Shown here: positions 1-64,000 of the stretch, piece after piece
Position numbering within the stretch: position 1 is the first letter of the stretch
How the letters are laid out: each line of letters opens with the position of its first letter
Source of the DNA: a phage
Sequence record: NC_129898.1
DNA: 64,000 bases
Reading direction: 5' to 3' (one strand)
Made by a program: the position numbers and the translations under genes
The notes under the pieces: model-generated
What the model was told of the DNA's origin: nothing
What the model saw: the letters and a program-made list of their open reading frames with translations, nothing else
Database searches by the model: none

Positions 1-27
1 GTAAAAAGAGGGGCCCAAGCCCCTCTC
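1..27 (-). terminator. intrinsic terminator-like hairpin
   Basis: Stem AGAGGGG (7-13) / CCCCTCT (20-26); on the minus strand the hairpin is followed by a T-run (complement of 1-6); lies 3' of minus-strand ORF 35..340. Confidence 0.5.
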
Positions 28-34
28 TTTGTCA

Positions 35-340
35 TTATTCTACAGAGCGTTTGAACAGAATGTCTGCCTCGGACATGTGTTCAACCTCTTCTTCGATTTT
101 AGCTCGACGTTTTTCAGCCTCATAGCGAATATCGAACTCGGTAGCCACTAGAGATTTGATGAATTTAGGAGAATACAGATGATCCTGCTTCTCAACAAGA
201 ATGATATCCTTGATGGCATCTTTCAGATCTTTAATCTGAAGCTGGAGTTCCACCAGTTCTTCGATTGTTTTGCGAAGGCGATCACGTTCTGCAGTGTCAG
301 AAGGAAGAGAGGTGAACAGTTCAACTTTAGATTTAGCCAT
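35..340 (-). CDS. hypothetical protein (charged, coiled-coil-like)
   Basis: 101-aa ORF in co-oriented dense gene array; no recognisable motif. Confidence 0.5.
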   Translation of the reverse strand: MAKSKVELFTSLPSDTAERDRLRKTIEELVELQLQIKDLKDAIKDIILVEKQDHLYSPKFIKSLVATEFDIRYEAEKRRAKIEEEVEHMSEADILFKRSVE

Positions 341-368
341 AGTAAGAGTCTCCTTATGTTGTTTTAAA

Positions 369-686
369 TTAACGTTCTACAAAAATACCGTTCAGTTCAA
401 TAACCAGGAATTTCTGGTCTTCACTATCGTCACGAGCCAGCACCTCGCAGACGTAGCGGTCATCTCCGTCATCATCACAGTCAAATACAAGGCTGAGGAC
501 TTTATCATGATAAATCTTCGACACTACTGCCTCGTAAGTATTGCCGATTGTGAATCCAAGATAATCCCCGATGCATTTGACAACAACATGGTCGCCAGCA
601 TTTAAGTCAATCTTCGTCATTACTGTGCTCCTTGGGTGATAATATGGTATGTAAAACTTTAACCAGAGATGTGAATAACGCCCCAA
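369..686 (-). CDS. hypothetical protein
   Basis: 105-aa ORF, co-oriented array. Confidence 0.5.
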   Translation of the reverse strand: MGRYSHLWLKFYIPYYHPRSTVMTKIDLNAGDHVVVKCIGDYLGFTIGNTYEAVVSKIYHDKVLSLVFDCDDDGDDRYVCEVLARDDSEDQKFLVIELNGIFVER

Positions 687-775
687 AACACACAGATAGC
701 GCTAAAACGGATAAGGCCATCATTAAAGCTTCAGTAAAATCAGTCCTTCCTCACCTCTTGTTAGTAACTATACTA

Positions 776-1039
776 TCATTTATCTTCGCCGTCAAGAACT
801 TTTTTAAATCTCTCAGGAATATCTCCTGTTCTTAGATAGCTCATGACCTCCCAAGGTTTCCACTTGAACTTCTTGCACAGTAAGGCAGCCGAGATCGTCT
901 CGTTGCGAAAAGAAAGGATATTAATATCCCACTCTGAGAACCCCAATTTCCGAAGAGTGGCTATAGAAATCCTCACAGCAACCCAACAAGAGAGGCACGC
1001 AACAAACGCCACTGCCACAACCCACATCAGGATGTTCAT
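776..1039 (-). CDS. hypothetical small membrane protein
   Basis: 87-aa ORF with N-terminal hydrophobic helix ILMWVVAVAFVACLSCWVAV. Confidence 0.45.
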   Translation of the reverse strand: MNILMWVVAVAFVACLSCWVAVRISIATLRKLGFSEWDINILSFRNETISAALLCKKFKWKPWEVMSYLRTGDIPERFKKVLDGEDK

Positions 1040-1128
1040 ACAGCCCCCTTAATGAAATACAAGGCATAGTGTTAAGGTTGCTACCCAGCAAATAATTAAC
1101 AGTGCCGTTGCAACCTTGGCAAGATTTA

Positions 1129-1416
1129 TCATAGTGTCTCTAAAATTTCATACCCTTCGGGTCGGAAAACAAGCCACTCAGGTGCTCCATTTGGTCGATA
1201 CGCTTTATACAGAACAACCTGATCTCGGCACATGCACATGGCTACATAGTTTTCATCAACACCTGCCTCCTGCATTGCATCTTCTTCTCCGGCAACAGCC
1301 TTGCTTACAACTTCCTTGGTAGGCAGGTGGGCGATCAGCTCGTCACCATCGTTAATTCCAAAATGACTGAGTTCTCCATTGGTATCTTTAATCTTGATCT
1401 TAACCAAATCTTTCAT
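1129..1416 (-). CDS. hypothetical protein (MK-I/V-K... small protein family)
   Basis: 95-aa ORF; start overlaps upstream stop; acidic C-terminus EGYEILETL. Confidence 0.5.
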   Translation of the reverse strand: MKDLVKIKIKDTNGELSHFGINDGDELIAHLPTKEVVSKAVAGEEDAMQEAGVDENYVAMCMCRDQVVLYKAYRPNGAPEWLVFRPEGYEILETL

Positions 1417-1745
1417 TAGTCTTCCTCCAGGTTCAAAGGTCCTAAGATTTCATATGCTAGATTAGAAGTTACCAGAGGGTCTTCTGCATCTTTAGTATTA
1501 TACCATCCGTGAATAACCAGAGTCCCACTTTGCTTCATGTCTAACTGGAACTGTTCTGCCGTTTCCTCATCCATCTCCAAGATCTCCATGAGGTATTTGA
1601 TGTTAGGAAGGTATGCAGCTGTTACAGTCCCCTCTACCAGGCCTTCAGGCCAACCTACATCCGGATGACAAGTAGGGACCAGAGAGGTCAGCTTGATAGT
1701 GTATGCTTTTTCTGCACGAGCCTTCAGTAACGGATCAATTTTCAT
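1416..1745 (-). CDS. hypothetical protein
   Basis: 109-aa ORF; stop/start coupled to neighbours. Confidence 0.5.
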   Translation of the reverse strand: MKIDPLLKARAEKAYTIKLTSLVPTCHPDVGWPEGLVEGTVTAAYLPNIKYLMEILEMDEETAEQFQLDMKQSGTLVIHGWYNTKDAEDPLVTSNLAYEILGPLNLEED

Positions 1746-2095
1746 TATTCTTCCTCCTCTTCGGTGCCTGCTTCCAGTAGTAAGTTAAGAACATCTTCAG
1801 CAGAAGGTTCGTAGAACTCTTGGCCTTCGTTGTCGATGATGCGATAGTCATCACCCCGAATAATCAGAGGATCGTCATCAAAACCTTCAAGACCTTTAAC
1901 AACGACAACACGGTCGATTGCCATCATTGTAAGAACTTTATCGACATCTTCCTCTGCTACACCATACTGCAGCAGAATGTCTTTGGTAGGAGGGACAGCA
2001 TCCACCACAACACCGTTACCAAAACCTTCCGGAAGTTTAGCTAAAATATCTTCCGGAACCACATTCATATCAAAACCTGTGATCTCTACTTTCAT
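1745..2095 (-). CDS. hypothetical protein (MKV-family, poly-E C-terminus)
   Basis: 116-aa ORF starting MKVEITGF, ending EEEEE. Confidence 0.5.
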   Translation of the reverse strand: MKVEITGFDMNVVPEDILAKLPEGFGNGVVVDAVPPTKDILLQYGVAEEDVDKVLTMMAIDRVVVVKGLEGFDDDPLIIRGDDYRIIDNEGQEFYEPSAEDVLNLLLEAGTEEEEE

Positions 2096-2356
2096 TTACA
2101 GAACCTCTTCGTCAACTACTTCATAAAAATGGCTTGGGATTGCAATGGCGTTCTCGCCTTCACCTAAGAACACTGTCCCACTAACGATTAACATTAGAAG
2201 AACGTCTGCGATACCTTCCTCGGGGACGTTGCCAAAACCTTTAATCAGCTCGTAGGTTGGAAGATTTACCTCTAAGATGTCACCATCTTTGGAGCGGAAA
2301 TCAACACCATCCTGAATCTCTGCCGTTTCAAGGTTTTTCAATTTAATCTTCATCAA
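2096..2356 (-). CDS. hypothetical protein (MK-I/V-K family)
   Basis: 86-aa ORF, MMKIKLKNLE..., C-terminal VVDEEVL. Confidence 0.5.
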   Translation of the reverse strand: MMKIKLKNLETAEIQDGVDFRSKDGDILEVNLPTYELIKGFGNVPEEGIADVLLMLIVSGTVFLGEGENAIAIPSHFYEVVDEEVL

Positions 2357-2432
2357 TCAGTCTCCTGTCTTGTTAAGATGAAGGTATTATTGCACACAGG
2401 GTTGGTGTTGTCAACACCTGTGTGGAATAAAA

Positions 2433-2828
2433 TTACTGAAACAGTGCAGATAAATTACCTTCTGGTGGGAACTTATCTGCCAAGAACGGAGTCAGAACAG
2501 TGGCCTTCTGAAGATCTGGAGTCCACTCGTTGTTCAGAACATCCCAGTAGTACGCAATGTTGCTGTGTGGGTGCCGCATTACGAACTTTTTCCCTTCGTA
2601 GTCAGTTGAAACCTCTACAGAAGAAATAACAACAGAATCTTCAAGAGTTTCTTCATAGAAAGATCCACCCTCGAATTTCCAACGAGATGCAAGAGCTCCT
2701 GCCTTAAACGCTGCAGATAACGGACTGTCGGCAAGAACATACATTTCTTGCACTCTGTCGCTACGATCTTTGCTTCTTACGTTGTATACAGTATCTGAGC
2801 TATACTCAACACGGTATAGACTTACCAT
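2433..2828 (-). CDS. hypothetical protein, paralog of 4644..5042
   Basis: 131 aa; shares H-P-x-S-x-(6)-YW-(5)-W-T-P motif with 4644..5042. Confidence 0.55.
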   Translation of the reverse strand: MVSLYRVEYSSDTVYNVRSKDRSDRVQEMYVLADSPLSAAFKAGALASRWKFEGGSFYEETLEDSVVISSVEVSTDYEGKKFVMRHPHSNIAYYWDVLNNEWTPDLQKATVLTPFLADKFPPEGNLSALFQ

Positions 2829-3187
2829 TACCGCACCTCCTCAATAACTTCCACATCTGAACCTACCACAAATGCAAAAGGGCAGGTTTCATGAAAGACA
2901 TCCGGATCGCCGCCAAGCTTGCTAACTATTTCTCCACCACTAATAAACACAAGCTCACCGATATTCATCAGATTGCTGAAATAGTATCCATAATGATTAA
3001 AGAATGCAGCAGGGTCAGGCAGACTGGTAGCCTCAAGCTCTACATCGGTTGAGATTACTTTCTTATCATACCCTCTGGCCTTTTGAGATGCAAGATCTGC
3101 AGAATCCTCAGGCGACCGGAGATGCACAGGAATTGTTTCACCAATAAAGCGTACTTTCATATTCTCACCCAACAACCATAGCTTCAA
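2828..3187 (-). CDS. hypothetical protein (VEIVE-tail family)
   Basis: 119 aa; contains MKVRFIGE and C-terminal DVEVIEEVR. Confidence 0.5.
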   Translation of the reverse strand: MKLWLLGENMKVRFIGETIPVHLRSPEDSADLASQKARGYDKKVISTDVELEATSLPDPAAFFNHYGYYFSNLMNIGELVFISGGEIVSKLGGDPDVFHETCPFAFVVGSDVEVIEEVR

Positions 3188-3428
3188 AAGGGGTCATAAA
3201 CGAATAAACAGCATTATCATCTGCTTCAGGAAATGCCCCCAAAGACTTCATGTCTGAGCCCTTGACAAATACAAGGTTCTGATCAAAAGCTTCTTGTGGA
3301 TCAATCCGATACATATTTCGTAGGGTATCACTTACCTCCTCATCAAGAGGTGAGTATGCTGTGCACGTTTTTCCGATCAAGCTTTGAGAATCAGGATATC
3401 CACCTGAAGTTTTAAAATAAACAATCAT
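3165..3428 (-). CDS. hypothetical protein
   Basis: 87-aa ORF, co-oriented. Confidence 0.45.
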   Translation of the reverse strand: MIVYFKTSGGYPDSQSLIGKTCTAYSPLDEEVSDTLRNMYRIDPQEAFDQNLVFVKGSDMKSLGAFPEADDNAVYSFMTPFEAMVVG

Positions 3429-3523
3429 ATAGTATCACCTCTAGTAAGAGATTGGGATTCCTTTCCCACAAATAATTACAAACTTTTCTTTTTATTGAGA
3501 GAAGTATGCTAATCCAAGCAGGA

Positions 3524-3793
3524 TTACTCTTCTACAATCTCATACACATCAGGAGTTACAATCAACTCTTCTCCGTTACCCGGTGCAACAAACACCACCA
3601 AGCCTTCAGGTGTGTGCTTTTTAGCCATCTCGATAACATCTTCTCGCAGAGCTGGCTCCATCAGATCAAAGCCTTCACCCAAGGCATCACGAACTACCTT
3701 CATGTAGTCCACTGGTTGTGCTTCAACGATCATGCCTTCAACCAGTCCGCAGTTTTTGTCTTCCAGCTCAGTTTTGAATAATTTAATTTTCAT
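3524..3793 (-). CDS. hypothetical protein (MK-I/V-K family)
   Basis: 89 aa; MKIKLFKTE..., C-terminal DVYEIVEE. Confidence 0.5.
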   Translation of the reverse strand: MKIKLFKTELEDKNCGLVEGMIVEAQPVDYMKVVRDALGEGFDLMEPALREDVIEMAKKHTPEGLVVFVAPGNGEELIVTPDVYEIVEE

Positions 3794-3930
3794 TTAGAGG
3801 TCTCCTCAATTATTTGATATTAATAGCCGTAACCTAACACATTAACTACAACTGCGATTGCAAACATAATTTCAAAGCATGCAATCTCTACATTTGGGAC
3901 TAATTTCTTAATCACGCCCATTGTAGCACC

Positions 3931-4248
3931 TCATTCTCCAAAGTAAATCTTTACTTTGCCTTTCCCTTTACCTTTCTTTCCACCGCATTTAGCCAACTGA
4001 CGTGCTGCAACATCTACCATACGGTCAGTTGCCTCGTAAGCGTCACTGCCTTTAGCTTTGGCAATAACTTCTTTTCCGGAAGTGTCAAAAATGAACGCCA
4101 TGACTTCCTGGTGATCATTTTCAACTTTTACACTCACACGTGCATAGTTGGCAGAGGGGTGCAAACGCTCCAGCTTAGACATTTTGTGGGAAATGAAAGA
4201 CACCATACCTTCAGTGATTTCTACGTTGCCAGTGATTTCAATTTGCAT
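3931..4248 (-). CDS. hpf: ribosome hibernation promoting factor / YfiA-RaiA family homolog
   Basis: N-terminal MQIEITGNVEITEG matches the HPF/S30EA signature (E. coli HPF begins MQLNITGNNVEITEA); KLE, VKVE and RQLxK elements conserved; 105 aa. Confidence 0.8.
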   Translation of the reverse strand: MQIEITGNVEITEGMVSFISHKMSKLERLHPSANYARVSVKVENDHQEVMAFIFDTSGKEVIAKAKGSDAYEATDRMVDVAARQLAKCGGKKGKGKGKVKIYFGE

Positions 4249-4335
4249 AACGTGCTCCTTTTAAGGAAGAGAGAATAACAACCATCTCTCTTTGAAAACA
4301 ATAATACTATAGCTGAAGCGTTGTGTCAACAGTTT

Positions 4336-4626
4336 TTACAACTTATTATCGATAGTATCTAAAATATCTACAGCAAGATCTGCCATTTTTCGAACATACT
4401 CTGCAAACTCAACAGGATCCTTGATCAAAGAATTCACAGGGTCGTACCCTAGAGCGTTCAAAATGGCTGCAGCATCTACAACCTTCTCATCATTTGCGAA
4501 GATCTCTCCGTCAAACTTGTGGGTCCATTTTGAGTCAATCTTGGCAGAGCATGGTTGGTCAATGCTTGTTACACCATCGTCTTTAAACTCTCCTGCGTTA
4601 TCAATATTCAGAACTAAATCCATCAT
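4336..4626 (-). CDS. hypothetical protein
   Basis: 96-aa ORF. Confidence 0.5.
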   Translation of the reverse strand: MMDLVLNIDNAGEFKDDGVTSIDQPCSAKIDSKWTHKFDGEIFANDEKVVDAAAILNALGYDPVNSLIKDPVEFAEYVRKMADLAVDILDTIDNKL

Positions 4627-4643
4627 AGTGGCACCTCACTGTT

Positions 4644-5042
4644 TCAGTCTAGCTTTTCTTCAACAACCCCGTAGCTCGGGGCAGAGTCAAGAGCTTTTTG
4701 GTTTAAAAGTGGTGTAGCAGAATCTGCAAACGGTGTCCAAGTTTTTGTTCTGGCATTCCAGTAATGCTTCACTCTGGAATCTGGATGCACTATAACAAAA
4801 ACTTTTTCACTTGTCAACACATTAATTTCTTCTACACCCTTGCTGATAATTTCTCCGTCATAGCCCCCAGTCTGGTATCCTTCGTACCAGGTTCTTGCAT
4901 AGGCATAGCCAGCCTGCCAGCATGCAGCCTCCTCCGAGGTGGAGACTACGTAGAAGTCTTTCTCAAATTCTGGGATACGTCCTTGCTTTACGCTCCAAGC
5001 TCCGCGAATTTTCATTGTTACTTTGAAAAGCTTGTTCTTCAT
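4644..5042 (-). CDS. hypothetical protein, paralog of 2433..2828
   Basis: 132 aa; HPDSRVKHYWNARTKTWTP motif shared with 2433..2828. Confidence 0.55.
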   Translation of the reverse strand: MKNKLFKVTMKIRGAWSVKQGRIPEFEKDFYVVSTSEEAACWQAGYAYARTWYEGYQTGGYDGEIISKGVEEINVLTSEKVFVIVHPDSRVKHYWNARTKTWTPFADSATPLLNQKALDSAPSYGVVEEKLD

Positions 5043-5043
5043 A

Positions 5044-5298
5044 CTACCGCTCTACAATCTCTACGTCTGTTCCTACACCGAAGGCATAGTAATGTTCTTC
5101 CCCAAAGTAATACTTGGGGACACCAGCTTTGATCAGGTCTAACCCGCGAATAAATACCACACCGTGTGATACAGTGGAATGCTTCTGACGCACAGGATCG
5201 TTGTCAGGCAACCATTCAAAGTACACCGCAGGTACAACCTTCCCTTTAAGAAAGGATTGCCCCAAGTAGACGTTAGAATCAAGAATTTTGACCTTCAT
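5044..5298 (-). CDS. hypothetical protein (MKVK / VEIVE family)
   Basis: 84 aa; MKVKILDSNVYLGQ..., C-terminal DVEIVER. Confidence 0.55.
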   Translation of the reverse strand: MKVKILDSNVYLGQSFLKGKVVPAVYFEWLPDNDPVRQKHSTVSHGVVFIRGLDLIKAGVPKYYFGEEHYYAFGVGTDVEIVER

Positions 5299-5512
5299 GA
5301 TCGTCCTCCACTATCTCCACATCCTCCCCTAGGGCAAAGTTGTAGGTCCACTGACTGTCAAAGCAGTCCTGAGATGCTCCAGCGGCAATAAGATCTGCAC
5401 CCTTTATTTTTAAAAGGTCAGGATAATCTTCGTTAGGGACAGCGGTAAACACTTTACCCACTAAAGGCTCCTGACCAATATAGAAGTTTGAATCTAAAAC
5501 TTTAACTTTCAT
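5279..5512 (-). CDS. hypothetical protein (MKVK / VEIVE family)
   Basis: 77 aa; MKVKVLDSNFYIGQ..., EDVEIVEDD; clear paralog of 5044..5298. Confidence 0.55.
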   Translation of the reverse strand: MKVKVLDSNFYIGQEPLVGKVFTAVPNEDYPDLLKIKGADLIAAGASQDCFDSQWTYNFALGEDVEIVEDDHEGQNS

Positions 5513-5796
5513 CAGCGGTCTCCATCGGGCGGTTGTGGAACGTAAACACTGTTACGAATCTCGTCAGCAGTGTAGTAACAAGTTTTCCCCTCTCTGTCCC
5601 TGGCAGCAATGTATTCAGCTATACCAATAAGTGCCATAGCCTTGGTGGCGTATCTCTTAAGCTCGTTAGCTCCCCAGCAAAATCTCTGCCAAAACGGTAT
5701 GAAACCGAATAGGTACACCTTCTGTTTCACTATCCAATAAGTTCCTTTACAGATCACTTTAAACTCTGCAGCACTGTTACTGACACCATTGCTCAT
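5512..5796 (-). CDS. hypothetical protein
   Basis: 94-aa ORF. Confidence 0.5.
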   Translation of the reverse strand: MSNGVSNSAAEFKVICKGTYWIVKQKVYLFGFIPFWQRFCWGANELKRYATKAMALIGIAEYIAARDREGKTCYYTADEIRNSVYVPQPPDGDR

Positions 5797-5808
5797 TATC
5801 TTCTCCTT

Positions 5809-6093
5809 TTATTTTTCTGGGTTTGGCAGATATTGCACATTGGCAGGAGGAACACCGGATAGCTCCCAAACAACCATAGTGCTGTACCCTGGCACACTTC
5901 TAACATTTAAAAGAGTAGGAGCACCAACACATTTAAACTTCCTTTTCCCAAATCCGTTCTCCATCATAACCCAGTATCCTGTATCCTGATCACCTGGAAT
6001 TTGTGTTCCATCATCGTCCACCCAGCGGACGGTCCATTTCGATACAGCAACGGCTCGGTATTTAAACTTTTTAAACCACTCAAACAGTTTCAT
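5809..6093 (-). CDS. hypothetical protein
   Basis: 94-aa ORF. Confidence 0.5.
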   Translation of the reverse strand: MKLFEWFKKFKYRAVAVSKWTVRWVDDDGTQIPGDQDTGYWVMMENGFGKRKFKCVGAPTLLNVRSVPGYSTMVVWELSGVPPANVQYLPNPEK

Positions 6094-6096
6094 AAT

Positions 6097-6186
6097 TCAG
6101 CCTCGCATAGCCATAATAACTATAAACAGACAAATAATGAATCCGAATGCCACGCCACCCATAAACGTTAATATTGATGCGACCAT
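6097..6186 (-). CDS. small hydrophobic peptide (29 aa, single predicted TM helix)
   Basis: ATG at 6186-6184 preceded by GAGGA; translation MVASILTFMGGVAFGFIICLFIVIMAMRG; below the 60-aa ORF cutoff. Confidence 0.3.
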   Translation of the reverse strand: MVASILTFMGGVAFGFIICLFIVIMAMRG

Positions 6187-6188
6187 AA

Positions 6189-6374
6189 TCAATCATCCTC
6201 GTTTGGCAGCTCTTCCATTTTGACATACCGGAAAGTGTTGCCGTAATAGTTGATCCATGACATCAGCTCGCTTTCTTGCTCTTCCTCTGGGATTGACTCT
6301 CGTATGCTGACAAGTTTTAAGAAAATCCAATCACAATCTGCACCCATCCTACCAGACAGGCAATAGTGCTTCAT
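6189..6374 (-). CDS. hypothetical protein
   Basis: 61-aa ORF. Confidence 0.4.
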   Translation of the reverse strand: MKHYCLSGRMGADCDWIFLKLVSIRESIPEEEQESELMSWINYYGNTFRYVKMEELPNEDD

Positions 6375-6392
6375 AGAACCCTCCCGACCGGT

Positions 6393-6587
6393 TTAGAATA
6401 TTGCTTCTTCCATTGCACCTGAGAGCAATAAAGAGGTAATATGGCTAACATTCATCTCAGACTCTACTTCCTCCCCTTTGAAAGGTTCGCGGCAGAATAG
6501 GACTGTTTCAGGACTTTTACTTCGAACAATATAATACAAATCATTCAAAGTGTTGTAGTAATAAGTGTTAAAACGTAAGTTTTTCAT
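6393..6587 (-). CDS. hypothetical protein
   Basis: 64-aa ORF. Confidence 0.4.
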   Translation of the reverse strand: MKNLRFNTYYYNTLNDLYYIVRSKSPETVLFCREPFKGEEVESEMNVSHITSLLLSGAMEEAIF

Positions 6588-6871
6588 TTTCTAGTCCCCT
6601 TCTTAGATTTTTGTGAAGAAACGCTTTCTGCAATACGAGACAGGCGTTCTTCTGAAGCTTTACCTACCCCAGGTTTCTTGAGCGGGTTATCTTTATGACC
6701 GCAATCCAATTGGATGCTAGATACCTCCCCAACCTTGTAAGTCAATTCTAGCAAAAGGTTGTCGTCCTTGTCAAATGTTTTTACGATAAATTTTTTATCG
6801 TTCTCCTGAACTTCATATCTGGTACCTGCAGTATACAGCATGGTGCCATCAGCATAGGATATCCAGATCAT
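6584..6871 (-). CDS. hypothetical protein
   Basis: 95-aa ORF; overlapping stop/start with neighbours. Confidence 0.5.
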   Translation of the reverse strand: MIWISYADGTMLYTAGTRYEVQENDKKFIVKTFDKDDNLLLELTYKVGEVSSIQLDCGHKDNPLKKPGVGKASEERLSRIAESVSSQKSKKGTRK

Positions 6872-7215
6872 TGAGCCTCCTTCTGCTGCAACAGCATTAA
6901 CTCTTTGTTGGAAATCTTTACTGCTGTCTTTATTGTTCCATCTTCACGGAACCACGACCAGAATTCTACAGTGTCACCACTATCAAGCAAGGCATGACCA
7001 TGGTAAAAATCCTTGTCCTTAGACAGTTTCTCATCTATATCTGCATCGACACATTCGTGATCCATAGCATTTTGCCTGAATGCATCGGTTATGCCAATGC
7101 ATGCCTTGCTCTCAAGACTGGCATATCCGATATCTTTTAATTCAGTTTCCCAAACCCAGAACCCTATAAAAGCCACAACAGCTACCCACATTAATATCGA
7201 TTTAATCTTTGACAT
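6868..7215 (-). CDS. hypothetical signal-anchored / secreted protein
   Basis: 115 aa; N-terminal hydrophobic segment ILMWVAVVAFIGFWVW. Confidence 0.5.
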   Translation of the reverse strand: MSKIKSILMWVAVVAFIGFWVWETELKDIGYASLESKACIGITDAFRQNAMDHECVDADIDEKLSKDKDFYHGHALLDSGDTVEFWSWFREDGTIKTAVKISNKELMLLQQKEAQ

Positions 7216-7275
7216 TCTCTCTACCTCTTTCTTAATTTGTTTAATTATGGCACATCCTTTGTGCCTTGTTGCACA

Positions 7276-7746
7276 CTACTTAGACAACAGTTCAAAATAG
7301 TGCAAAATTAACAGAAGTTGAATTACGCCTAGCACAACGGCAAGTATGTTAATCTTAGAATCAAAAAACTTCTTAACTTTTACTCTAAAAGGTTCCTTAA
7401 TGTCCTTTACGATCCTATCTATAGATGACCTCATATCTCTGATTACCATCCTGAACATTAAAGACGGATGCTCCCCCATCTCTGTAACGGAATCGAAAAC
7501 ATACTCTCTTCGGTCATAAGGGCCGCCAGCTCTGCGTATTAACCTCTCCACAGAGACCTCGAACGTCACACCTGTAACGTAATCATCTATAACAAGTCGT
7601 GACGGGTCTTTACCTTTACTATCAAGAGGTATCAAAGTTATCTTTCCAGATTTTGTTAAAATTTCTCCTTTTTCAAGCAAGGTGTACCAATGCTCTCTAC
7701 CAAGATTGTTGAGGCACGTTTTTACATATTTAACAAACATCGTCAC
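7276..7746 (-). CDS. hypothetical protein with C-terminal TM anchor
   Basis: 156 aa; C-terminal ILAVVLGVIQLLLILHYF. Confidence 0.5.
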   Translation of the reverse strand: MTMFVKYVKTCLNNLGREHWYTLLEKGEILTKSGKITLIPLDSKGKDPSRLVIDDYVTGVTFEVSVERLIRRAGGPYDRREYVFDSVTEMGEHPSLMFRMVIRDMRSSIDRIVKDIKEPFRVKVKKFFDSKINILAVVLGVIQLLLILHYFELLSK

Positions 7747-7928
7747 CCCTTATCGCACGTCTGATATAACCATTCTATGAAATCTTGATACCACTCTCCC
7801 TCTGAGCGCTCCGTAGGCCAATAATCTTCCCCCTCTCTTGCATTAAAATCTGAGTATTCGACTTTCCACTCCTTTACCAGCTCGTGGAGAAGGTTTTCAG
7901 CCTGTTCTAAGGATTTATTTTTTGTCAT
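7743..7928 (-). CDS. hypothetical protein
   Basis: Track ORF 7743..7946 begins at TTG; first ATG at 7928 (MTKNKSLEQ) with AAGGGG RBS. Confidence 0.45.
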   Translation of the reverse strand: MTKNKSLEQAENLLHELVKEWKVEYSDFNAREGEDYWPTERSEGEWYQDFIEWLYQTCDKG

Positions 7929-8034
7929 TACTGTCCCCTTTTTCAAGATAATTATACATCAGTGCCGCGCCACCCAAAATGGCTACTAGCAGTAATACTC
8001 CAGAGAGCATTTCAATAAACATGGCTTGAAACAT
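7915..8034 (-). CDS. small hydrophobic peptide (39 aa)
   Basis: MFQAMFIEMLSGVLLLVAILGGAALMYNYLEKGDSNDKK; overlaps start of 7743..7928; below ORF cutoff. Confidence 0.25.
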   Translation of the reverse strand: MFQAMFIEMLSGVLLLVAILGGAALMYNYLEKGDSNDKK

Positions 8035-8148
8035 TAGAAGGCCCCCTCTAATTTCACGCACCATTTTAAATACATACTCTTTTCCCATGAAGATGCTAAA
8101 CTAAGGTCTGTATAGAATGCAATCTCCCTAAGAACAGCATAAACAGTT

Positions 8149-8385
8149 TCAGGCACTGTTACCATTCTTATCTGCCTCCTTCATTTTCCTGACGGTTTTA
8201 CAGTGATCTACCAAGCACATAACCACAATGAAGAGAACAACAGGCCAAAAAGGTGCGGCAGTGATTATAGTTATAAAGTCGTCAAACTTAATTTTTCTAC
8301 AAGATATGATGCAAAGAGTTGCTAAAACAACCATTGTCAGAAAGGTCAATGCGCAATACCAAACCAGCACAGTGTCTATAGTCAT
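8149..8385 (-). CDS. hypothetical membrane protein
   Basis: 78 aa; two hydrophobic helices. Confidence 0.45.
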   Translation of the reverse strand: MTIDTVLVWYCALTFLTMVVLATLCIISCRKIKFDDFITIITAAPFWPVVLFIVVMCLVDHCKTVRKMKEADKNGNSA

Positions 8386-8386
8386 A

Positions 8387-8914
8387 CTATATCTCCTGGT
8401 TCAAACTGTTAAGAAAGGATACCCTGTCTTCGCTATTTTTCTCTGTGATGTACCCTCCAAACATGGAAAGAATCACATGCTTCAAGTAATCTTTTTCTGG
8501 GTCGCTTAGATGATTGCGTGGCTTTATTTCCACATCATGGTAGTCATACAATCCACAATCATGATACCCCCAGTATCGACACACCTCAATACTGATCGGG
8601 AGTTTTTTGTCACACGAAACTTTCCAACGGGTTACGTTGTTACCAGGAGATAAATCCTCTCCCACCTTCACGAATGACAAATCATAATTCATAAACTTTT
8701 CGTACAGTTTAAGTACAAAACCTTCTACCTGTGGAGAAACACCAGCCACTAGCTGGGCGTATCTATATTTACTTTCAATAATTTTTCGGCGCTTTGCTGT
8801 AAGGTTTATTGCAGCAATTTGACTCTCCGAGTATCTCCAAGGCTTATATATAAATGCTTTCGGGTCTTTATCGCCATAAAAATCTTTCCAATCAACTAGC
8901 AGCATACCTGTCAC
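8387..8914 (-). CDS. hypothetical protein
   Basis: 175-aa ORF. Confidence 0.5.
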   Translation of the reverse strand: MTGMLLVDWKDFYGDKDPKAFIYKPWRYSESQIAAINLTAKRRKIIESKYRYAQLVAGVSPQVEGFVLKLYEKFMNYDLSFVKVGEDLSPGNNVTRWKVSCDKKLPISIEVCRYWGYHDCGLYDYHDVEIKPRNHLSDPEKDYLKHVILSMFGGYITEKNSEDRVSFLNSLNQEI

Positions 8915-9144
8915 TCCTCCACAACTTCAAGGCCTTTGCCGCCTCGTTCTGGTAGATTACTTAAAGACAGGTAATACGTATAGTCAGGAGAGATCCTACC
9001 AGACTCTGCACCTGCAGATAGTAAATCTTTTCCCTTAACCATGACAACATTATCGTTTGCAGATAGTCGTTTTGCTTCCACAATTTTACCAACGCAGTCA
9101 ACCAAGGAAGGGTACCCTAAATCTGTAAGAAATTTAACTTTCAT
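8911..9144 (-). CDS. hypothetical protein (MKVK family)
   Basis: 77 aa; MKVKFLTDLGYPSL..., C-terminal LEVVEE. Confidence 0.5.
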   Translation of the reverse strand: MKVKFLTDLGYPSLVDCVGKIVEAKRLSANDNVVMVKGKDLLSAGAESGRISPDYTYYLSLSNLPERGGKGLEVVEE

Positions 9145-9183
9145 GCTACCTCCTACTTCTACCGTCCCTAGTAAGATAAATTA

Positions 9184-9582
9184 TTACTGAACAAAGCGCG
9201 GAGCTGGGAAGGATAACTCTTCTAAAGAGAAGATTTCATTCCCCACAATCCATGTTGCAGGATCATCCGGGTTGACTGGATAGATGATCATCACCTCGTC
9301 AGTGTTACATACCCGCTTTTTACCTGTGGAGTCATCAGCAACCAGCATGCGCGGTTCTTCAGAAATGCACAGGTAGCCTCCTCGGCCCACTGTTCCTTCC
9401 ACAGGGTCTTGTCCTTTGATCACGATGATTATCTTCTCTCCTGAGGCGATATTACCTTGCACACTCACCGTTTGACCAACCTTGGATGTGCCAATCTTAG
9501 TGACTTCGAACATTACATCCCGAATTACCGTTGCATAATCGCCAGACACTTTCTTACCTTCTTTAGTGATCTCAATCTTCAT
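9184..9582 (-). CDS. hypothetical protein
   Basis: 132 aa, MKIEITKEG... Confidence 0.5.
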   Translation of the reverse strand: MKIEITKEGKKVSGDYATVIRDVMFEVTKIGTSKVGQTVSVQGNIASGEKIIIVIKGQDPVEGTVGRGGYLCISEEPRMLVADDSTGKKRVCNTDEVMIIYPVNPDDPATWIVGNEIFSLEELSFPAPRFVQ

Positions 9583-9818
9583 ACACTGGGCTCCTTAAAT
9601 GAATCTATGTAATCAATTAAATCCCAAGCATCCCTATGACCTGTCAGAGGGTATACTTCTTCAAGAGGGATCATAGCAGTAAGTCTATCAAAAACCCAAT
9701 CCGGACGCAACATCTTATGGTGATATTCCCACTCACCTTCTACAGACTTTTTCTGAGTGATCAGAATCTCTGTGTAGTGTTTTGCCTGTCTTGAGTAAAT
9801 TGAAAATGACTTATACAT
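9579..9818 (-). CDS. hypothetical protein
   Basis: 79-aa ORF. Confidence 0.45.
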   Translation of the reverse strand: MYKSFSIYSRQAKHYTEILITQKKSVEGEWEYHHKMLRPDWVFDRLTAMIPLEEVYPLTGHRDAWDLIDYIDSFKEPSV

Positions 9819-9855
9819 AGATGACCCTCCCTCTTGTTGAAAACAAAATACACTA

Positions 9856-10140
9856 CTACCAAGTCACTGTCAAGTAGGCAACCGTGTTATTTTTCTCCGG
9901 AGAGATGCCAACAACATCCACCTGCAGACCTCCTGCCCTCAAATCTCCAACGATGTGTGGAAAGTAGTCTGAGAGGTGTGATGGGAGATTTATCGAAAAT
10001 CCACATCCCAGAAAGCCTGCTAACGCTTTATTTTGTATATCCCCTACAATCGCATCATAAATAGAGTTAAGCTCGTCAGGAAGCGTTACAGGACGTTTTA
10101 GAGCTAACTGGTGCAACTTGTCCTTAGCACTCATTTTCAT
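9856..10140 (-). CDS. hypothetical protein
   Basis: Start moved to ATG at 10140 (MKMSAKDK) forming an ATGA overlap with the methyltransferase stop. Confidence 0.4.
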   Translation of the reverse strand: MKMSAKDKLHQLALKRPVTLPDELNSIYDAIVGDIQNKALAGFLGCGFSINLPSHLSDYFPHIVGDLRAGGLQVDVVGISPEKNNTVAYLTVTW

Positions 10141-10670
10141 TTCAAGTCTGCCTCTGGTGGTGCCAACCACATAAATGGCGGCAAGTCTAGACGGTTTTTC
10201 TTGTCCCATACAAAATATGCATATGCCTGCCCATCCGTTCTACCATTGGATTGGAATGACGGACGCTTAGATATTGTGATCACAGTGGTAGGTGCATTAT
10301 CAAGCCACCATTCAAATCTGGCCTTGCTTTCCAGAAAATTAAGACGCAAAAGCATAATAACTACATCGGCATCTTTCAACGCCTTGTCTACAAACTCACG
10401 AGCCAAGCTGTACGGTGGGTTGGTGATAATACAGTCAACATGGTTGTATTCTGTATTCAGATAGTCAACACCTTCTTGGATTTCTCCCCATGCAGATCCT
10501 AACGGCATACGGGAGTAGAACACACCTGAGGCACTATTCCTGCAAGGCTCTAAGTAAGTCCAGTCTTCTGGGAACGGAATAAGGTCATACAGCCCTTCTG
10601 CACACCACTCCGGTGTCACATACTCATCGTAAGCGTTACGTTGTTCATCAGGTTTTCTAGCACAAGTCAT
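10137..10670 (-). CDS. DNA N6-adenine methyltransferase (NPPY motif)
   Basis: DCIITNPPYSL catalytic motif; 177 aa; no adjacent restriction enzyme. Confidence 0.65.
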   Translation of the reverse strand: MTCARKPDEQRNAYDEYVTPEWCAEGLYDLIPFPEDWTYLEPCRNSASGVFYSRMPLGSAWGEIQEGVDYLNTEYNHVDCIITNPPYSLAREFVDKALKDADVVIMLLRLNFLESKARFEWWLDNAPTTVITISKRPSFQSNGRTDGQAYAYFVWDKKNRLDLPPFMWLAPPEADLK

Positions 10671-10688
10671 GCAAATCTCCAGATCATA

Positions 10689-10710
10689 AAAGCCCTCCGA
10701 AGAGGGCTTT
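10689..10710 (-). terminator. terminator-like hairpin
   Basis: AAAGCCCTC-CGAA-GAGGGCTTT perfect 9-bp stem with tetraloop 3' of 10722..11771; weak U-tract. Confidence 0.4.
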
Positions 10711-10721
10711 AGGATTAATGT

Positions 10722-11771
10722 TTAAGCTTCTTCGACAATTCCTGCGCCCAGGATTTTTTCATTGAGCTCTTTTGCTGTTTTAATAATATTGTCCACCAGA
10801 CGCTTACGAGTCTTATCTTTCACCTGAACTTCTTCTCCGCCGTTCAGGGTGGTTTTCAATTGGGACAAAATGTCCTGAAGCTCTACCACAGAGAATCGCT
10901 GCAGATCTTCCGAGGTAATCTCACCCAGTGCAATCTTAACGGTCTCACCACTCTCCATCTGCAGATTCAGGAACACAGTGTGAACATCACCTTTCATACC
11001 ATTTTCTTTTGCAGACTCAACAGCATGAACCAGCTCGTCCAAAGATGTGCATTGGTGAATCTCTGGCAGGCCTGCTTCGCCTAGCACACCTTCTTCATCA
11101 CTTTTTGCCAAAAGCTTTTTCGGTTTCTGTCCATTCTGAATGCGCTGAATGTTTTCATCGTCCAGAATAATAGCACCAGTTCGAGATGCCAGCTCTTCTC
11201 CATCTAACCACACTTCGCCGCCAGCTGTGATGGATGCGATCTCATCTTCTGTTAGCACTCCACCGTAGTATTTTTCGATCAGGCGTTCAAAACGTTTCTT
11301 CCAGTAGTTGACCTGGGTATTCATGTTCACACCGTTACCATAGGTGCCACCTTGATAATAGTGGAACATAAATTCTGTGTCCGGAGCCACAGTTCGTTCT
11401 TTGCAACCCATCCATAAGATTGTTCCTGCTGAACAGCACATCCCTTCAGCGTGTACAACAACGCTTGCCTGAGACTCGCGGAATGCCTGCAAATACGCCA
11501 TAGCAATGTGAACGCAACCACCAGGGCTGTTAATGATTACACGGATACTTTCTTCTGGCTGAGCCATACGAATCGTCTGTAGACGAGACATATGATCTTG
11601 CAGGTCGTCCAAATCGTCAATATAAAGAACGTGGTCAACAACAGGTGTTGGGTAGCTGTATGTTTCCATAATACCACCCGGCATACCAAACATTTTGTTA
11701 CTCATAGGTTCGAAACCGTTCTGTTTTTCTTTCATGCCGTGTACCATGGTGCTGCGAGGTGTTAAATTCAT
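10722..11771 (-). CDS. ClpP/S14-like serine peptidase with ~150-aa C-terminal extension
   Basis: INSPGGCVHIAMAYL and GMCCSAGT (ClpP-type oxyanion/Ser motifs); acidic, helix-rich C-terminal half. Confidence 0.5.
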   Translation of the reverse strand: MNLTPRSTMVHGMKEKQNGFEPMSNKMFGMPGGIMETYSYPTPVVDHVLYIDDLDDLQDHMSRLQTIRMAQPEESIRVIINSPGGCVHIAMAYLQAFRESQASVVVHAEGMCCSAGTILWMGCKERTVAPDTEFMFHYYQGGTYGNGVNMNTQVNYWKKRFERLIEKYYGGVLTEDEIASITAGGEVWLDGEELASRTGAIILDDENIQRIQNGQKPKKLLAKSDEEGVLGEAGLPEIHQCTSLDELVHAVESAKENGMKGDVHTVFLNLQMESGETVKIALGEITSEDLQRFSVVELQDILSQLKTTLNGGEEVQVKDKTRKRLVDNIIKTAKELNEKILGAGIVEEA

Positions 11772-11831
11772 GAGAAATCCTTAATATTGGAAGTTGAAAG
11801 CTATTTATTTAAACCTGATTCACATTTACCT

Positions 11832-12191
11832 TTATTTAGCAATCACTATAGAATACTTACGATTGTCAGAAGCATCACAGCTCAATGATTGCCAGTCTAC
11901 CACATACCACGTATCATTGTCAACAATTACTTTATCGCCTGTTCTGTAGCAGGTGCTGCTTTCAATAATCCTAGACTCGATAAAGAATCTGTGTCGGCGC
12001 TCACGTAGCAACGCTAAGTTGATTATATTACCACCACTGTCCTTGGTCCACACATTCTTGGATCCTTTATTTGCCAAAATTGTCTCGCCGTTATATACAA
12101 ACAGGCAGTATATTTTATTCAGTCTCTCTTGTATTGTAGCCATACTGTGTCCTTCTCCTTGTTTTGTCCAGTAATAATATCTAAAGCTCAC
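11832..12191 (-). CDS. hypothetical protein
   Basis: 119-aa ORF. Confidence 0.45.
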   Translation of the reverse strand: MSFRYYYWTKQGEGHSMATIQERLNKIYCLFVYNGETILANKGSKNVWTKDSGGNIINLALLRERRHRFFIESRIIESSTCYRTGDKVIVDNDTWYVVDWQSLSCDASDNRKYSIVIAK

Positions 12192-12246
12192 CTGTTTGTC
12201 AACAACTGTTTTAGATATTTAAGGGTGGAATAACCACCCTTCTGTA

Positions 12247-13035
12247 TTACTCGGAAACAGGAGTCCAAATATGATTTGCACGATCCTCAATAAGATTGAG
12301 TGCAATCTGACGGCCTAACCCGGAACGAACGACATCGTCTGGACTATCAAAGCTAATCATTCCAACCTCAGGATCTGGATGACGCGTAAAGAAATCTGTC
12401 ACCCATGCAAGGCCAGATTTACCAGGGATGTCACGTTGGCTGTTATCGCCCATAATTACAAGGGTGGCCTGATCAGAGATCCTTGTGATAATTGACAACA
12501 TTTCTTCAGGATTGGTTTGCTGTGCTTCATCAATAAGGACAAAGCATCGTTCATCAAAACTACGACCACGAATGCTTTCAACCTCACAAATCTCGATACG
12601 GCTGTTCTGACCGTCTCCAAGCATTGCTGCAAAAGCACCTTTGCCAACACGACGACAAATCGTGTCCATCATGCTTCTAAGATAGGGCCACAGTTTCTGC
12701 ATTGCATTTCCAGGTTTAAATCCTGAAGTCTTTCCTGTCTGAACGTAAGGGCGTGCAACAATGATCTTATCAATCTCGTTCTTGCGCAGAAGATCCCCTG
12801 CATATGCAGATGCCATGAATGTCTTACCGGATCCAAACACACCGTTTACAATGATAATCTTACGCGACCCTAGATAATCAAGATACTTTTGCTGCTTTTT
12901 ATTCATTGGTCGGAGAGCTGGAGCGGTGTGCTCTCGTTCGTCAGCAAATTTTTCAGCAGCCTTACGCAGGCGATCAGATTTGCGAGCCTCTCTAGCTTCA
13001 TCACGCATGCGTTTTGTTTCTTTAGCTCGACCCAT
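12247..13035 (-). CDS. phoH: PhoH-like ATPase
   Basis: Walker A GVFGSGKTF and Walker B VLIDEAQ in PhoH-like arrangement; 262 aa. Confidence 0.8.
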   Translation of the reverse strand: MGRAKETKRMRDEAREARKSDRLRKAAEKFADEREHTAPALRPMNKKQQKYLDYLGSRKIIIVNGVFGSGKTFMASAYAGDLLRKNEIDKIIVARPYVQTGKTSGFKPGNAMQKLWPYLRSMMDTICRRVGKGAFAAMLGDGQNSRIEICEVESIRGRSFDERCFVLIDEAQQTNPEEMLSIITRISDQATLVIMGDNSQRDIPGKSGLAWVTDFFTRHPDPEVGMISFDSPDDVVRSGLGRQIALNLIEDRANHIWTPVSE

Positions 13036-13073
13036 GTTGGGACTCCTTTCAGATTGAGATGTGCCAAGTACTT

Positions 13074-13424
13074 TTACTGCAATAGTTTTTCAATAGCCGC
13101 TTCCATGCTGCTTGCAACAGCCTGAACTCGGATATTCATCTCTTCTTGGTGGATCAGCTCCTTAAGCTCTTTAATGGTAAATTCTTTAGAGAAACCTTCT
13201 ACCATAATCTTGTGTAAGGCTTCTTGCGTGTCTACCTGCAAGAACTTTTCCAGTTTGTTGGCAGAGGCTTCTAAATCAGCCCGAATACGAGGGTCATCTG
13301 TGCGATTCAGCATCAGGCGTAAGCCATCAAGATTAGTAGAAATAGCGTCTGCATGTTGAGTAACTAATCGTGGCAAAATGAGATCTACAAACTTATTAGC
13401 CAAATCGATACGTTCTTGTGTCAC
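13074..13424 (-). CDS. hypothetical protein
   Basis: 116-aa ORF (GTG start). Confidence 0.5.
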   Translation of the reverse strand: MTQERIDLANKFVDLILPRLVTQHADAISTNLDGLRLMLNRTDDPRIRADLEASANKLEKFLQVDTQEALHKIMVEGFSKEFTIKELKELIHQEEMNIRVQAVASSMEAAIEKLLQ

Positions 13425-13596
13425 TGTTGCACCCCCTCTTCATCCTCATGATGTTTCTTTTCACGCTTGTGTTTTTTCTTAAGCTCAAGCGCAATCTCTT
13501 TTTTGTACGCCTTCTTCAAGGCCTTTTTAGCCATTTGGCACCTCCTCTGCTTTCATTACGCTAATTATAACCAACTTAACAAGACTTTGTCAACAA

Positions 13597-14070
13597 TTAG
13601 TCAACCTGAACCCAACCGCCTGCTACCTTTTTAAACATTCTTTGGTTATCACTGCCTCGGAATGGTTTCTTGGTTGGTAAATCTTTTACATACTTTCCAT
13701 CAATGACGATATCAGCCAGTTTAAGAACATCACTAGAGATATGCTCAAATGTGAACCCAGTATACACAAGAATAGTTTTCTTGTCACCAAACTTTTCCTT
13801 AATTCTCCTCATAAGGTTGATAATATCTGGCTCATTATAAGTAGCCAAAGGCTCTCCACCAAGTAAAGAAATACCGCATACAGATTCATTGTCTAAATCC
13901 AACAAAATTTTCTGCAAATCTTCTTCGGTGAACTCTCTTCCTTTATCTTTTGACCAAAATGCTTGATTAAAGCAACTGGGACAAGCGTGTGGGCACCCAG
14001 ATACCCACAAAGCTGTCCTAATACCTGGCCCCTCGGTGTAAGATATCTCTGTATACCCGACAATATTCAT
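13597..14070 (-). CDS. nrdG: anaerobic ribonucleotide reductase activating protein (radical SAM)
   Basis: CPHACPSC radical-SAM cysteine motif; start set to ATG at 14070 (MNIVGYTE) overlapping the upstream stop. Confidence 0.8.
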   Translation of the reverse strand: MNIVGYTEISYTEGPGIRTALWVSGCPHACPSCFNQAFWSKDKGREFTEEDLQKILLDLDNESVCGISLLGGEPLATYNEPDIINLMRRIKEKFGDKKTILVYTGFTFEHISSDVLKLADIVIDGKYVKDLPTKKPFRGSDNQRMFKKVAGGWVQVD

Positions 14071-14183
14071 ACATACTCCGCATCGCATTTAGGACAATGC
14101 CAAATAAAATCGTCCAGTGCCTTACACCAACGAAGATTGCAATGACAACCACACTTGCAAATTTTATAAATACCTGTAGACAT
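14067..14183 (-). CDS. small Cys-rich (zinc-ribbon-like) peptide, 38 aa
   Basis: GGAGG RBS 7 nt upstream of ATG 14183; MSTGIYKICKCGCHCNLRWCKALDDFIWHCPKCDAEYV; stop overlaps nrdG start (ATGA). Confidence 0.35.
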   Translation of the reverse strand: MSTGIYKICKCGCHCNLRWCKALDDFIWHCPKCDAEYV

Positions 14184-14246
14184 GCTGCACCTCCTAGTTT
14201 ACTGTGTGACAACAATATGCAACATCCTTGTGACTTTTGTCAAGTA

Positions 14247-15239
14247 TCAGCAACCACAACTTCCGTAGTGCTTAACCCGTTCTATAACCTCCGCTTGCTT
14301 ACCTTTATTGTAAGGACGGGAGTTTGGACTGGACAGATACCCGGATACACGTCTAATCACACTGATCGTTCCCTCTTCATGGTTTCCACACTCTGGGCAT
14401 ACAAAGCCTTTAGCTGTTGCACTGAACTCACCAGAGAATCCACACTTAAGACATTTATCCACAGGCTGGTTAATACCAAAATACATAATGTGTTTATATC
14501 CGAAATCAACAAGAGCTTCCAAAGCATCTAAGTTGTTTTTCAGATTTGGTGTCTCTATGTACCCAATGTTGCCACCAGAGGAGATCATAGCAAAACCTTC
14601 CTCATACTTCCACTTATCAAAAGGCGAGCTATTGATCCATACTGGCTGATGGAAACTGTTGGTGAGGTATTCATGCTCGTGCTTCAACACTTCTGGGTAT
14701 TCACGATCCAGACAGGTTGCAGCTTTATAGCATAAACTCTCAGAAGGTGTGCCGTACAAGCTAAATGCTAGTCCACTTTCCTTCTTGTATCGCTCACAAG
14801 CATCTTTCATGTGCTGAAGGATTCCAAGAGCTAAAGCCTTGTCACCCTCTCTGCCCAAAATCTGACAGGTTTCATACACACCAATATACCCAATACTGAT
14901 GGAAGCGTACCCGTCATAGAAGAGTTTATCGATACTCTCTTCAGGATCCAGGCTAGCAAGAGCTCCTTCACACCACATGATAGGGTTATGCCCTGCCTTT
15001 GTTCCTTTTAGACGGTTAACTCTTACAAGGTGAGCCTCATATGCCAAATCCAAATATTCGTCAAGAACTGCAAAGAAATCAACACCTTCCGTTTTAGCTT
15101 TTGCCGCAATCATTGGTAGGTTAAGGCTAACAACACCCAAGTTGAATCTGCCAAGGTATTTCTCCTCGCCTGTTACAGGGTCGCTATATTTCGATAAGAA
15201 ACTTCTACACATTATGTTCAAGGTGGTTCGCAAGGCCAC
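14247..15239 (-). CDS. nrdD: anaerobic ribonucleoside-triphosphate reductase, C-terminal part
   Basis: Glycyl-radical-type RVSGYL motif and C-terminal Cys cluster; reading frame remains open upstream of the GTG at 15239. Confidence 0.85.
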   Translation of the reverse strand: MALRTTLNIMCRSFLSKYSDPVTGEEKYLGRFNLGVVSLNLPMIAAKAKTEGVDFFAVLDEYLDLAYEAHLVRVNRLKGTKAGHNPIMWCEGALASLDPEESIDKLFYDGYASISIGYIGVYETCQILGREGDKALALGILQHMKDACERYKKESGLAFSLYGTPSESLCYKAATCLDREYPEVLKHEHEYLTNSFHQPVWINSSPFDKWKYEEGFAMISSGGNIGYIETPNLKNNLDALEALVDFGYKHIMYFGINQPVDKCLKCGFSGEFSATAKGFVCPECGNHEEGTISVIRRVSGYLSSPNSRPYNKGKQAEVIERVKHYGSCGC

Positions 15240-15962
15240 CCCCGCACCATTACGTGCTGCTGCATGTCCCCATGCAGATCAGACTATATCTTCACACTTA
15301 GTGTGTCTACCATTTCGAGTGTCATCAGCTTACACCCTACACCGCTACATTCATCACGGTTAGTCGTTAGGCATTTCGTAACAGAACTCGTAATCATAGT
15401 TATTAGGTGCACCACGTTTCAGGATAGCAGATATTCTTTTTCTATCTATTCCTAAAACATCAGCACAACATCTCAGACTCTTAAAGTGAATAACCACACC
15501 AGTTAATTTGTGGGTGGCTTTCACCCCGTGACATCTTGTGTAAAAAGCATAACAGTTGTTGTCGTATCCTTCTTGAGTATTGTCTGGGCAAGCTCCCCAC
15601 TCAAGGTTGTATACGCTGTTATCTTTCCTGTTGTCACCTTTGTGCTTAACATATGGTAAATTGTCTGGATTTGGTAAAAACGCTTCAGCAACAAGTCTGT
15701 GAACCCTTAGGCAAACAGTCTTTTTGTTCTTGCGTATCCTGACAAGACGGTAACCTGTGTTTATCTCTTCCCACGAATGAATAATTCTTTCATTTTCGTA
15801 TCGGGTGCAATAAACATTGCCCATCTCGTCAATTTCATAACCTTCAAAATCACGAATTTGTTTTCTCATTTCAGGACTCCTCTTAGTCAGGAGTTCTGTT
15901 ACGTTTAGCACGGGATTGTCCGTTCTGGAGTTTCCCCGTTTAGATAGATTTTACATGAGCAG
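15240..15962 (-). mobile_element. intervening sequence splitting nrdD (group I intron or free-standing homing-endonuclease insertion)
   Basis: About 720 bp between the two nrdD reading frames, containing an HNH endonuclease ORF on the same strand. Confidence 0.5.
15360..15869 (-). CDS. HNH homing endonuclease
   Basis: VHRLVAEAF...HKGDNRKDN...NLEW HNH core; ATG at 15869 preceded by AGGAG. Confidence 0.75.
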   Translation of the reverse strand: MRKQIRDFEGYEIDEMGNVYCTRYENERIIHSWEEINTGYRLVRIRKNKKTVCLRVHRLVAEAFLPNPDNLPYVKHKGDNRKDNSVYNLEWGACPDNTQEGYDNNCYAFYTRCHGVKATHKLTGVVIHFKSLRCCADVLGIDRKRISAILKRGAPNNYDYEFCYEMPND

Positions 15963-17132
15963 TTATAGTTTACCCATGCTTGTTACTTTGCCGTCTGTTG
16001 AACCTGTCACTTTACGATTTAGTGGAACAGAAACAAAGTCAGGATAAATCCGCTCTGCAGAGCATTCTAGAGCCAATCGTTTCAAATCGTAGTTAGGATC
16101 CCCAGGGTTCATGTTGACACCCTCCTCTAAGAAGAACAGCACTTTAGGAAACACAGGGGTGATCCGTTCTTCACCAAGACCCATTTTGTGGACTTTCAAG
16201 TAGTTTTTGGTAATCATTCTACCAAAGACCGAGGTATCCAGTCCTAAACTTAATGTGATGAATGGAGTTTGCCCGTTGACAGAAGTTAACGTATTGATTT
16301 GGTAGAGCAAAGTTTGCATACTATCAAACACGTCTTTATCTGTCATTTGCATTGCAACAGTCTCAGCATCTGGCAACCAATGCTCCTGACAAAATTTAAG
16401 GTTCTTCTCATAGGTTGCTTCAGCATACTGTGCCAGATAATGATCAATATGGCTCATGGTTTGACCACCATATTGAGCACTAGCTACTGCACTAGAGATT
16501 TGGCTAAGGATTGTTGTTGCAACCCCTATTGACTTCGGCTTACTGACATGGGCGTTGCCAATGTTGAATCCGTTTTCCAGCATATCCGGATAATTTACCA
16601 AACAACAGTTTGTTAACGGACTGATCAGGTAGTCAAGATCATGCACATGGATGAAGCCTTTGTTGTGCTCTTCGGAGACACGGTCTGGCAGGATCTGTGT
16701 TGATGCAAGATGTTTGCTAAGGATGCCTGCAAGCAGGTCACGATGAGTGTGTACATGATTAGTAGGCTTATTTGCGTTTTCTTTTGTAAATTCATCACAA
16801 GTACGATCCAAGAAGCCACTAATATCTGCAAGCAGTTTTCCACCTGCCTCTCTGTTATTATCTCTTGTCTGTCTATACTGGATGTATTCTCTGGCTGCAC
16901 ATTTTAAACCCATATCCATAAGAGCATCTTCAACAAGGATATGGATATTTTTTACAGAGATCGTGCACTGGTCGGTTGGCAGATTGTTGGCAACAACTTC
17001 ATTAACCGCACAGGCAATCCGGTAAGCTTCTTCTTCAGTATGTCCAGACTCAAGTAAGGCGGACTCTGCCGCCTTGATCACCTTAATTCCGTTATAAAAC
17101 TCTTCTCTACCGTCCCGTTTTACAACTTTCAC
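15963..17132 (-). CDS. nrdD: anaerobic ribonucleoside-triphosphate reductase, N-terminal part (ATP-cone)
   Basis: N-terminal VVKRDGREEFYNGIKV ATP-cone; terminates at a stop immediately 5' of the HNH region. Confidence 0.85.
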   Translation of the reverse strand: MKVVKRDGREEFYNGIKVIKAAESALLESGHTEEEAYRIACAVNEVVANNLPTDQCTISVKNIHILVEDALMDMGLKCAAREYIQYRQTRDNNREAGGKLLADISGFLDRTCDEFTKENANKPTNHVHTHRDLLAGILSKHLASTQILPDRVSEEHNKGFIHVHDLDYLISPLTNCCLVNYPDMLENGFNIGNAHVSKPKSIGVATTILSQISSAVASAQYGGQTMSHIDHYLAQYAEATYEKNLKFCQEHWLPDAETVAMQMTDKDVFDSMQTLLYQINTLTSVNGQTPFITLSLGLDTSVFGRMITKNYLKVHKMGLGEERITPVFPKVLFFLEEGVNMNPGDPNYDLKRLALECSAERIYPDFVSVPLNRKVTGSTDGKVTSMGKL

Positions 17133-17407
17133 TTTTTCTCTCCAAAACCATTCTTAACAAAAGAGATGAAATCGTCAGCACCACCTATGTGGATACTGTC
17201 AAGGTTGCTTTCCAAGAAGATCTGAGGCAACGTTCTGGGAACAAATGGGCTACACTTCTCGATAAGCTCTTCTTTTGTGTATCCCTCACCTAGCGTCTTG
17301 TATACGAAAGGTATGCCTTTGCTGACTGCAAATTCTTTTGCTCTTACACAATGTGGGCAGTTATCCTTGCCGTAAATGATGATGAAAAAAGATTTTTCGC
17401 AGCTCAT
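17129..17407 (-). CDS. nrdH: glutaredoxin-like protein (NrdH-like)
   Basis: CPHC redox motif near N-terminus; 92 aa; between nrdD and nrdB. Confidence 0.7.
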   Translation of the reverse strand: MSCEKSFFIIIYGKDNCPHCVRAKEFAVSKGIPFVYKTLGEGYTKEELIEKCSPFVPRTLPQIFLESNLDSIHIGGADDFISFVKNGFGEKK

Positions 17408-17410
17408 ATA

Positions 17411-18499
17411 TTAAAACTCCCAAATTTCTTCTTCAGCGTCGTTAACGGTTGTGTTGACGCGGTAGTCGGTGTTAGACATTTCCTGGTTAGCCGTCTGTTG
17501 CAGTGAAGGTTTCATCCACACCTGCATAAACGGTAGCGGGTCCTTTGTTGGCGGCACAAAGTCTTTGTCGATGTCGTAATAATCATAAATCGGTGAGCAG
17601 TTATAGTCAACCCATTCTTTAAGCAACGGGGAATTAAGACCTATAATCGCTCTTCCTTCGCTGAAAATATAGTCACTCCAACCGTACTCCTTGGTCCGCA
17701 CTTCGTCAAGAATTTCTTTTAACTCACCCTTAATCTCAAGAAAGCTTTGCTCCCATGCAGGATCATCAAGCAGGATATCGATGATAGCAAAATCACCTTT
17801 CGAATGCAGCATTTCATCAAGCATAATTTTTTGAACAAGTTGTGCCACTTGAACAAAAATACCTTGCTCAGCTACTGCGAACGTACATGCAAAACTTGCA
17901 ATAAACTCAATACTTTCTAGAGCTAAAAGTGCAAAAAGTGCTCTAAGGATACATTTCCGTACAACATCTTCTTCAACACTGGAAGGATCCAGTCGGTATT
18001 TTGCACCAATAACCTCAAGCTCTTGCATATATTTGACAATAACTCCAGATCTGCTCAGCACGTTCTGGTTTTCCTGAATCTCTTCTATAATCTCGCGAGC
18101 ATTAGGAAGGCATTGTCTAACAATCTCTGAGTAAGTTAGTGCATGAAGAACCTCAATCTCAGACTGCTTCATCAACAAGGTGAAAAGCTCACTGTTGGTG
18201 ATAAATGGTGAAAACAGACAAATGATAGATCTTGCTGCAACACTGTCTGCCTCCCATTGCCACATCAGTGTCTGCACCATCACATCGTAAGTTGACTTTG
18301 AGCATGTTACGAAATCAGAAATAGACTGTGACAAATCTACTTCGTCCTCTGCCCAATCTTGTTCTTTTTGTTTTTTGTATAGTTCAAACAGCTGTGGATA
18401 CTTTTTGTTAATAGAGTCGTACATCCCCATCTGCTGTCCTAGAAACAGCGGATAATCACCAGTTTTATGAGCAGTGTTCTCAGTATTAAATACGGACAT
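17411..18499 (-). CDS. nrdB: ribonucleotide reductase class I beta subunit
   Basis: 362 aa; di-iron ligand helices (E..H patterns); directly downstream of nrdA. Confidence 0.85.
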   Translation of the reverse strand: MSVFNTENTAHKTGDYPLFLGQQMGMYDSINKKYPQLFELYKKQKEQDWAEDEVDLSQSISDFVTCSKSTYDVMVQTLMWQWEADSVAARSIICLFSPFITNSELFTLLMKQSEIEVLHALTYSEIVRQCLPNAREIIEEIQENQNVLSRSGVIVKYMQELEVIGAKYRLDPSSVEEDVVRKCILRALFALLALESIEFIASFACTFAVAEQGIFVQVAQLVQKIMLDEMLHSKGDFAIIDILLDDPAWEQSFLEIKGELKEILDEVRTKEYGWSDYIFSEGRAIIGLNSPLLKEWVDYNCSPIYDYYDIDKDFVPPTKDPLPFMQVWMKPSLQQTANQEMSNTDYRVNTTVNDAEEEIWEF

Positions 18500-18516
18500 T
18501 ATTCTACCTCTAAAAT

Positions 18517-18530
18517 GGGGCCGAAGCCCC
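18517..18530 (-). terminator. intergenic hairpin between nrdA and nrdB (attenuator/terminator-like)
   Basis: GGGGC-CGAA-GCCCC flanked by A- and T-runs on both sides. Confidence 0.4.
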
Positions 18531-18537
18531 TTTTAAA

Positions 18538-20853
18538 TTACAGTGCACAACTTTCGCAATACGGATCTTCAACTGAACTATCTGCAATCAAAGGATAGTT
18601 CTTTCTGGTTTCATCTTCAGCCTGTTTCTTCGCGTGAAGCTCCTCTGTCAAAGAGTCACCAGCACCAACCCGAGAGTTTAAGTAATACCATGTCTTCATC
18701 CCGAATTTAGTAGCACGGATAAGATACCCAAGCTGCTCCTTCATTGAAATTTTACCATCTTTCAACTTGGTGTAATCAATATATAGGTCAGCACTGATTG
18801 CCTGTCCTGTGAATTTTTGAATCACAGCATACATATCAATCATGTCGTTAGTATCAACGTCCCAAGCCGAGGTATAATACTCTTTCAGTTCATCATATTC
18901 AGGAACGATAAACAGCACCTGCCCTTGTGGTGACTTTTTAAAGATAATGTGTTCACGGACAGGATAAACCCCGTTAGTGGTGTTTGTTGCCAACGAAGAG
19001 CTTTCATTAGGCATGTATGCTTCAAGAACGCTATTACGTAGTCCACCGTTTTCAATAATTTCTTTACGTAACCCTTCCCAATCCTGCTTAAGAGAAGGAT
19101 CTTTCACCACACTATCGACCTCTTTGTTATAAGTGTCGATTGGTAACCAACCATCTGGGTATTTTGTTTTATGCATCCACTCGCAGACACCACGCTCTTT
19201 TGCCAATCGTAAACTTGCCTTATGCAAGCTGTAGCTGTGGAGCTCTGCAAGATCGTGAACAAGCTGTTTACTTTCAGGAGATCCGTAAGCAACCTTGTGG
19301 CTGGCAATAAAATGTGCAACATTGGTAAGGCCAACCCCGATGGATCTGCGTTTTTTAACAGTGCTCTCCATATTTTCATACGGATATGTCATGATTTCCA
19401 TAACATTGTCAATCATAAGCACAGTGTAGTATGCAACATCCTCATACTCCTCTGGGGTAACCCTTCCCGCTACAAGAGATGACAGGAAGCACAATGCAAC
19501 TTCGCCATCATCAACATCGTACTTGAAGATATTACGCATATCTGAATAGCCTTTTGTCGGGAGGGCTATTTCTGCACACAGGTTACTTGAATAGATTACA
19601 TCTTTAAAAGGTGTATGTCTATTCATCTCATCTGTCCAGTACACATACAATCTGCCAACCTCGGTACGCTGAGTGATCAGTTCAACAGCAAGGTCTCTAG
19701 CACGGATCCATGTTTTAGGAATGCTGTCATCTTTAGCAATACGATCAACCTCTGCATCAAACTCCTCCATAGACATGGTGAAGATACCCTCGTGCAGTTG
19801 AGGCGCGTGCTTATAGGAAACAAGCATCCAATCTAAATTCTTAGCCACACGGTTGATAAATGACCTATTAATACCTATAGAGTAGTCCATGGTGTTGATT
19901 CTTTTTGAAGCAACAGTCATAGGGTTTCTCAAACGGATTAGCTCATCAATCTGTGGGTCTAGCGCAAGAAATGATACCGTTGCCGAACCTCCGCGTGATT
20001 GTTGTCTATTCTCCTTAACCCCAGCATCAATACCTCGATAATATGGAAGCTTACCCATATGTTTAATAGTGTTACCACGAACACCATCACCTGCAGATCT
20101 TGATGATAAATAGTAGCCAATACCTGCTTGGTTAACCGTCATTGTGTACGCAACTTCACGTGCCACACCAATAGATTTTGCTGTATCGTCAGCTTTTATT
20201 ACACAACAAGATGCATACCCTGTCTTACCTGTGCGTAGACCGTTTAAGTACGGTGTCGGGGCATTGATCTTTAAGTCTGACAGATAAGTGTATAATTTTA
20301 CAACATCGTCAATACGGCGTTCTTTCGGCATATTTTTCATGACAGCCATCGCTATCCCCATGAACATCATCTGTGGGGATTCGAACAGGGTGTCTTTAAG
20401 AGTATCCTTGATCCCGTATTTGTCTCGAAACTGTTTAAGGACTGCATAGCCATAACCAAGGTCTTTACTGTGATCAATAACAGTGTCTAAAGTGTTTAAC
20501 TCGGTAAAGCTATAACCCATATCCTCCCAATACCCTTTATCAACCATGGTGTTGTAAAATGATGGTAAGGAAGGGATCTTTGTAAATCCTCCAAAAGCCT
20601 CTTTATAAATCTGACCGATAAGAACACGACCAGCCATACGAGAATGTGCTTCGTCCTTACGGCTAACACAGGAGTCTATAATAGCTTGGTTAACTTCTTT
20701 GGTTGTGCATCCATCATACAGCCGTTTGTATGCATCAAGTGCAATATGTGACCAATTGCCGTTACCGTCGTCACCGAAAATAGCTGCCTTATTTAAACGT
20801 TCCGGATCGAATGCCACTTCACATCCGTTGCTTTTAATTACCTTGGTGATCAA
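18538..20853 (-). CDS. nrdA: ribonucleotide reductase class I alpha subunit
   Basis: 771 aa; N-terminal ATP-cone (VIKSNGCEVAFDPERL), catalytic NLCAEI and C-terminal CxxC tail. Confidence 0.9.
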   Translation of the reverse strand: MITKVIKSNGCEVAFDPERLNKAAIFGDDGNGNWSHIALDAYKRLYDGCTTKEVNQAIIDSCVSRKDEAHSRMAGRVLIGQIYKEAFGGFTKIPSLPSFYNTMVDKGYWEDMGYSFTELNTLDTVIDHSKDLGYGYAVLKQFRDKYGIKDTLKDTLFESPQMMFMGIAMAVMKNMPKERRIDDVVKLYTYLSDLKINAPTPYLNGLRTGKTGYASCCVIKADDTAKSIGVAREVAYTMTVNQAGIGYYLSSRSAGDGVRGNTIKHMGKLPYYRGIDAGVKENRQQSRGGSATVSFLALDPQIDELIRLRNPMTVASKRINTMDYSIGINRSFINRVAKNLDWMLVSYKHAPQLHEGIFTMSMEEFDAEVDRIAKDDSIPKTWIRARDLAVELITQRTEVGRLYVYWTDEMNRHTPFKDVIYSSNLCAEIALPTKGYSDMRNIFKYDVDDGEVALCFLSSLVAGRVTPEEYEDVAYYTVLMIDNVMEIMTYPYENMESTVKKRRSIGVGLTNVAHFIASHKVAYGSPESKQLVHDLAELHSYSLHKASLRLAKERGVCEWMHKTKYPDGWLPIDTYNKEVDSVVKDPSLKQDWEGLRKEIIENGGLRNSVLEAYMPNESSSLATNTTNGVYPVREHIIFKKSPQGQVLFIVPEYDELKEYYTSAWDVDTNDMIDMYAVIQKFTGQAISADLYIDYTKLKDGKISMKEQLGYLIRATKFGMKTWYYLNSRVGAGDSLTEELHAKKQAEDETRKNYPLIADSSVEDPYCESCAL

Positions 20854-21080
20854 TTTGCTTCCTCCACTTCATCAACGTATTTATCAAGGCAGGTATCAGT
20901 ATCTTGTTGGATAAAGGTATCCTCTTCTACGGAGATATTTATAATTTTACCTGTATACTCGTCATAATAAACATCATCATACATTTTAATATCATTTGTC
21001 AGGCCGTTGAACCAAAGCCAACCAACATACTCTGACCGACTTGCAAAACCAAGATCCTTCCACTTGGAGTTATGACTCAT
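20850..21080 (-). CDS. hypothetical protein
   Basis: Start set at ATG 21080 (MSHNSKW) with AAGGTGG RBS, after the stop of 21091..21591. Confidence 0.45.
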   Translation of the reverse strand: MSHNSKWKDLGFASRSEYVGWLWFNGLTNDIKMYDDVYYDEYTGKIINISVEEDTFIQQDTDTCLDKYVDEVEEAN

Positions 21081-21090
21081 CTTCACCACC

Positions 21091-21591
21091 TTAGCTTTCA
21101 ATACCGAATAATTTTTCCAGGCGATGCAGATCTTCAAAATTGAAAGGTTCATCAACAATATGAATATCTTCAGCCTTTTCAGATTGTTTTGTATACTTTC
21201 TTACATTAACACGATCTTCTACAGGGATATCATACGGAAGATCTTGAACAAGCATTGCCTCACCGGGTGCTTTATCTACATCTAAAATATCTACACCGTT
21301 ATACATTTGCGGGTATCTAAAGTCTGCACGCATGACACCAGCAAATACATCTGCCTTTCGATAATGGGTTGGCTTATTTTTGCATCGAACGTTTTTTCCA
21401 CGAAGAACATCAATATTTTTTAAATCAAACCCTACAGCAAAGAGTGCAGCTCGGAGACCGTTTCGTGTGCGAACGTTAAATCCGGGAACAGTAGATAGGA
21501 AATCTAAAGTAACTGAAATAAATGTCTTTTTAGGAATCATAACATTACTCATATCTGTCTCCATTTCTGGCTCACCAACAAAGTGAGCCAT
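21091..21591 (-). CDS. hypothetical protein
   Basis: 166-aa ORF. Confidence 0.5.
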   Translation of the reverse strand: MAHFVGEPEMETDMSNVMIPKKTFISVTLDFLSTVPGFNVRTRNGLRAALFAVGFDLKNIDVLRGKNVRCKNKPTHYRKADVFAGVMRADFRYPQMYNGVDILDVDKAPGEAMLVQDLPYDIPVEDRVNVRKYTKQSEKAEDIHIVDEPFNFEDLHRLEKLFGIES

Positions 21592-21650
21592 TATTATAGA
21601 TTATCTGATGCTATTAGTCAACACAAAAGTTACCTATCGCTGTGATAGGA

Positions 21651-22634
21651 TTAACCTTTCATGAAGTGGTTATTAAGCAGCTGTCTGTGCTGAACCCACC
21701 CACAAAAGTTGGCAGACCAGAATTTACCATCACGGTCTTGATGGGTTACACCTTCCTGCCAAACACAGCTGTCCTGTGTGATTTCACATGAAGACAGGTA
21801 GTAGTTTAAACGTTCCATTGCGTTATCGTGATCCATAGGTGTTGCCTGGTGCTCGTAGGGGCTTGCATGAATACGATCCCCACCAATCAATTTTTTAGCC
21901 ACACTGTCTGCCTTTTCAAACGTGCTGTCAATATTTCGATAAGATACTTGTGCACAGCAACTAGCACTAATAGACAGAGCTTCTTTAGTATCGAGAATGC
22001 AGAGCTTTCCTTCTGTGTCACGTACAGCGTAGTTAAACTCTCCGTCCAAATAAACATGCTCTACATATGGGGTGTGCCATTGACCCGGTTTAAGGATTTC
22101 AGGAGTGCTATTCATAATAGCATCCTGCATGCAATTAGCCAACATCTGAATCGTAGGATCCGCATCGTGCCAGCAACGTAGGTGGAAAAAATTATTCCAC
22201 TCGGTGCTTGTTACAACTGTTTTCATGCGCTGAAACGGCTCTACTAAGCGGTTACATACTTGCTTATGGTAACCAGCAAGGGCGAACTTCTCTGCATGCC
22301 AAGCGGCGTTTTTTGCAGCTTCTTTCCAAAACTCTTCAGGGGTCATCTCCATGTCAGTGTATTCTACACGGATCTTTTGATCGTGTTCCCCTCCATCTTC
22401 CATTCCTCGCTTATTTACACCGAAGCGAACTGGCATTGCCGGATTCTCAACAATCTGCTGCAGCATCTTGCTGACAGGCACTGCACGAGAAGACATGGCG
22501 TTTCGGCTGAACATTCGATGTGTCATAAGCTCTGAGTGAATAATTCGAGGATATTCTAGCTCAAAAGTAGTGATACGCTTACCTTTCTCGGAAATGCTGT
22601 CGGCAATAATCTTTGCAGTGCACAGTTTTAGCAT
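21651..22634 (-). CDS. thyX: ThyX-like flavin-dependent thymidylate synthase homolog (atypical length)
   Basis: TFELEYPRIIHSELMTHRMFSRNAMSSR aligns with the ThyX signature (F..P...HR..S.N..S.R) and NFFHLR second motif; 327 aa is longer than typical ThyX. Confidence 0.65.
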   Translation of the reverse strand: MLKLCTAKIIADSISEKGKRITTFELEYPRIIHSELMTHRMFSRNAMSSRAVPVSKMLQQIVENPAMPVRFGVNKRGMEDGGEHDQKIRVEYTDMEMTPEEFWKEAAKNAAWHAEKFALAGYHKQVCNRLVEPFQRMKTVVTSTEWNNFFHLRCWHDADPTIQMLANCMQDAIMNSTPEILKPGQWHTPYVEHVYLDGEFNYAVRDTEGKLCILDTKEALSISASCCAQVSYRNIDSTFEKADSVAKKLIGGDRIHASPYEHQATPMDHDNAMERLNYYLSSCEITQDSCVWQEGVTHQDRDGKFWSANFCGWVQHRQLLNNHFMKG

Positions 22635-22834
22635 TATTTAGCTCTCCTTGTTTTAATTTTGGAAATTTCGTCTGGGTTTATGTTGGCCTTAAATGCAAGG
22701 TATCTGTTAAACATATCGGAGCACATATCTTGGGTGATCCTAGAGGCATACACCAGCTTACCGCCCAGATCATACACCTCTATCCAGTCACCGTATCTGA
22801 CTACAGGATCGCCACCTTTAGAACATCTGCCCAT
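22634..22834 (-). CDS. hypothetical protein
   Basis: 66-aa ORF. Confidence 0.4.
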   Translation of the reverse strand: MGRCSKGGDPVVRYGDWIEVYDLGGKLVYASRITQDMCSDMFNRYLAFKANINPDEISKIKTRRAK

Positions 22835-22835
22835 T

Positions 22836-23429
22836 TCAAATACCTTCTAAAAACTTCCCTATTTTATACCAGCTGTTAGCGGTATAGTCAACACTAACCT
22901 TCAACTCCTCGAATTGCTCGTAAGGAGTGTCTTTTAAGATTTTAATAACTTCAGGACGTGAAGCGAATTGATTCAGGTATTCATGCCTGTCGTCAATTAT
23001 AACATCTACAGCCACATTACCTTTGAAATGTGTGGCGTAGAAGCCGTGACCCTGGGTGTGATCGTCCAGATCCATAAAATCGCTGGTCCAACGCTTTAAG
23101 AACCTTGATTTAGATGCAAGGTGACCTTTCTTACATACAGAGATAAATGCAAGCTTGTGACCACGAGCCACCAAATCTTTCATAACCTCAATAGCCCCCT
23201 CTTCAGGCTTAAGAAAGTCGTAGAGGAACGGGTCACTCCAGAAATCAAAAGGCCCTATGATGTTTTCTTTGGGGCGATCAGGCCAATACTTTGACAGATC
23301 GTAATACATCAGTCCGTTAGAAGGTTTAGCGACTGTCTTGCTGGCTGGGCCATACAAACGCTCTAGCCATTCCCACCATGCTGTTCCTGAGTCTACCAGT
23401 GTTAAATCTACATCAATTCCGATCAGCAT
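22836..23429 (-). CDS. HAD-superfamily 5'(3')-deoxyribonucleotidase-like hydrolase
   Basis: N-terminal IGIDVDLTLVDS (DxDxT) HAD motif I; DDR motif late. Confidence 0.6.
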   Translation of the reverse strand: MLIGIDVDLTLVDSGTAWWEWLERLYGPASKTVAKPSNGLMYYDLSKYWPDRPKENIIGPFDFWSDPFLYDFLKPEEGAIEVMKDLVARGHKLAFISVCKKGHLASKSRFLKRWTSDFMDLDDHTQGHGFYATHFKGNVAVDVIIDDRHEYLNQFASRPEVIKILKDTPYEQFEELKVSVDYTANSWYKIGKFLEGI

Positions 23430-23434
23430 TGTTC

Positions 23435-24037
23435 TCAGACCTCTTTAGCATCAATATACTTGCACACAATCTCAGATGCGCACTCCCAAGGAGCTCCCTC
23501 AGGGTTAACAACATCAAACTCGATACCTTTTATCCCGTTCTTCTCTAGGCTAAGGTAAGTTCTGGAATCATTTCCCCAATCATATCCTGCACGGTGGATA
23601 CGGAACAGTAGAAGATCGCCACCTGTGCTGTATGCGTACTCGCCAAGGCATGCCAGCTCCTCTTTGAAGCCACCATCGGAGTAAACAACAACCCCTTTAC
23701 CTTCAGGGAAATCTTTCTTCAAGGATGCGACTGCGGCCTTACCGAAAGCATCTTCACCAAAGATAGGTTTAATCAGATTTTCACTACAATGGATCATCCA
23801 TTCTCGCGGAGAAACATGCTTGCCGTCTATCATTAAGAACGGGCACGGTTCTTCTTTGTAGCGGCGATCATAAAGTGCATTCCACAACTGTGGTGAAATA
23901 CCAGCTGCCTTAATTGCCACACTGAATAGCATTTCCTTTACCTCGCGGTGATGCGAGTTTGGAATGGCTTCCAACAAAAGATCTGCGATATGGTCTTTTC
24001 CAGAACTTGGTGGAGCATTAAGAACAATAATATCCAT
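23435..24037 (-). CDS. deoxynucleoside monophosphate kinase-like P-loop kinase
   Basis: P-loop LNAPPSSGKDHIADLL resembles T4 gp1 dNMP kinase N-terminus. Confidence 0.55.
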   Translation of the reverse strand: MDIIVLNAPPSSGKDHIADLLLEAIPNSHHREVKEMLFSVAIKAAGISPQLWNALYDRRYKEEPCPFLMIDGKHVSPREWMIHCSENLIKPIFGEDAFGKAAVASLKKDFPEGKGVVVYSDGGFKEELACLGEYAYSTGGDLLLFRIHRAGYDWGNDSRTYLSLEKNGIKGIEFDVVNPEGAPWECASEIVCKYIDAKEV

Positions 24038-24240
24038 TAAAAACCTCCGTGGTATTCTTCAACTGCATCAATAATACTTTTACACTTATCTACCAGTTCG
24101 TTAGCTACTACGGCATCGTCTTCCCAAACAGCCTCCTCAATCTGATCAAGCAGTGATCGCATCTTATTCATCATTTCTGGAACAAAGCTTTCTGAAAAGC
24201 TGTCTGGGATTGTTAACTCTGGTGTCATTGCGGTCTCCAA
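24037..24240 (-). CDS. hypothetical acidic protein
   Basis: 67-aa ORF. Confidence 0.4.
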   Translation of the reverse strand: METAMTPELTIPDSFSESFVPEMMNKMRSLLDQIEEAVWEDDAVVANELVDKCKSIIDAVEEYHGGF

Positions 24241-24255
24241 TCATACTGTGCGTTA

Positions 24256-24714
24256 TTAGAAGTTTGTTTTTACACGTCCCTTTTCATCTACTTCGTTGTT
24301 AGCTAAAAGCGTTACAAAGTCTGTAAAACGAACATGAAGAACTCTTTTCTTATCCAGGTATCCTAAAGCCACACCTGAGAAATTTACCATCAAAGGTGCT
24401 AAAGAAGCTCTAGCACTGAAATGCTGCTGTTCCACTCTTCCAACACCCTTAGTATAAGAAGGGTTGAGATTGTAAGTTCTGAATCCAAGTTTTGTTGGAG
24501 CTTTAGAATTAAAAACAACTTTATAACGTTTCTTACTCAGCTTATGTTCCAGAATAAGCATGCCCTTTTCGCCACGGATAAGCTGAAAATCTGTAAAATG
24601 CTCTTTTAAGACAAAAGGTAGTGCCAGCCCCATAGCCTGCCCCCTTTGCACGGCTGTCTCACCAAAAGCTTTTGCATCAGTAAGCTCTTTAGTCAAGTCT
24701 ATACTTTTGATCAT
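24256..24714 (-). CDS. hypothetical protein
   Basis: 152-aa ORF. Confidence 0.5.
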   Translation of the reverse strand: MIKSIDLTKELTDAKAFGETAVQRGQAMGLALPFVLKEHFTDFQLIRGEKGMLILEHKLSKKRYKVVFNSKAPTKLGFRTYNLNPSYTKGVGRVEQQHFSARASLAPLMVNFSGVALGYLDKKRVLHVRFTDFVTLLANNEVDEKGRVKTNF

Positions 24715-25525
24715 ACCTGGTCTCCAAAATGTATTGTAGTTCTTTCTTGCCTATACTCTTCATTCCAGCAGTCTTACCTGCTTCTTCTTGAAAAGAAGAA
24801 TAGCATTCAGCAAACACTCTGTCAACACCATCAACTAAAGATTTTATGAAATATGTTGATTCTTCAGATTTTGGGTCATCCTTCCCCAATACTTTTCCAG
24901 CATTATACCCAACACGCCTTATGCAGAAGTCGTAGTCATCTGGTGTACTAAAAGAAAATAGCTTATTCTCCCCAATCTCTACAGGATCCCTATTGCACAC
25001 CTTTTTCTCCCAAATTTGGAAAACACATGGCACGTCATAAGGTTTGCCGTTGAGTAAAAACGAGTTCTTGGGGCACCTTTCGCTGTAAATAAGGTGCATC
25101 GACATGTCCAGTTTGTTTGCAAAAAATATTTTTTCAAATGTCCGTGGCAAGATGAAGGCTATAGCCCCACCAGGCTCTAGCAATGATGCACAGTGGTTAA
25201 AAAACTTGCAAGCTAAAGACGAATTTTTGCCGAATGGAGGATTACCTATGAAGACATCAGCTTTAGGGTACACCTCTAAGAAGTTTGCCTTAATACACGG
25301 TGTTGGGCCTTCAAATTCAGGATCTGGTACCAAATCGTACGACAGTATCTCTGAAAATAGTTTTGAAAAAGAACCCTTTCCAGCAGAAGGCTCAACGTAT
25401 GCACAACTCCCATACTTACCTTTTACTTTACCAACAAGATATTCTGCATACTCAGGGTCTGTGTAATATTTGTCGTTGGACTCTTTCTTGCTCAAGGTGC
25501 CTCCAAAATGAAAAGGGAGGCGCAA
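24689..25525 (-). CDS. DNA N6-adenine methyltransferase (NPPF motif)
   Basis: VFIGNPPFGKNSSLA catalytic motif; 278 aa. Confidence 0.65.
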   Translation of the reverse strand: MRLPFHFGGTLSKKESNDKYYTDPEYAEYLVGKVKGKYGSCAYVEPSAGKGSFSKLFSEILSYDLVPDPEFEGPTPCIKANFLEVYPKADVFIGNPPFGKNSSLACKFFNHCASLLEPGGAIAFILPRTFEKIFFANKLDMSMHLIYSERCPKNSFLLNGKPYDVPCVFQIWEKKVCNRDPVEIGENKLFSFSTPDDYDFCIRRVGYNAGKVLGKDDPKSEESTYFIKSLVDGVDRVFAECYSSFQEEAGKTAGMKSIGKKELQYILETRYDQKYRLD

Positions 25526-25533
25526 GCCTCCCT
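25505..25533 (-). terminator. intrinsic terminator
   Basis: AGGGAGGC-GCAA-GCCTCCCT; on the minus strand followed by TTTTCATTTT; 3' of 25541..26524. Confidence 0.6.
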
Positions 25534-25540
25534 CTACTTG

Positions 25541-26524
25541 TCAGATTATCTGAATCAGGGTGTTTTTCATCTCTTCTCGGGTACGGATGTTGTTACGATC
25601 ACGAACAACAGACCCACAACCTTCGCAGCGGTAGGTTTTAAATGCACTCAGTTGAGTATACGCCAAAGCCTCTTCCTCGTGAAGGTGTTCTCCACCACAA
25701 CGTGGGCAACGAACTTTTGACTCCTCATCTTGGTAGTACAACGACATGTTGGGGTGCTGCTTAGCAAACGGACGCGCCAGCAAATACAGTCCTTCCAGAG
25801 ACAAGATGTCCCCAACATTATACTCCCGCATCTGTTTAAACGCCTCAAGATCACCATGAACACACTTGATCCACATTTCAAATGTGTGGTCAATTAGTTT
25901 CTGTCTGGCCAGTTGGAAGTATTTACATGCATACTCTAACGTGTTTGCATTCAAACGGAATGCCTTTTTAATCATCTTGAGGGTGTCAACCTCTTTGTAT
26001 GGGCTTGTTGGCGGCAAACCGTGAAATGCAAATCGTTGGTTAGCCCACCCACAGTCAAAACCAGAGTTGTGTGCTACTGCGACATCACATTTATCCAAAT
26101 AATACCACAAATCTTGAATCAGCTCAAGATCGTTGTGGATATCCTCGCCCCACATTTTGTAATCAGGAAGAGCACAGTCAACCACGCTAGGGCTGTCTAA
26201 CCATTTACCTGCGAAAGTTAGCATATAGGGCATAATTTCAATACCGCAGGTTTGAATGTTGGTCTTATAATGCCCAAAGAACCAGCCGTTTGTTGGGGAT
26301 GTCTCTGTATCATACACCCAAACTTTAGCACCTTTGTGTTCTTCAAGGAAGCGCTCCGTTGCCTCTCCTACAATCTCTGACATATTCTCTTGTGCACGTT
26401 TAAGCTGTAGCCGGATCCAGCTCTCACGTGACTCACTACCTAAAAATTCACGAGCAATTTGTCTATTAGTGTATCCCTGTTGCTTCAGTGTTAAAATTTG
26501 CTCAAGAGTTAACTTTGTCATCAT
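25541..26524 (-). CDS. DEDD-family 3'-5' exonuclease with N-terminal HTH
   Basis: VWVYDTETS (Exo I), VAHNSGFDCGW (Exo II), H...D (Exo III); N-terminal GYTNRQIAREF HTH-like segment. Confidence 0.6.
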   Translation of the reverse strand: MMTKLTLEQILTLKQQGYTNRQIAREFLGSESRESWIRLQLKRAQENMSEIVGEATERFLEEHKGAKVWVYDTETSPTNGWFFGHYKTNIQTCGIEIMPYMLTFAGKWLDSPSVVDCALPDYKMWGEDIHNDLELIQDLWYYLDKCDVAVAHNSGFDCGWANQRFAFHGLPPTSPYKEVDTLKMIKKAFRLNANTLEYACKYFQLARQKLIDHTFEMWIKCVHGDLEAFKQMREYNVGDILSLEGLYLLARPFAKQHPNMSLYYQDEESKVRCPRCGGEHLHEEEALAYTQLSAFKTYRCEGCGSVVRDRNNIRTREEMKNTLIQII

Positions 26525-26536
26525 CGTTAAGATTCC

Positions 26537-26758
26537 TTAGTAAAACTGAAGAATGTCTTTTAAAGCGAAGTCACGATATTCGCCCTTGTCTACATCAAAT
26601 GCATGCATCAACCACTGCTCTTCTTTATGATACTCTGTAGATCCAAACCATAAACTAGGCTCAGTAACGCAGCGATCTGCAACAACACCTTTCCAGTTAC
26701 GGTATTTCATTCTGATCAGAACTGAATCGCAAGGATTGAATACCTTTTTCATCCCCAT
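26537..26758 (-). CDS. hypothetical protein
   Basis: 73-aa ORF overlapping the 3' end of 26697..27302; uncertain. Confidence 0.3.
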   Translation of the reverse strand: MGMKKVFNPCDSVLIRMKYRNWKGVVADRCVTEPSLWFGSTEYHKEEQWLMHAFDVDKGEYRDFALKDILQFY

Positions 26759-27302
26759 AGAAATCTCTCTCCTCAGTTTTCTTTATAAACTCCTGCATGT
26801 ATGCCTCAATAGCCTCATGCTTGGTGTACTCTGAATTAATGACAAGATCGAGATCCGATTCTGCCCGTGCAATAATCGTAGCCTTAGAGCATCTCCTCAA
26901 GAACTTTGTCATATCATCTCTGTAGTTTTTGTGGAGCGGGAAGTCGCTGTAGTCTTTCTCCAGATAGTCAGCCATCCGGCGCAACGCCTCTGATAAACTG
27001 CAATCTGTGTACTCGTTACAGTATTTCATCCAGTATTTAAGCACATACCCCTCGAAGGTATTAGTGCATTGGGACAAAACACCCCTGCAACGACCAGTCA
27101 GATGATCATGATCTAAACAAGGCTTACGAAGTGGTTCACACAAGATCGGATCAAGACCATCCTGCTCTTCTGACAATTCTTTTCGAAAGTTGGCTATGTC
27201 CTTAGAATCTTTTAGCCACCCGCTATGAACGGGGGCTTTGACAGCTTTCTTTCTTATTTTACGCTTTGCGATAATCCCTCCAGATGCGCCCTGCCTATCC
27301 AA
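26697..27302 (-). CDS. recombination endonuclease VII-like (His-Cys box)
   Basis: CEPLRKPCLDHDHLTGRCRGVLSQCTN matches the endonuclease VII Zn/HNH core. Confidence 0.7.
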   Translation of the reverse strand: MDRQGASGGIIAKRKIRKKAVKAPVHSGWLKDSKDIANFRKELSEEQDGLDPILCEPLRKPCLDHDHLTGRCRGVLSQCTNTFEGYVLKYWMKYCNEYTDCSLSEALRRMADYLEKDYSDFPLHKNYRDDMTKFLRRCSKATIIARAESDLDLVINSEYTKHEAIEAYMQEFIKKTEERDFYGDEKGIQSLRFSSDQNEIP

Positions 27303-27883
27303 TAAGCATCTGCAAGATCGGCCTTACCTTGTACCAAATTGATCCCATCCAGGAACCCCGGTTCAGATACTTCGCAGGCCTTAACCATCAACTTTTTATC
27401 CATCGTAACAGGTTTCTTCACAGTATGCTCTTTACCTGTCCTTTTGTCAAGCTTTTTCTTCTCCTCAAAAGCAAGTTCTTCAGGAAGATGACTACGAGCA
27501 AACTTTTTGGCAGTTGTTGGTGTCACTGTGTGGACCTTAAACAGGCCGTCATTTTCACAATCTGCTAAAGCATCCCAAAGCATAACTTCAAGACCATAAA
27601 ACAACCCAGCCAGTTCACGTGTGGCATCTCCTCGCGATCCGAAGGAGAGCCCTTCCATAACCACGGTGTCAACGCCGTGCGTGTGGATATAATATCTAAC
27701 CTGTTTGCAGATCCAGTCAATACGCTCAGCAGCTGTTGCAAAAGAAACCGTCCCTGGTTTCTTTTCTTTTGCAGACGAGCTTTGGGTTCGTAACACAACC
27801 TTATGAACAGGCCTACCATCGTCCCATACAACGCAGGCCGTGTGGGTAAGAGACTGGTCTATAGACAGCAGTCTTTCTCTCAT
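27254..27883 (-). CDS. RuvC-like Holliday junction resolvase
   Basis: N-terminal LSIDQSLTHTACVV (catalytic D), C-terminal DLADAYWIG resembling RuvC DAADA. Confidence 0.55.
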   Translation of the reverse strand: MRERLLSIDQSLTHTACVVWDDGRPVHKVVLRTQSSSAKEKKPGTVSFATAAERIDWICKQVRYYIHTHGVDTVVMEGLSFGSRGDATRELAGLFYGLEVMLWDALADCENDGLFKVHTVTPTTAKKFARSHLPEELAFEEKKKLDKRTGKEHTVKKPVTMDKKLMVKACEVSEPGFLDGINLVQGKADLADAYWIGRAHLEGLSQSVK

Positions 27884-28206
27884 GCTGTCTCCTCTTCATC
27901 TGGGGCATAAGCTTTGTCTTTGAACAACACAAGGGAGCAAAGCTTAACATCTGTTTCCACACTGGTAAACATGCATAACCGCTCGCCCTCGATCAGCTCA
28001 CAGTCCTCTTTTAAAACAGCAGACCATACACGATCATCTGCGTAATCATCAGTATACAAGATGTATGCAATAGTGTCATCTTCATACAACCGCCACATAC
28101 CTGTGGCAACAATAAATGTATTTTTTGTTTTAATGGTGCCTGTTGTATGGTCATCCTCAAAAACAGCTTCCATAATTGCATTATCTACAGAGTTTTTAGT
28201 CATCAA
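27880..28206 (-). CDS. hypothetical protein
   Basis: 108-aa ORF. Confidence 0.45.
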   Translation of the reverse strand: MMTKNSVDNAIMEAVFEDDHTTGTIKTKNTFIVATGMWRLYEDDTIAYILYTDDYADDRVWSAVLKEDCELIEGERLCMFTSVETDVKLCSLVLFKDKAYAPDEEETA

Positions 28207-29342
28207 ATTGCTCCAACATTTCTAAGAACATTAACAAGTTTTGTTTGGTCATTGAATGATCGCTTCATATACAAACAGTCGAAAATTATACTCATCCACT
28301 GACCTACGGAAATCCTACGGTCGATACCATTGAAATCAGTATACTTAACGGCACCTTTCGGAAACCATTTTTTATACTGATCAATGATTGCTAACCACAT
28401 CTCCTTCGGTGTGCTGCACTGAGACAGCAAGGAGAATGCAGATGCATCTCCAAACTTTCCTTTACCAATAAGCCCTTGGTAAGGCTTAATATTGTCAGCT
28501 GAGTCACCACATAGCATTTGATAACCGAAGAACAACATTCCATACCCACCAACATCTCCGTTTGGTTTCATGAATATGTTACCCATACCGTTATCAATAA
28601 GCATAGGAGTTTCTCTTACAAAATCACCTTTATCGTTCCTCATCGGATCGAATACAAGCCCAGGAAGTGTTCGCTGGTCCTTATCTATAGAGATAATAAA
28701 CTTGTTGAACTTACCTGTTTTCTGGTAGTGGTTCCAACCTTCAAATTGCTGGATAGCTAACCAGTCGTCAGCTTCAATACCGTTGATCACCTGAGCGTTA
28801 TACTGCTTTTGGAGATACTGTCTTGCATCTTCAAGCAACAGTGGTCGAAGAGTATTGTTACGGTTGGCTTTATATCGTTCCGGCATGGGAAGATCTAGTC
28901 TGAAATTACCTGTGCCTCCAAGCACTCCTACGCACCGATCTTCAGGAATACCAAGATAGTTAAGGACTGCGTTAGCTTTACACTTAATTGTGTGCAAGCA
29001 GTTCTCTACAGGATCAGGGGTTTGGATATCCAAGACATCGAAATCTTCACGTGTCCACGGAATAAACTCCTTGCCAGCTTTTTTACATGCAGCTTCACGG
29101 TTGGTGTTCTCAGCCTTTAACCAACCGCCAACTGCGTTCTTCTGCCTCCCCCAAAACTCTGTTCGTGTTTTGAACACCTTCTTACGTCCGGAGGCTTTAT
29201 GTGTTACCTCAATTGTCCTTTTTTCACAACTTGCTGCAGCTTGATATGCAACCTGATCGAAGTCATAATAAACTATAGCGTCAGGTTCAAGAAGATCAGC
29301 TAGACAATCTATGGACTCAATAAGTGGATATTCTCTACTCAA
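28203..29342 (-). CDS. FEN-family 5'-3' exonuclease / RNase H-like
   Basis: IVYYDFDQVAYQAA, GIEADDWLAIQQF and FIISIDKDQRTL match the three acidic motifs of Pol I 5' nuclease / T4 RNase H. Confidence 0.7.
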   Translation of the reverse strand: MSREYPLIESIDCLADLLEPDAIVYYDFDQVAYQAAASCEKRTIEVTHKASGRKKVFKTRTEFWGRQKNAVGGWLKAENTNREAACKKAGKEFIPWTREDFDVLDIQTPDPVENCLHTIKCKANAVLNYLGIPEDRCVGVLGGTGNFRLDLPMPERYKANRNNTLRPLLLEDARQYLQKQYNAQVINGIEADDWLAIQQFEGWNHYQKTGKFNKFIISIDKDQRTLPGLVFDPMRNDKGDFVRETPMLIDNGMGNIFMKPNGDVGGYGMLFFGYQMLCGDSADNIKPYQGLIGKGKFGDASAFSLLSQCSTPKEMWLAIIDQYKKWFPKGAVKYTDFNGIDRRISVGQWMSIIFDCLYMKRSFNDQTKLVNVLRNVGAI

Positions 29343-29643
29343 AGACCCTCCTGTTAGTTACTCTGCAAGATGGTTGGATGCTGTAATGGAATGCATCATC
29401 ACTCTCTGCAATAAGCGACTCAACATCCCAATATTTTTCAAAAAGGAACGGATTAGACCCCCAGTGGTGGGTTATTTTCATCAAGGAGTCTGGTATCAGA
29501 TAACCAGAGATCTTAACTACATCACCAGGTTGAATTGTGTTTTCATGAAGGTTGCTTGCCTTCTTCAGGATCATACCTTTATGATTCTCGTTTGCATACA
29601 ACTGGACAATATCTTTATCTTCAACAATAAAAATTTTAAGCAT
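29335..29643 (-). CDS. hypothetical protein
   Basis: 102-aa ORF. Confidence 0.45.
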   Translation of the reverse strand: MLKIFIVEDKDIVQLYANENHKGMILKKASNLHENTIQPGDVVKISGYLIPDSLMKITHHWGSNPFLFEKYWDVESLIAESDDAFHYSIQPSCRVTNRRVFE

Positions 29644-29702
29644 ACCTAGTTCTCCTAGTTTATAAATATCTGACTGATACTATCAGATTAATGACACTTT
29701 TG

Positions 29703-29996
29703 TCAAGACTTTTTAGTCTTCCTTGGAGAGCTTTTTGTTGATCTTTTCCGTTTGTGGTAGATTCCAAGTGCAGCGTTTTCTTGTGCGCACGTTTTAACAG
29801 TTCTCAGACAAGAACTTTCAGCTTTAGGCAGGTTTAACTCCCACCAACCAAGCCAGTAAAGTTCTGATTCAGACAACTGCTCAGATTCAGCCTTCCGATA
29901 CAATGATTGCATACCTCTAATAATGTCGTCCAGAGGCGTATCGAATACAAAAGCTGTCTTATCAAATTTCTCTTTTACAGGTTTCTTAGCCATCAA
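29703..29996 (-). CDS. hypothetical basic protein
   Basis: 97-aa ORF, Lys/Arg-rich C-terminus. Confidence 0.45.
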   Translation of the reverse strand: MMAKKPVKEKFDKTAFVFDTPLDDIIRGMQSLYRKAESEQLSESELYWLGWWELNLPKAESSCLRTVKTCAQENAALGIYHKRKRSTKSSPRKTKKS

Positions 29997-30450
29997 GGTA
30001 ACCCTCTATCCACGAAAAGTCAGTCTTCCATTCCGGAACTTTACTAAGCTCACGCCACTCTGCAAAGCAGTCTCGGTAATAGGCCTCTGCCATACCTTTA
30101 GTGATCTTATTCACCTTAGCCAACTGATTAACTGCCTGAGCATACTTCCCACGGATATTTGCTAACCCAGGGTGCACCGATGTGTGACAATCCGGGCACA
30201 GAGCTATCAGTCCGACAAGCCGGATCACCCCCTCTTCGAAGGTGTAAAGTTCATGACACTCCACAGGGTGTTTGCTACCTTTGCCGCCACACACCTCGCA
30301 AGTGTAGTTGGCCTCTCTGTAGCACTTCTTACGGATCTTATCCCACTCACTCTTCTTCACAGCGTTTCGGAGGTTATTATACCAAGCTGTTTCTGGGATC
30401 AGTTGTACAATAAGCCTGCGTTCAGACTTCATTAAACGTCCGTCTTCCAC
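29986..30450 (-). CDS. zinc-binding HNH-like nuclease candidate
   Basis: CEVCG...ECHELY...LCPDCHTSVH Cys/His pattern. Confidence 0.4.
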   Translation of the reverse strand: MEDGRLMKSERRLIVQLIPETAWYNNLRNAVKKSEWDKIRKKCYREANYTCEVCGGKGSKHPVECHELYTFEEGVIRLVGLIALCPDCHTSVHPGLANIRGKYAQAVNQLAKVNKITKGMAEAYYRDCFAEWRELSKVPEWKTDFSWIEGYLDG

Positions 30451-30459
30451 GTATCCTCC

Positions 30460-30666
30460 TCATTCAAAGAAATGGGTGCGAGGGCAGGAACCTGCCTCAC
30501 CTTGCTTCACAAGCTCATATAGCTCACCTTGGCTTGTCTCATAAAGGCAAATACGTTTACCATTGTCCCGATATACATCTACAAGGTACGCTGTCTCACC
30601 TGCAAACACGACACCACAGGCAAGGCATGCAGCCATGAACAAAATTGCCAACAGAAAATCTTTCAT
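30460..30666 (-). CDS. small secreted / lipoprotein-like protein next to endolysin
   Basis: 68 aa; signal peptide MKDFLLAILFMAACLACG with lipobox-like LAC. Confidence 0.45.
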   Translation of the reverse strand: MKDFLLAILFMAACLACGVVFAGETAYLVDVYRDNGKRICLYETSQGELYELVKQGEAGSCPRTHFFE

Positions 30667-30729
30667 AGTTAAATCCTCCTTAACATTCTATGAGGTAACA
30701 ATACCACGTCCGTGTGGTCATGTCAATGA

Positions 30730-31200
30730 TTAATCTAGGACAACACCGCCTGACTTTTTAAACACCTCGATCAACTTTTCGATCTTCTGTTCGTGCTGAC
30801 CGTACCCTGCACCTGGAAGGCTTGCCCATCGAGATCTGCAAAGATGGATGGCCTGGTGAATACGACCTTCATCAATATCATCGAGCGCCTTACACTCACG
30901 GATCAGTTGCAACGCAATCTTGTCCTGACTGGCAGGGCCAAAATCTGGTAATCCTAACTGTTTCATATAGTGTTTAGCAAACTTCTCCAGAATCTGGTAA
31001 CGCCCAGCAGCAGAGGAGGTAAGTTTAGCATTTAGCTTAACGTAAACACCTGGATGCTTACTGTAATCGCTAAACAGCTTGCCCCCGACTATGACATCGT
31101 AGCCCCGATCCTTGGTAGGTTGTCTACCATTATCTGTACCTTCTGAATATGCGATCATATCCAAGAAAGCTTTTCGTTGAACATTTTTATCAAGTTTCAT
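30730..31200 (-). CDS. endolysin, lambda R-like lytic transglycosylase family
   Basis: AYSEGTD...YDVIVGG...SAAGRYQIL motifs typical of lambda-lysozyme-like enzymes. Confidence 0.75.
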   Translation of the reverse strand: MKLDKNVQRKAFLDMIAYSEGTDNGRQPTKDRGYDVIVGGKLFSDYSKHPGVYVKLNAKLTSSAAGRYQILEKFAKHYMKQLGLPDFGPASQDKIALQLIRECKALDDIDEGRIHQAIHLCRSRWASLPGAGYGQHEQKIEKLIEVFKKSGGVVLD

Positions 31201-31341
31201 TTTTCATACTCTCCAGTTCACTCATAACGAGCCCTGATCAGCACGTGGCTAGGTTGCACAGTGCATACATCAGGGCATATGTAGGTGCCAATTGAAAACA
31301 CTCATTCAATTGGCTACCGTTATCTACTAAACATACCTACA

Positions 31342-32625
31342 CTATTCCAGAACATCCCAAGTGTCTGGATTAACATTTCGGACGCAGATACCGACAGGGA
31401 ATTGGTAGTTGTTGTCTTCTGTCCTTGCTTGATATTTAAAGGTGACAAACTTGCCGATCATTTCCTGCATCCTGCTATAGCTACGCTCCTCGTGCGTGCC
31501 TTTCATCTTCATTTTAACAACGATGCCTTCCTTGTCAACGCAGATAAGAACACCCTCATCATTCTTATCTTTCTCAACGTCAATAACTTTCACCTCTGCG
31601 TCGTTGAACTTTTTCCATTTCAATGCTTCAGATGTTCGCTGACCGTATTCGTATTTACCACAGAAGTTACGCATGATAGTACCTTCATACCCTTCGGACA
31701 TGAATACACCAACAGATTCTTCGCAATGATCAACTGTGTACGCAATCTCTGCGTCAACAACCTTGATATGGTCAAGCATCAGAGTGGTAATGGTATCTTC
31801 TGCATCCATAAGATCCTTGCAGCGTCCAGACTCTGTTTCTGGATCCCACCACACCTTGTCACTAGGGATATCAAAAATGTGATACTCTAAGTCATAGCTA
31901 CAGTACCCTCCGTAACGCAAATCATCACGAACAGGCTCAACATCAACAGGAATATCTACCTTATTGAAGTTTTTGTATGTTGATAAGCCTGCCTTAATTG
32001 CGGCATGACGGCGTTTTTTATCTGCCTCGTAGTCTTTATCGATCTCGGCCTGAATCTCTTCCTGTGTGCGCCACCGTTTAGCAAGAGACACTATTTTCTG
32101 CAGAGGCAGACCATGAATATAGATCTCTCCGTCGAGCTGTTTAATCCCGGTGGTGAAGTGGAAAGAACGAAGTTGCTCCAGAAGCTTTCCTTGAATAGGG
32201 TAGGACTTATTACCACGGGAAATAAATTTAGGCTCCCCATTTTGGAAAACAACAAGTAGACGAAGGCCATCTAACTTACGCAAGATCCAGCAAGGTAATT
32301 TAAGTGCCTTTCCACGCTTCAGGTAGTCATGCACCAGCATGGGTAAAAGGTCAACGCCCTGCTCGCAATCTTCCATATTTTCAACATACCCCAGACGGAC
32401 TTGTTTTTCCCACTTACTGATCGCTTCCAGCTCAGCCTGTTGCTCAGCTGTAGTTTCATTGGCACGACCAACGTTCTTAGGTGTGCAGATCGTCTCTTTG
32501 TATTGCAGTTTACCGTCAAGCTTGCCAAACTCTACGATAACCTTATCACCATCCGTGAATACTTTCCACTGTTGGTAGCTGCCATCTTTGTTCAGTGCGT
32601 ACAGTGTTGTTTTGATCTGATGCAT
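31342..32625 (-). CDS. ATP-dependent DNA ligase
   Basis: Motif I RKLDGLR (KxDGxR), motif IV EGTIMRN, motif V ALKWKKF; 427 aa. Confidence 0.7.
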   Translation of the reverse strand: MHQIKTTLYALNKDGSYQQWKVFTDGDKVIVEFGKLDGKLQYKETICTPKNVGRANETTAEQQAELEAISKWEKQVRLGYVENMEDCEQGVDLLPMLVHDYLKRGKALKLPCWILRKLDGLRLLVVFQNGEPKFISRGNKSYPIQGKLLEQLRSFHFTTGIKQLDGEIYIHGLPLQKIVSLAKRWRTQEEIQAEIDKDYEADKKRRHAAIKAGLSTYKNFNKVDIPVDVEPVRDDLRYGGYCSYDLEYHIFDIPSDKVWWDPETESGRCKDLMDAEDTITTLMLDHIKVVDAEIAYTVDHCEESVGVFMSEGYEGTIMRNFCGKYEYGQRTSEALKWKKFNDAEVKVIDVEKDKNDEGVLICVDKEGIVVKMKMKGTHEERSYSRMQEMIGKFVTFKYQARTEDNNYQFPVGICVRNVNPDTWDVLE

Positions 32626-32894
32626 TACTCAGCCTCTTCCTTAAAAATTTTAAACATCTCTTCTTTGCTCATTACCAACCAGTCTCCCATAAAGTCAACT
32701 AACCAATCCCCTTGGTACAAGACAAGGTTACCAAACGGCTCGACAAGCTCGCACATGCGAAGAATATCTCTGGTTCGAACAGGTGACGATGTAAACACAC
32801 CTGTATCAATCCACCGTTGCAGATCAGATACTGATGAAGAGCTTCCGTCAAACTGGTGTGCCTCTACAGGTTTAGCAAGATTAAATAACGGCAT
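32625..32894 (-). CDS. hypothetical protein
   Basis: 89-aa ORF. Confidence 0.45.
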   Translation of the reverse strand: MPLFNLAKPVEAHQFDGSSSSVSDLQRWIDTGVFTSSPVRTRDILRMCELVEPFGNLVLYQGDWLVDFMGDWLVMSKEEMFKIFKEEAE

Positions 32895-33189
32895 TGCAGT
32901 CCTCCTTCTCTAATAGGTCTTTTATCGGGTAAACAAGCAGGTGCGGATCGTAATAACTTATAGTCTTATTCTGCCACACTATGAACTTAATTACAACTAA
33001 ATTTACCACATCTTTATCCCCATGTAGTCCAACACACAAATTTGTCCATATTTTGTGGTTGAATACTTTGCTGTCGATGTAGATCTTAGTGTCAAACTTA
33101 TCCTCTATCCTACCTATAAGTTTAACCAATTCTTTCATCTGATCACCAAACACAGCATCGTTTTCAAGATCTCTGGAGTGCTTGTACAT
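32881..33189 (-). CDS. hypothetical protein
   Basis: 102-aa ORF. Confidence 0.45.
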   Translation of the reverse strand: MYKHSRDLENDAVFGDQMKELVKLIGRIEDKFDTKIYIDSKVFNHKIWTNLCVGLHGDKDVVNLVVIKFIVWQNKTISYYDPHLLVYPIKDLLEKEDCNAVI

Positions 33190-33228
33190 AACTTTCTACC
33201 TCACTTGCATACTTTCCGAAACAAGTAA

Positions 33229-33247
33229 AGCCGGGATCGCCCCGGCT
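33229..33247 (-). terminator. terminator-like hairpin
   Basis: AGCCGGG-ATCGC-CCCGGCT 3' of 33254..33967; weak U-tract. Confidence 0.35.
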
Positions 33248-33253
33248 ATGTTA

Positions 33254-33967
33254 TTAAATATATTCTGTTACATCCTTGAAGCTCGAAGGCTTCATAATCT
33301 TACCTTTACTGTCGAGGAATATGATAACTTTATTTCCGTTGTAGAATTCTTCTTTAGCAACAAAACCTTCATAGCGACCATCAAAGCGTCGCTCAAGATC
33401 TTTAATCTCCAACTCGATGAGTTGTTCAGCAGGCATATCTGCACTGGCACCGTGTGAATACCGCAGATGGTTGACGCGTGCAAACTTGCTGTCATTAGAT
33501 TTTAGAACCTTCCGCATCATCCCGCACACATCACCGCGAAGCTGGAACAGCAAAGCTGTTGACAACTCTGCTAAGCGGTAAGCAGACGCTCTTTGCTTAG
33601 AGGTATTTTTCGCAGCGATCAGTGTATCATAAAATTCACCGATCTTAAACTTAAGACCTCGCGGATTATCAAACAGGTTTGACCACTTTTCATGGTTATC
33701 GTTAACAAGATAAGCGGCATAACTTGTGACAACGTGAAGATCGCAGGCCTCTTTTAGGAGATGATCCCCACCATCACCTTTCTCCAACTCTTCCAAAACT
33801 TCATTGAACTCTTCCTCAATGAAACTCAGCTGAAGTTCGAATGGTGTGTATGATTTTTTCACTTTAGCTGCTACACGGTTCCAATTTTCCACCCAGTTGG
33901 CAGACCAAAGGTAGTTTTCAGGCTGAGACAGTTTTTCCAGGTTGTCGATCAGTTTAGTATTCAGCAT
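33254..33967 (-). CDS. MazG-like nucleotide pyrophosphohydrolase candidate
   Basis: IEEEFNEVLEELEK...KEACDL resembles the MazG/HisE EExxE helix; 237 aa; assignment tentative. Confidence 0.4.
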   Translation of the reverse strand: MLNTKLIDNLEKLSQPENYLWSANWVENWNRVAAKVKKSYTPFELQLSFIEEEFNEVLEELEKGDGGDHLLKEACDLHVVTSYAAYLVNDNHEKWSNLFDNPRGLKFKIGEFYDTLIAAKNTSKQRASAYRLAELSTALLFQLRGDVCGMMRKVLKSNDSKFARVNHLRYSHGASADMPAEQLIELEIKDLERRFDGRYEGFVAKEEFYNGNKVIIFLDSKGKIMKPSSFKDVTEYI

Positions 33968-33981
33968 TAAAAGGCCTCCGC

Positions 33982-34743
33982 TTACAGTTCCATAAAGTTT
34001 TCTACGATGTCAATGAATGTTTTATCAGAGAAAGCGTCAACCGCCCCGTTAAACCAAACTGGGATGCCGCGATCCTCATACTGGTAAATGTCACTACGTG
34101 AAATGCCATTCTCCCCTAAATGCTGTGAGTCGTATTTGTTAACGATCAGTAGTTTAGTCCCCTTATTACAGGCAGGGAATAGCTCCCAGTTAAAATTGAT
34201 AACTGTGTTGGAGCACCCTACAAGGATAACCATATCATTGCTCGTCAGAGAAGTCAACAGGTCATACATGTCTACATACTTTGGAGCTACTTCTCCGAAG
34301 AACACTACATTAGGCTTGACCCAAGTATACTCGCTTGCATCTACCTCAGAGTATCCAATGTCTTTAATGACGTCATTCCCTTCATCATCCTCGTAGACTA
34401 TTTCTGGCAAATATCCGTGGACATGTAAAATATCTTCATGTTTTACACCAGCACGCTCCAGCAAATCATCTACATTGGTGGTCAGGTTGATCACACGACC
34501 AGACCAGCGGGAATACCATTCAGCTATCCGGAGATGTGCAAGGTTAGGATCAACACTGCCCAGAGCTACACGCCGTGCATTATAAAAGTCATGCACCTTA
34601 TAGTAGTTCTTGGCAAAGGTGTGGATGTTACACACCTCATCGATGCTGAAATTCTCCCACATTGCAGTGCCACCAGATCGGAAAGTTGGGATACCAGATT
34701 CAGCGCTCAAACCAGCACCGGAGATAATGATCAGTCGTCGCAT
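33982..34743 (-). CDS. Sir2-family (sirtuin-like) NAD-binding protein lacking zinc-ribbon cysteines
   Basis: GAGLSAESGIPTFR, PNLAHxxIA, TTNVDDL and HG motifs in canonical order; no CxxC...CxxC after the HG. Confidence 0.7.
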   Translation of the reverse strand: MRRLIIISGAGLSAESGIPTFRSGGTAMWENFSIDEVCNIHTFAKNYYKVHDFYNARRVALGSVDPNLAHLRIAEWYSRWSGRVINLTTNVDDLLERAGVKHEDILHVHGYLPEIVYEDDEGNDVIKDIGYSEVDASEYTWVKPNVVFFGEVAPKYVDMYDLLTSLTSNDMVILVGCSNTVINFNWELFPACNKGTKLLIVNKYDSQHLGENGISRSDIYQYEDRGIPVWFNGAVDAFSDKTFIDIVENFMEL

Positions 34744-34751
34744 AAGTGTCC

Positions 34752-35102
34752 TCAGTAGATGTTTTGTTTAATTTCTATTCCAAACTTTTTAAACGAGTCA
34801 GCAGCAAGCATGAATTTACGAGCCGCTGATGGGTTAGAAGTATGCACGAAAATCTTCACGTTGTCAACTACAGGAGGCTTACCAAATACAAATTTTTCCT
34901 CCAGTATGCAGAAGCAATCGTATCCTTCAAAAATTTCTCCCAAGTCGCTGTCAAAATGCCACTCAGAAACGCGTCTATATAGCTTTCCCTTGTCATTAAT
35001 GAAATCCATGAACTCAGAAGAACTCTTTAGCCAAAGAGCGTCTGGGAGCCCATAATTTGACGGATCTCTCAAATCATCTAGCCACACAATCAGCTTCTTC
35101 AT
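34752..35102 (-). CDS. hypothetical protein
   Basis: 116-aa ORF. Confidence 0.45.
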   Translation of the reverse strand: MKKLIVWLDDLRDPSNYGLPDALWLKSSSEFMDFINDKGKLYRRVSEWHFDSDLGEIFEGYDCFCILEEKFVFGKPPVVDNVKIFVHTSNPSAARKFMLAADSFKKFGIEIKQNIY

Positions 35103-36034
35103 TGCATATAGTCCTCGTTGTGGAAATAGCAGTCAAGTATCTCACGGCGTTCCTGCTCCAGGAGGCAATTCCACACATCTTCTGTGTAGTTTCTACGAAT
35201 GAAGTTTACCATGCCGTAAAACTCTTCGTCAACACGTTTAAAGATATCATCATCCCAAATCTTCCAAGCTCTACCCCTCATTACGACCTTCCGTGCCAGA
35301 TAGTAGGGAGACTTGATCTTTAGTTGCAGGTCATAAGGGTAGTAAGGCTTACGGATCATATACCCTTCGCCCCTTGTTTCTGCAGCCAACTCTTTTGCAT
35401 AGCTGAACGGAATTTCACGCACAGTGTGAGGACGTTTTGCACCAAGGTATTTGGCAATACCGTCTAAAGCTGCTTCTGGTAGCATTATTCCAGAATCATT
35501 GTATCGGCAACCGATCAAATAGGCACCATGATCTTCCTGAACAATATGCGGGTCTGAAGGGTGACAAATTTCAAACATGAATGTCATGTTTTCATGGCCC
35601 ATAACCTTCTTGATAAGATCTAAATTACCACATTGCTCCTGGATTGTTTCCTTTGCGAGGTTACAATATGGAGAATCAAGAGACCCTGTTGTTGAGAACA
35701 ACAGTTCACCTTTGTGAGATGATACCACACCAAGGAATCCGTTCTTTTTCTCTACCGCCGTCACAAGTTTATTGTCAGGCAGGTTGGTGGAATTTTCTCC
35801 CAAGTTAAACACTTTTGTGAAGGGCCATGCCACAACATTTCCTTCATTACCGACAACAATTCCTCGGCACTCTAGTAAACGCGGAGACAAATGCCATAGA
35901 TTGTTGTAAAATACTTTTCTGGCATATTTATAGATCTTTAACCCAAGATCTGGATAATACCGACTGGTTACAAGACCTTTATTCACTAAATCATCTGCAT
36001 TAAAATACTTCATCATACATTCCTCGTTTGTCAT
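35099..36034 (-). CDS. ligase-family nucleotidyltransferase, probable RNA ligase
   Basis: Motif I VEKKNGF (KxNG, no Arg at +5), motif IV EGYMIRK, motif V LKIKSP; 311 aa; a separate DNA ligase exists at 31342..32625. Confidence 0.55.
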   Translation of the reverse strand: MTNEECMMKYFNADDLVNKGLVTSRYYPDLGLKIYKYARKVFYNNLWHLSPRLLECRGIVVGNEGNVVAWPFTKVFNLGENSTNLPDNKLVTAVEKKNGFLGVVSSHKGELLFSTTGSLDSPYCNLAKETIQEQCGNLDLIKKVMGHENMTFMFEICHPSDPHIVQEDHGAYLIGCRYNDSGIMLPEAALDGIAKYLGAKRPHTVREIPFSYAKELAAETRGEGYMIRKPYYPYDLQLKIKSPYYLARKVVMRGRAWKIWDDDIFKRVDEEFYGMVNFIRRNYTEDVWNCLLEQERREILDCYFHNEDYMQ

Positions 36035-36077
36035 TTTGTCACTCTATCTTGCCACACAAATAAACTAGTGTCAACAC

Positions 36078-36106
36078 TTGAAATGAACAAAAGAGTTATG
36101 TATACT
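36078..36106 (+). promoter_or_regulatory. sigma70-like promoter for the plus-strand kinase operon
   Basis: TTGAAA (36078-36083), 17-nt spacer, TATACT (36101-36106); RBS GGAGG before ATG 36135. Confidence 0.55.
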
Positions 36107-36134
36107 ACCATTAAAATTAAAACGGAGGATTACT

Positions 36135-36545
36135 ATGTCTAAAATGCTATATATCGTGCGTGGTCTACCAGGTTCTGGCAAATCAACACTGGCAAATGCA
36201 CTATCTTTAGAGGGGCTGTACCCACATTTTGAGAACGACATGTTCTGGTACGACGACGATGGAAATTACAACTGGGATGCAAGTAAAGTAACACTTGCAG
36301 CAAAATGGTGCAAAGATAACGTAGAAGATATGATGCGTATGGGATACGACCGTGTCGTGGTAAGTAATACGTTTACAAAAGAAAAACATGTGCAAGAATA
36401 TGTTGACATGGCAATCAGTCATGGGTATAGTTATACTGTGATCGTGGTTGAAAACCGCCACGGTAATAAGAGCATTCATGATGTTCCAGATAGGGTTGTG
36501 GACCGTATGGAGCGTGAGCTTAAAAACTGCATTAAACTAAAATGA
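36135..36545 (+). CDS. P-loop kinase (polynucleotide-kinase-like)
   Basis: Walker A GLPGSGKST near the N-terminus; 136 aa; operonic with a metallophosphoesterase. Confidence 0.6.
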   Translation: MSKMLYIVRGLPGSGKSTLANALSLEGLYPHFENDMFWYDDDGNYNWDASKVTLAAKWCKDNVEDMMRMGYDRVVVSNTFTKEKHVQEYVDMAISHGYSYTVIVVENRHGNKSIHDVPDRVVDRMERELKNCIKLK

Positions 36546-36552
36546 GGGATGT

Positions 36553-37107
36553 ATGAAATATTTTGTAACAAGCGATACACACTTTCTCCACCAGCGAGTC
36601 ATGGAGTTTGATTCATGTCAAAAACACAGATCTCAGTATGATCACAATCTTGACAGTATGAACGAAGGAATCATTGCAGAGTGGAACTCTGTTGTATCAC
36701 CAGAAGACACTGTGTTTCACTTGGGCGATATTGCATGCACTAAGGATAAGAATATCAACAACTTATTTCCAGATATTCTAAATATGTTGAACGGACATAT
36801 TATTCTTGTTCGTGGTAACCATGACACAAGGACGACTGTCAGAATTATGAAAGAGTTCGGTAATGAGGTTGTAGATTATTACGAGCTTCGCCACAACAAG
36901 AATTTGATCTGTATGAGCCATTACCAGTTTGCAAAGTGGAACAGAAAGCCTCACGGATCAGTCCAACTGTTCGGTCATGCTCACGGAACCACACAGCAGT
37001 TGTTTGGCAGGCAGTTTGATGTCGGTTGGGATGTGTGGGGGAGACTCTTACCATTAGAAGAGGCATACCGTATTGCAATGAGTCTTGCTATTGACAGCGG
37101 GGAGTAA
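36553..37107 (+). CDS. calcineurin-like metallophosphoesterase
   Basis: SDTHF (DxH), LGDI (GD), GNHD, GHAHG motifs in order. Confidence 0.75.
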   Translation: MKYFVTSDTHFLHQRVMEFDSCQKHRSQYDHNLDSMNEGIIAEWNSVVSPEDTVFHLGDIACTKDKNINNLFPDILNMLNGHIILVRGNHDTRTTVRIMKEFGNEVVDYYELRHNKNLICMSHYQFAKWNRKPHGSVQLFGHAHGTTQQLFGRQFDVGWDVWGRLLPLEEAYRIAMSLAIDSGE

Positions 37108-37154
37108 TCCCTGCTATTTTAAAGAAAATTGCCACACAAGGAGAATCAGGAGAT

Positions 37155-37505
37155 ATGAAAGAGGAGGATAAGCTGCCATACCTTAAAGTCCCATTTGGAA
37201 TACTGTCTATGTCAAAAGTTTTGAATGATACAACTGGAGAGGTTGTTGTTCTTGACTTGTATGACAAGATCGTATACTGCTACCTGCACAACTGGTATAA
37301 GCTTGGAGGAAATTCACGCTTCACACCCAGCACAAGGAAAATTGCAGCAGATGTTGGGATAAAGAAAACAAAAGCAGCAGCGTGCGTTAAAACTTTAGAA
37401 TGTGCAGGAGTGGTTGAAATATCCACACAAGGGAGAGGTAAAAGATGCACATTTTCCAAAGTTTTGCCACCAGAAGAGGTTATTCGAATGTCAACAACTG
37501 GTTAG
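37155..37505 (+). CDS. helix-turn-helix DNA-binding protein candidate
   Basis: STRKIAADVGIKKTKAAACVKTLECAGVVE HTH-like segment; 116 aa; immediately upstream of the palindrome array. Confidence 0.45.
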   Translation: MKEEDKLPYLKVPFGILSMSKVLNDTTGEVVVLDLYDKIVYCYLHNWYKLGGNSRFTPSTRKIAADVGIKKTKAAACVKTLECAGVVEISTQGRGKRCTFSKVLPPEEVIRMSTTG

Positions 37506-37580
37506 ACCAGTAAAAACTTAAATATCTGTACTATAAGGATTCGTATGTTTTATGTCCATCCAAGAGCAGAGGGTAGTAAC

Positions 37581-37661
37581 TGTCCGTGATACGGACACTA
37601 CTGTCCGTCACGCGGACACATCTGCCCGTAATACGGACACTAACTGTCCGCAATACGGACA
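37581..37661. repeat. array of four 17-bp palindromic operator-like sites at ~21-bp pitch
   Basis: TGTCCGTGATACGGACA (37581-37597), TGTCCGTCACGCGGACA (37602-37618), TGCCCGTAATACGGACA (37623-37639), TGTCCGCAATACGGACA (37645-37661); half-sites TGTCCGT/ACGGACA. Confidence 0.7.
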
Positions 37662-37800
37662 CATAAAGAATATAACTAAAATAACTAAATAATAAAAAAA
37701 AATAAAAGATCTAGTAATTATGGTACTAAAGTACATATACTTAACTTATGTAGAATATACTAGATCCTAAGTACCATGTTTTAAATTTATTACTTACTAT

Positions 37801-38160
37801 TGGTAGTGTCGGCCCTTCATTGGCACTCGCCTACGAGGGGCGAGATGCCGGGCCTCCATAGTGCACACAATGACAGGAGTGCATACATGCAGGACTGTTA
37901 ACATGTGTGGGAGCGAAGCTATAGCGCAGGCCAAAGGCCGAGCACTAATGTGGACCACCGACGAAAGCTTGCCAGCGCCGTAAGGAGTCGGTTGAGAGCC
38001 TCCCGCGCGAGTTTAGTTAAAGTTTATGTGTGGAAACGGACAGGAAGGCCCCTAAATCGCCACACAGCTGCGTAAACTATACCAAGTAAGGCAATCGCAC
38101 CAGTTTGATAGAAAAGCTCGTTACAAAGCGATACAGTGAGTTTTTCTATAACTTGAAGAG
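37801..38160 (+). ncRNA. GC-rich ORF-free structured block (candidate non-coding RNA or leader)
   Basis: No ORF >=60 aa on either strand; nested helix GGCCC/GGGCC, GGCA/TGCC, CTCGCC/GGCGAG at 37811-37854. Confidence 0.25.
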
Positions 38161-38169
38161 GAGGCAGTT

Positions 38170-38748
38170 ATGAGTTCACGCAAAGATGACCGCGAAAAGA
38201 TTGCAAAACGTTATCAGAATGAAGAACAGATGGAGAAAACTTTCAAGTGGAAGCCAGGTTTCCAGCGTAATCATTCTAACGCTCGTGATCGTAAGCATCC
38301 GGATAAGTGGCTAACACCGCCAAATGATGGCATGCAGGTTGGTGATGAGAAGGAGCTATCGCCTGGAAAAGATGGCAACTACATTCGCACTAAGGACGCT
38401 GGTCCAAAGGATGACAGCTATCTTGTAGATAAGGTTCTTGATGGTATTGATGTAGATGTTGACACCACACGGAACTTTTTTCTTGGGTGGTATCGCACAG
38501 GTTTTTTCGACATCAAGGCCATTCGTCGTGTTTGTGATATTAAAAAGTCTGCATATGATGACGACTCGTTACATCGCACCCTGAGGCAATATTCAGAAAG
38601 ATATGGTCATCCGGTTATCACTCTTGACGATGTTGACGAAGTGATGTATCATGCAGAGGTTGTTGCAGGCAGATTTGGTGATGCATATCTTGATATCCTT
38701 TCTGCAAACGATGAGGTAATGTTGAATAAGATTTACTACGAACGTTGA
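38170..38748 (+). CDS. hypothetical protein
   Basis: 192 aa; GAGGAGG RBS upstream. Confidence 0.55.
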   Translation: MSSRKDDREKIAKRYQNEEQMEKTFKWKPGFQRNHSNARDRKHPDKWLTPPNDGMQVGDEKELSPGKDGNYIRTKDAGPKDDSYLVDKVLDGIDVDVDTTRNFFLGWYRTGFFDIKAIRRVCDIKKSAYDDDSLHRTLRQYSERYGHPVITLDDVDEVMYHAEVVAGRFGDAYLDILSANDEVMLNKIYYER

Positions 38749-38758
38749 GGAGAGCTTA

Positions 38759-38947
38759 ATGAACAATCCGGTAGCAAAGAACTGTAATAAGTTCAACAAG
38801 TCTGCAATTCACACTGACAGGAAAAAGAGCTGGTCACCGGACATTGACGAGGAGCTTGAGAATTACTTTGAAGATCTGGTTACCAATGCAGGTGAGGTTG
38901 CGATTAAAGAATACGCAGACAGGAGGGATAAGGCCGGAATCTGTTGA
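38759..38947 (+). CDS. hypothetical protein
   Basis: 62-aa ORF. Confidence 0.4.
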   Translation: MNNPVAKNCNKFNKSAIHTDRKKSWSPDIDEELENYFEDLVTNAGEVAIKEYADRRDKAGIC

Positions 38948-39023
38948 CAAAAATAATGTTACCTGATAAGATCTGCAATATGATGTGATACAATTTTAAC
39001 TTACGAGGTCTACAGGTAATGCT

Positions 39024-39266
39024 ATGTTTAAGGTTAAGCTCGTTTTCCGTTCCATGAATGAGGATTATTTAGAAGATGAAGGTGAATTTCGTGCACTAGA
39101 TGATGCAATAGATTTTGCCAACGACTTAGCTTGTATGAACACGGGTTATGGGTTGTGTTGTTGGGACGGTGGTATTCAGATCGGTGATAGCAAAATCTTC
39201 TACTTCTACCCTGAGCCGGATAACAAACAAATTAAGTATGTTTTATTTATTTGTGCTTTACAATGA
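39024..39266 (+). CDS. hypothetical protein
   Basis: 80-aa ORF. Confidence 0.45.
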   Translation: MFKVKLVFRSMNEDYLEDEGEFRALDDAIDFANDLACMNTGYGLCCWDGGIQIGDSKIFYFYPEPDNKQIKYVLFICALQ

Positions 39267-39553
39267 GGTTGTTTTCGTGTATCATGATGAATATCCAATT
39301 TAAAGATGAATTTGATGGCTTTATCTCCGGATGCTTTGAAACAGGGTTCGGAGAATGCTGAGTTCCCATTAGAGGGCTTGATAGTGCACCACACTTAAAA
39401 TGGTAGGGGCAGCCAGCACATGACGATGTGACCCCAGCCAACCTGTAATAAGGTCGAGCCAAAGCGCGGTAATGGGTCTCTGGTAACCCACTTGTTGGGT
39501 CTTGTGGTCCAGGACGCTGGGCAAGTCGCAGGGAATACCACCCTGCGGCGAAC

Positions 39554-39599
39554 TTGACAATCAGTATTTGCCGTGATAAAATCCACCTATCACGTGATA
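39554..39599 (+). promoter_or_regulatory. sigma70-like promoter with overlapping 12-bp palindrome
   Basis: TTGACA (39554-39559), 17-nt spacer, TG-n-TAAAAT (39574-39582); perfect palindrome TATCACGTGATA (39588-39599). Confidence 0.55.
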
Positions 39600-39610
39600 A
39601 TGGAGGAAAC

Positions 39611-39949
39611 ATGGCGGATACAACTAAAAAGCGTCGCCGTAGAGGCAGACCTCTGAAAGAGGAGTCCAACGCCATTCAGCTAGAGAAGAACATTCTTGAT
39701 ATGAAGGAATCTTTTATAGCGATGGTTCCAGAAGCTCACAAAGTTTTAAGAGAGCTGATGTTGGATCCGAAAACCAAGCAAAATATTCGTCAAAGCATTG
39801 CAGAGTATGTTCTTGATAAGGCAGACCGAATGCAGGAAGAATATGATGAGATGTTTGGTGAAGAGGAAGAGGTGGTAGTAGAAGAGGCTGAAAAACCAGC
39901 ACCTTTTATGCCATTTACCACAGAAATACAGCCTGTTAGCAATAGCTAA
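39611..39949 (+). CDS. hypothetical protein with Arg-rich DNA-binding N-terminus
   Basis: ATG 39611 with GGAGG RBS; MADTTKKRRRRGRPLK then acidic C-terminus; possible small terminase or regulator. Confidence 0.5.
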   Translation: MADTTKKRRRRGRPLKEESNAIQLEKNILDMKESFIAMVPEAHKVLRELMLDPKTKQNIRQSIAEYVLDKADRMQEEYDEMFGEEEEVVVEEAEKPAPFMPFTTEIQPVSNS

Positions 39950-40045
39950 AATATTTTCTTGACAAACTTTGCTTAACAGTGTAATATTGTAAACATGGTC
40001 TCCCACCTTTTCTGGCGGCTAAGGTGTAAAAGAAAGCCACCCAGT

Positions 40046-40117
40046 GCCCTGTTAGCTTAGTGGATAAAGCAGCGGCCTTCTAAGCCGTTGACACTGGTTC
40101 GAGTCCAGTACGGGGTG
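40046..40117 (+). tRNA. tRNA-Arg (anticodon TCT)
   Basis: Acceptor GCCCTGT/ACGGGGT, D-stem GCTT/AAGC, anticodon loop CTTCTAA, T-loop TTCGAGT, CCA encoded. Confidence 0.8.
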
Positions 40118-40250
40118 CCAAGTTCTTTTTAATGTAGCTTACTTTAGCAGAGTAAATCTTCGGCAAGTGGCGGTAACCACTTTACCGATACCTCATAGTT
40201 AGTGGTGAGAACACTAGCTATTTTAAAAAGAATTTAAATATTAGTATTTA

Positions 40251-40335
40251 GGTGAGTTAATTCCGTAGGGGTAGCGGGGCAGACTGTAAATCTGTTATCA
40301 TTGCGATTCGGGTGGTTCGACTCCATCACTCACCA
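40251..40335 (+). tRNA. tRNA-Tyr (anticodon GTA), long variable arm
   Basis: Acceptor GGTGAGT/ACTCACC, anticodon loop CTGTAAA, T-loop TTCGACT, discriminator A, CCA encoded. Confidence 0.75.
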
Positions 40336-40452
40336 CCAAATTTATATTTTTAAATGCATAAATCATACAGATAATGGCATTGATATTTATCGTCGTTTAT
40401 ACTAGTCACTAACTGCTCGAAAATCAGTGTCATTATCAGTATTGTTTATAAA

Positions 40453-40540
40453 AGAGGGTAGGGAGCAATGGTGCTCAAGCGGTCTTGAAAACCGTCCCGT
40501 TGAGGATGACTCGATGATGGTTCGATTCCATTATCCTCTG
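40453..40540 (+). tRNA. tRNA-Ser (anticodon TGA), long variable arm
   Basis: Acceptor AGAGGGT/ATCCTCT, anticodon stem GCGGT/ACCGT with loop CTTGAAA, T-loop TTCGATT, discriminator G. Confidence 0.7.
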
Positions 40541-40640
40541 CCATATTGTTGACCTTGTAATTAAGCGAAAGCCGGAAGCAGAACCGGATTATCAAATGTT
40601 ACAGTCGTCATCGCCGACTAGCCACATGGTCAACATATTG

Positions 40641-40737
40641 CGCTAGGTAAGCCCTTTGGCAAGGGCGAGGATTTTTAATCCTGAAAATAGACGAGGTAGT
40701 CGTTGAATACATAGATGGTTCGATTCCATCACCTAGC
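40641..40737 (+). tRNA. atypical 97-nt tRNA-like element (anticodon loop TTTTTAA, possibly UUU)
   Basis: Perfect acceptor GCTAGGT/ACCTAGC, D-stem GCCC/GGGC, canonical T-arm GATGG-TTCGATT-CCATC, but ~30-nt variable region with ACGA-GGTAG-TCGT hairpin. Confidence 0.35.
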
Positions 40738-40743
40738 ACCTTT

Positions 40744-40816
40744 TGCTGATGTAGCACAATTGGCAGTGCAATTGATTTGTAATCAATAGGTTGCAGGTTC
40801 AAGTCCTGCCATCAGC
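40744..40816 (+). tRNA. tRNA-Thr (anticodon TGT)
   Basis: Acceptor GCTGATG/CATCAGC, D-stem GCAC/GTGC, anticodon stem ATTGA/TCAAT with loop TTTGTAA, T-loop TTCAAGT. Confidence 0.8.
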
Positions 40817-40820
40817 ACCA

Positions 40821-40892
40821 TGGCCCTGTAGCTGGAAGGTTCAAGCAAGCGACTCATAATCGCCAGACGGTGGTTCAATTCCACCCAGGGCC
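40821..40892 (+). tRNA. tRNA-Met or Ile2 (anticodon CAT), elongator-type
   Basis: Acceptor GGCCCTG/CAGGGCC with paired 1:72, anticodon loop CTCATAA, T-loop TTCAATT. Confidence 0.7.
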
Positions 40893-40907
40893 ACCAAATT
40901 ATAAATA

Positions 40908-40981
40908 CTCCGCGTAGCTCAGCTTGGTAGAGCGCCTGATTTGGGATCAGGAGGTCGAGTGTTCGAATCACTCCGTGGAGA
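40908..40981 (+). tRNA. tRNA-Pro (anticodon TGG)
   Basis: Acceptor CTCCGCG/CGTGGAG (C1:G72), D-arm GCTCAGCTTGGTAGAGC, anticodon stem CCTGA/TCAGG with loop TTTGGGA, T-loop TTCGAAT. Confidence 0.8.
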
Positions 40982-41030
40982 CCACCTTTAGTTATACTTT
41001 AAACATATACACACAAAAGGAACCTTTAAA

Positions 41031-41300
41031 ATGTATACACTTAAAATTGTAGAGCGTGTAAATCCAACCCATACTGTAGATTTTCGTGACGATTTCAATC
41101 CTCTGGCTGTAAATCTTCGAGAGTCATATCATGAACTCAGCTGCGATGCAGTGGTGGTCTTTTTTGAAGACAACTCTGAAGGGGCGGTAGCTTGTGTTGT
41201 TGATAGTGAGCAGAAGTTTTATATTTACAGAGATGTAGATGCATACTTGATGAATGAAAATGCAGTTACTGTTAGAATCATCCACCGAGTGCCTCGATAA
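41031..41300 (+). CDS. hypothetical protein
   Basis: 89-aa ORF with AAAGGAAC RBS-like upstream. Confidence 0.45.
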   Translation: MYTLKIVERVNPTHTVDFRDDFNPLAVNLRESYHELSCDAVVVFFEDNSEGAVACVVDSEQKFYIYRDVDAYLMNENAVTVRIIHRVPR

Positions 41301-41356
41301 GTATTAGTCTCCTTTTAGTTAGTTTCGATCTATTTAGGTTACTCAATTTTAACCCG

Positions 41357-41392
41357 CCCCGTTAGCTGTATAGCTGCGGGGTTTTTTCGTTT
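41357..41392 (+). terminator. intrinsic terminator
   Basis: CCCCG-TT-AGCT-GTAT-AGCT-G-CGGGG hairpin followed by TTTTTTCGTTT. Confidence 0.7.
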
Positions 41393-41405
41393 CTGGAGCC
41401 TTAAA

Positions 41406-41804
41406 ATGATTTCAGTTTTAACATGGCTAGGTAGGTATAGAGGGATCATAAAAGGTTTAGTTTTTGCAGCTGCTCTAGGCACAGCATACCTTGGGGCCGT
41501 GTATTGGTTTAACTCTAAGCTTAACGCTGCTTATCAGGAAGGTGTAACAGCAACAGAGTTGAAGTGGGAGCAGATCCTTGACCAGCAACAAAAGCGAGCC
41601 GACAGGATTAAAATGGGACATGCCGAGGAGGTGAAAAACCTTGAAAAATCCCTTTCTGACTTACAGGATAAGCTGGAGGCAGCTAAGATGGCAGGTAAAG
41701 AAAAGCAGATTATTTACCTCCAGTCACCTGAGGGTAAGAAGTCAACACTCCCTGACCAGCTTATAGATATCTATAACGAGAGCATCAATCAGGAGGGTAG
41801 ATGA
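41406..41804 (+). CDS. i-spanin (Rz-like) candidate
   Basis: N-terminal TM helix GLVFAAALGTAYLGAVYWF followed by a charged coiled-coil periplasmic domain; overlaps the next ORF by 4 nt. Confidence 0.55.
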   Translation: MISVLTWLGRYRGIIKGLVFAAALGTAYLGAVYWFNSKLNAAYQEGVTATELKWEQILDQQQKRADRIKMGHAEEVKNLEKSLSDLQDKLEAAKMAGKEKQIIYLQSPEGKKSTLPDQLIDIYNESINQEGR

Positions 41805-42088
41805 GAGCCACCGTATTATTAGTTGCTTGCTTGCTTCTGTGCGGATGCGCGACAAGTGTCGAAAAAGAATATAAGATTGATCCTCCGGATGTGGGAAGAT
41901 TGATTGTTAAACCGCCCGAAGGTGCTATGAAGCCTCCTGCTAAAGCTATACCTTTAAAGAAAGGTGCGCCTGATGCGGTGAATTCTGGCATTATGAGGGA
42001 TAATAACCTGTCTTGCAGTAATGATAGGGCTAAATTGATCATTTTGCAAGACTATATTAGAACACTGTTTCCAAAGGAGAGAGGTTAA
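41801..42088 (+). CDS. o-spanin (Rz1-like) lipoprotein candidate
   Basis: Signal peptide with Cys-containing lipobox-like LLLCGCAT, proline-rich mature region (DPPDVG, KPPEG, KPPAK). Confidence 0.55.
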   Translation: MRATVLLVACLLLCGCATSVEKEYKIDPPDVGRLIVKPPEGAMKPPAKAIPLKKGAPDAVNSGIMRDNNLSCSNDRAKLIILQDYIRTLFPKERG

Positions 42089-43635
42089 TGTCTAAGATTT
42101 ACGGACCGTGTTCTGAAAAGCAGAAGATGATCCTTGAAAACGATGCAGACATTCTTGTCATTGGTGGTGCGGCTGGTTCAGGTAAGTCGTTCCTCCTGCA
42201 GTTGATGCCGCTTAAAATTATTGATGATCCGCACAGCTCTGTGGTTATGTTCCGAAGAACAACTCCACAGTTGGAAGGTGAGGGTGGGCTATGGCCTAAA
42301 GCAGTAGCTATTTACAGTGATCTGCCTGAAAACATTAAACCAAAGTTCAGAGAGAAGGATCATAAGTTTATTTTTCCACGGTTTGATCCGAGCACTGGCA
42401 AGTGGGACAGGAGCAAAAAAGGGGCCGTTGTAAAATACTGCCACATGGAGTATGTCCAAGATAAGCTTAACCATCAAGGCCTTGAGTACACCATGGTTTG
42501 CTTCGATGAAGGCACGCAATTCGAATGGGAGCAGATAGACTATTTGATGTCTCGTCTGCGATCTCAGTCAAAGTATCCATCAAGAATGGTTATCAGTTGT
42601 AACCCCGACTCAGAACACATGCTTGCCAAACTGGTTAGGTGGTGGTTGGACGATGAAGGGTATCCAGATCCGGAGAAATGTGGTAAGAAAAGATATTTTA
42701 TCCGACGCGACGGTGAGTTTATCTGGGGAGACTCTAAAGAGGAGTTAATAGAGAAATACACCACGGTTAACGGACTGGGTGTGGAGATCAAGCCAAGACC
42801 GTTGTCATTCTCGTTTATAGGTGCAACAATTTTCGATAATCCTGTCTGCTTGAGAGACAACCCAGAATACCTTGCTTTCCTTGAAGGTCTACCAGAGCTT
42901 GAAAAAGCCCAGCTTCTTCATGGCAACTGGTTTGCCAAACCTGAGGGTGCAAACTATTTCCAAAGATCTTTCCTTCGTGATGCCGATAGAGTACCTCTTG
43001 GATCAGTATCTTGCAGGGCATGGGATAAGGCAGGAACCGAGAGAACTTCCGGTAATAAATTTCCTGACTTTACTGCCAGTGTTAAGGTAAGTAAAGATAG
43101 CGACGGTTTTTATTACCTGTCCGGGGATTATTGTCCTGAGAACGTGGATGACGGTAGGTATTCCACAGGTCTGGAAGGTAAGTTCTGTAAAAAGGCTGGG
43201 GAACGAGATGTGATCATCAGGAAACAGGCGCAGTTTGATGGAGATGATTGCATAATCGTATTTTCTGTGGACCCCGGTCAGGCAGGTAAGAGTGAGTTCT
43301 TAACCTCGTCCAGATCCTTGCTCGCCGAAGGGTTCAGGGTTGAAGAAGATCCGATGCCTTCCAACAAATCTAAACTGACAAGGTTCTCACCTTTTGCCAA
43401 TCTTGCCCAACAAGGAATGGTGAGGATTGTAAAATCCAGTTTCCATCCTGACACTCTGGAAGCATTTTTGACTGAACTTGAAAAGTTCAACGGGGAAAGA
43501 TCAACATTTAACAGAAAAGACGACTGGGCCGACTGTGTAGCTTCTGCGATTAATTTCCTGGAGAAAGAGGAGGTAGCGCTGCCTTGTGTTATTCCATCAA
43601 TCTCATCACCTTCTATGTTCAAGCGTTTTATCTAA
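42088..43635 (+). CDS. terL: terminase large subunit
   Basis: Walker A VIGGAAGSGKS and Walker B MVCFDEGTQ in the N-terminal ATPase; 515 aa; heads the structural module. Confidence 0.85.
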   Translation: MSKIYGPCSEKQKMILENDADILVIGGAAGSGKSFLLQLMPLKIIDDPHSSVVMFRRTTPQLEGEGGLWPKAVAIYSDLPENIKPKFREKDHKFIFPRFDPSTGKWDRSKKGAVVKYCHMEYVQDKLNHQGLEYTMVCFDEGTQFEWEQIDYLMSRLRSQSKYPSRMVISCNPDSEHMLAKLVRWWLDDEGYPDPEKCGKKRYFIRRDGEFIWGDSKEELIEKYTTVNGLGVEIKPRPLSFSFIGATIFDNPVCLRDNPEYLAFLEGLPELEKAQLLHGNWFAKPEGANYFQRSFLRDADRVPLGSVSCRAWDKAGTERTSGNKFPDFTASVKVSKDSDGFYYLSGDYCPENVDDGRYSTGLEGKFCKKAGERDVIIRKQAQFDGDDCIIVFSVDPGQAGKSEFLTSSRSLLAEGFRVEEDPMPSNKSKLTRFSPFANLAQQGMVRIVKSSFHPDTLEAFLTELEKFNGERSTFNRKDDWADCVASAINFLEKEEVALPCVIPSISSPSMFKRFI

Positions 43636-43685
43636 GTGTTGCCAATCTTAATTAGATGTGGTAGAATAGAGTAATCGGAGATACT

Positions 43686-43713
43686 AGCCCTCTGACACGA
43701 GGGCTATTTTGTT
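43686..43713 (+). terminator. intrinsic terminator
   Basis: AGCCCTC-TGACAC-GAGGGCT followed by ATTTTGTT. Confidence 0.6.
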
Positions 43714-43737
43714 ATACTGTTTTGAGGGGTAAAGCTT

Positions 43738-45294
43738 GTGTCCAAAAAGAACCGCAGGAAACACAACGCCACAGCCAAAACTGTGAATAAATCTGGGAAC
43801 GCAGGCGCACCAACTCATAATGTTCGTATGAGTGAGATCGGTTCTGGCGCACTTTCCCAAATTATGGCAGAATCACAATCTATGATGGTTGAGGAATTGC
43901 GTTGGCCTCAGCTGATTGCCACAGTGGAGACTATGAAATGTGATTCCACAGTTGCTACTGCCTTAGATACAAAATATGTTTTCATCACGAAAGCATTTAA
44001 TGATTTTAAGATCCTTTATAATGTTAAAAGTGAAGACTCTAAGAAAGCTGCCGAGCTTATAGAGTATTCTTTGCGTAATTTGGCAAACCAGCAAACTCTT
44101 CGAGATATTGCAAGAAGCGCAGCTACCTTTAACGAGTATGGTTTTTCACTGTTTGAGAAAGTATACCGCAGAGAGAAAGAAGGTAAATATGCCGGGATGC
44201 TTCTTATTGATAAAATTGCATTCCGACCTCAGGCCAGTTTGTCCAGATCAGAGCCGTTTGTCTTTGACAAGAATAGTAGAACACTGACAGGTATTTATCA
44301 ATCACCTAATGCATTTCTAAACACGCAGAATGCACGCTGGGCTGGTCCTCTTGCTGCAATGCCTTCAAAAGGCTTTAACGAGCCTGAAATTTTCATCCCT
44401 GCCAAGAAGCTTATGCTCATGACCTTGTCAGGAACAGAGTCTAATCCTGCAGGTGTGTCACCGATGATAGGTTGCTACAGATCTTTCCGTGAGAAAGTTC
44501 TGATTGAAAACCTTGAGGTTGTTGGCTGCTCCAAAGACCTTGGTGGTGTGCTTGAGCTGAAAATTCCTTCCAATATTCTGAACAAGGCCAGCATTGACCC
44601 GAATTCAATGGAAGGGAGAATGGTTGCAGATCTTATGCTTGACGCAGCAAATGCCCACAGTGGGGAGCAAAGTTTCTTTATACTTCCGTCTGATAGAGAT
44701 AAGTCTGGTAAAGAGCTTTACTCCATGACCCTGAAGGGTGTTGACGGCATGGGTAAGCAGTATTCAACTAAAGATTTGATTGATGCCCGTAAGAAGGCGA
44801 TTCTTGACCGTTTCGGTGCTGGATTTATTAACCTCGGTAACGATAACGTTGGATCCTTCTCCCTGTCTGAGTCAAAACAGTCTATCCATGGGCATTTTGT
44901 TCAGCGTGATATAGATATTATCACTGAGGCCTTCAATAAAGATCTTATTCCACAGCTTCTGGCATTGAATGGTATCATCCTTGAAGATGATGATATGCCT
45001 AAACTGAAACCTGGTCTGATTGAAGAAGTGGACATGGAGAGCTTCTCCAAGTTTGTCCAGAGGATCGGTGCTGTAGGTTATTTGCCAAAAACTCCTGCAG
45101 TAATTAATAAGATTCTTGAAGTAGGCGGGTTTGATGAAAGATTTGACGAGGACATGGATCAGGAAGAGCTAATGAAACTCTTGGGCCAGGACATCAGTAG
45201 AGCTGGTGATGGAATGGCTGCAGGATCCACTGGCAACGGCACTTCTAAGATGTCATCAACCAGAGATAACTCCATATCTAACATGGAAAATTAA
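43738..45294 (+). CDS. portal protein candidate
   Basis: 518-aa ORF immediately after the large terminase; size and position typical of portal. Confidence 0.6.
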   Translation: MSKKNRRKHNATAKTVNKSGNAGAPTHNVRMSEIGSGALSQIMAESQSMMVEELRWPQLIATVETMKCDSTVATALDTKYVFITKAFNDFKILYNVKSEDSKKAAELIEYSLRNLANQQTLRDIARSAATFNEYGFSLFEKVYRREKEGKYAGMLLIDKIAFRPQASLSRSEPFVFDKNSRTLTGIYQSPNAFLNTQNARWAGPLAAMPSKGFNEPEIFIPAKKLMLMTLSGTESNPAGVSPMIGCYRSFREKVLIENLEVVGCSKDLGGVLELKIPSNILNKASIDPNSMEGRMVADLMLDAANAHSGEQSFFILPSDRDKSGKELYSMTLKGVDGMGKQYSTKDLIDARKKAILDRFGAGFINLGNDNVGSFSLSESKQSIHGHFVQRDIDIITEAFNKDLIPQLLALNGIILEDDDMPKLKPGLIEEVDMESFSKFVQRIGAVGYLPKTPAVINKILEVGGFDERFDEDMDQEELMKLLGQDISRAGDGMAAGSTGNGTSKMSSTRDNSISNMEN

Positions 45295-45349
45295 AAATTA
45301 TCAACACAGGGGGTTGCAAAACCTCCTTTGGCGTGATAAAATAATCCAC

Positions 45350-45781
45350 ATGGGGAATAAGATGCCACAGGAAGAAATGATTTCCTACGAAATCATCTAC
45401 GAACCTGACACTAAAGATGCTCACGGTGAGTGGATGAGTAAAGACACCATCAAAAAGGCTAAAGATAACTGGGACGCAGCATACGCCGCAGGACTAGTTT
45501 CTGAAAACCTTTTTCACTTGACCTCTACAGATGCTTTCACTATTGAAAAGACGTGGATTCAAGAAGAGTTTGATGTTGTAGTAATTGGCACTGAGCAGGT
45601 CATCAAGGCTGGCTCTTGGGTTGCTAAAGTTAAATACAATAATCCTGAATTATGGGAAGCTAAGAAGGCTGGCATTGTTGGTGGCCTAAGCATTCAGGCA
45701 ACAGGTAATGTTGATGAAGAGACTGGTGAAATTACCAACGTAAACTTCGGGATCAGTGTTGTAGAAGAGGGCAATGAATAA
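45350..45781 (+). CDS. hypothetical head-module protein
   Basis: Track ORF 45206..45781 trimmed to the first ATG after the portal stop. Confidence 0.4.
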   Translation: MGNKMPQEEMISYEIIYEPDTKDAHGEWMSKDTIKKAKDNWDAAYAAGLVSENLFHLTSTDAFTIEKTWIQEEFDVVVIGTEQVIKAGSWVAKVKYNNPELWEAKKAGIVGGLSIQATGNVDEETGEITNVNFGISVVEEGNE

Positions 45782-46758
45782 TGTCTGAAAAAACGATTAC
45801 TATTAAAGAGAAGGGGATTGCCCTGTGCCATAAGGCGCAAGGCTATAGCGCTAACAACAGACCTGTATCTCTTTTGATGAAGAGTGATCTTCAGCCTGAG
45901 CAGTTAACAGACGATATTGTTAAGGCACTTCGCCAAGTTACTGTGGAGCTTAGTTTTGAAGAATACCTGCGTCGTTTCTTCGATATGTGGTATGATGATG
46001 CCAAAGCACTTGCACACATGCTTGGTTTTGAGATTGAAGAGGAAGCTTGGGCTAAAGAGCATCCTGATTGGGAATGGGCGCAAGCTGACGCAGAGTCTTG
46101 TATTGCATGGCTGGAAGAGCGTTGTGATAACGTGACCATTCATAAAGCTGCAAAAGAAGGCAAGCAGCTTAGTGTGGTAGATCAGTACAGCCTGCTAAAA
46201 ACACAACAGATTTTTGAACAAGTAACCGCTGATCTCTTCGATAAAGAAGGGAACCTGATCAAGGCGGTACAGGAACCTACTGAGGTAGATAAAACTACCG
46301 AGGTGGATGATGTTGCAAAATCCGCAAATACCGAGGAGAATCCGGTGGACGTAACCAAAACTAAAGAGTATCTGGATCTGCTGAAGCAAGTAGAAGAGCT
46401 GAAAGCAACCCAGAGTAAAGCTGAAGAAATCATCAAGGCTCAGGTTGAAGTTGAAAAAGCTAAAATGCTGACTAAAGCTCAAGCTTTAAGCTTTGTTGGT
46501 GAAGAAGATCATGCAACCCTGGTTGACTTCATGCTGGAAAAAGCTAACGAACCTATTGTAGCTATGCTGGAGAAAGCTCAAGCCAAAATTGAAGAGCTGG
46601 AAGCAGAGGTGCATAAAACCAAAGAAGAGTTTGCCACCACTGAACATGGTAATGATGGCGAACCTGTTGTGGATGATATTGCAAAATCCGCAGAAGAAAT
46701 TCTTGCTGAAAACGTTGCAAAAGCACTTGCTCGTGCACGTGCAGAATCTACTAAATAA
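45781..46758 (+). CDS. scaffolding protein candidate
   Basis: 325 aa, acidic, long predicted coiled-coil (KTKEYLDLLKQVEELKATQSKAEEIIKAQVEVEKAK); between portal and capsid. Confidence 0.5.
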   Translation: MSEKTITIKEKGIALCHKAQGYSANNRPVSLLMKSDLQPEQLTDDIVKALRQVTVELSFEEYLRRFFDMWYDDAKALAHMLGFEIEEEAWAKEHPDWEWAQADAESCIAWLEERCDNVTIHKAAKEGKQLSVVDQYSLLKTQQIFEQVTADLFDKEGNLIKAVQEPTEVDKTTEVDDVAKSANTEENPVDVTKTKEYLDLLKQVEELKATQSKAEEIIKAQVEVEKAKMLTKAQALSFVGEEDHATLVDFMLEKANEPIVAMLEKAQAKIEELEAEVHKTKEEFATTEHGNDGEPVVDDIAKSAEEILAENVAKALARARAESTK

Positions 46759-46778
46759 GACATTAACGGGGGAAATAA

Positions 46779-47168
46779 ATGATTACCGCTCAATATTCTG
46801 ATATCGTGCTCGGCAAAGTTGATTCTAGCGATGCTGGCTACAATTTTAAAGAGATGGAAATTACACTGACAGAGCACCATCATGCTGGTACTGTTGTAAC
46901 AAAAACTGGCACTATCGCTAACGATGATGGCTCAGATGTTTATGGTGTTATTGTAGACCGAGCTCTGGTAAAAGATGCAGGAAAAGTTCATCTCGCTGAG
47001 CCTCTGCAAACAGGCCAGAAATATAAACTGGTTGTTGCAGTTCACGGTGTTACCTTTGCAAAAGATAAGCTGCTGGGGTCTAACGGTGAAGCAGCTAAGC
47101 AGGCTGTTCTTGAAAAGCTTGAAGCTCTGGGTAACAAAGTTCACGTCCAGACTCTTGGTGAAGAGTAA
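46779..47168 (+). CDS. small head protein (decoration protein candidate)
   Basis: 129 aa directly upstream of the major capsid gene; biased codon usage. Confidence 0.35.
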   Translation: MITAQYSDIVLGKVDSSDAGYNFKEMEITLTEHHHAGTVVTKTGTIANDDGSDVYGVIVDRALVKDAGKVHLAEPLQTGQKYKLVVAVHGVTFAKDKLLGSNGEAAKQAVLEKLEALGNKVHVQTLGEE

Positions 47169-47216
47169 GCCCTAAATTGTTCGGGAAAATATTTAAGTTT
47201 TACTTTGGAGAAATAA

Positions 47217-48227
47217 ATGATTACTCGTAAAGATGAATTTGGCATTGTTGATTTAGGTGCTACTCTGGACCTTGTTCCGCGTCAATTTCGCCTGATCACC
47301 GGTATGGATCTGTTCGAAACTCGTCTTGGCACCTCAACAATTGCTCAGATCGAGCGTGTTGATGAAGTTGTAACCGACATTCCGGCACGCCGTCGTGGCG
47401 GTGAGCGTAACTACGTTGGTAGTGAACGTGCTCAGGTTAAAAACCTGAACATCCCGTTCTTCCCTCTGGACAAAGGCATCACTGCCGCAGATGTTCAGAA
47501 CTTCCGTCGTTACTTCACCCCTGACGCTCCGAAAACTGTTCAGGATGTAGTAACCCGCGTTGTTCGCCGTATCCGTGTTTCTCATGAAGCACTGCGTGAG
47601 AAAGCGCTGTTCCAGGCTATTCTGGGTAAATCCTATGCACCTGGTGACACCACCTGTCAGTATGATTACTACACTCTGTGGGGCGTGTCTCAGAAGTCTG
47701 TTGAGATTGACCCTGCAAAAGCAGATCAGGATCCTATGGAGGTTCTGGAAGAAGCTCGTCTGCACATCGCACTGCAAGCTGGTGATAACGCAGCTGGCTA
47801 CCGTATTGTAGCTCTGTGCTCACCAGAGTTCTTCAGTGCTATTACCCATCACCCGCTGGTAGAACTGGCATACACCTATTACGGCTCTGCTCAGGAACCT
47901 CTGCGTCGCCGTCTGGGTGCTGGCGGTCAGGACAGCGTATACCGTGTGTTTGAACATAAAGGTATCACCTTTATCGAAGATATCTCTGGCAATATTCCTA
48001 AGAAAGAAGCTCGCATTCTGCCGATGGGTATTGATCAGATGTTCCAGCTGCACTTTGCTCCGGCAGATGATGTTAACGAAGCAAACACTCCAGCACAGGA
48101 ACTGTACATGTGGTACAAACACTCTGCATACCTGCGTGAAGAGAAGATTGAATCTGAAACTTCTATGCTGGCAGTTAACACCCGTCCAGAGTTGGTTGTT
48201 AAAGTAACTCTGAAAAACGGTGGCTAA
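47217..48227 (+). CDS. major capsid protein candidate
   Basis: 336 aa; strongly biased codon usage (CTG, CGT, GGT); followed by the strongest terminator in the window. Confidence 0.6.
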   Translation: MITRKDEFGIVDLGATLDLVPRQFRLITGMDLFETRLGTSTIAQIERVDEVVTDIPARRRGGERNYVGSERAQVKNLNIPFFPLDKGITAADVQNFRRYFTPDAPKTVQDVVTRVVRRIRVSHEALREKALFQAILGKSYAPGDTTCQYDYYTLWGVSQKSVEIDPAKADQDPMEVLEEARLHIALQAGDNAAGYRIVALCSPEFFSAITHHPLVELAYTYYGSAQEPLRRRLGAGGQDSVYRVFEHKGITFIEDISGNIPKKEARILPMGIDQMFQLHFAPADDVNEANTPAQELYMWYKHSAYLREEKIESETSMLAVNTRPELVVKVTLKNGG

Positions 48228-48251
48228 TCACTAAGGTGATTCATCCCATAT

Positions 48252-48285
48252 GGGGAGGGGGTTCTCCCCTCCCCTTTTTATTTAT
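48252..48285 (+). terminator. intrinsic terminator
   Basis: GGGGAGGGG-GTTCT-CCCCTCCCC followed by TTTTTATTTATT. Confidence 0.8.
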
Positions 48286-48307
48286 TAGGGTTTAACAGGA
48301 GTGTCCC

Positions 48308-49123
48308 GTGAAGAGAGCCGTATATCCAGTTGAGTATGATCCTCTATTAAGAGTTTTCAACAATCAGTTAAGTTTCTATCAATTTTTAGCACAATATAAC
48401 CCAGAAATCAATGTTGGTTTATCAGCCCTGCTGCCACCAACAGAATTCGTTATTGGCAGTGTTCACTATCCGTGCAGAACGATTGTAGACTTCTTCGAGA
48501 AGATTGCAAAACACACAGGCCTGCCAATTGATACTGGTATTTCAACTATCCGTATGGGTGTTATTCTTCTGTTCTTCACAGAGAACCTTGATGAAAGCAC
48601 TTTAACACTGCAAAGCGGTGATGTCAATATCACACTCACCCCGTCAGTGTTTAAAGAGGTAGATGCCGCTTTCAAAGTTTCCGTGGCAGAGGGCCATCTG
48701 TGGGATCCTGCAGGGATGCCTAAAAAAGTGACCATAAACGATGAGCAATGCAGCATTGTTTATGAAGAAGATACCCAAACTTTCACCATCGAATGGCCTA
48801 AGAAACGCTCTCAGGTTGTAAATCTTGGACTGACCTCTACAGTGGCCCCAGAGCCTGAACCTGAAGTTCCGGAACCACCTCTTGAGGGTGACGGTGAAGG
48901 TCCTGTAGCAGATCCACAAGATGTGGCTGTAGCCTCTTTCGCATCTGCAGCTGTTGAGAATAAGGATGAAATCCTTAAACAGGCCGCAGCTCTTAACAAC
49001 GAAGATGACAAAAGTGGTTCAAAAGATGCACTCCAAACCTTTGCTAAAGAGTATGGTGTTACCTTAAGTAAGGCAAAAACTTTCCAAAATATGATGAAAG
49101 ATTTTGAGGCTGCACTGGCATAA
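48308..49123 (+). CDS. hypothetical structural protein with Pro/Glu-rich linker
   Basis: 271 aa; PEPEPEVPEPPLEGDGEGP linker. Confidence 0.5.
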   Translation: MKRAVYPVEYDPLLRVFNNQLSFYQFLAQYNPEINVGLSALLPPTEFVIGSVHYPCRTIVDFFEKIAKHTGLPIDTGISTIRMGVILLFFTENLDESTLTLQSGDVNITLTPSVFKEVDAAFKVSVAEGHLWDPAGMPKKVTINDEQCSIVYEEDTQTFTIEWPKKRSQVVNLGLTSTVAPEPEPEVPEPPLEGDGEGPVADPQDVAVASFASAAVENKDEILKQAAALNNEDDKSGSKDALQTFAKEYGVTLSKAKTFQNMMKDFEAALA

Positions 49124-49132
49124 TTTTGTTAA

Positions 49133-49170
49133 GGCCCCTTCCAAGTCAGGAATGGGGCTTTATTTTTACG
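49133..49170 (+). terminator. intrinsic terminator
   Basis: GCCCC...GGGGC hairpin with inner TTCC/GGAA pairing followed by TTTATTTTT. Confidence 0.6.
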
Positions 49171-49182
49171 AGGTATTTTCAA

Positions 49183-49803
49183 ATGGCATGGTATGAAGAT
49201 GAAGAGATTATCCCGTCCCCTCCTGACCATGATGGCGTAGTCGATACCCCAGAAGAACCACCAAAAGAAGATCCTGCACCTTCTGAACCTGATCCAGACC
49301 AACCTCTTATTGATATTATGAGGTTATTGCTTGGCAATGTTGATGAGGAAACACTTCCTGATGAGGTAATTAAAACATTCCTCGACATGGAGAAGCTGAA
49401 ACTAAATTACCCGGCAAATCCTGATAAGCTACCCCTGCTTAAGTACAATGTGCTTGTGCAGCTTGTGCGGTGGCTGATGATGCAGGAAGTGTCTAGCGGT
49501 AATGCAAGTATAACTTCCCGTCTGGAAAAAATAGGTGATGAGACCATAGAGATTCGTGGTGGATCTTCCTACGCCCAGTGGAAAGATTTCCTTGATTGGC
49601 TGCTGGCACACCCAGACTATGTAGACTCAGAGCTAGATGCTTATAGCAGAATGATTATCATTGGCGGTGTTCGTGTAGACGAGGGAATTCGGGTTAAATT
49701 CAATGAAAACAGTAACGGCCCGTTCGATGTTCAGGGGATTACACCTATCAGTGGTCTAAATAATCAACCTCCTCGCCACCCAAGACGCAAACGCAGTTTT
49801 TAA
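49183..49803 (+). CDS. hypothetical head-tail joining protein candidate
   Basis: ATG 49183 (MAWYEDEE); Pro/Glu/Asp-rich N-terminus. Confidence 0.45.
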   Translation: MAWYEDEEIIPSPPDHDGVVDTPEEPPKEDPAPSEPDPDQPLIDIMRLLLGNVDEETLPDEVIKTFLDMEKLKLNYPANPDKLPLLKYNVLVQLVRWLMMQEVSSGNASITSRLEKIGDETIEIRGGSSYAQWKDFLDWLLAHPDYVDSELDAYSRMIIIGGVRVDEGIRVKFNENSNGPFDVQGITPISGLNNQPPRHPRRKRSF

Positions 49804-49856
49804 AAATTGTTGCTTTTGATGTATCTTTGTGGTAAAATACATTAGTGAGGAATATA

Positions 49857-50321
49857 ATGCTAAAGGTTAAATGTCAAACTAGGTTCAACCTAAAGCGTTT
49901 AGATCGCTTTTACAAAGACCTTGTGAAACTAGAAAGCAAAACAATAACCTACGGCTTTTATGATGAACCTCACCCGTCAGGCTTAAATATGGCAACATTG
50001 GCAGCTATTCACAACTTCGGTTGGAACGGGCTGCCTGTTCGCAATTTCATGGAGACGGCCTTTGCATTTCACAGCACGCAACTGCAGACCTTGACAGAAA
50101 AATTGTTGAGAGCTATGGCTAGAGGATCAAGTGCAGAGGCTGTTCTTAAGCAGATGGGGGACACAGGGGCCAAAGCTATCCAGTTTGTTATTGAGGCTGG
50201 GCAGTTTAGTAACCCTACTGTTAGTGAGAAGTGGGCACAAGAGAAGGGCTTCAACGAGGCTATGCGGCATTACGATGTGCTGCTGGAATCTGCAACCTTT
50301 AAAATTGGACAGCAAAAATAA
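49857..50321 (+). CDS. hypothetical structural protein
   Basis: ATG 49857 with GAGG RBS. Confidence 0.5.
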   Translation: MLKVKCQTRFNLKRLDRFYKDLVKLESKTITYGFYDEPHPSGLNMATLAAIHNFGWNGLPVRNFMETAFAFHSTQLQTLTEKLLRAMARGSSAEAVLKQMGDTGAKAIQFVIEAGQFSNPTVSEKWAQEKGFNEAMRHYDVLLESATFKIGQQK

Positions 50322-50330
50322 GGGGGTTGA

Positions 50331-50756
50331 GTGGCAGCAGGTTATAAGCTGATAGGAAAGAACAGGCTAATACCCCGTAAAACATTCAAAGGTCGCCACA
50401 GAGTGTATAACAAAACAGTTGGTGGTCCTTTTGCTAACGAGGGGTTAGAACTTGAGTATGAAGAGTTTGATGTCTTAGAGTGTGTTGTGCAGCCGTTGAC
50501 AGGAAGGGCAGCTAAAGATTACTCCTCTCAAATAAATCCTGAAGGTGACAGACAGTACGAGGCTTTTACAGTTTACTCCTCAACCAAGTTGTACAGTCCA
50601 GATGAAGGAACATATGCAATGGCTGATCAAATTCAGCTGCCTGACATCCGTGGTGACTTGAAATGGTTTACCGTTTTAAAATGCGATGCATATGTAACGT
50701 CTGGTGGTGGAAGATATAGATTTTTTGTGGTAGAAGAGCCTGAAGGAGAAGATTGA
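50331..50756 (+). CDS. hypothetical structural protein
   Basis: GTG start with AGGGGG RBS. Confidence 0.5.
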   Translation: MAAGYKLIGKNRLIPRKTFKGRHRVYNKTVGGPFANEGLELEYEEFDVLECVVQPLTGRAAKDYSSQINPEGDRQYEAFTVYSSTKLYSPDEGTYAMADQIQLPDIRGDLKWFTVLKCDAYVTSGGGRYRFFVVEEPEGED

Positions 50757-51307
50757 TGGAAGCTTTCGAAAAAGTTTTTTCTGATCTTGAAACAACCATT
50801 GCTAAGCTTGTCAAGGTTGCCACAGGAAGAACTGTAGTTCTGGCAGAAAGCTCTACCATACCGAAGCCGGAAGGTGAGTTTGTACTTTTACAAACCTTGG
50901 CGATCAATCCAACCACTTGGGAAGATAACGAGTTTCAAGATGCGGAGGGTAATGCTTACGTAACACACAGTTACACTGTTACTTATCTGTTAACAGCTTA
51001 TCGTGGCAGGGCATATGCTGCACTTAGCAGAGTATTGCAAGCAATAAATCTTCCAATGTTTTATGACAAGTATTTCCCTCTGGGATCGTGCTTTGCTTAC
51101 TCTAACAATTCAACAATCTCCCCTCAAAGGGTGCCGTTGAATAAGCAGACGTATGAAAATAGAGCCACGGTAATGCTGACATTTAACGTAAGGTTTGTTG
51201 AGACAGACATTGGGGCTTTTGAGGATCTTCAGGGAATTAAGGCTGAAATAACCACACACTTCCCTTCACCCAATTCTGATAAATCGGTTACAGACAGTGG
51301 TCAGTAA
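50753..51307 (+). CDS. hypothetical structural protein
   Basis: 184 aa, start overlaps upstream stop. Confidence 0.5.
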   Translation: MMEAFEKVFSDLETTIAKLVKVATGRTVVLAESSTIPKPEGEFVLLQTLAINPTTWEDNEFQDAEGNAYVTHSYTVTYLLTAYRGRAYAALSRVLQAINLPMFYDKYFPLGSCFAYSNNSTISPQRVPLNKQTYENRATVMLTFNVRFVETDIGAFEDLQGIKAEITTHFPSPNSDKSVTDSGQ

Positions 51308-51379
51308 TCGTTATAATTGTGTAGTGTAATGATTACACTGCGTGTTTGATATCCGTGCACAGATATTAAGAGGAAACAA

Positions 51380-52756
51380 ATGCCATATTTAGATAAAGTG
51401 GTAGATGTTACAGTTAACCTCGGAACCCAGCCTATTGACACTGTAGGTTTCGAAACTCCGCTGTTCATCGCTATCCACAACAACTTCACTGAGCGAGCTC
51501 GCGTATATGCGGAGCTGGATCAGATGGTGGAAGACGGTTTCGCACAAGGCTCTGCAGCTTATGAGTTTGCAGCAAAAGCTTTCGGCGGTGTATTCCCTCC
51601 GCAGTATGTTATGATCGGCAGACAGGCAAAAGAAAAAACCACTGTAGATTTTAAAGGTATTGCTGCCGCAGCTGATACTGATGTCGTAATGACTATTGCA
51701 AAAGGTAGCTACAATACTTCTCTGATAGTGCCTATCTCTGGTGGAACAGGTGCAACTCAGATTGCAGAGTCAATGAAGACTAAAATTGAAGCAGATGATA
51801 GCTTGAACGATATCACTGTAGCGGCTGAAGACGGTGTTCTCACCATCACGGGTGACTGTACTGTTGGTTATCATACTGGTAACTATACAATCAAAAATAT
51901 CGCCAATGCTGAAAAACCTTCTACAGTAGTTGATAAGATCAATGCTGAGCGTGACAATTGGTACTTCCTGTGCCATGAAGACCACACCGACATTGAAGCA
52001 TGTGCTAAGTGGGCTCAGGCTAACTACAAGCTGCATGTCTACTCTACTGCAGAAGATGTGACTGGTAAAGATAATAACATCGCCACCAAACTAATGGCTG
52101 CACAATATGACAGTGTTGGCATGTACGATCCTCGTGCAGATAAGGACTTCCCGGAGGGTGGTATCATAGGTGCTATGGCATCCAACGATCCGTCCTATGG
52201 TGACAGTTTGCACTTAAAACAGATGCCGGGTGTGATTGCACCATCTTTGACTTTAACTCAGCGTATGGCGATTTGGGAAAACCACGTTAACTTCTATAGA
52301 ATGATTAACGGTGTCGGCGCTTTCTGGGAAGGTAAGTGTGCTTCAGGTCAGTATGCAGACGCTATTCGTTTTGCACACTGGATCAAGTTCAGATCTGAAG
52401 AATCCATGTTCGGGTACATGCATCGCCGCTCCAATATGGGTTTAAGCATGAAGATGTCTGATGATGATCTTCCGGTTATCAAGTCTGTTCTGATGAACAA
52501 CCCGATCAATACTGGCATTAAGAATGGTGCGATCCTGACAGGTTTTGACGAAGACAACAATGTGTTCTACGACCCGATCATCACAGTTCCTAAACGTGCA
52601 GAAATCCCAACCAATCAGTTGGCTGCTCGTGTTCTGGAAGGTGTGAAAGTAGAACTGGTGTATAACAACGCCCTGCACTTCGTTCGTATCCGGATCAACG
52701 TCCTCCTGGACAAAGTTGGTTCTAAATCCACCAATGCTGTTGCAATGACTGAATAA
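51380..52756 (+). CDS. tail sheath protein candidate
   Basis: 458-aa ORF directly upstream of a ~157-aa tube-sized ORF, chaperone and tape measure; biased codon usage. Confidence 0.55.
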   Translation: MPYLDKVVDVTVNLGTQPIDTVGFETPLFIAIHNNFTERARVYAELDQMVEDGFAQGSAAYEFAAKAFGGVFPPQYVMIGRQAKEKTTVDFKGIAAAADTDVVMTIAKGSYNTSLIVPISGGTGATQIAESMKTKIEADDSLNDITVAAEDGVLTITGDCTVGYHTGNYTIKNIANAEKPSTVVDKINAERDNWYFLCHEDHTDIEACAKWAQANYKLHVYSTAEDVTGKDNNIATKLMAAQYDSVGMYDPRADKDFPEGGIIGAMASNDPSYGDSLHLKQMPGVIAPSLTLTQRMAIWENHVNFYRMINGVGAFWEGKCASGQYADAIRFAHWIKFRSEESMFGYMHRRSNMGLSMKMSDDDLPVIKSVLMNNPINTGIKNGAILTGFDEDNNVFYDPIITVPKRAEIPTNQLAARVLEGVKVELVYNNALHFVRIRINVLLDKVGSKSTNAVAMTE

Positions 52757-52766
52757 GGAAGACTAG

Positions 52767-53240
52767 ATGGAAACTCAAATTTTAACTCCTTATGCATATG
52801 ACCCTAAAAAGGTCAAACTGTATCTGATGCAGCAGCGTGTCACTGGCTTCGCTGCTGACACCAAGATCGTTGTTTCAAGAAACGAAGACAACATCTACCC
52901 TCACGTCGGTGTGGATGGTGAAATGTCTGCAGCTCTGTCTCGTAACCAATCTGGTGTTATGACTGTGTCCTTGCAGAACACTTCTGTATGGAACGCTTAC
53001 CTTTCTGACTGGCAGAAACAGGCATCTATTACTGGTCTGGTATTCTTCCCGGTTCTGCTGGAAGGTAGCCAAGGTCCTGGTATTTCTACAATCGGTTGGA
53101 TCCAGAAACAGCCTGACCTGACTTATGGAACCGAAGTAGGTCAACTGGACTGGGATATCGGTATTCTGGATGCATGGCTCAACCGTGACAACATCACTGG
53201 TGCTCTCACTGGCCTCGCAGGTCTTGCAGGTATTATCTAA
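52767..53240 (+). CDS. tail tube protein candidate
   Basis: 157 aa between sheath-sized and chaperone ORFs; followed by a strong terminator. Confidence 0.55.
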   Translation: METQILTPYAYDPKKVKLYLMQQRVTGFAADTKIVVSRNEDNIYPHVGVDGEMSAALSRNQSGVMTVSLQNTSVWNAYLSDWQKQASITGLVFFPVLLEGSQGPGISTIGWIQKQPDLTYGTEVGQLDWDIGILDAWLNRDNITGALTGLAGLAGII

Positions 53241-53258
53241 GGGCACACTTTAGCATAG

Positions 53259-53290
53259 GCCTCACCTTCGGGTGGGGCTTTTTGCTTTTA
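53259..53290 (+). terminator. intrinsic terminator
   Basis: GCCTCACC-TTCG-GGTGGGGC followed by TTTTTGCTTTTA. Confidence 0.8.
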
Positions 53291-53402
53291 TGGTTTTGAC
53301 ACACGCTCTTGAATTGCTTGAAAGGTTAAATTGACAATGCACCGTAATCATGGTAAAATACACAAATATGGTGCACAACATGACTAATAAGGATGCTATA
53401 AA

Positions 53403-53876
53403 ATGGCTATAAACTTTAGACCTACAACAGAGATTGATTTAGCAGGGCACAACTTTGTGATCACCCACTGGGGTCCGATGAAAGCAATGAAAAACATGCC
53501 TAAAATCGGTAAGATTGTGGCTGTCCCGCTAGGTGCTATCGGTGGATCTATTCTCTCAGGCGGTCAGAATATGGCAGAGGTCCTTCCTACAGCCCTGGCT
53601 TACCTGTTCCAAGAACTTGATGATAACTCTATTGAAGAGTTATTTAAAATCTTGTTCGAAGATATTACCGTGGATGGTGTGGATAAGCTTAACCCTGATG
53701 TTGTGTTTGCAGGGCATCTGCTGGAGATGATTAAGCTGGCAGGTAAGGTTCTGGAGGTTAACTACGGCTGTTTTTTCACACAAGACGGTTTAGGAAGCCT
53801 TCTGGAGATGTTACAGCAGATGGGTATGATTCAGCAGGTGAACAATCTGGATCAGACTCCGGAAGAGCAGGAATAA
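53403..53876 (+). CDS. tail assembly chaperone (gpG-like)
   Basis: 157 aa upstream of tape measure; contains in-frame slippery heptamer T TTT TTC at 53771-53777. Confidence 0.55.
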   Translation: MAINFRPTTEIDLAGHNFVITHWGPMKAMKNMPKIGKIVAVPLGAIGGSILSGGQNMAEVLPTALAYLFQELDDNSIEELFKILFEDITVDGVDKLNPDVVFAGHLLEMIKLAGKVLEVNYGCFFTQDGLGSLLEMLQQMGMIQQVNNLDQTPEEQE

Positions 53877-54136
53877 GCAAGGTTGTTGTGAGGGCCAGTG
53901 AGTGGGCAGCCAAGAACAGTTCACTCAACTGGTTCGACTTTCTTTGGTGCAGGGTGCTCAAGAATTTCAAAGGGGAAAATTTTGAATCGCTAAATCTTGC
54001 AGATATGGCGTATTTCCTGAAGCTCTGTGAGTATCTTGATATCGAAGAATTCCTAGATACCGTCCAAAACAGGGAAATGGAGCGGGAGCAGAAGGCTGCC
54101 GCAGCTGCTGCGAAAGCTAAACGCAGGAGAGGATAA
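53777..54136 (+). CDS. tail assembly chaperone -1 frameshift extension (gpGT-like)
   Basis: The -1 frame is open from the slippery site through 54136. Confidence 0.5.
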   Translation, partial: HTRRFRKPSGDVTADGYDSAGEQSGSDSGRAGISKVVVRASEWAAKNSSLNWFDFLWCRVLKNFKGENFESLNLADMAYFLKLCEYLDIEEFLDTVQNREMEREQKAAAAAAKAKRRRG

Positions 54137-54141
54137 TCTAA

Positions 54142-54180
54142 GGGCCGGATTCCTTTTCTGGGATCTGGCCCTTTTTATTA
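54142..54180 (+). terminator. intrinsic terminator
   Basis: GGGCCGGAT...ATCTGGCCC hairpin followed by TTTTTATTA. Confidence 0.7.
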
Positions 54181-54190
54181 TGAGGAAAGC

Positions 54191-56530
54191 ATGGCTACAA
54201 ACAAAATAGTTGCCACAACAGTCAACAAGATTGGCTTTGAGATAGAGAACTCCTCCTACAAAAAAGCTGTAGAGAAAATTCGCAGTATTGGGAGGGAGTT
54301 CAGGAAACTGGGCGAGGATTTTAACTCAGCCAACCCAATGAGTAGATGGCAGGCAGTGGCTGTTAAAACCCAGCAAACAATGCAGCGGGTTGCCAGACAG
54401 CAATCTCAGGCAAATGCTAAACTTCACAGGGAGAGCGTAGCACAAGCCAAGAAAGAGGCTGCAGTAAGGGCTGCAATAGAACGTAGGGAAAACGCAAGAC
54501 GTAAACAGGCTGTAGGTAATCTTACCGCTAAAAATCCAGAAATGGCCAGGATGCGTAAGTTCTACCAGCAGCAAGCTAAAGAGGCCAAAAAGGCTGCCAA
54601 ATCTACACCAGTGTCTTACGGCGGTTATAAGGCACCAAAGGCAAGAGTTTTGGCTAATGCCAAATCTTTCAAGTATATCCCAGGTAACCCTAATATGGGT
54701 GGTGTGGCTTCCGACCCTAACCTTGTGAAAGCTCAGACAGCCGCTATGAATCGTTATCATAGACAGCTAAGAAGAGACAGTAAAGCTGGTATGGATAATA
54801 AGCTTATGTCTGATCGTGAGGCAAGGAGAACCCACCTCTACAACTCTGCGATAAGACTTTCTGCCAAGTATGGGGCCGGATTCCGTGGAAGCTTGGCAGG
54901 ATACTCAGAGTTAGAGTCCAGGTTTGCTCGCGGGGAGATGAAAAAGTCAACCTTTAACGCCCACCTGTCAGCTCTGCAGTCTGGATTTAAAAGCGCCACC
55001 AGCCAAACGCTTACACTAGGTGATGCCATGAGGGACTTACGTAGGTCTGTTATTAATGCAACAGCTGCGTATACTGCTTTCTCTGGATTTACTGCTGTGA
55101 ACAGATCTGGTCACATGATGGAGGGGGCAAGTGCTGCTCTTACTGCTGTTACTGGAGATCCAAACAAAGCCAACAGTGAGGTTGCGTTTGTCCAGCAAGA
55201 GGCTATGCGTCTTGGTTTTGATCTCAAATCTGGTCTTCAAGGTTACGCCCAGATGGCGGTAAACGCCAAAAACCAGATGACAAATCAAGAGGTGCATGAG
55301 CTATTCTCTGCATACTCACAGTATGCTGCTGCTTACGGTGCCGATGAGGTAAAATACCAGCGTGGCATCATGGCAATCCAGCAAATGCTCGGTAAAGGAC
55401 AGGTAATGTCCGAAGAACTGAAGCAACAACTTGCTGAAGCATTGCCTGGTGCATACGAACCTTTTATCAAAGCCACCAAAGAGGCTTTTGGTCTTTCTGA
55501 ACTATCCATGGATCAGTTCATGGACATGATGAAGAAAGGTGAGGTTAAAACAGCCAAGATCATGAAGTATGTGGCTAAGTACATGAACGAGGCATCTGCA
55601 GCTGGTTATGAAAGAATGCAGAAGTCTAACGTACTGGCAGAAAACAGGCTGAAAACCTTCATCGAACTATCTCGTCAGAAGCTGTTCACCCGTTGGGCTG
55701 ATGAATTAACAGAGTTCTATTATACACTGATTCGCACAGGTGAGACTTTGCAATTTGTGTGGGATGCCTCTGGTGATTTTGTTAGCGGGTTTGTGAGAGG
55801 CCTCAACTGGGTAGTTGGTGAACTAAACAATACCATAGTCAAGATCCGCATGTTTTTCCTTGAATGGGGGATTAAATGGGGATTCATAACAGCTAAGACG
55901 AAGGAATATTCTGAAGAGCTTAATGACACCTTTAGCTATGCTAAATGGGCAGGGTTTGCTGCTGCCATCATGCTGGTAGTGAACGCCCTGACAAAAGGTT
56001 TTGTCATGGCATCTATGCTTGTAAAAACCTTCAAATTCCTTAGTTCTATAAGAGGCGCAGCTGGAGCAGCAGGTGCAGGTGCAGCTACCACAGAAGGATC
56101 TGGTGGTGGTGCGGCAGGAAAAGGGGGAGGTGGCCTCAAGACACCTGGCGGTAAAGTTGGCCTGCTTGGGAAGCTTGGTATTATCGGTACAATATTAAGT
56201 GCCGGGGAGTTATTTAATGACCGTTTCAACCCGCTGAGTGAGAGAAATCAGCAACTGGATACTATCAGCGATATGATTCGCAAAGATATCATATCGGGAG
56301 GTAACGGGTTTGTTGATCCTTTGGACACCTTACCGGGAGGGACTCTTCCGTTGCCGGGTGGTCCTGGTTTTGCTTCTCAATTAAGAACTATGGAAATGCT
56401 ACCTTTAGAGATCAGTGATGGCAAAATCACGATTTCAATAGATGAGGGGGAGTTTAGCAAAATACTTGATGCAAAACTTGAGTGGGAGAATAACAAAGAT
56501 ATTAACTTTATGTCAACAGATCTTTGGTAA
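54191..56530 (+). CDS. tail tape measure protein
   Basis: 779 aa, Ala/Gln/Lys-rich helical N-terminal half, hydrophobic segment and Gly-rich tract (GAAGAAGAGAATTEGSGGGAAGKGGGG); follows the chaperone pair. Confidence 0.75.
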   Translation: MATNKIVATTVNKIGFEIENSSYKKAVEKIRSIGREFRKLGEDFNSANPMSRWQAVAVKTQQTMQRVARQQSQANAKLHRESVAQAKKEAAVRAAIERRENARRKQAVGNLTAKNPEMARMRKFYQQQAKEAKKAAKSTPVSYGGYKAPKARVLANAKSFKYIPGNPNMGGVASDPNLVKAQTAAMNRYHRQLRRDSKAGMDNKLMSDREARRTHLYNSAIRLSAKYGAGFRGSLAGYSELESRFARGEMKKSTFNAHLSALQSGFKSATSQTLTLGDAMRDLRRSVINATAAYTAFSGFTAVNRSGHMMEGASAALTAVTGDPNKANSEVAFVQQEAMRLGFDLKSGLQGYAQMAVNAKNQMTNQEVHELFSAYSQYAAAYGADEVKYQRGIMAIQQMLGKGQVMSEELKQQLAEALPGAYEPFIKATKEAFGLSELSMDQFMDMMKKGEVKTAKIMKYVAKYMNEASAAGYERMQKSNVLAENRLKTFIELSRQKLFTRWADELTEFYYTLIRTGETLQFVWDASGDFVSGFVRGLNWVVGELNNTIVKIRMFFLEWGIKWGFITAKTKEYSEELNDTFSYAKWAGFAAAIMLVVNALTKGFVMASMLVKTFKFLSSIRGAAGAAGAGAATTEGSGGGAAGKGGGGLKTPGGKVGLLGKLGIIGTILSAGELFNDRFNPLSERNQQLDTISDMIRKDIISGGNGFVDPLDTLPGGTLPLPGGPGFASQLRTMEMLPLEISDGKITISIDEGEFSKILDAKLEWENNKDINFMSTDLW

Positions 56531-56543
56531 TAAACAGCACACA

Positions 56544-56569
56544 GGGGGCTCCGGCCCCCTTTATTTTAT
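56544..56569 (+). terminator. intrinsic terminator
   Basis: GGGGGC-TCCG-GCCCCC followed by TTTATTTTA. Confidence 0.8.
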
Positions 56570-56636
56570 CGGTGTTGTAAAAACGGCTATTTTATGATAC
56601 AATATTTAGATGGTATCGGAGTGTCCTGGAGAGGTT

Positions 56637-57521
56637 ATGCCAAGCAATATAGTTGATGAAAAAGACCTGTACAAGCCTCAAGAGGTTAAATCTCCAAAGG
56701 CTGAAAAGGCAGAACAGCAAACTGAAAGCGATGTAAAGTACACTATGTTTGTCAGCGGTCTTAACTATGGTGGTCGCAATACGGAGATGAAGGGTAAAAA
56801 CTTTACTAACGATCTTGCCATCATCTTCGATCAGATTGAGAACTACTCTTTCAAACATACTGTTGATAAGACTGATTTTGCGGTGGAAGATAAATCTACC
56901 CTGTCAGACCACGCTGTAATTAAAGATGGTGTATTTTCTTTTACTGGTAGGGTAAATACATCACCACATATAATCTATGAGCAAAACTACATTGACAGGA
57001 ATACTGACTCTAAAAACCCTGCAGCATCTATGCGACCGGGCGCTGCACTGGAGGCTTTGACTGAGATCATTAATAAGCGCCAGTTGGTTTCTTTGGTTAC
57101 CGAGGAAAGACTCCTTGAGAACTACATCATAACCAGCCTTTCTGCCAACAAGTCTGTTGGTGAAGGTGCTGCGATGGTGTTTGATGTAGAACTTACAGAG
57201 TTCCGCACATTCTACTTGAACAAGGTTGTTAATGCAACTGTATACAGCAACCCTAAGAAAGTAGGCAAGACCCAGCAAAAAGGTGCTGTCAACGACTGTA
57301 AGAATGGCAGTAACGTAGGTAACAAGAGGGACACAGGGGCATTTGCAGACACTGCCTCCACAAATGCCGCAGAAGAGTGGCAGCCATACAAATCTATGAT
57401 GTGGACGGATGAAAACGGTGTTACCCAATCCGCAGCAGATTGGTATTATCAGGAATATGGAAGACCTTCTACCATAGTCCCATCTGAGCAGGGAAACTAC
57501 AACAAAGTTAACGGAAAATAA
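56637..57521 (+). CDS. tail/baseplate protein candidate
   Basis: ATG 56637 with GGAGAGG RBS; first gene after tape measure. Confidence 0.5.
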   Translation: MPSNIVDEKDLYKPQEVKSPKAEKAEQQTESDVKYTMFVSGLNYGGRNTEMKGKNFTNDLAIIFDQIENYSFKHTVDKTDFAVEDKSTLSDHAVIKDGVFSFTGRVNTSPHIIYEQNYIDRNTDSKNPAASMRPGAALEALTEIINKRQLVSLVTEERLLENYIITSLSANKSVGEGAAMVFDVELTEFRTFYLNKVVNATVYSNPKKVGKTQQKGAVNDCKNGSNVGNKRDTGAFADTASTNAAEEWQPYKSMMWTDENGVTQSAADWYYQEYGRPSTIVPSEQGNYNKVNGK

Positions 57522-57533
57522 GGGGAGCGTGTA

Positions 57534-57914
57534 ATGGAACTTAAAGATTGGTGCATAATCACCTTTGTGTGGGACATTGACGGCTTTCCTGATCAAACCA
57601 TGCGTGTTGTTTTAGACAATGAGACGTATGAAATGCGTATGCAATGGAATGAGAGGGATGAGTCCTGGTGGTTATCTCTTGGTCCGGTAGGTGACAGCCC
57701 TTTAGTAACTAGAAAAGTAACAGCTTGTCAAGATATTCTAGACGGACTGCATTACAGAGACGATTTACCGAAAGGTAGATTGATGGTGCTGTCGTTTAAA
57801 GACGATCAATATTGGGGAAGGGTTGGAAGATACAACCTTGGAGCAAGGTCTGAGCTGCAACTTGTATACGGTACCCCAGTTGATCTTTACAAGGAACAGC
57901 AAGGGTTAGAATAA
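57534..57914 (+). CDS. tail/baseplate protein candidate
   Basis: 126-aa ORF. Confidence 0.5.
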   Translation: MELKDWCIITFVWDIDGFPDQTMRVVLDNETYEMRMQWNERDESWWLSLGPVGDSPLVTRKVTACQDILDGLHYRDDLPKGRLMVLSFKDDQYWGRVGRYNLGARSELQLVYGTPVDLYKEQQGLE

Positions 57915-58912
57915 TGGCAGAGTACAGACGTAGAACATGGCGACTGTTGTTTGGTCGTCCTGTAGAGCATGGCGGTAAATCAAAAACCAATATCCCAAAA
58001 TCTGTTGAAAAGAAAGGAGAGAGTGATTCCGGAGTTTATGAGATTAGTTCGGACACTGGTGCTGCCAATATAGAGTTTGACATACAAAAGGACAATACCA
58101 AAGAGCCAAACAAAGGCTATGTGACAGTTTACAACCTGTCTGACGATACAGTTAACTATCTAGATATGCATCAAGCTGATGCTCTTGCAGTTATGTTTGA
58201 GGCTGGCTATGATAATGAGAACCAGTTGATATTCTCTGGAACTGTAGAGTTTGTTGAGGACAGATGGGAAGGCCCGACCAGAAAAACTAAGTTCATCTTT
58301 GGGGATGGCACTGAGAACATCATTAAGTGCCAAAGCACAAGATCTTATCAGAAAGGTACACCTCTGAACTCTGTGCTTAATGACCTACTGAAGGATATGA
58401 ACTTGCCAAAAGGTAGGGTTGTTGGTTTTGGAAACCAGACTTTGCAATACTCTATGGCTTTCTCTGGAAACACTGCAGAGAACCTCCGCAGGTTTGCAAG
58501 GCTGACCAACTCGACGTTTAGCGTTCAGGATGGGGCTTTGTATTGGACCAAGGTTGGAAAAAGGTTCAAGGATTCTGTGTTTGAAATAAGTGCAGAATCT
58601 GGGATGCACGGATCACCTACTCCTAAAAACCCAGAACCTGCTAAAAAACGAAAAGCTAAAGCTGCTGCGAAAGGTGGCACAAGTAAGAAAAAGAAAAACC
58701 CGAGAGAGGATGTTGGTCTTACTGTAACCACATGTCTCAACGGAGCTATCCTCCCAGAGTCCACCATTTATCTTAAAAGCAGGCAGTACACAGGCTTCTA
58801 TAAGGTGATCACAGTGCATCATAAGGGCACCATAGAAGGTGGTGATTACACTACAGAGCTTGGCCTTGGGGAAACAGTGGGTGGAGTTGTTGACAAAACT
58901 GAGGAGGTATAA
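57914..58912 (+). CDS. baseplate protein candidate
   Basis: 332 aa; overlapping stop/start with neighbours. Confidence 0.45.
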   Translation: MAEYRRRTWRLLFGRPVEHGGKSKTNIPKSVEKKGESDSGVYEISSDTGAANIEFDIQKDNTKEPNKGYVTVYNLSDDTVNYLDMHQADALAVMFEAGYDNENQLIFSGTVEFVEDRWEGPTRKTKFIFGDGTENIIKCQSTRSYQKGTPLNSVLNDLLKDMNLPKGRVVGFGNQTLQYSMAFSGNTAENLRRFARLTNSTFSVQDGALYWTKVGKRFKDSVFEISAESGMHGSPTPKNPEPAKKRKAKAAAKGGTSKKKKNPREDVGLTVTTCLNGAILPESTIYLKSRQYTGFYKVITVHHKGTIEGGDYTTELGLGETVGGVVDKTEEV

Positions 58913-59589
58913 TGGCAATAAATAGGAAAGATGCTGCTGTAAGATCCTTTATAGAAAAAATAATGAGGGACTACCACACCAGTATCAGGGCCAGAGTTGT
59001 CAGTGTAGATTACAGTATCCCCTCCGCAGCAGTGCAGCCAATAGCTGAAACCACGTTTGATGACGGAGATGTTGAGAGATACCCTCTTATCTATGATGTG
59101 CCAATCCAGGTGATGTCTGCAAACAGTGGGAAGGCAAGGTTAACACTTCCTATTAAGGCTGGAGATGTTGTAGGATTGCAGTTTTCAGAGAGAAATGAAA
59201 ACAATAATGATGATCAACAAACTCACGGCCTGTTTCCAGGGTGGGCAATAACCTCTGTTCATTCAGACTCTAACGCTCTGCAGATCGATCCTGATAATGT
59301 AGAGTTATGGAATGATAGGGTTTATTTTAAGCTTACACCTTCTGGTGATTTTGAGCTTCAAACACCCGGTGGGACATTACGGTGCGACAGCAGCGGGGAG
59401 TTTTCTTTCACCAACGGAGCTGCCAATTTACGAGCTGCTGTGGACGGAAATATTAGAATGAATGGTGCCACAATAGACCCATCGGGCAGAATCATAACTG
59501 CTGCTGGTGTGGATTTGGACTCATTCTATGCAGAATATAAAGGTCATACCCACTCTTGCCCTGATGGTGAGACAAGTGGACCGCACTAA
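58912..59589 (+). CDS. baseplate protein candidate
   Basis: 225-aa ORF. Confidence 0.45.
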   Translation: MAINRKDAAVRSFIEKIMRDYHTSIRARVVSVDYSIPSAAVQPIAETTFDDGDVERYPLIYDVPIQVMSANSGKARLTLPIKAGDVVGLQFSERNENNNDDQQTHGLFPGWAITSVHSDSNALQIDPDNVELWNDRVYFKLTPSGDFELQTPGGTLRCDSSGEFSFTNGAANLRAAVDGNIRMNGATIDPSGRIITAAGVDLDSFYAEYKGHTHSCPDGETSGPH

Positions 59590-59601
59590 TAGAGGGCTTG
59601 C

Positions 59602-60318
59602 ATGGCTACGCTTTATAGTGATATATTGATGGACCCACAGACAGGCGATTTGGCGATAGACAAAGGTCTTAAGTTGATAGACTCGAACCAAGTAAGTCTG
59701 CGCCAGCGCCTGTGGATGAGGTTTAATACCTGGAAAGGGAGCTGGTACTTTGACGAATTGTTTGGCTTCCCTTATATGGACTTTCTTAGCAAGAAAGTCA
59801 TGAAGACTGTTCTTGATAACAAGATTATGGAAGTGGCAAGACAAGAGCCGGATGTGCTAAACATCATAAACTTCCAATCTACCATGGATCGAAGATCGAG
59901 AACATATCAAGCGTTCTTTGAGGTTGTTACCAAGGAGAACGAGATTGTAAGACTTGCTTTCGTAGGTCTTGATCAGTTTACCTATCCACAACCTGATTCT
60001 GGGACAACCTCTCTATGTGATGATGAAGGTTGGATTAAGTGGGCTAATAAACTGTATTACCTGATCAACTTCAGGTTGCCTAGAACCGGGGATGCCACAT
60101 GGTGGAACCAGTATGCTGGTCCTGAGATGGAAAACCCGATCCCTGTAGGATCTCTGTTGACTCAGGATAAAGATCTGCTGATGACCGAGGCAGAACAAAC
60201 CATTAACCGCAATACCTGGACGCTTGCTCCAGATGAGCGCGAATACTCTGGTGTTATTGCTACCTCTAATGATGAGGCTATTGCCAACCAGTCTGGTCGT
60301 GCTATTGATGTTAACTAA
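59602..60318 (+). CDS. baseplate protein candidate
   Basis: 238-aa ORF. Confidence 0.45.
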   Translation: MATLYSDILMDPQTGDLAIDKGLKLIDSNQVSLRQRLWMRFNTWKGSWYFDELFGFPYMDFLSKKVMKTVLDNKIMEVARQEPDVLNIINFQSTMDRRSRTYQAFFEVVTKENEIVRLAFVGLDQFTYPQPDSGTTSLCDDEGWIKWANKLYYLINFRLPRTGDATWWNQYAGPEMENPIPVGSLLTQDKDLLMTEAEQTINRNTWTLAPDEREYSGVIATSNDEAIANQSGRAIDVN

Positions 60319-60327
60319 GGAGAAATC

Positions 60328-60996
60328 ATGGCTGTAGCTTATCCTACAATACCAATTCCAGATCTTGAAGATGCAGAAACAGTCCTGAGTGATGACTTCT
60401 TGGTTGTCAATCAGACTGATGGGACAAGAAAGGCTAAGATTGACGATGTTGTCAACGATCTCAGCATTACCAAAATAGTCTATTTCACAGAGGGTGGTTA
60501 TCTTAAGAGCAAGAAGGACTTTGCTTATGACCCAGAGACCAAGCGCTACTACACGTGGAACGGGGATTATCCTAAAATAATCCTTCCAGACTCTACTGTA
60601 GAGGGTGCTGGAGGTGTGTCTGCAAAAGCCTGGTCTGTTTTTGGGGAGCTTGCTGCAACTTCTTCTGGCAGAATAGTTGATTACGGATCTATTGGTGGTC
60701 AGCTTGATATGGATCTTGAAGTTGCGGACACTTTTAAAGTTCGACTAACTTCAAATACCACAATCTCTTTTGAAAATCAAACAGAAGGCCTTGAAGGGGT
60801 GGCGAGAACTATAACCGTATGCATTACTCAGACCTCTGGAGGCAACAAAGTCTATTGGCCTGATAATGTTAAATGGGCATACGGAAGAGATCCTATCCTA
60901 ACATTTACAGCTGGTGCAACAGATATTTTCAAGTTAGAAACCTACGACAACGGGCTAACTTGGTACGGGGCACTGATTATAGCAGGAGCTATCTAA
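60328..60996 (+). CDS. fibre/adaptor protein sharing an N-terminal domain with the ORF at 63631
   Basis: N-terminal DDFLVVNQTDGTRKAKIDDVV ... FTEGGYL ... DFAY ... WNGDYP recurs in the ORF starting at 63631. Confidence 0.45.
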   Translation: MAVAYPTIPIPDLEDAETVLSDDFLVVNQTDGTRKAKIDDVVNDLSITKIVYFTEGGYLKSKKDFAYDPETKRYYTWNGDYPKIILPDSTVEGAGGVSAKAWSVFGELAATSSGRIVDYGSIGGQLDMDLEVADTFKVRLTSNTTISFENQTEGLEGVARTITVCITQTSGGNKVYWPDNVKWAYGRDPILTFTAGATDIFKLETYDNGLTWYGALIIAGAI

Positions 60997-60997
60997 G

Positions 60998-63595
60998 ATG
61001 CGTATTCAACACAACATTGATAACGTATTTCAGATGATTGAGGGGCACAGGAAGTGCCTCGATAACAACACAGGCATTACCAATCTCCCCACGCAGAACA
61101 AACTGGTAAACCAGGATGGACTTATAGCGTCAGGTTGGTCAGGGAGTAAGATAAATAATGATTGGGCAATGCATGAAGCTCAGGCTGTGTTGATTCTGGG
61201 GTACATTGAGGCATACAGGGCATCAAAAAGCGATTTTTACCTAGATAGGGCCAAAGAAGCTTGGGAAGCCTACAACAGTCATCTTCTGGGTGCCTATGCA
61301 GTAGAAAGTAAAATGCAAAGATTGTCCCACTACCCATTATCCACAGATGGGGTTCCATCACATGGTGGATTTAAAGATGTAGTGGTGTCTTTTACCAATG
61401 GTAGAGGAAAAATCCCAGCTGGATCTCCGACATGGGGGGAATACTTAGACAAGGCATTCCAAGCGTATAACGGTGTGCTAGGAAGAAACACTGTAGACTC
61501 TGATGTTTACGGCGGCACAGATGCTAACCCAAATTGGACAACATCTGGATTAAGTTGGTGGGTTGAGTGGTATATAGCATGGGATGGTAACCGCTATTGG
61601 GCCAACGGTAGCATAGCCGACAGTGGTCATACGTCTGTAGAGTTCGGCACAATCCAACTGCAGGATAAGGGTGTTACAGGCAGCCACAAGGTAACCTACT
61701 GTGTAAGATTGCCACAAGAGCAGGGTGGATCGGTGATACCTGCTGGATCCCCTGTAATTGTAAATCCTATAAATGTGGTTGCAGACAATCAAGCCCCAGA
61801 GTTGGATGGGGAAGAAATGTGGTGTGACGCTTGTTATCAACTCTACACCTTGACAGGTGAGGAAAAGTATTACACAGCGTTTAAGCAGTCTTACAACAAG
61901 CTGCTTAATTTCAGCGATATAAATGCCTACGACAAACTGTTTAGAAAGACCACGTTAATTAAGGCACCGTTCACAGATGGTACTTGTCTAGTCGCAGGAA
62001 CAGTTCCTGTCATGAGCAGGGACAGCGACGGGTATATCAATTTTAGAATGAACGCACGTCAGCCTTGCGAAATAATTCAAAAAGGGACTACATACAAGAT
62101 AGGCAGAGATGCTGAAATTGTTATGAATTTCGGAGGAGAAGGGGTTCTGTTCCAGCCACACTTCATCCTTAACGATGGCAACAATAACAAAAAACAGTAT
62201 AGGATAGGTGTCCCTTTTGGAGGGGCAGAGGTAACAGAGACAGTTGCCAAGGTTACTGATTTCGTAGAGGTGGTTGGTAAAGATGGTAACCCGTATCTCT
62301 TACCAAAAGAGGAAAACATTGTCGTAAGCGGTGGCGCTAGTGTTAGTATGCAGTATGATACCGACATTTATAACCACTCCGACAACTTCACCCGTTGCAA
62401 CATAGCAAGAGGCAAGGTAACTTTCAATTTTGGAAGAGAGATTTCTTTAAACTCAGTAACTTATCGATCAGATGATGAGATGATAAGGGTCAAATTTCTT
62501 GACAAAGACCGTTGGTTATGGTATGCTGATCTATATGCCACTAATGGACAATGGATAACAGAAACTCTTACCCTAGGTGATTTTAAACTAGACCCAACAC
62601 AACCTCATCACACAGAAGATGAGATTAAACCTTTCTTTGCTAACCCTAAAGGAATTACCTCTGTAGATTTCAGTCTGAGCGACAGGCAGATAGGCAATGG
62701 CTTGTTCGATCTGTATTGCGTCAACACGCTGCCACAATTTTATGTTGCAGATAGGGATGCTTATCTGATCTGGTTTAGTGTATGGATGGCAAGCAAGACA
62801 GAATCAACAGCCAAGGTTGGTGATTGCTATGTCAGAAACTACAAGCAAGGTGCCTACAGGCACACCCCAGGTGTGTTCCCTGCCGGAAAGGTGATAGACA
62901 AGGAAAATTATCTCTTAGAGGAAAGGCCAAATTGGCCCTATCCTGGAATGCAATATCCGGTAGTCTACTGTATGGGTGCGGAAAACATAGATCGCCAAAG
63001 ATTGGCAAATACCATTGGATTTATGTACGACTCCCAAGTTTGGTATAACAACACATTTAAAACAGAAGGGCCAGTTGCATCTCGCTATGTATGGCAGAGG
63101 GGTAATGAGGGGTTGACTGGTTGGTGGGAGATGGTAGATAACTCTAAACTCCAATCAAGAGCCTTTGTTGCTGCGTGTCGCACACTATATGAGCTTAAGA
63201 AACATAAAGAACCTGTTGATGAAAGACTGTTCCTGTTCTGCCAGAAATGGGCATGGTTCCTCAACAGATTCCAGTCATCTCATTCCGGAAATCTTCCTAC
63301 AGACTTCAACACCTCAGGAGGATATTCTTATCAAGACAGAGGTGACAGGATGTGGGTGGTAGGTGAATGGCTTGCAGGTTGCTGCTGGCTAGGCCTTTGT
63401 GGGTATTCAGAGACAATACCTCAAATAGATATTGTTGTAGAAGCCTGTGTGAAGTTACTGCAAAAGCACCACTTCATTAACGGGGATAATGTTTTAAACG
63501 GCTGCTGGGCAGTTTCTGATCCGGTAGGCTATCACTCTGGCGAAATCCTTCGCGGTCTGGGACTTTATGCTCAATACCGTGGATTGTACCTTTAA
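60998..63595 (+). CDS. large Trp/Gly/Tyr-rich tail protein (possible receptor-binding or depolymerase-like protein)
   Basis: 865-aa ORF between two paralogous fibre-like ORFs; no catalytic motif recognised. Confidence 0.45.
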   Translation: MRIQHNIDNVFQMIEGHRKCLDNNTGITNLPTQNKLVNQDGLIASGWSGSKINNDWAMHEAQAVLILGYIEAYRASKSDFYLDRAKEAWEAYNSHLLGAYAVESKMQRLSHYPLSTDGVPSHGGFKDVVVSFTNGRGKIPAGSPTWGEYLDKAFQAYNGVLGRNTVDSDVYGGTDANPNWTTSGLSWWVEWYIAWDGNRYWANGSIADSGHTSVEFGTIQLQDKGVTGSHKVTYCVRLPQEQGGSVIPAGSPVIVNPINVVADNQAPELDGEEMWCDACYQLYTLTGEEKYYTAFKQSYNKLLNFSDINAYDKLFRKTTLIKAPFTDGTCLVAGTVPVMSRDSDGYINFRMNARQPCEIIQKGTTYKIGRDAEIVMNFGGEGVLFQPHFILNDGNNNKKQYRIGVPFGGAEVTETVAKVTDFVEVVGKDGNPYLLPKEENIVVSGGASVSMQYDTDIYNHSDNFTRCNIARGKVTFNFGREISLNSVTYRSDDEMIRVKFLDKDRWLWYADLYATNGQWITETLTLGDFKLDPTQPHHTEDEIKPFFANPKGITSVDFSLSDRQIGNGLFDLYCVNTLPQFYVADRDAYLIWFSVWMASKTESTAKVGDCYVRNYKQGAYRHTPGVFPAGKVIDKENYLLEERPNWPYPGMQYPVVYCMGAENIDRQRLANTIGFMYDSQVWYNNTFKTEGPVASRYVWQRGNEGLTGWWEMVDNSKLQSRAFVAACRTLYELKKHKEPVDERLFLFCQKWAWFLNRFQSSHSGNLPTDFNTSGGYSYQDRGDRMWVVGEWLAGCCWLGLCGYSETIPQIDIVVEACVKLLQKHHFINGDNVLNGCWAVSDPVGYHSGEILRGLGLYAQYRGLYL

Positions 63596-63599
63596 CATA

Positions 63600-63620
63600 G
63601 GGGGCTGTTTGCCCCCTTTC
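63600..63620 (+). terminator. terminator-like hairpin
   Basis: GGGGGC-TGTTT-GCCCCC followed by TTTC (short U-tract). Confidence 0.4.
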
Positions 63621-63630
63621 AGGAGAAAGA

Positions 63631-64000
63631 ATGGCTGATATTAAAGTTGTCAGAATTGAATCTCTTCCTGCCACTACCGCAGTGGCAGAGGATGATTACC
63701 TGGTTGTTCAACAACCAGACCTGACCCGTCGTGTAAAAATTGGCGATGTTGTCCATATAGATGGGACTGTTTCTCATGTAATCTCCTTTAAGGAAGGTGG
63801 TAAGTTAAACGGCCCAATGGATTTTGCCTACTTCGAAGAGGAAGACCTCTACCTGCGTTGGAAAGGCGAATTTCCGCACACTGTTCCTGCACTGTCTTCA
63901 CCGTACGCCGATGGTGGGATTACCGATGCTGCATGGATGGTATATACAGACCCGTCCTTAAGAGAGGAGCTGGAGTCTACCATTGGCGCATCTATGATCA
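63631..64000 (+). CDS. fibre-like protein (5' part; runs off the window)
   Basis: ATG 63631 with GGAGA RBS; N-terminus EDDYLVVQQPDLTRRVKIGDVV ... FKEGGKL ... DFAY paralogous to 60328..60996. Confidence 0.5.
   Translation, partial: MADIKVVRIESLPATTAVAEDDYLVVQQPDLTRRVKIGDVVHIDGTVSHVISFKEGGKLNGPMDFAYFEEEDLYLRWKGEFPHTVPALSSPYADGGITDAAWMVYTDPSLREELESTIGASMI

What the first reader, a model, noticed from the sequence alone, without database searches (positions are those of the whole stretch)
14247..17132. nrdD split into two reading frames by an HNH homing-endonuclease-bearing insertion
The ATP-cone/N-terminal part (15963..17132) ends at a stop codon, and the glycyl-radical C-terminal part (14247..15239) resumes about 720 bp downstream in a frame that is open upstream of its first start codon. 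An HNH endonuclease ORF (15360..15869) with its own AGGAG RBS lies between them. Only about 200 nt of the insertion lie outside the endonuclease ORF, which is short for a complete group I intron core, so a split-gene arrangement (two NrdD polypeptides that reassemble, as described for an nrdA split by an endonuclease in an Aeromonas phage) is a real alternative to splicing.
Basis: partly seen in the sequence, partly recalled or inferred. Interest (0 to 1): 0.6.

Follow-up and report, generated by a model that had tools for sequence, protein, structure and literature searches.

The report
Self-splicing intron inside phage nrdD

Summary
nrdD (minus strand) is read as two ORFs, 15963..17132 and 14247..15239, with an HNH ORF (15360..15869) between them. 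The boundaries and the "too short for an intron" argument do not hold. The insertion is 762 nt (15210..15971). Removing it rebuilds a 2124-nt ORF of the same length as the uninterrupted nrdD of phage rV5, 696/707 aa identical, joined at TSMG|CRSFL. That is directly before the codon aligned with the catalytic Cys290 of T4 NrdD. The RNA has every group I (IA2, T4 td/sunY-like) element: P1 with U·G, P3–P9.2, the P3/P7 pseudoknot, P7.1/P7.2, P10 and a terminal G, all fully paired. The HNH gene (I-HmuI-like) lies in the P6a loop, and its last codons (…EMPND*) double as P6a'/P6'/P7. This leaves a core of about 280 nt, the size of the ORF-less orthologous intron of phage phi92 (279 nt, Rfam 70.6 bits, annotated "spliced variant"). 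Seven homologues show 34 of 78 pairs with compensatory changes. Distribution among rV5-like phages is sporadic, and a 35-nt divergent exon tract flanks the insertion site, which fits homing. Splicing itself is inferred, not shown. This is a routine new member of a well-known kind.

The parts
15972..17132 (-). nrdD exon 1 (GTG start; ATP-cone + N-terminal half; ends ...VTSMG, last base T15972)
   Evidence: Aligns without a gap to rV5 nrdD nt 1-1161 at 96% identity. Pfam ATP-cone and NRDD profile 1-263.
15210..15971 (-). Group I intron, subgroup IA2 (T4 td/sunY-like), 762 nt, from AAACUAUAA... to ...ACAUAAUG
   Evidence: Its removal restores a 2124-nt in-frame ORF. A leave-window-out nhmmer profile hits only 15970-15886 (E 2.8e-15) and 15400-15210 (E 5.5e-56) in the window. 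Rfam Intron_gpI scores 32.9 bits, E 2.7e-6, on the 3' half.
14247..15209 (-). nrdD exon 2 (starts TGT = Cys388, aligned with T4 NrdD Cys290; glycyl-radical domain, C-terminal Zn ribbon)
   Evidence: Pfam NRDD profile 263-562 and Gly_radical.
15360..15869 (-). Intron-encoded HNH homing endonuclease, 169 aa, I-HmuI-like, located in the loop of P6a. The last codons (EFCYEMPND*) overlap P6a', P6', J6/7 and P7.
   Evidence: PDB 1u3e (I-HmuI), E 6e-8 over residues 3-166. phrog_59 HNH endonuclease, E 4.5e-32. Pfam HNH_3 and I-HmuI_NUMOD-like are below threshold. Orthologues are 48-90% identical in nepoznato, phiS and F99 introns at the same site.
15953..15979 (-). P1: 5' exon GCAUGGGU (+A) paired with internal guide sequence UGCUCAUGU. 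U15972·G15960 wobble at the 5' splice site.
   Evidence: 9/9 paired. Hairpin -9.5 kcal/mol, z -4.0. Found independently by RNAalifold.
15964..15968 (-). P10 5' strand (CUAUA in L1), pairs with the first 5 nt of exon 2 (UGUAG, 15205..15209)
   Evidence: 5/5 paired. Intron-less rV5 has UGCCG here.
15910..15948 (-). P3 5' strand (15943-15948), P4 (15934-15939 / 15910-15915), P5 (15927-15929 / 15919-15921)
   Evidence: Near-identical to T4 td AAUCUAUCUAAACGGGGAA...GACAAUCCCGUGCUAAA.
15891..15909 (-). P6 (GC) and P6a 5' strand (CGUAACAGAACUC), pairing with 15371..15389 inside the end of the HNH ORF
   Evidence: 13-bp perfect complement read from the sequence. 6 of 7 counted P6a pairs show compensatory changes.
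15876..15894 (-). Hairpin ACUCCU/AGGAGU that sequesters the Shine-Dalgarno of the HNH ORF. Its 5' arm is shared with P6a.
   Evidence: MFE -12.4 kcal/mol, z -3.2.
15282..15389 (-). P6a'/P6' (15371-15389), P7 (GACUA 15361-15365 with UAGUC 15282-15286), P7.1 (15341-15360), P7.2 (15317-15337), P3' (15306-15311), P8 (15293-15305), J8/7
   Evidence: All pairs are standard. There is compensatory change in P7, P7.1, P7.2, P8 and P3. J8/7-P7' GAAGAUAUAGUCUGAUCUG is unique in the window.
15210..15277 (-). P9 (15260-15277), P9.1 (15244-15257), P9.2 (15220-15242), 3' tail UGAACAUAAUG ending in the terminal G at 15210
   Evidence: The tail is identical to the T4 td intron end.
15175..15209 (-). Exon-2 tract linked to the intron (probable co-conversion / P10 / cleavage-immunity tract)
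   Evidence: 16 of 35 nt differ from rV5 against a 4.3% background, P about 2e-13, the densest such window in the gene. The first 14 nt, TGTAGAAGTTTCTT, are identical in all intron-bearing alleles of four phage groups. No intron-less allele in the collection exceeds 92% identity to the spliced junction.

Best explanation
The window comes from an rV5-like coliphage (Vequintavirus). Its nrdD gene carries a mobile group I intron of the T4 td/nrdB/sunY type (subgroup IA2) at 15210..15971 on the minus strand.

Shown by sequence:
- The intron sits between the codons for Gly387 and Cys388, the cysteine aligned with catalytic Cys290 of T4 NrdD.
- It contains all core helices: P1, P3-P9.2, the P3/P7 pseudoknot, P7.1/P7.2 and P10.
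- It has a U·G pair at the 5' splice site and a terminal G.
- An I-HmuI-like HNH endonuclease gene lies in the P6a loop, and its 3' end is co-encoded with P6a'/P6'/J6-7/P7.

Inferred:
- After transcription the RNA folds, binds guanosine and excises itself by two transesterifications. This joins ...AGCAUGGGU to UGUAGAAG... and gives one mRNA for a 707-aa NrdD.
- The endonuclease cuts or nicks intron-less nrdD alleles of co-infecting relatives near the GGT|TGC junction. Repair copies in the intron plus adjacent exon bases (homing with co-conversion). This would explain the sporadic distribution and the divergent 35-nt exon-2 tract.
- Endonuclease translation is probably restrained by a hairpin over its Shine-Dalgarno. 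It is also mutually exclusive with ribozyme folding, because the ORF's last ten codons are core helices.
For: - Exact excision restores a 2124-nt ORF equal in length to the intact rV5 nrdD, 696/707 aa identical, with junction TSMG|CRSFL. The two Pfam NRDD matches abut at profile position 263.
- The 5' and 3' intron parts are homologous to T4 td and T4 nrdD introns and to hundreds of phage introns.
- A leave-window-out profile hits only the two intron arms, ending exactly at the predicted boundaries.
- ORF-less orthologues at the same site score 70.4-79.8 bits against Rfam RF00028, whose gathering score is 50. The phi92 GenBank record annotates a 'spliced variant' CDS, and my join reproduces an open 1800-nt frame.
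- RNAalifold recovers P1, P3, P4, P5, P6, P6a, P7.1, P7.2, P8, P9 and P9.2 unaided.
- With P7, P10 and P9.1 added, 95.4% of cells pair and 34 of 78 pairs carry compensatory changes. Slid controls give 31-44% paired and 3-7 such pairs, and 0 of 500 shuffles match.
- All 14 helices are fully paired in the window copy.
- The HNH protein aligns end to end with I-HmuI.
- The intron is present in about 17 of about 300 related records and absent from rV5 itself.
- The exon tract is statistically exceptional.
Against: - No experimental evidence of splicing or homing exists for this phage. I found no paper describing this nrdD intron, and the phi92 paper could not be read.
- The window copy itself scores below Rfam's gathering threshold (32.9 bits), because the model cannot bridge the ORF.
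- The structure used for pair counting was partly derived from the same sequences, and three of the seven are close relatives.
- Pfam HNH_3 and NUMOD matches are below their curated cut-offs. The residue aligned with I-HmuI Asp74 is Lys, so endonuclease activity is not assured.
Confidence: 0.93

Rival explanations
1. Genes-in-pieces: the insertion is not removed from the RNA. NrdD is made as two polypeptides (1-387 + KL, and a C-terminal piece starting at GTG 15239 or at the intron-terminal AUG 15212) that reassemble, as for Aeh1 NrdA split by mobE.
For: Exon 1 ends at a stop 3 codons into the insertion, and exon 2's frame is open upstream. The intron's last three bases, AUG, are in frame with exon 2, so pipelines annotate an 'MCRSFL...' CDS. 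A precedent exists for an RNR subunit (PMC2988022). A related phage, CB7, has one HNH-associated interruption that did not splice in RT-PCR (PMC7344957).
Against: A complete, fully paired and covarying ribozyme core surrounds the ORF. Exon bases are kept complementary to the guide sequence, P1/P10. Relatives have the same interruption with no endonuclease at all. There is no Shine-Dalgarno before GTG 15239 or AUG 15212, and both lie in or next to the P9.2 hairpin. The break falls at the catalytic cysteine loop.
Confidence: 0.03
2. A decaying intron: the element was once self-splicing but is now splicing-impaired, so nrdD is effectively a pseudogene in this phage. The host NrdD, or the phage's class Ia NrdAB, would suffice.
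For: The phage also encodes NrdB (17411..18499) and a glutaredoxin, and E. coli has its own nrdDG, so nrdD may be dispensable. T4's nrdB intron ORF shows that such elements do decay (PMC2988022).
Against: No helix has a single mismatch in this copy. The catalytic-core strands are identical or nearly identical to the self-splicing T4 td intron. Both exons remain open and 98% identical in protein to intact rV5 NrdD. The HNH ORF is intact and 90% identical to that of a phage of another subfamily.
Confidence: 0.04
3. Sequencing or assembly artefact (frameshift or chimeric join).
For: None specific.
Against: The same 762-nt element at the same position is 97-99.9% identical in independently sequenced phages HMD-6, EPFV3, YP-6, phita32 and JEP1.
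Confidence: 0.003

Closest known systems
Phage T4 nrdD (sunY) group I intron with I-TevII
   Same: Same host gene and the same intron family (IA2). The 5' half is very similar: no P2, a guide sequence GCUCAUG, then UAAAAUCU..CUAAA(A)CGGG. The P7-P9 core is shared at about 80% identity (H57).
   Different: The insertion site differs. T4's lies in the codons for ...QAYEYEVN..., about 112 codons upstream at roughly window residues 273-277. This intron is at Gly387|Cys388. T4's ORF is a GIY-YIG enzyme placed downstream of the core (3' of P9, L007 2152-2928). Here the ORF is an HNH enzyme in the P6a loop.
Phage T4/RB3 td intron (I-TevI) and nrdB intron (I-TevIII)
   Same: The ORF sits in the P6a loop. 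P7.1/P7.2 are present. The core strings are near-identical (AAUGCCUAACGACUA, GAGAUAUAGUCUGAUCUGCAUGG.GACAUGCAG, 3' end UGAACAUAAUG). The ORF's ribosome-binding site is sequestered in a hairpin, as reviewed for the T4 intron ORFs (PMC2988022). According to that review, I-TevIII is also an HNH enzyme in an RNR gene.
   Different: The host genes and sites differ. td has a P2 helix that is absent here. I-TevI is GIY-YIG. Here the ORF's 3' end runs into P6a'/P6'/P7.
phi92 / AMO3598 / 18-1-2 ORF-less nrdD introns, and nepoznato / Krischvirus phiS / Vibrio phage F99 HNH-bearing nrdD introns
   Same: Orthologous elements at the identical site (…MG|CRS…) with the same P1/P10 exon bases. Four lineages carry an orthologous HNH ending …EMPND*. 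The phi92 record already annotates the spliced CDS.
   Different: They are 85% identical or less in nucleotide sequence to the window copy. The ORF is deleted in three of them: phi92 by a deletion between two CTG repeats, while AMO3598 keeps the last ORF codons. They reside in other phage subfamilies.
I-HmuI (Bacillus phage SPO1 DNA polymerase intron endonuclease, PDB 1U3E)
   Same: Full-length alignment (169 vs 174 aa, E 6e-8). It covers the N-terminal beta-hairpin region, the HNH motif (H-x..-N-x..-NLxW) and the C-terminal helix-turn-helix/NUMOD-like domain. Both are encoded in phage group I introns.
   Different: Identity is low, and the target gene and host differ. The residue before the catalytic His is Lys here and Asp in I-HmuI. 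Whether it nicks or cleaves is unknown.
Aeromonas phage Aeh1 nrdA split by mobE (genes-in-pieces)
   Same: An RNR gene is read as two ORFs with an HNH endonuclease gene between them.
   Different: According to the review read here (PMC2988022), the Aeh1 insertion is a free-standing endonuclease gene and the two halves are separate polypeptides that reassemble. Here a full ribozyme surrounds the ORF, and the downstream half has no translation signals.

Membership tests
Group I intron (Rfam RF00028), subgroup IA2 (T4 td/nrdB/sunY type) | Conserved core helices P3-P8 (P4-P6 and P3-P9 domains) including the P3/P7 pseudoknot | tested here: met
   All are present and fully paired in the window copy. 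RNAalifold recovers the nested helices. 95.4% of cells pair, and 34/78 pairs carry compensatory changes against 3-7 in slid controls.
Group I intron (Rfam RF00028), subgroup IA2 (T4 td/nrdB/sunY type) | P1 formed by the 5' exon and an internal guide sequence, with a U·G wobble at the 5' splice site | tested here: met
   Exon GCAUGGGU pairs with the guide sequence GCUCAUGU (intron nt 12-19), with U15972·G15960 at the splice site. All seven homologues end exon 1 in GGGU or GAGU.
Group I intron (Rfam RF00028), subgroup IA2 (T4 td/nrdB/sunY type) | Terminal guanosine at the 3' end and P10 pairing with the 3' exon | tested here: met
   The intron ends ...ACAUAAUG (G15210), identical to the T4 td end. 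CUAUA (15964-15968) pairs with exon-2 UGUAG.
Group I intron (Rfam RF00028), subgroup IA2 (T4 td/nrdB/sunY type) | Excision restores an uninterrupted, conserved reading frame | tested here: met
   2124 nt = 707 codons + stop, 696/707 identical to intact rV5 NrdD. Continuous alignment to T4 NrdD (PDB 1h78) across the junction.
Group I intron (Rfam RF00028), subgroup IA2 (T4 td/nrdB/sunY type) | Extra helices P7.1/P7.2 between P7 and P3' (IA2 hallmark) | tested here: met
   15341-15360 and 15317-15337. P7.1 has three compensated versions: ACCG/CGGU, GCUG/CAGC and AUCC/GGAU.
Group I intron (Rfam RF00028), subgroup IA2 (T4 td/nrdB/sunY type) | Score at or above the Rfam gathering threshold (operational criterion) | tested here: inconclusive
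   The window copy scores 32.9 bits (E 2.7e-6) against a threshold of 50, and its 5' half is mis-aligned into the ORF. ORF-less orthologues at the same site score 70.4-79.8 bits. A leave-window-out nhmmer profile gives E 5.5e-56 and 2.8e-15 for the two arms.
Group I intron (Rfam RF00028), subgroup IA2 (T4 td/nrdB/sunY type) | Guanosine-dependent autocatalytic splicing | not testable with these tools
   Needs in-vitro transcription with GTP labelling, or RT-PCR.
HNH homing endonuclease, I-HmuI-like | HNH (beta-beta-alpha-metal) motif with the catalytic His and conserved Asn residues | tested here: met
   ...YVKHKGDNRKDNSVYNLEW aligns with I-HmuI VVDHKDGNKDNNLSTNLRW. phrog_59 and phrog_959 HNH endonuclease, E 4.5e-32 and 1.3e-25. 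Pfam HNH_3 scores only 20.1 against a cut-off of 24.8.
HNH homing endonuclease, I-HmuI-like | C-terminal NUMOD/helix-turn-helix DNA-binding module | tested here: inconclusive
   Pfam I-HmuI_NUMOD-like scores 18.3 against a cut-off of 27. The alignment to 1u3e does run through residue 166.
HNH homing endonuclease, I-HmuI-like | Population signature of homing: sporadic presence among close relatives and altered flanking exon sequence | tested here: met
   17 of 297 related records carry it and rV5 lacks it. 16/35 exon-2 positions are changed, P about 2e-13. No intron-less allele carries the intron-type junction.
HNH homing endonuclease, I-HmuI-like | Site-specific cleavage or nicking of the intron-less allele | not testable with these tools
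   Needs an enzyme assay on the rV5 nrdD junction.
Genes-in-pieces RNR (Aeh1 nrdA-a/mobE/nrdA-b type) | Endonuclease gene inserted without a surrounding self-splicing element | tested here: not met
   A complete ribozyme surrounds the ORF.
Genes-in-pieces RNR (Aeh1 nrdA-a/mobE/nrdA-b type) | Independent translation initiation signals for the downstream fragment | tested here: not met
   No Shine-Dalgarno lies 5-12 nt upstream of GTG 15239 or AUG 15212. Both lie within or next to the P9.2 hairpin (sequence, fold).
Genes-in-pieces RNR (Aeh1 nrdA-a/mobE/nrdA-b type) | Two stable polypeptides and no spliced mRNA | not testable with these tools
   Needs RT-PCR, western blot or MS.

The most novel reading that the evidence does not exclude
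The intron splices poorly or conditionally. Unspliced RNA would then yield a two-piece NrdD broken exactly at the catalytic cysteine: exon 1 + KL, and an exon-2 product started at the in-frame intron-terminal AUG. A weaker version of the same idea is a switch. The shared strand 15889-15903 can form either P6a (ribozyme on) or the Shine-Dalgarno-masking hairpin. Ribosomes finishing the HNH ORF must also melt P6a/P6/P7. Each transcript would therefore be committed either to NrdD or to endonuclease production.
Probability: 0.04. Interest if true: 0.55.

Novelty: new member of a known kind. Interest (0 to 1): 0.15.

Why it matters
The main value is correct annotation. In this phage group nrdD is routinely deposited as two or three separate 'NrdD' CDSs plus a 'hypothetical protein' or 'winged-helix protein'. 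It should instead be one spliced gene (join 17132..15972, 15209..14247) plus an intron-encoded HNH endonuclease.

There are two modest biological points. First, the codon for the cysteine aligned with T4 NrdD's catalytic Cys290 is a recurrent intron target. Orthologous introns sit at this site in Vequintavirinae, Stephanstirmvirinae, a Krischvirus (Straboviridae) and a Vibrio phage, which fits the known rule that homing endonucleases target invariant active-site codons and can cross phage families. Second, the endonuclease's invariant C-terminus (EMPND*) is a clear case of protein sequence fixed by ribozyme core constraints. Neither point changes current understanding.

Tried and rejected
- The Rfam gathering-score scan of the whole window found only tRNAs. 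The permissive scan found the 3' half only and mis-aligned the 5' half into the ORF. This is due to the 510-nt ORF in L6a, not to a missing core.
- I checked whether T4's known nrdD intron is the same element. It is a different site with a different ORF family and position.
- I checked whether the FV3/JEP1 upstream nrdD insertion (residue 287|288) is present in the window. It is not.
- I looked for further td-like introns in the window with two conserved core strings and with the family profile, and found none.
- Literature searches for a description of this intron in rV5-like or phi92-like phages gave only terminase and DNA-polymerase intron mentions. The phi92 paper is not held.
- An IMG/VR scan for the exon-intron junction pattern gave one contig only and was not pursued.
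- A promoter/terminator consensus scan gave no more promoter-like sites than the shuffles and no strong one in front of the HNH ORF.
- Intein and programmed-frameshift readings were not pursued, because the interruption has stops in all frames and the exons abut perfectly at nucleotide level.
Full report
**What is in the sequence**

On the minus strand the ORF list shows three ORFs:
- A 389-aa ORF at 15963..17132. It carries a Pfam ATP-cone and matches NRDD profile positions 1-263.
- A 330-aa ORF at 14247..15239. It matches NRDD profile positions 263-562 from its residue 10 onward and carries the Gly_radical domain.
- An ORF at 15360..15911 between them. Its internal ATG at 15869 is preceded by AAGAGGAG (15884..15877).

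Neighbours on the same strand are nrdB (17411..18499), a glutaredoxin (17129..17407), nrdG (13597..14088) and phoH (12247..13035).

**Origin and comparison with an uninterrupted gene**

The region is 99.2% identical to Escherichia phage EPFV3-03/2025 and 94-98% identical to many rV5-like phages (Vequintavirus). Only 17 of 297 matching records contain the whole 2.9-kb query. Most, including rV5 itself, have one continuous 2124-nt nrdD.
- BLAST against rV5 nrdD aligns window 17132..15972 to rV5 nt 1-1161 and window 15174..14247 to nt 1197-2124.
- Joining 15972 directly to 15209 gives exactly 2124 nt, in frame, 696/707 aa identical to rV5 NrdD, with junction ...VTSMG|CRSFL....
- The interruption is therefore 15210..15971, 762 nt.
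- Aligned to T4 NrdD (PDB 1h78, E 1.6e-167), the first exon-2 codon is T4 Cys290. From my own knowledge of class III RNR, this is the cysteine that carries the substrate-activating thiyl radical.

**The insertion is a complete group I intron**
- The 5' 102 nt contain AAUCUAUCUAAACGGGGAA...GACAAUCCCGUGCUAAA. The 3' 165 nt contain AAUGCCUAACGACUA, GAAGAUAUAGUCUGAUCUGCAUGGGGACAUGCAG and the end UGAACAUAAUG. All are near-identical to the T4 td intron.
- A distant BLAST of the 762 nt finds 582 phage records. These include the T4 nrdD and td introns, Felix O1-like, phiKZ-like, Aeromonas and Vibrio phage introns.
- Rfam's gathering scan missed it. The permissive scan gave Intron_gpI at 32.9 bits (E 2.7e-6) for 15260..15494, correct only for the 3' half. 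The cause is the 510-nt ORF inside a loop.
- ORF-less orthologues at the identical site pass the threshold of 50: phi92 (279 nt) at 70.6 bits, AMO3598 (290 nt) at 70.4 bits and 18-1-2 (252 nt) at 79.8 bits.
- The phi92 record itself carries a 'spliced variant' CDS. My join of phi92 reproduces an open 1800-nt frame through TSMG|CRSFL.
- A profile built without the window copy hits the 64-kb window only at 15970..15886 (E 2.8e-15) and 15400..15210 (E 5.5e-56). These are the two arms, ending at the predicted boundaries.

**Secondary structure**

I aligned seven sequences: window, nepoznato, phi92, 18-1-2, Krischvirus phiS, Vibrio phage F99 and the td intron of T4-related phage RB6. ORFs were excised from the P6a loop and 10 nt of each exon were kept.
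- RNAalifold on its own recovered P1, P3, P4, P5, P6, P6a, P7.1, P7.2, P8, P9 and P9.2, with 29 of 67 pairs compensated.
- I added the P7 pseudoknot, P10 and P9.1. With these, 95.4% of 525 cells are standard pairs and 34 of 78 pairs show changes on both sides. The six slid controls give 31-44% paired and 3-7 such pairs, and no shuffle in 500 reaches the observed values.
- One caveat applies. The structure was partly derived from these sequences, and three of them are close relatives.
- In the window copy every one of the 14 helices is fully paired. Coordinates are:
  - P1: 15971-15979 with 15953-15961, with the U15972·G wobble at the splice site.
  - P10: 15964-15968 with 15205-15209.
  - P3: 15943-15948 with 15306-15311.
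  - P4: 15934-15939 with 15910-15915.
  - P5: 15927-15929 with 15919-15921.
  - P6 and P6a: 15891-15909 with 15371-15389.
  - P7: 15361-15365 with 15282-15286.
  - P7.1, P7.2, P8, P9, P9.1 and P9.2 follow, and the intron ends in G at 15210.
- There is no P2, as in the 5' part of the T4 nrdD (sunY) intron read. P7.1/P7.2 place the intron in subgroup IA2.

**Why the "too short" argument fails**

252 nt lie outside the ORF. In addition the ORF's last codons, GAG UUC UGU UAC GAA AUG CCU AAC GAC UAA (EFCYEMPND*), are themselves P6a', the P6a/P6 internal loop, P6', J6/7 and P7. The functional RNA core is therefore about 280 nt, the same as the ORF-less phi92 intron.

The four orthologous endonucleases (window, nepoznato, phiS, F99) are 48-90% identical yet all end in EMPND*. 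Changes in the P6a' codons (UGUUAC, CGCUAU, UACUUU) are matched by changes in the non-coding 5' strand.

phi92's ORF-less form looks like a nepoznato-type intron that lost the ORF by deletion between two CTG repeats. AMO3598 still keeps the last ORF codons.

**The endonuclease**

The 169-aa product aligns over residues 3-166 with I-HmuI (PDB 1u3e, E 6e-8), including the HNH motif. It also matches phrog_59 'HNH endonuclease' at E 4.5e-32. Pfam HNH_3 and I-HmuI_NUMOD-like are below their cut-offs.

Its Shine-Dalgarno is enclosed in a hairpin, ACUCCU/AGGAGU (15894-15889 with 15881-15876; -12.4 kcal/mol, z -3.2). This resembles the translational control reviewed for the T4 intron ORFs (PMC2988022). 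The 5' arm of this hairpin is also part of P6a, so the two pairings exclude one another. That is an inference and was not tested.

**Signs of mobility**
- The intron is absent from most close relatives.
- It is present at the same site in phages of other subfamilies: Phapecoctavirus nepoznato at 85% identity, phi92-like phages, Krischvirus phiS and Vibrio phage F99.
- In the window, 16 of the 35 exon-2 nucleotides next to the insertion site differ from rV5, against 4.3% elsewhere (P about 2e-13). This is the densest such window in the gene. Nine of the 12 codons in the tract encode the same amino acid.
- The first 14 nt, TGTAGAAGTTTCTT, are identical in every intron-bearing allele although the exons are otherwise only about 70% identical.
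- No intron-less allele in the collection is more than 92% identical to the spliced junction.
- This is what co-conversion during homing produces. Selection for P10 pairing (UGUAG with CUAUA) or immunity of the occupied allele to cleavage could contribute as well.

**Rivals**
- A genes-in-pieces NrdD (the Aeh1 nrdA/mobE model, PMC2988022) would need no ribozyme and would need translation signals for the second half. Here the ribozyme is complete, and neither GTG 15239 nor the in-frame intron-terminal AUG 15212 has a Shine-Dalgarno. Both lie in or beside the P9.2 hairpin. Relatives also have the same interruption without any endonuclease gene. I give this about 3%.
- A decayed, non-splicing intron has no support from any mismatch in the core and gets about 4%.
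- An assembly artefact is excluded by the independent genomes.
- What remains unproven is splicing and cleavage activity themselves. I found no publication on this intron. In the related Pectobacterium phage CB7, RT-PCR showed splicing of four of five HNH-associated interruptions in other genes, and one did not splice (PMC7344957). Experimental confirmation is therefore still worthwhile.

**Comparison with known elements and verdict**

It works like, and by every sequence-testable criterion is, a T4-type IA2 group I intron with an intron-encoded HNH homing endonuclease.
- It differs from T4's own nrdD intron in three ways. The site is about 112 codons downstream. The endonuclease family is HNH rather than GIY-YIG (I-TevII). 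The ORF lies in P6a rather than 3' of P9.
- It also differs from a second HNH-bearing insertion that FV3 and JEP1 carry at residue 287|288.

It is a new, so far only database-annotated, member of a thoroughly known kind. The practical outcome is an annotation fix: nrdD = join(17132..15972, 15209..14247) on the minus strand. Interest is low.

Noticed in passing
L002 1365-2159 (FV3), L003 1365-2158 (JEP1); equivalent window position about 16271|16272: Relatives carry a second, unrelated HNH-bearing insertion in nrdD after residue 287. Its HNH is only 28% identical to the window's. JEP1, phita32 and others have both insertions, so their nrdD is annotated as three CDSs. The window lacks this one. 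I did not check whether it is also a group I intron.
   Followed up: partly
L010 about 2232-2496 (Avunavirus phage 18-1-2): Besides the ORF-less intron at the Gly|Cys site, this nrdD shows another ~260-nt gap in the protein alignment around window residues 540-548. It may be a further ORF-less intron.
   Followed up: no
window 15210-15212 (minus strand): The intron's last three bases, AUG, are in frame with exon 2. This is part of the conserved ...ACAUAAUG end also seen in the td intron. Annotation pipelines therefore call exon 2 as a separate 966-nt CDS starting 'MCRSFL' (e.g. L004 2421-3386, L003 3218-4183).
   Followed up: yes
window 15876-15903 and 15377-15389 (minus strand): The strand 15889-15903 can pair either with the HNH Shine-Dalgarno (hairpin, -12.4 kcal/mol) or with the ORF's 3' end (13-bp P6a). 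The last ten HNH codons are ribozyme core, so translation of the endonuclease and ribozyme folding should exclude each other.
   Followed up: partly
one search hit list (MG065635-MG065690): About 25 records named 'Campylobacter phage' with host C. jejuni are 94-95% identical to E. coli rV5-like phages across nrdD. Several carry this intron. The host label looks doubtful.
   Followed up: no
L005 1501-1779 (phi92) vs L008 1501-2270 (nepoznato) vs L009 1501-1790 (AMO3598): These look like stages of endonuclease-gene loss from the same intron. nepoznato has the full ORF, AMO3598 keeps only the last codons (…YDYEFCYEMPND*), and phi92 has a clean deletion between two CTG repeats.
   Followed up: yes
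DQ832317.1 58834-58969 (rV5 terminase large subunit, H53): The 3' core of this nrdD intron is 77% identical to a sequence inside the rV5 terminase large-subunit gene, which is reported to contain introns (PMC3606486). No second td-like intron core occurs within this 64-kb window.
   Followed up: partly
window 40046-40981 (+): A cluster of six tRNA genes was found by the Rfam scan. It is unrelated to the finding.
   Followed up: no

What the first reader, a model, noticed from the sequence alone, without database searches (positions are those of the whole stretch)
21651..22634. ThyX signature in an unusually long (327 aa) protein
The ThyX signature region (TFELEYPRIIHSELMTHRMFSRNAMSSR) begins within about 25 residues of the N-terminus, followed by roughly 280 further residues, whereas typical ThyX enzymes are about 220-250 aa with the motif near residue 80. 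The extra C-terminal portion may be an added domain.
Basis: partly seen in the sequence, partly recalled or inferred. Interest (0 to 1): 0.45.

Follow-up and report, generated by a model that had tools for sequence, protein, structure and literature searches.

The report
Rearranged phage ThyX thymidylate synthase
This is the thymidylate-synthase-like gene found in rV5-like, N4-like and many other phages; its extra length is real because a flavin/folate-binding piece that normally sits before the ThyX signature lies about 200 residues after it, and the enzyme has apparently never been tested.

Summary
A 327-aa ORF (21651-22634, minus strand) has a sound start and stop and carries a ThyX-type signature at residues 30-50. 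Canonical ThyX carries it near residue 80.

The window is a Vequintavirus-like (rV5-like) coliphage, 99% identical to phage HMD-6. The protein belongs to a very large, essentially viral family, with full-length relatives of 280-350 aa in over 1000 phage genomes. These include rV5 gp106, N4 gp30 and ICP1 gp193, all annotated as ThyX or thymidylate synthase.

The "added C-terminal domain" reading is only partly right. Residues about 216-262 are homologous to residues 20-59 of T. maritima ThyX, the two helices and the HxxPxEH loop that are missing from the N-terminus. The fold elements are therefore out of order (permuted). Family-specific conserved motifs are added: GMQ, WHxPY and GNFxGWxQxRQ.

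Most ThyX catalytic residues are kept, but the first Arg of RHR is Thr and the Tyr "lid" is Ala. The protein scores far below the NCBIfam thyX equivalog cutoff.

It is the phage's only candidate thymidylate synthase and sits in a dNTP-synthesis operon. The best reading is a topologically rearranged flavin-dependent thymidylate synthase. Its function is inferred, not shown.

The parts
21651..22634 (-). Complete CDS of the 327-aa ThyX-like protein, stop codon included
   Evidence: ORF list. Pfam Thy1 35.1 bits. PHROG 85 'thymidylate synthase', E 1.4e-111. 100% identical to the HMD-6 CDS annotated 'FAD-dependent thymidylate synthase'.
22644..22649 (-). Shine-Dalgarno AAGGAG, 9 nt upstream of the ATG. 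The ATG (22632-22634) overlaps the upstream gene's TAA by 1 nt, which suggests translational coupling.
   Evidence: Direct reading of the sequence.
22548..22634 (-). Residues 1-29: N-terminal beta-hairpin (strands 6-15 and 20-29). Strand 20-29 aligns with canonical beta3 (Tm 60-67). A tight turn replaces the canonical alpha1-alpha2 segment between the strands.
   Evidence: AF2 secondary structure; hhalign and HMM alignments to Tm ThyX.
22485..22547 (-). Residues 30-50: ThyX signature R30-x7-T38-H39-R40-x2-S43-x4-S48-S49-R50, against canonical RHRxxSxxxxSxR. The first Arg is Thr.
   Evidence: Alignments to Tm 70-90. Conservation in 149 sequences: R30 96%, T38 95%, H39 98%, S48 97%, R50 99%.
22341..22484 (-). 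Residues 51-98: family-specific insert between the signature and helix alpha4, carrying the conserved NPxxPxx(F/W)GxNxxGMQ motif
   Evidence: A1 and A2 alignments. P53 95%, P68 97%, G77 99%, M78 99%. No counterpart in the Tm alignment.
22086..22340 (-). Residues 99-183: canonical ThyX core (helices 99-119 and 124-134, strand 136-143, helices 147-150 and 160-174). It contains HKQxxNRLxEP and NFFxLR (R153 = Tm R174, N148 = Tm N169).
21990..22085 (-). Residues 184-215: beta-rich linker with the invariant WHxPY motif (H187 and P189 100% conserved); variable length between family members
   Evidence: AF2 strands 192-196, 199-205 and 211-214; conservation. No detectable homology to ThyX.
21849..21989 (-). 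Residues 216-262: relocated alpha1-alpha2-His-loop segment (ISASCCAQVSYR ... IHASPYEH), homologous to Tm ThyX residues 20-59 (H256 = Tm H53, E261 = E58, H262 = H59)
   Evidence: Permutation tests against Pfam Thy1 and against Tm ThyX with shuffled controls. H256 99%, S258 95%, E261 97%, H262 99%. Intein insertion site at H256|A257 in relatives.
21651..21848 (-). Residues 263-327 plus stop: family-specific C-terminal tail. It has a variable beta-hairpin insert (GVTHxDRxGxxW) and the conserved terminal motif SGNFxGWxQxRQ (N309 95%, Q315 96%, R317 100%).
   Evidence: Alignments A1 and A2; conservation; pLDDT 84-90 over 261-310; no homology to ThyX detected.
22836..24037 (-). Upstream genes of the same operon: dNMP kinase (23435-24037) and NT5C-type 5'-deoxynucleotidase (22836-23429)
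   Evidence: PHROG 139 dNMP kinase, E 3e-43; Pfam NT5C 27.1 bits; HMD-6 annotation.
17129..20853 (-). Downstream genes of the same operon: NrdA (18538-20853), NrdB (17411-18499) and glutaredoxin (17129-17407)
   Evidence: ORFs; HMD-6 annotation of the collinear region.

Best explanation
The gene encodes the phage's flavin-dependent thymidylate synthase (ThyX/FDTS homologue) in a non-collinear, permuted form.

Shown:
- The ThyX core (beta3, signature loop, helices alpha4-alpha7) occupies residues 20-183.
- The alpha1-alpha2-HxxPxEH segment precedes the signature in every solved ThyX. There it supplies His53, which I recall (own knowledge) stacks on the folate and flavin.
- Here that segment lies at residues 216-262, after the core.
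- Three family-specific conserved elements are added: GMQ at 77-79, WHxPY at 186-190 and GNFxGWxQxR at 308-317.

Inferred:
- The rearranged chain rebuilds a ThyX-like active site.
- It binds FAD and methylates dUMP to dTMP, using CH2H4folate and NAD(P)H from the host.
- This feeds the phage's own dNTP pathway together with the neighbouring RNR, dNMP kinase and nucleotidase genes.
- The invariant new residues (R317, H187) probably replace the lost canonical contacts (Tm R78 -> T38; Tyr91 lid -> A51).

The most economical origin is a tandem ThyX duplication followed by loss of complementary parts. This origin was not tested.
For: Homology and fold:
- Pfam Thy1 scores above its threshold.

Permutation:
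- The native Thy1 match stops at profile position 60.
- Grafted constructs extend the match to positions 12-16, with +7.5 to +16 bits over shuffled controls.
- The 149-sequence profile hits Tm ThyX non-collinearly: HMM 192-233 to Tm 20-59, HMM 2-30 to Tm 62-90, and HMM 105-151 to Tm 153-199.
- The permuted profile scores 48.1 bits, against 22.6 +/- 2.1 for controls. The smaller 25-sequence profile gave 25.6 against 10.1-14.3.

Catalytic residues kept. Those marked * carry a role stated in PMC6514825; the other roles are from my own knowledge.
- R30 = Mtb R87* (96%)
- H39 = Tm H79 (98%)
- R40 = Tm R80 (84%)
- S48 = Tm S88 / Mtb S105* (97%)
- R50 = Tm R90 / Mtb R107* (99%)
- N148 = Tm N169 (98%)
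- R153 = Tm R174 / Mtb R199* (99%)
- H256 = Tm H53 (99%)
- E261 (97%) and H262 (99%)

Selection on these sites: relatives carry inteins inserted at about 33/34, about 48, about 153-157 and 256/257, all inside these motifs.

Context:
- The gene sits in an operon between dNMP kinase/NT5C and NrdAB-Grx-NrdDG.
- N4-like phages pair it with dCTP deaminase. Roseophages pair it with dCMP deaminase (PMC2784036).
- No ThyA, canonical ThyX or DHFR is present in the window or in the whole HMD-6 genome (ThyA query verified). The lack of DHFR fits ThyX chemistry, which yields H4folate (own knowledge).
- Vequintavirinae are 'exceptionally susceptible' to restriction-modification systems (PMC8594841). This argues against an exotic base.
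Against: - I found no biochemical or genetic test of any family member. The literature hits are annotations only.
- The protein scores 36.6 bits against the 87.9-bit cutoff of the NCBIfam thyX equivalog model.
- Two dUMP-site residues described as conserved in canonical FDTS are changed in nearly all members: the first Arg of RHR is Thr (T38, 95%) and the Tyr lid is Ala (A51, 98%).
- Tm E86, R165 and H178 are also not kept.
- The AF2 model is of moderate quality (pLDDT 78). It is poorest exactly at the signature loop (31-50) and around H256-S258.
- I could not obtain the model's coordinates. The permutation therefore rests on sequence profiles, not on a 3-D superposition.
- It is unresolved which strands replace canonical beta1-beta2: residues 6-15 or residues 192-205.
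Confidence: 0.7

Rival explanations
1. One reading: an ordinary ThyX domain with an unrelated extra domain fused to its C-terminus.
For: Pfam and NCBIfam place a single Thy1 match at residues 22-180 and nothing on 181-327. The tail 263-327 and the linker 184-215 have no detectable ThyX homology. A ThyX with an extra C-terminal domain exists (T. thermophilus, PDB 6J61).
Against: The N-terminal part is not an ordinary ThyX domain. It lacks profile positions 1-59, including the His53 loop. Residues 216-262 match exactly that missing segment. H256/E261/H262 are 97-99% conserved, and H256 is an intein target.
Confidence: 0.08
2. A ThyX-derived enzyme with a different reaction or substrate. Examples are methylation of UMP or dCMP, hydroxymethylation, or another C5 transfer, as in the ThyX homologue PolB (a UMP/dUMP methylase).
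For: - The score is well below the thyX equivalog cutoff.
- There are near-invariant changes at dUMP-site positions (R78 -> T, Y91 lid -> A).
- New 100%-conserved residues H187, P189 and R317 lie outside the canonical fold.
Against: - It is the only candidate thymidylate synthase in a phage that encodes its own RNRs and dNMP kinase.
- The family is paired with dCTP or dCMP deaminase in N4-like phages.
- Four of the five canonical dUMP-contact residues are kept.
- Vequintavirinae DNA is readily restricted.
- The family occurs in many unrelated phage groups with no known base modification. That these groups are unmodified is my own knowledge.
Confidence: 0.15
3. An annotation artefact: a wrong start or stop, or two genes fused by a sequencing error.
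For: In phage ECP26 the homologous region is deposited as two proteins of 245 and 97 aa. This shows that such errors occur in this gene.
Against: The SD-ATG signal is sound and the start is coupled to the upstream stop. The frame is uninterrupted. 982 phage records match over at least 80% of the length. The family median length is 319 aa across relatives 25-60% identical to the query.
Confidence: 0.02
4. A catalytically dead ThyX relic with a structural or regulatory role.
For: The first motif Arg and the Tyr lid are lost, and there are no activity data.
Against: The remaining catalytic and cofactor residues are 95-100% conserved across sequences only 25-60% identical to the query. Inteins target these motifs. 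The genomic position is among nucleotide-metabolism enzymes.
Confidence: 0.05

Closest known systems
Canonical flavin-dependent thymidylate synthase ThyX/FDTS (Pfam PF02511, TIGR02170), e.g. T. maritima TM0449 (PDB 1O26/1KQ4), M. tuberculosis ThyX (2AF6) and PBCV-1 A674R (2CFA)
   Same: - The signature xHRxxSxxxxSxR is present.
- The equivalents of Tm H53, E58, H79, R80, S88, R90, N169 and R174 are conserved.
- The genomic role is in dNTP synthesis.
   Different: - The order of fold elements differs: the alpha1-alpha2-His-loop lies after the core rather than before the signature.
- It is ~100 residues longer.
- The first Arg of RHR is Thr and the Tyr lid is Ala.
- It has extra conserved motifs (GMQ, WHxPY, GNFxGWxQxR).
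- It scores below the equivalog cutoff (36.6 against 87.9 bits).
- No solved structure is detectable by sequence.
Same-family phage proteins already annotated as thymidylate synthase: rV5 gp106, N4 gp30 and G7C gp30, ICP1 gp193, PAK_P1-like and phi92-like homologues (PHROG 85)
   Same: They are 35-100% identical over the full length, with the same architecture and motifs. The window protein is simply the Vequintavirus member.
   Different: Nothing material. These are annotations by similarity. I found neither biochemistry nor any description of the rearranged topology.
PolB, the ThyX-like UMP/dUMP C5-methylase of polyoxin biosynthesis (PDB 4P5A)
   Different: PolB is collinear with ThyX and ~226-239 aa long. 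Nothing in the phage context points to ribonucleotide methylation.
T. thermophilus Thy1 with an extra C-terminal domain (PDB 6J61)
   Same: It is a longer-than-usual ThyX with additional C-terminal residues.
   Different: In 6J61 the full collinear ThyX domain is intact: Tm residues 2-217 align with chain residues 6-227. The addition there is a true appendage. Here the C-terminal part contains an essential ThyX segment.

Membership tests
ThyX / Thy1 superfamily (Pfam PF02511) | Significant match to the Thy1 profile above Pfam's gathering score | tested here: met
   35.1 bits against a cutoff of 24.8, E 1.5e-8. The match covers only profile positions 60-190 of 191.
ThyX / Thy1 superfamily (Pfam PF02511) | ThyX three-dimensional fold | tested here: met
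   [not shown]
Canonical FAD-dependent thymidylate synthase ThyX (NCBIfam TIGR02170, equivalog) | Score at or above the curated equivalog cutoff | tested here: not met
   36.6 bits against a cutoff of 87.9. The match is residues 22-180 to profile positions 60-207 of 211.
Canonical FAD-dependent thymidylate synthase ThyX | Collinear order beta1beta2 - alpha1alpha2 - His53 loop - beta3 - signature - core | tested here: not met
   The alpha1alpha2-His-loop equivalent lies at residues 216-262, after the core.
Canonical FAD-dependent thymidylate synthase ThyX | ThyX signature RHRxxSxxxxSxR | tested here: inconclusive
   The sequence is T38-H39-R40-M-F-S43-R-N-A-M-S48-S49-R50. All positions are kept except the first Arg, which is Thr in 95% of 149 family members.
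Canonical FAD-dependent thymidylate synthase ThyX | Conserved dUMP-contact residues (Mtb R87, R95, S105, R107, R199) and the Tyr108 lid (PMC6514825) | tested here: inconclusive
   R30, S48, R50 and R153 are kept (96-99%). R95 -> T38 and Y108 -> A51 are lost.
Canonical FAD-dependent thymidylate synthase ThyX | His53-type residue and the PxEH loop at the flavin/folate site (role from own knowledge) | tested here: met
   H256-A-S-P-Y-E261-H262 aligns with Tm H53-E-T-P-F-E58-H59 and is 97-99% conserved. It is present, but at a relocated position.
Canonical FAD-dependent thymidylate synthase ThyX | FAD binding, NAD(P)H- and CH2H4folate-dependent conversion of dUMP to dTMP; thyA complementation | not testable with these tools
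   I found no experimental report for any family member in the searchable literature.
Canonical FAD-dependent thymidylate synthase ThyX | Homotetramer with active sites at subunit interfaces | not tested
   Only a monomer was modelled, and no coordinates were available.
ThyA-type thymidylate synthase / dUMP hydroxymethylase | Sequence homology to ThyA | tested here: not met
   There is no Pfam or NCBIfam ThyA hit on this protein. tblastn with verified E. coli ThyA finds nothing better than E = 2.3 anywhere in the window or in HMD-6.

The most novel reading that the evidence does not exclude
The family may be a distinct functional class of flavin-dependent pyrimidine C5-transferase rather than a rearranged but ordinary thymidylate synthase. 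On this reading the permutation, the loss of the first motif Arg and of the Tyr lid, and the new invariant residues (H187, R317, G77-M78) build a remodelled active site. That site would have a different substrate, reductant or oligomeric assembly. Possibilities include action on a nucleotide other than dUMP, or use of a different hydride or one-carbon donor. This would be shared by rV5-, phi92-, N4-, ICP1- and PAK_P1-like phages.
Probability: 0.12. Interest if true: 0.75.

Novelty: new variant of a known kind. Interest (0 to 1): 0.4.

Why it matters
ThyX is an antibacterial drug target and a textbook case of a second, unrelated route to thymidylate. Every solved structure and every mechanistic study uses the collinear ~220-250-aa form.

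This family has about 5000 clusters at 50% identity and appears in more than 1000 sequenced phages, among them therapeutic and model phages (rV5-like, phi92-like, N4-like, ICP1, PAK_P1-like). It appears to build the same active site from a reordered chain, with two canonical substrate-site residues replaced.

If it is active, it shows how tolerant the FDTS active site is to rewiring. It also gives a natural permutant for studying folding and assembly of the tetrameric active site. If it is not a dTMP synthase, the 'thymidylate synthase' annotation in over 1000 phage genomes is wrong.

For genome annotation, it explains why these proteins fail the NCBIfam thyX equivalog model and receive inconsistent names (thymidylate synthase, ThyX-like, hypothetical protein).

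Tried and rejected
1. Sequence searches of PDB chains with the native protein and with the 29-sequence profile gave no hits at E <= 1. Homology to solved ThyX is too weak for the native order. The permuted single sequence gave only E ~ 1 hits, though these were to T. maritima ThyX across the graft junction.
2. Pfam scans of the C-terminal 136-156 residues alone found no Thy1 match. The homology became visible only in grafted constructs and with a broader family profile.
3. I considered that the terminal GWxQHRQ might be a vestigial second ThyX signature (RQWFRHR), which would support a tandem-duplication origin. The profile alignment does not support it. It remains speculation.
4. The downstream 166-aa ORF is annotated 'thymidylate synthase' in HMD-6. 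It has no Pfam or NCBIfam match, and its PHROG 5557 is of unknown function. I rejected it as a second thymidylate synthase.
5. hhalign of A1 against a single Tm sequence gave only the collinear core (probability 3.4%, E 0.013). This was too weak to be useful.
6. The AFDB fold library was not available. BFVD returned only family members and other phage ThyX proteins.
7. The genome-contig scan with alignment A2 failed for lack of a conserved stretch. With A1 it used only two peptide patterns and gave 17 loci, so this is not a census.
8. Seven literature searches found no experimental work on this family and no mention of a permuted ThyX protein; hits for 'permuted' refer to genomes. The library omits most subscription journals, so absence is not proof.
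9. A 3-D check of the permutation was not possible. Model coordinates are not exposed, and both fold-search programs align sequentially.
Full report
**1. The observation**

A 327-aa ORF occupies 21651..22634 on the minus strand.

The start is credible:
- An AAGGAG box lies at 22644-22649.
- The ATG lies at 22632-22634.
- The ATG shares one base with the TAA stop of the upstream 66-aa ORF.

Pfam Thy1 (PF02511) matches above threshold, 35.1 against 24.8 bits. The match covers only residues 23-178, equal to profile positions 60-190 of 191. NCBIfam TIGR02170 gives the same picture, residues 22-180 to profile 60-207 of 211.

The signature therefore sits about 50 residues too early, and roughly 150 residues follow the recognisable domain. 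Solved ThyX chains are 216-270 aa, and T. maritima ThyX has the motif at R78-R90. The only correction is that the gene is on the minus strand.

**2. What the window is**

Window 15000-30000 is 99.1% identical to Escherichia phage HMD-6 (138 kb). It is 94-97.5% identical to many other phages of about 136-144 kb. Relatives named include EmilHeitz and JLBYU08, and the rV5 genome paper describes the same gene as gp106. This is a Vequintavirus-like coliphage.

The gene lies in a minus-strand operon of nucleotide metabolism:

| Position | Product |
|---|---|
| 23435-24037 | dNMP kinase |
| 22836-23429 | NT5C-type 5'-deoxynucleotidase |
| 22634-22834 | 66-aa ORF |
| 21651-22634 | the ThyX-like gene |
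| 21091-21591 | 166-aa ORF |
| 18538-20853 | NrdA |
| 17411-18499 | NrdB |
| 17129-17407 | glutaredoxin |
| 15963-17132 and 14247-15239 | split NrdD |
| 13597-14088 | NrdG |

**3. The length is real and typical of a very large family**

- tblastn finds the protein in 1035 phage records, and 982 of them cover at least 80% of its length. Besides rV5-like phages they include phi92-like phages, Vibrio phage ICP1 (gp193), Pakpunavirus, N4-like phages (G7C gp30, similar to N4 gp30), and Caulobacter, Cellulophaga, Flavobacterium, Xanthomonas and Acinetobacter phages.
- The word-indexed search found 6431 relatives, and the best 120 are nearly all 313-347 aa.
- The exhaustive search of 50%-identity representatives found 5051 at E <= 1e-3 and 2019 at E <= 1e-30.
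- A 149-sequence alignment has a median length of 319 aa, at 25-60% identity to the query.
- A pattern-limited scan of 185,579 species genomes gave only 17 loci, mostly on MAG contigs of 7-130 kb. The family therefore looks essentially viral, but that scan used only two peptide patterns.

**4. What the extra part is**

By eye, the C-terminal part contains ...LSISASCCAQVSYRN...EKADSVAKKLIGGDRIHASPYEH. This resembles T. maritima ThyX residues 20-59, LSAVRAARVSFDM...[21 protein letters not shown]. I confirmed my recalled T. maritima sequence as identical to PDB 1KQ4. I then tested the resemblance in three ways.

(a) Grafted constructs against Pfam Thy1. I placed residues 184-262 in front of residue 21, for the window protein and three relatives.

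| Protein | Graft (bits) | Shuffled control (bits) |
|---|---|---|
| Window protein | 48.0 | 40.5 |
| Relative 1 | 39.2 | 23.1 |
| Relative 2 | 46.3 | 30.4 |
| Relative 3 | 47.9 | 37.1 |

In all four the match extended to profile positions 12-16. With a shuffled graft it started at positions 51-59.

(b) A 25-sequence profile of the grafted arrangement against T. maritima ThyX.

| Profile | Bits |
|---|---|
| Grafted arrangement | 25.6 |
| N-part alone | 11.9 |
| Native order | 9.7 |
| 30 column-shuffled controls | 10.1-14.3 |

(c) A 149-sequence profile.

| Profile | Result against T. maritima ThyX |
|---|---|
| C-part (184-262) alone | 16.9 bits, aligned to Tm 20-59 (E 7.8e-4 among 2001 sequences; best decoy 5.9) |
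| Grafted arrangement | 48.1 bits, one contiguous 31.7-bit alignment over Tm 20-90 |
| 40 column-shuffled controls | 22.6 +/- 2.1 bits (maximum 30.1) |

The native-order profile hits Tm ThyX in non-collinear order:
- HMM 192-233 to Tm 20-59
- HMM 2-30 to Tm 62-90
- HMM 105-151 to Tm 153-199

The alignment equates H256-A-S-P-Y-E261-H262 with Tm H53-E-T-P-F-E58-H59.

The secondary structure of the AF2 model agrees (pLDDT 78, pTM 0.77). Strands 6-15 and 20-29 form a hairpin where canonical ThyX has beta2-alpha1-alpha2-beta3. Helices 216-233 and 239-250 precede the His loop. The canonical secondary structure in this comparison is from my own knowledge.

I could not superpose coordinates, so the permutation rests on sequence statistics.

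The remaining extra residues have no detectable ThyX counterpart:
- the insert at 51-98
- the linker at 184-215
- the tail at 263-327

All three carry strongly conserved family-specific motifs:
- G77-M78, 99% each
- W186-H187-x-P189-Y190, with H187 and P189 at 100%
- N309 at 95%, Q315 at 96% and R317 at 100%

**5. Active-site bookkeeping**

I mapped residues through the alignments, with conservation.

| Status | This protein | Canonical equivalent | Conservation |
|---|---|---|---|
| Kept | R30 | Mtb R87 | 96% |
| Kept | H39 | Tm H79 | 98% |
| Kept | R40 | Tm R80 | 84% |
| Kept | S48 | Tm S88 / Mtb S105 | 97% |
| Kept | R50 | Tm R90 / Mtb R107 | 99% |
| Kept | N148 | Tm N169 | 98% |
| Kept | R153 | Tm R174 / Mtb R199 | 99% |
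| Kept | H256 | Tm H53 | 99% |
| Kept | E261 | Tm E58 | 97% |
| Kept | H262 | Tm H59 | 99% |
| Changed | T38 | Tm R78 / Mtb R95 | 95% Thr |
| Changed | A51 | Tm Y91 / Mtb Y108 | 98% Ala |
| Changed | A46 | Tm E86 | 57% Ala |
| Changed | T144 | Tm R165 | 96% Thr |
| Changed | D157 | Tm H178 | 67% Asp |

The review PMC6514825 lists Mtb R87, R95, S105, R107 and R199 as the conserved dUMP contacts and Y108 as the lid over the reacting atoms. Four of the five contacts are retained, and the lid is lost. I infer, but cannot show, that the invariant new residues (R317, H187, M78) fill these roles.

An independent sign that the motifs matter comes from inteins. About 16 of the 150 best cluster representatives are 520-680 aa long. 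Four of these were scanned against Pfam. Two (P0126, P0144) carry an intein splicing domain with HNH, and two (P0160, P0234) gave only a LAGLIDADG match. From BLAST segment boundaries, the insertions lie near H33|S34, near S48, near R153-D157 and at H256|A257. Every site is inside a conserved motif, and one is in the relocated loop.

**6. Function**

This is the only candidate thymidylate synthase in the phage.
- The full HMD-6 annotation lists no ThyA, DHFR or dCMP deaminase.
- tblastn with E. coli ThyA (sequence verified) and with T. maritima ThyX finds nothing better than E = 2.3 in the window or in HMD-6.

The operon context is dNTP synthesis. N4-like phages place the homologue near dCTP deaminase. 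Roseophages encode a dCMP deaminase alongside it (PMC2784036). The lack of a DHFR fits ThyX chemistry, which regenerates H4folate (established knowledge, not tested here).

Vequintavirinae are 'exceptionally susceptible' to restriction-modification systems (PMC8594841). This gives no hint of an exotic base.

The most likely function is therefore flavin-dependent dUMP -> dTMP synthesis using host folate and NAD(P)H. None of this has been tested. The literature I could search contains only similarity-based annotations. I found no description of the rearranged topology.

**7. Comparison with what is known**

The protein works like, and descends from, ThyX. It meets superfamily membership, with a Pfam hit and the fold.

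It fails two tests of canonical ThyX membership:
- the curated equivalog score, 36.6 against 87.9 bits
- collinear domain order

It only partly satisfies the signature and the dUMP-contact set.

It differs from T. thermophilus Thy1 (PDB 6J61), whose extra C-terminal domain is appended to an intact collinear domain. It differs from PolB (PDB 4P5A), which is also collinear.

**8. Verdict**

However, the gene family is already routinely annotated as ThyX or thymidylate synthase, and its probable function is ordinary.

What appears to be undescribed is the non-collinear topology, together with a remodelled substrate site, in a very abundant phage family.

- Interest: 0.4.
- Novelty: new variant of a known kind.
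- Main uncertainties: there is no activity data, the model is of moderate confidence, and there is no 3-D superposition.

Noticed in passing
window 21091-21591 (-): The 166-aa ORF immediately downstream is annotated 'thymidylate synthase' in phage HMD-6. It has no Pfam or NCBIfam match, and it belongs to PHROG 5557, which is of unknown function. The annotation looks like an error carried over from its neighbour.
   Followed up: partly
window 14247-17132 (-): The anaerobic RNR gene nrdD is split into two ORFs (15963-17132, 389 aa; 14247-15239, 330 aa). A 183-aa ORF lies between them (15360-15911), at the position of the HNH homing endonuclease annotated in HMD-6. This may be an intron or a homing-endonuclease insertion.
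   Followed up: no
relatives P0126, P0133, P0135, P0144, P0148, P0160, P0170, P0175, P0207, P0212, P0217, P0230-P0232, P0234, P0260: About one in ten of the best cluster representatives is 520-680 aa long. Four were scanned: P0126 and P0144 carry an intein splicing domain with HNH, while P0160 and P0234 gave only a LAGLIDADG match. The insertions fall at four different conserved sites, near query residues 33/34, 48, 153-157 and 256/257. The sites were inferred from BLAST segment boundaries only.
   Followed up: partly
GenBank records MG065644-MG065690 ('Campylobacter phage A112b, C2, A142 ...'): About 24-26 records labelled as Campylobacter jejuni phages are 94-96% identical to this rV5-like coliphage region. 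They carry no annotation. The host label looks doubtful.
   Followed up: no
BFVD entries A0A4Y5TVX3 and A0A4Y5TVY4 (Escherichia phage vB_EcoM-ECP26): In ECP26 the same gene is deposited as two proteins of 245 and 97 aa, 96-97% identical to the window protein. This is probably a frameshift or a sequencing error.
   Followed up: no
loci L014-L030 (genome contigs): Family members lie on MAG contigs binned to very different phyla, including Deferribacteraceae, Chloroflexi, Dependentiae, Saccharibacteria, Bacteroidota and Opitutia. Contig sizes are 7-130 kb. These are probably phage contigs swept into bins rather than cellular genes.
   Followed up: no
window 18538-20853 (-): The NrdA ORF as listed starts at a TTG, and HMD-6 is annotated with the same 771-aa length. 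I did not check whether an internal ATG is the true start.
   Followed up: no

Follow-up and report, generated by a model that had tools for sequence, protein, structure and literature searches.

The exonuclease gene and its neighbours

The stretch of DNA analysed (64,000 nt; hereafter the window) is that of a Vequintavirus, an rV5/FV3-like coliphage. The ORF listing gives a single long reading frame at exactly 25541-26524 on the minus strand; the frame and the motifs quoted from it in the preliminary description are all present in the translation, and the strand is newly given here. A Shine-Dalgarno-like motif, AAGGA (read directly from the sequence), lies 9 nt 5' of the ATG, and the TAA of the preceding gene falls inside that 9-nt stretch. 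Given the position of this motif, the N-terminal segment of the protein is very likely translated. The gene and the features around it are:

25502..25535 (hairpin 25535-25512), minus strand: strong intrinsic-terminator-like hairpin (terminator scan, sequence read directly)
25541..26524, minus strand: predicted stand-alone DEDDy 3'-5' exonuclease, complete gene (ATG start, 327 aa; stop codon 25541-25543)
26697-27302, minus strand: endonuclease VII (EndoVII; PF02945)
27254-27883, minus strand: RuvC-like resolvase (phrog_159, E 1.8e-38)
28203-29342, minus strand: FEN-like 5'-3' exonuclease (phrog_107)

Read along the minus strand, the order is the FEN-like gene, a 108-aa protein, the RuvC-like gene, EndoVII, a 73-aa protein, the exonuclease, the hairpin and an N6-adenine methyltransferase-like gene, beyond which, in the same direction, are genes for ThyX and ribonucleotide reductases. 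The hairpin, which separates the exonuclease from the methyltransferase-like gene, is found 6 nt past the exonuclease stop codon and consists of a 10-bp stem around GGGAGGC-TTGC-GCCTCCC, then TCATTTTGGA, with a T-rich tail.

Several details of the surrounding annotation are worth recording. The RuvC-like Holliday-junction resolvase adjoins EndoVII, placing two junction-resolving nucleases side by side, and the FV3 and Bas59 records call its product just a 'hypothetical protein'. The longest EndoVII ORF (606 nt) overlaps its neighbours at both ends, one of them at 26537-26758 on the minus strand, and the annotated EndoVII start varies across public records, giving 480 nt in Bas59 and 576 nt in FV3. 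The window also carries a tRNA cluster (40046-40984), within which ARAGORN reports a 99-nt 'tRNA-???' at 40642-40740 (plus strand) with the four-base anticodon atcc. It may be a tRNA with an intron or some other unusual feature, or else a miscall. The FV3 record has a tRNA cluster of five tRNAs, including an annotated tRNA-Tyr.

The exonuclease gene is already known and annotated. Its DNA is 98.7% identical to FV3 gp093, and likewise to Escherichia phage HMD-6 and others, and 120 deposited phage records, nearly all of rV5/FV3-like Vequintavirus, match it at >=90% nucleotide identity. The public names include "DnaQ-like 3'-5' exonuclease", "DNA polymerase exonuclease subunit", "DNA polymerase/exonuclease" and "hypothetical protein". 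A search of complete Escherichia coli genomes returned 0 matches, so the gene is not a prophage gene in those genomes. As a discovery the gene matters little, being present in those 120 genomes and already named an exonuclease. What the public records give is the exonuclease name; a helix-turn-helix (HTH) and a zinc ribbon are absent from the annotation.

Domain layout of the protein

Sequence motifs and structural modelling identify the product as an RNase H-fold exonuclease of the DEDDy type, with a predicted HTH-like head and a predicted Cys4 ribbon tail. The parts are as follows, all on the minus strand:

26390..26512: three-helix HTH-like module, residues 5-45 (AlphaFold2, weak HTH matches)
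26333..26389: helical linker from the HTH-like module to the core, residues 46-64 (AlphaFold2, alignments)
25760..26332: RNase H-fold DEDDy exonuclease core, residues 65-255 (invariant catalytic residues, Foldseek)
26303-26311: Exo I, D72/E74, within VWVYDTETS (translation)
26054-26068: Exo II, N153..D157, within HNSGFDCGW (translation)
25808-25822: Exo III, YNVGD, with Y235 and D239 (translation)
25589..25723: four-cysteine zinc ribbon, residues 268-312 (C273, C276, C300, C303)
25547..25579: C-terminal amphipathic helix, residues 316-326 (AlphaFold2, pLDDT ~65)

The five residues D72, E74, D157, Y235 and D239 are invariant in an alignment of 81 sequences, a biased sample made up largely of one marine clade, and also, wherever the region is covered, in an unbiased set of 150 family representatives. 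The Exo III motif has the Y-x3-D form (Y235 in 150/150 representatives and 81/81 aligned homologues), and for this reason the enzyme is assigned to the DEDDy class. To that class belong the proofreading domains of family A and B polymerases, RNase D and the WRN exonuclease, while DnaQ, RNase T and DexA are of the DEDDh type. The full-length AlphaFold2 model (mean pLDDT 82, pTM 0.70) was matched by Foldseek at probability 1.0 to E. coli epsilon, to the exonuclease domains of Pfu, Pol epsilon, Pol II, HSV-1 and DinG, and to RNase T, at identities of just 10-17%. The DEDD core claimed at the outset is thus well founded, both in its invariant acidic residues and in its fold. Neither a sequence search nor a fold search of the PDB returned a close relative with a solved structure; the nearest viral structure models are the LKA1 "YprB RNase H-like" protein and similar proteins. 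The conservation of the motifs together with the HTH-like and ribbon features is far beyond chance.

The HTH-like N-terminal segment that had been proposed was recovered by structure prediction as a three-helix HTH-like fold. It contains TLKQQGYTNRQIAREF at residues 11-26, and its putative recognition helix is SRESWIRLQLKR. Modelled alone together with 31 homologous N-termini, residues 1-45 gave a pLDDT of 88.5 and helices at 7-15, 20-28 and 31-44; in the full-length model, residues 1-40 have pLDDT values of 77-88, and the helices are at 7-15 and 20-28, followed by a long helix at 34-62. Over residues 41-60 of the last helix pLDDT is ~66, and because of this lower model confidence the linker is probably flexible. 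Residues 46-64 are poorly conserved and show indels in the alignments. The N-terminal segment itself can be aligned across relatives.

Profile searches point to the same kind of fold. The N-terminus of the query gave weak Pfam matches to HTH_38 (18.4 bits, cut-off 27), HTH_7 (17.6 bits, cut-off 23.8), GerE and Sigma70_r4, all of them below the gathering scores. When homologous N-termini were scanned sequence by sequence, the matches were almost exclusively to HTH-type families (MerR, HTH_11, HTH_23, HTH_36, HTH_28, HTH_38, GerE, Sigma70_r4 and homeodomain), and in the PDB the N-terminal profile matched best to the PAI HTH of the Sleeping Beauty transposase (E 0.0034). A Foldseek search with the model of residues 1-45 returned nothing significant (best E 1.2), as can be expected of a query of this length, and its ranking was dominated by HTH proteins: the LuxR/GerE-type EsrB, DosR, DesR and VraR, the Tn3 and gamma-delta resolvases and, also non-significant, the Pax6 paired domain, IstA, SETMAR and small terminase. 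On these sequence and model comparisons, the segment is best described as a putative three-helix HTH of resolvase-, transposase- or LuxR-like kind.

At the other end of the protein, CPRCGGEH (residues 273-280) and CEGCG (300-304) supply two CxxC knuckles, C273-x2-C276 and C300-x2-C303. Of the 150 unbiased representatives, 149 have the complete set of four cysteines, a count that overturned the view that the Cys4 site is confined to close relatives. In the AlphaFold2 model, strands 281-289, 294-300 and 306-310 form a three-stranded ribbon, then a helix, and the sub-threshold Pfam and NCBIfam matches of the C-terminal region are zinc-ribbon models throughout. The zinc-ribbon-like element noted earlier is accordingly retained, as a predicted Cys4 zinc ribbon with its two knuckles on a beta-ribbon. 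The region of residues 316-326 is kept as ...R.R.N....K..M.N.L in close relatives. A divergent marine clade has the ribbon cysteines reduced to C273 and C300. This clade (P0009-P0121; from metagenomes, with loci L008, L009 and L011) is large, and its members retain both the HTH-like head and the DEDDy core. Its exonuclease is found among early genes, including those for an ERF recombinase and DnaA_C-like HTH proteins, in phages of 35-45 kb, and has no adjacent EndoVII.

Size and composition of the family

Membership was assessed with the PHROGs profiles. The protein matches phrog_403, labelled as the phage 'DNA polymerase exonuclease subunit' family, at E 1e-110, with residues 2-326 aligned to positions 2-320 of the 321 in the profile. 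Since the match runs from end to end, the three-part layout is the norm of the family. A HMMER search, exhaustive over 1.84 billion cluster representatives (clusters at 50% identity), found 3,459 clusters at E <= 1e-3, of which 2,463 have E <= 1e-10 and 445 have E <= 1e-30. By tblastn, the exonuclease has matches in 1,526 phage records, among them those of Pseudomonas phage LUZ19 and other phiKMV-like phages, Vibrio phage ICP1, Klebsiella, Xanthomonas, Ralstonia and Cellulophaga phages and several hundred mycobacteriophages.

Pfam places the query itself with sub-threshold matches only (RNase_T, zinc-ribbon models, HTH_38 and HTH_7), and it has no match at E <= 1 to PF13482 (RNase_H_2, YprB-like) or PF10108 (DNA_pol_B_exo2). 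Clear homologues score above the Pfam cut-off of 22 for PF13482/PF10108 (LUZ19, 39.6 bits; HP1, 37.8 bits), and most of the 120 relatives listed carry PF13482, sometimes PF10108.

In 118 of 143 intact representatives (~83%) the core is preceded by an extension of 40 aa or more. The preliminary description regarded the combination of HTH-like segment and exonuclease as an "unusual fusion"; these counts, together with the full-length phrog_403 match, show that it is instead the usual arrangement. No extension is present in 20 of the 143 (~14%), for example HP1 gp09, from which it follows that the core works without one. A scan of 120 extensions found HTH_23 in 22 (best E 1.4e-06), HTH_38 in 17, HTH_SB in 10 and, further, HTH_28, HTH_7, GerE, Sigma70_r4_2 and NUMOD1 (3), and a few family members start with CxxC...CxxC ribbons in place of the HTH. 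Because the extensions match HTH, NUMOD1 or ribbon types in different members, the N-terminal module appears to be a variable, exchangeable small putative DNA-binding domain on a constant core.

The literature searched on YprB in phages, on the phiKMV exonuclease and on escape mutants consisted of genome descriptions only. A candidate member of the family, the 'DnaQ-like exonuclease' Girr gp37 (273 aa) of cluster F1, is moderately cytotoxic on overexpression (PMC11075535), which fits an active nuclease if this putative assignment is correct. In the literature searched, this is the sole experimental result that comes near the family. Because the family is very large, is present in model phages and is biochemically uncharacterised in the literature searched, it makes a cheap and tractable target: it has more than 3,000 clusters and includes LUZ19, ICP1 and the Vequintavirinae of the BASEL collection. 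Its true layout, a small putative DNA-binding module, a DEDDy core and a Cys4 ribbon, is missing from the annotations.

Proposed role and comparison with named systems

As the literature searched contained no biochemical characterisation of any family member, we infer the substrate (DNA or RNA), polarity and partners of the enzyme from its fold alone. The reading towards which we lean, with modest confidence, is that of a DNA-tethered 3'-5' exonuclease for recombination and DNA processing, helped by its HTH and by the neighbouring nucleases. The core would remove nucleotides from DNA 3' ends in a metal-dependent manner, while the HTH on its flexible helical tether, and possibly the ribbon too, would hold the enzyme on DNA. 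It may act alongside the FEN-like 5'-3' exonuclease, the RuvC-like resolvase and EndoVII, and its tasks would be the processing of recombination and replication intermediates and/or the breakdown of host DNA for nucleotide salvage. T7 gp3 and gp6 and T4 DexA perform comparable DNA processing or breakdown, each in its own way. The exchange of small putative DNA-binding modules on a constant core favours DNA targeting over a fixed protein partner.

The gene context was compared at five hand-checked loci. The order 5'-3' exonuclease, EndoVII, phrog_403-type exonuclease is also found in LUZ19, in Pseudoalteromonas phage HP1, where the copy has no HTH, and in a distant rV5-like contig, and is absent from the small marine phages examined and from mycobacteriophage Totinger. 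As EndoVII synteny is absent from the marine clade and the mycobacteriophages, the context supports the proposed pathway for some lineages only. In the distant rV5-like contig (L010), a second DEDD-type nuclease (4724-5347; PF16473, Rv2179c-like 3'-5' exoribonuclease) is found between EndoVII and the phrog_403-type exonuclease.

The public name 'DNA polymerase exonuclease subunit' (PHROG, RefSeq) implies another function, that of a trans-acting, epsilon-like proofreading subunit of the phage or host replicative polymerase, with the HTH or ribbon docking on the replisome. The core does resemble DnaQ-epsilon and the proofreading domains of polymerases, it matches the exonuclease region of the polymerase family phrog_17 (E 2.5e-09), and the LUZ19 exonuclease gene is ~3 kb downstream of the polymerase. 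The name, however, rests on weak similarity: the NCBIfam epsilon equivalogs give 26.7 bits against a cut-off of 196 (NF004316) and 23 against 222.7 (TIGR01406). Scores of about one-tenth of the cut-offs, and the Tyr in place of His in Exo III (Y-x3-D, where epsilon has H-x4-D), led us to reject the protein as a DnaQ/epsilon orthologue.

The location of polymerase genes also argues against a proofreading subunit. A family-A DNA polymerase is absent from the 64,000-nt window; in the closely related Bas59 it is encoded ~45 kb from the exonuclease, in another gene block beside the primase-helicase, and retains its own T7-like Exo I (FDFEASGLLE) and Exo II (HNCYSYDF). The LUZ19 polymerase likewise keeps its Exo I and Exo II motifs, and in mycobacteriophage Totinger, which carries a family member, genes 20-106 include no annotated polymerase. 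The HP1 polymerase, which apparently has no Exo I, was left out of this comparison, as its gene starts at base 19 and was possibly cut by linearisation of the genome. Finally, N-terminal modules that vary between HTH, NUMOD and zinc-ribbon types are unexpected for a conserved protein-protein docking site. A trans-acting proofreader therefore appears unlikely, and is a weaker reading than a DNA-tethered recombination exonuclease. With a DEDDy core, a gene unlinked to the polymerase and a member in a phage with no annotated polymerase in the range covered, the labels "DNA polymerase exonuclease subunit" and "DnaQ-like" are left without evidential backing, and the family is probably misnamed.

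A dual function, in which the HTH binds a specific operator (as a regulator or autoregulator) or one site of the phage genome, such as the origin or the ends, is in our estimation quite improbable. The HTH resembles those of resolvases, transposases and LuxR proteins, kinds that usually read specific sequences; the N-terminal modules are traded between lineages as in homing endonucleases, NUMOD1 included; and the terminator-like hairpin marks this gene as the last of its transcription unit. Yet a single HTH of ~40 residues typically binds weakly and with low specificity as a monomer, and some members, HP1 gp09 among them, have no extension at all. A related speculation, to which we give similarly little weight, is that the family is made up of 'addressed' exonucleases, whose N-terminal modules would steer each of them to a given DNA sequence or structure. 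It is prompted by the constant DEDDy core and Cys4 ribbon combined with interchangeable HTH, NUMOD1 and CxxC modules, and the targets could be genome ends, an origin, a competitor's DNA or host defence DNA. If it were true, the members would be neither generic end-trimmers nor polymerase subunits.

Very unlikely is a counter-defence or RNA nuclease, the DEDD core degrading host immune nucleic acid or trimming RNA 3' ends (retron msDNA, DRT cDNA, signalling oligonucleotides or phage tRNAs being candidate substrates): DEDD enzymes do include RNases (RNase D, RNase T, Orn), the window encodes the tRNA cluster, phage nucleases of a different family are known as retron triggers or antagonists, and PADLOC gives a weak match to a CRISPR-associated DEDDh model (E 4.3e-06), but the family also occurs in phages without tRNAs, for example at the LUZ19 locus, and the gene is placed among DNA-recombination nucleases and nucleotide-metabolism genes. 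Kinship with the retron-activating nuclease Bas24-Exo was considered and rejected, as a retron preprint describes that trigger nuclease as lambda-Exo-like, a type unrelated to the query. The combination of HTH, RNase H fold and zinc ribbon also raised the question of an origin from a DDE transposase. This was rejected as well: the catalytic motifs are Exo I, II and III, the sole transposase in the Foldseek list was Mos1 (3hos; probability 0.33, TM 0.17), and the conserved syntenic position of the gene was counted against transposase mobility.

Compared with named systems, the DNA-tethered exonuclease proposed here shares with E. coli DnaQ (Pol III epsilon) a common RNase H-fold DEDD core, and epsilon is its best PDB match by both sequence and fold. 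The query does not have the C-terminal alpha-binding tail of epsilon, whereas its HTH and zinc ribbon are absent from epsilon. The DEDDy signature, with N-x2-F-D and Y-x3-D, is shared with the proofreading domains of family B polymerases (Pfu, Pol epsilon, Pol II, HSV-1, RB69) and with PF10108 and PF13482; unlike those polymerases, the query stands alone, with no polymerase domain. The predicted three-helix N-terminal module has in common with the HTHs of resolvases, Tc1-mariner PAI and LuxR-GerE proteins, which are its best weak matches and all below the family cut-offs, the pattern L-x3-I-x2-L-x3-G-x-(S/T)-x-R-x-I-A...(S/T)-x2-(T/W)-(I/V)-x-R, but those are carried on a recombinase, a transposase or a receiver domain, and that of the query on an exonuclease.

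T4 DexA is likewise a stand-alone 3'-5' exonuclease of a phage and belongs to the broad DEDD superfamily, but has neither the HTH nor the zinc ribbon. The protein had been assigned to the "T4 DexA type", which does not hold: DexA falls in phrog_255 (E 3.6e-91) with no match to phrog_403, an hhalign comparison with the exonuclease gives a probability of 0.13%, BLASTP aligns a misregistered fragment at E 0.036, and the query is DEDDy rather than DEDDh. Kinship was rejected on these grounds, and the two share at most an ancestry at superfamily level and possibly an analogous role in DNA breakdown and replication. The true counterparts are the phrog_403 relatives, namely FV3 gp093, Bas59_0178, the LUZ19 'exonuclease' (348 aa), ICP1 gp189 and the LKA1 'YprB RNase H-like' protein, which have the same DEDDy core and Cys4 ribbon, in most cases with an N-terminal extension, and differ from the query in nothing material.
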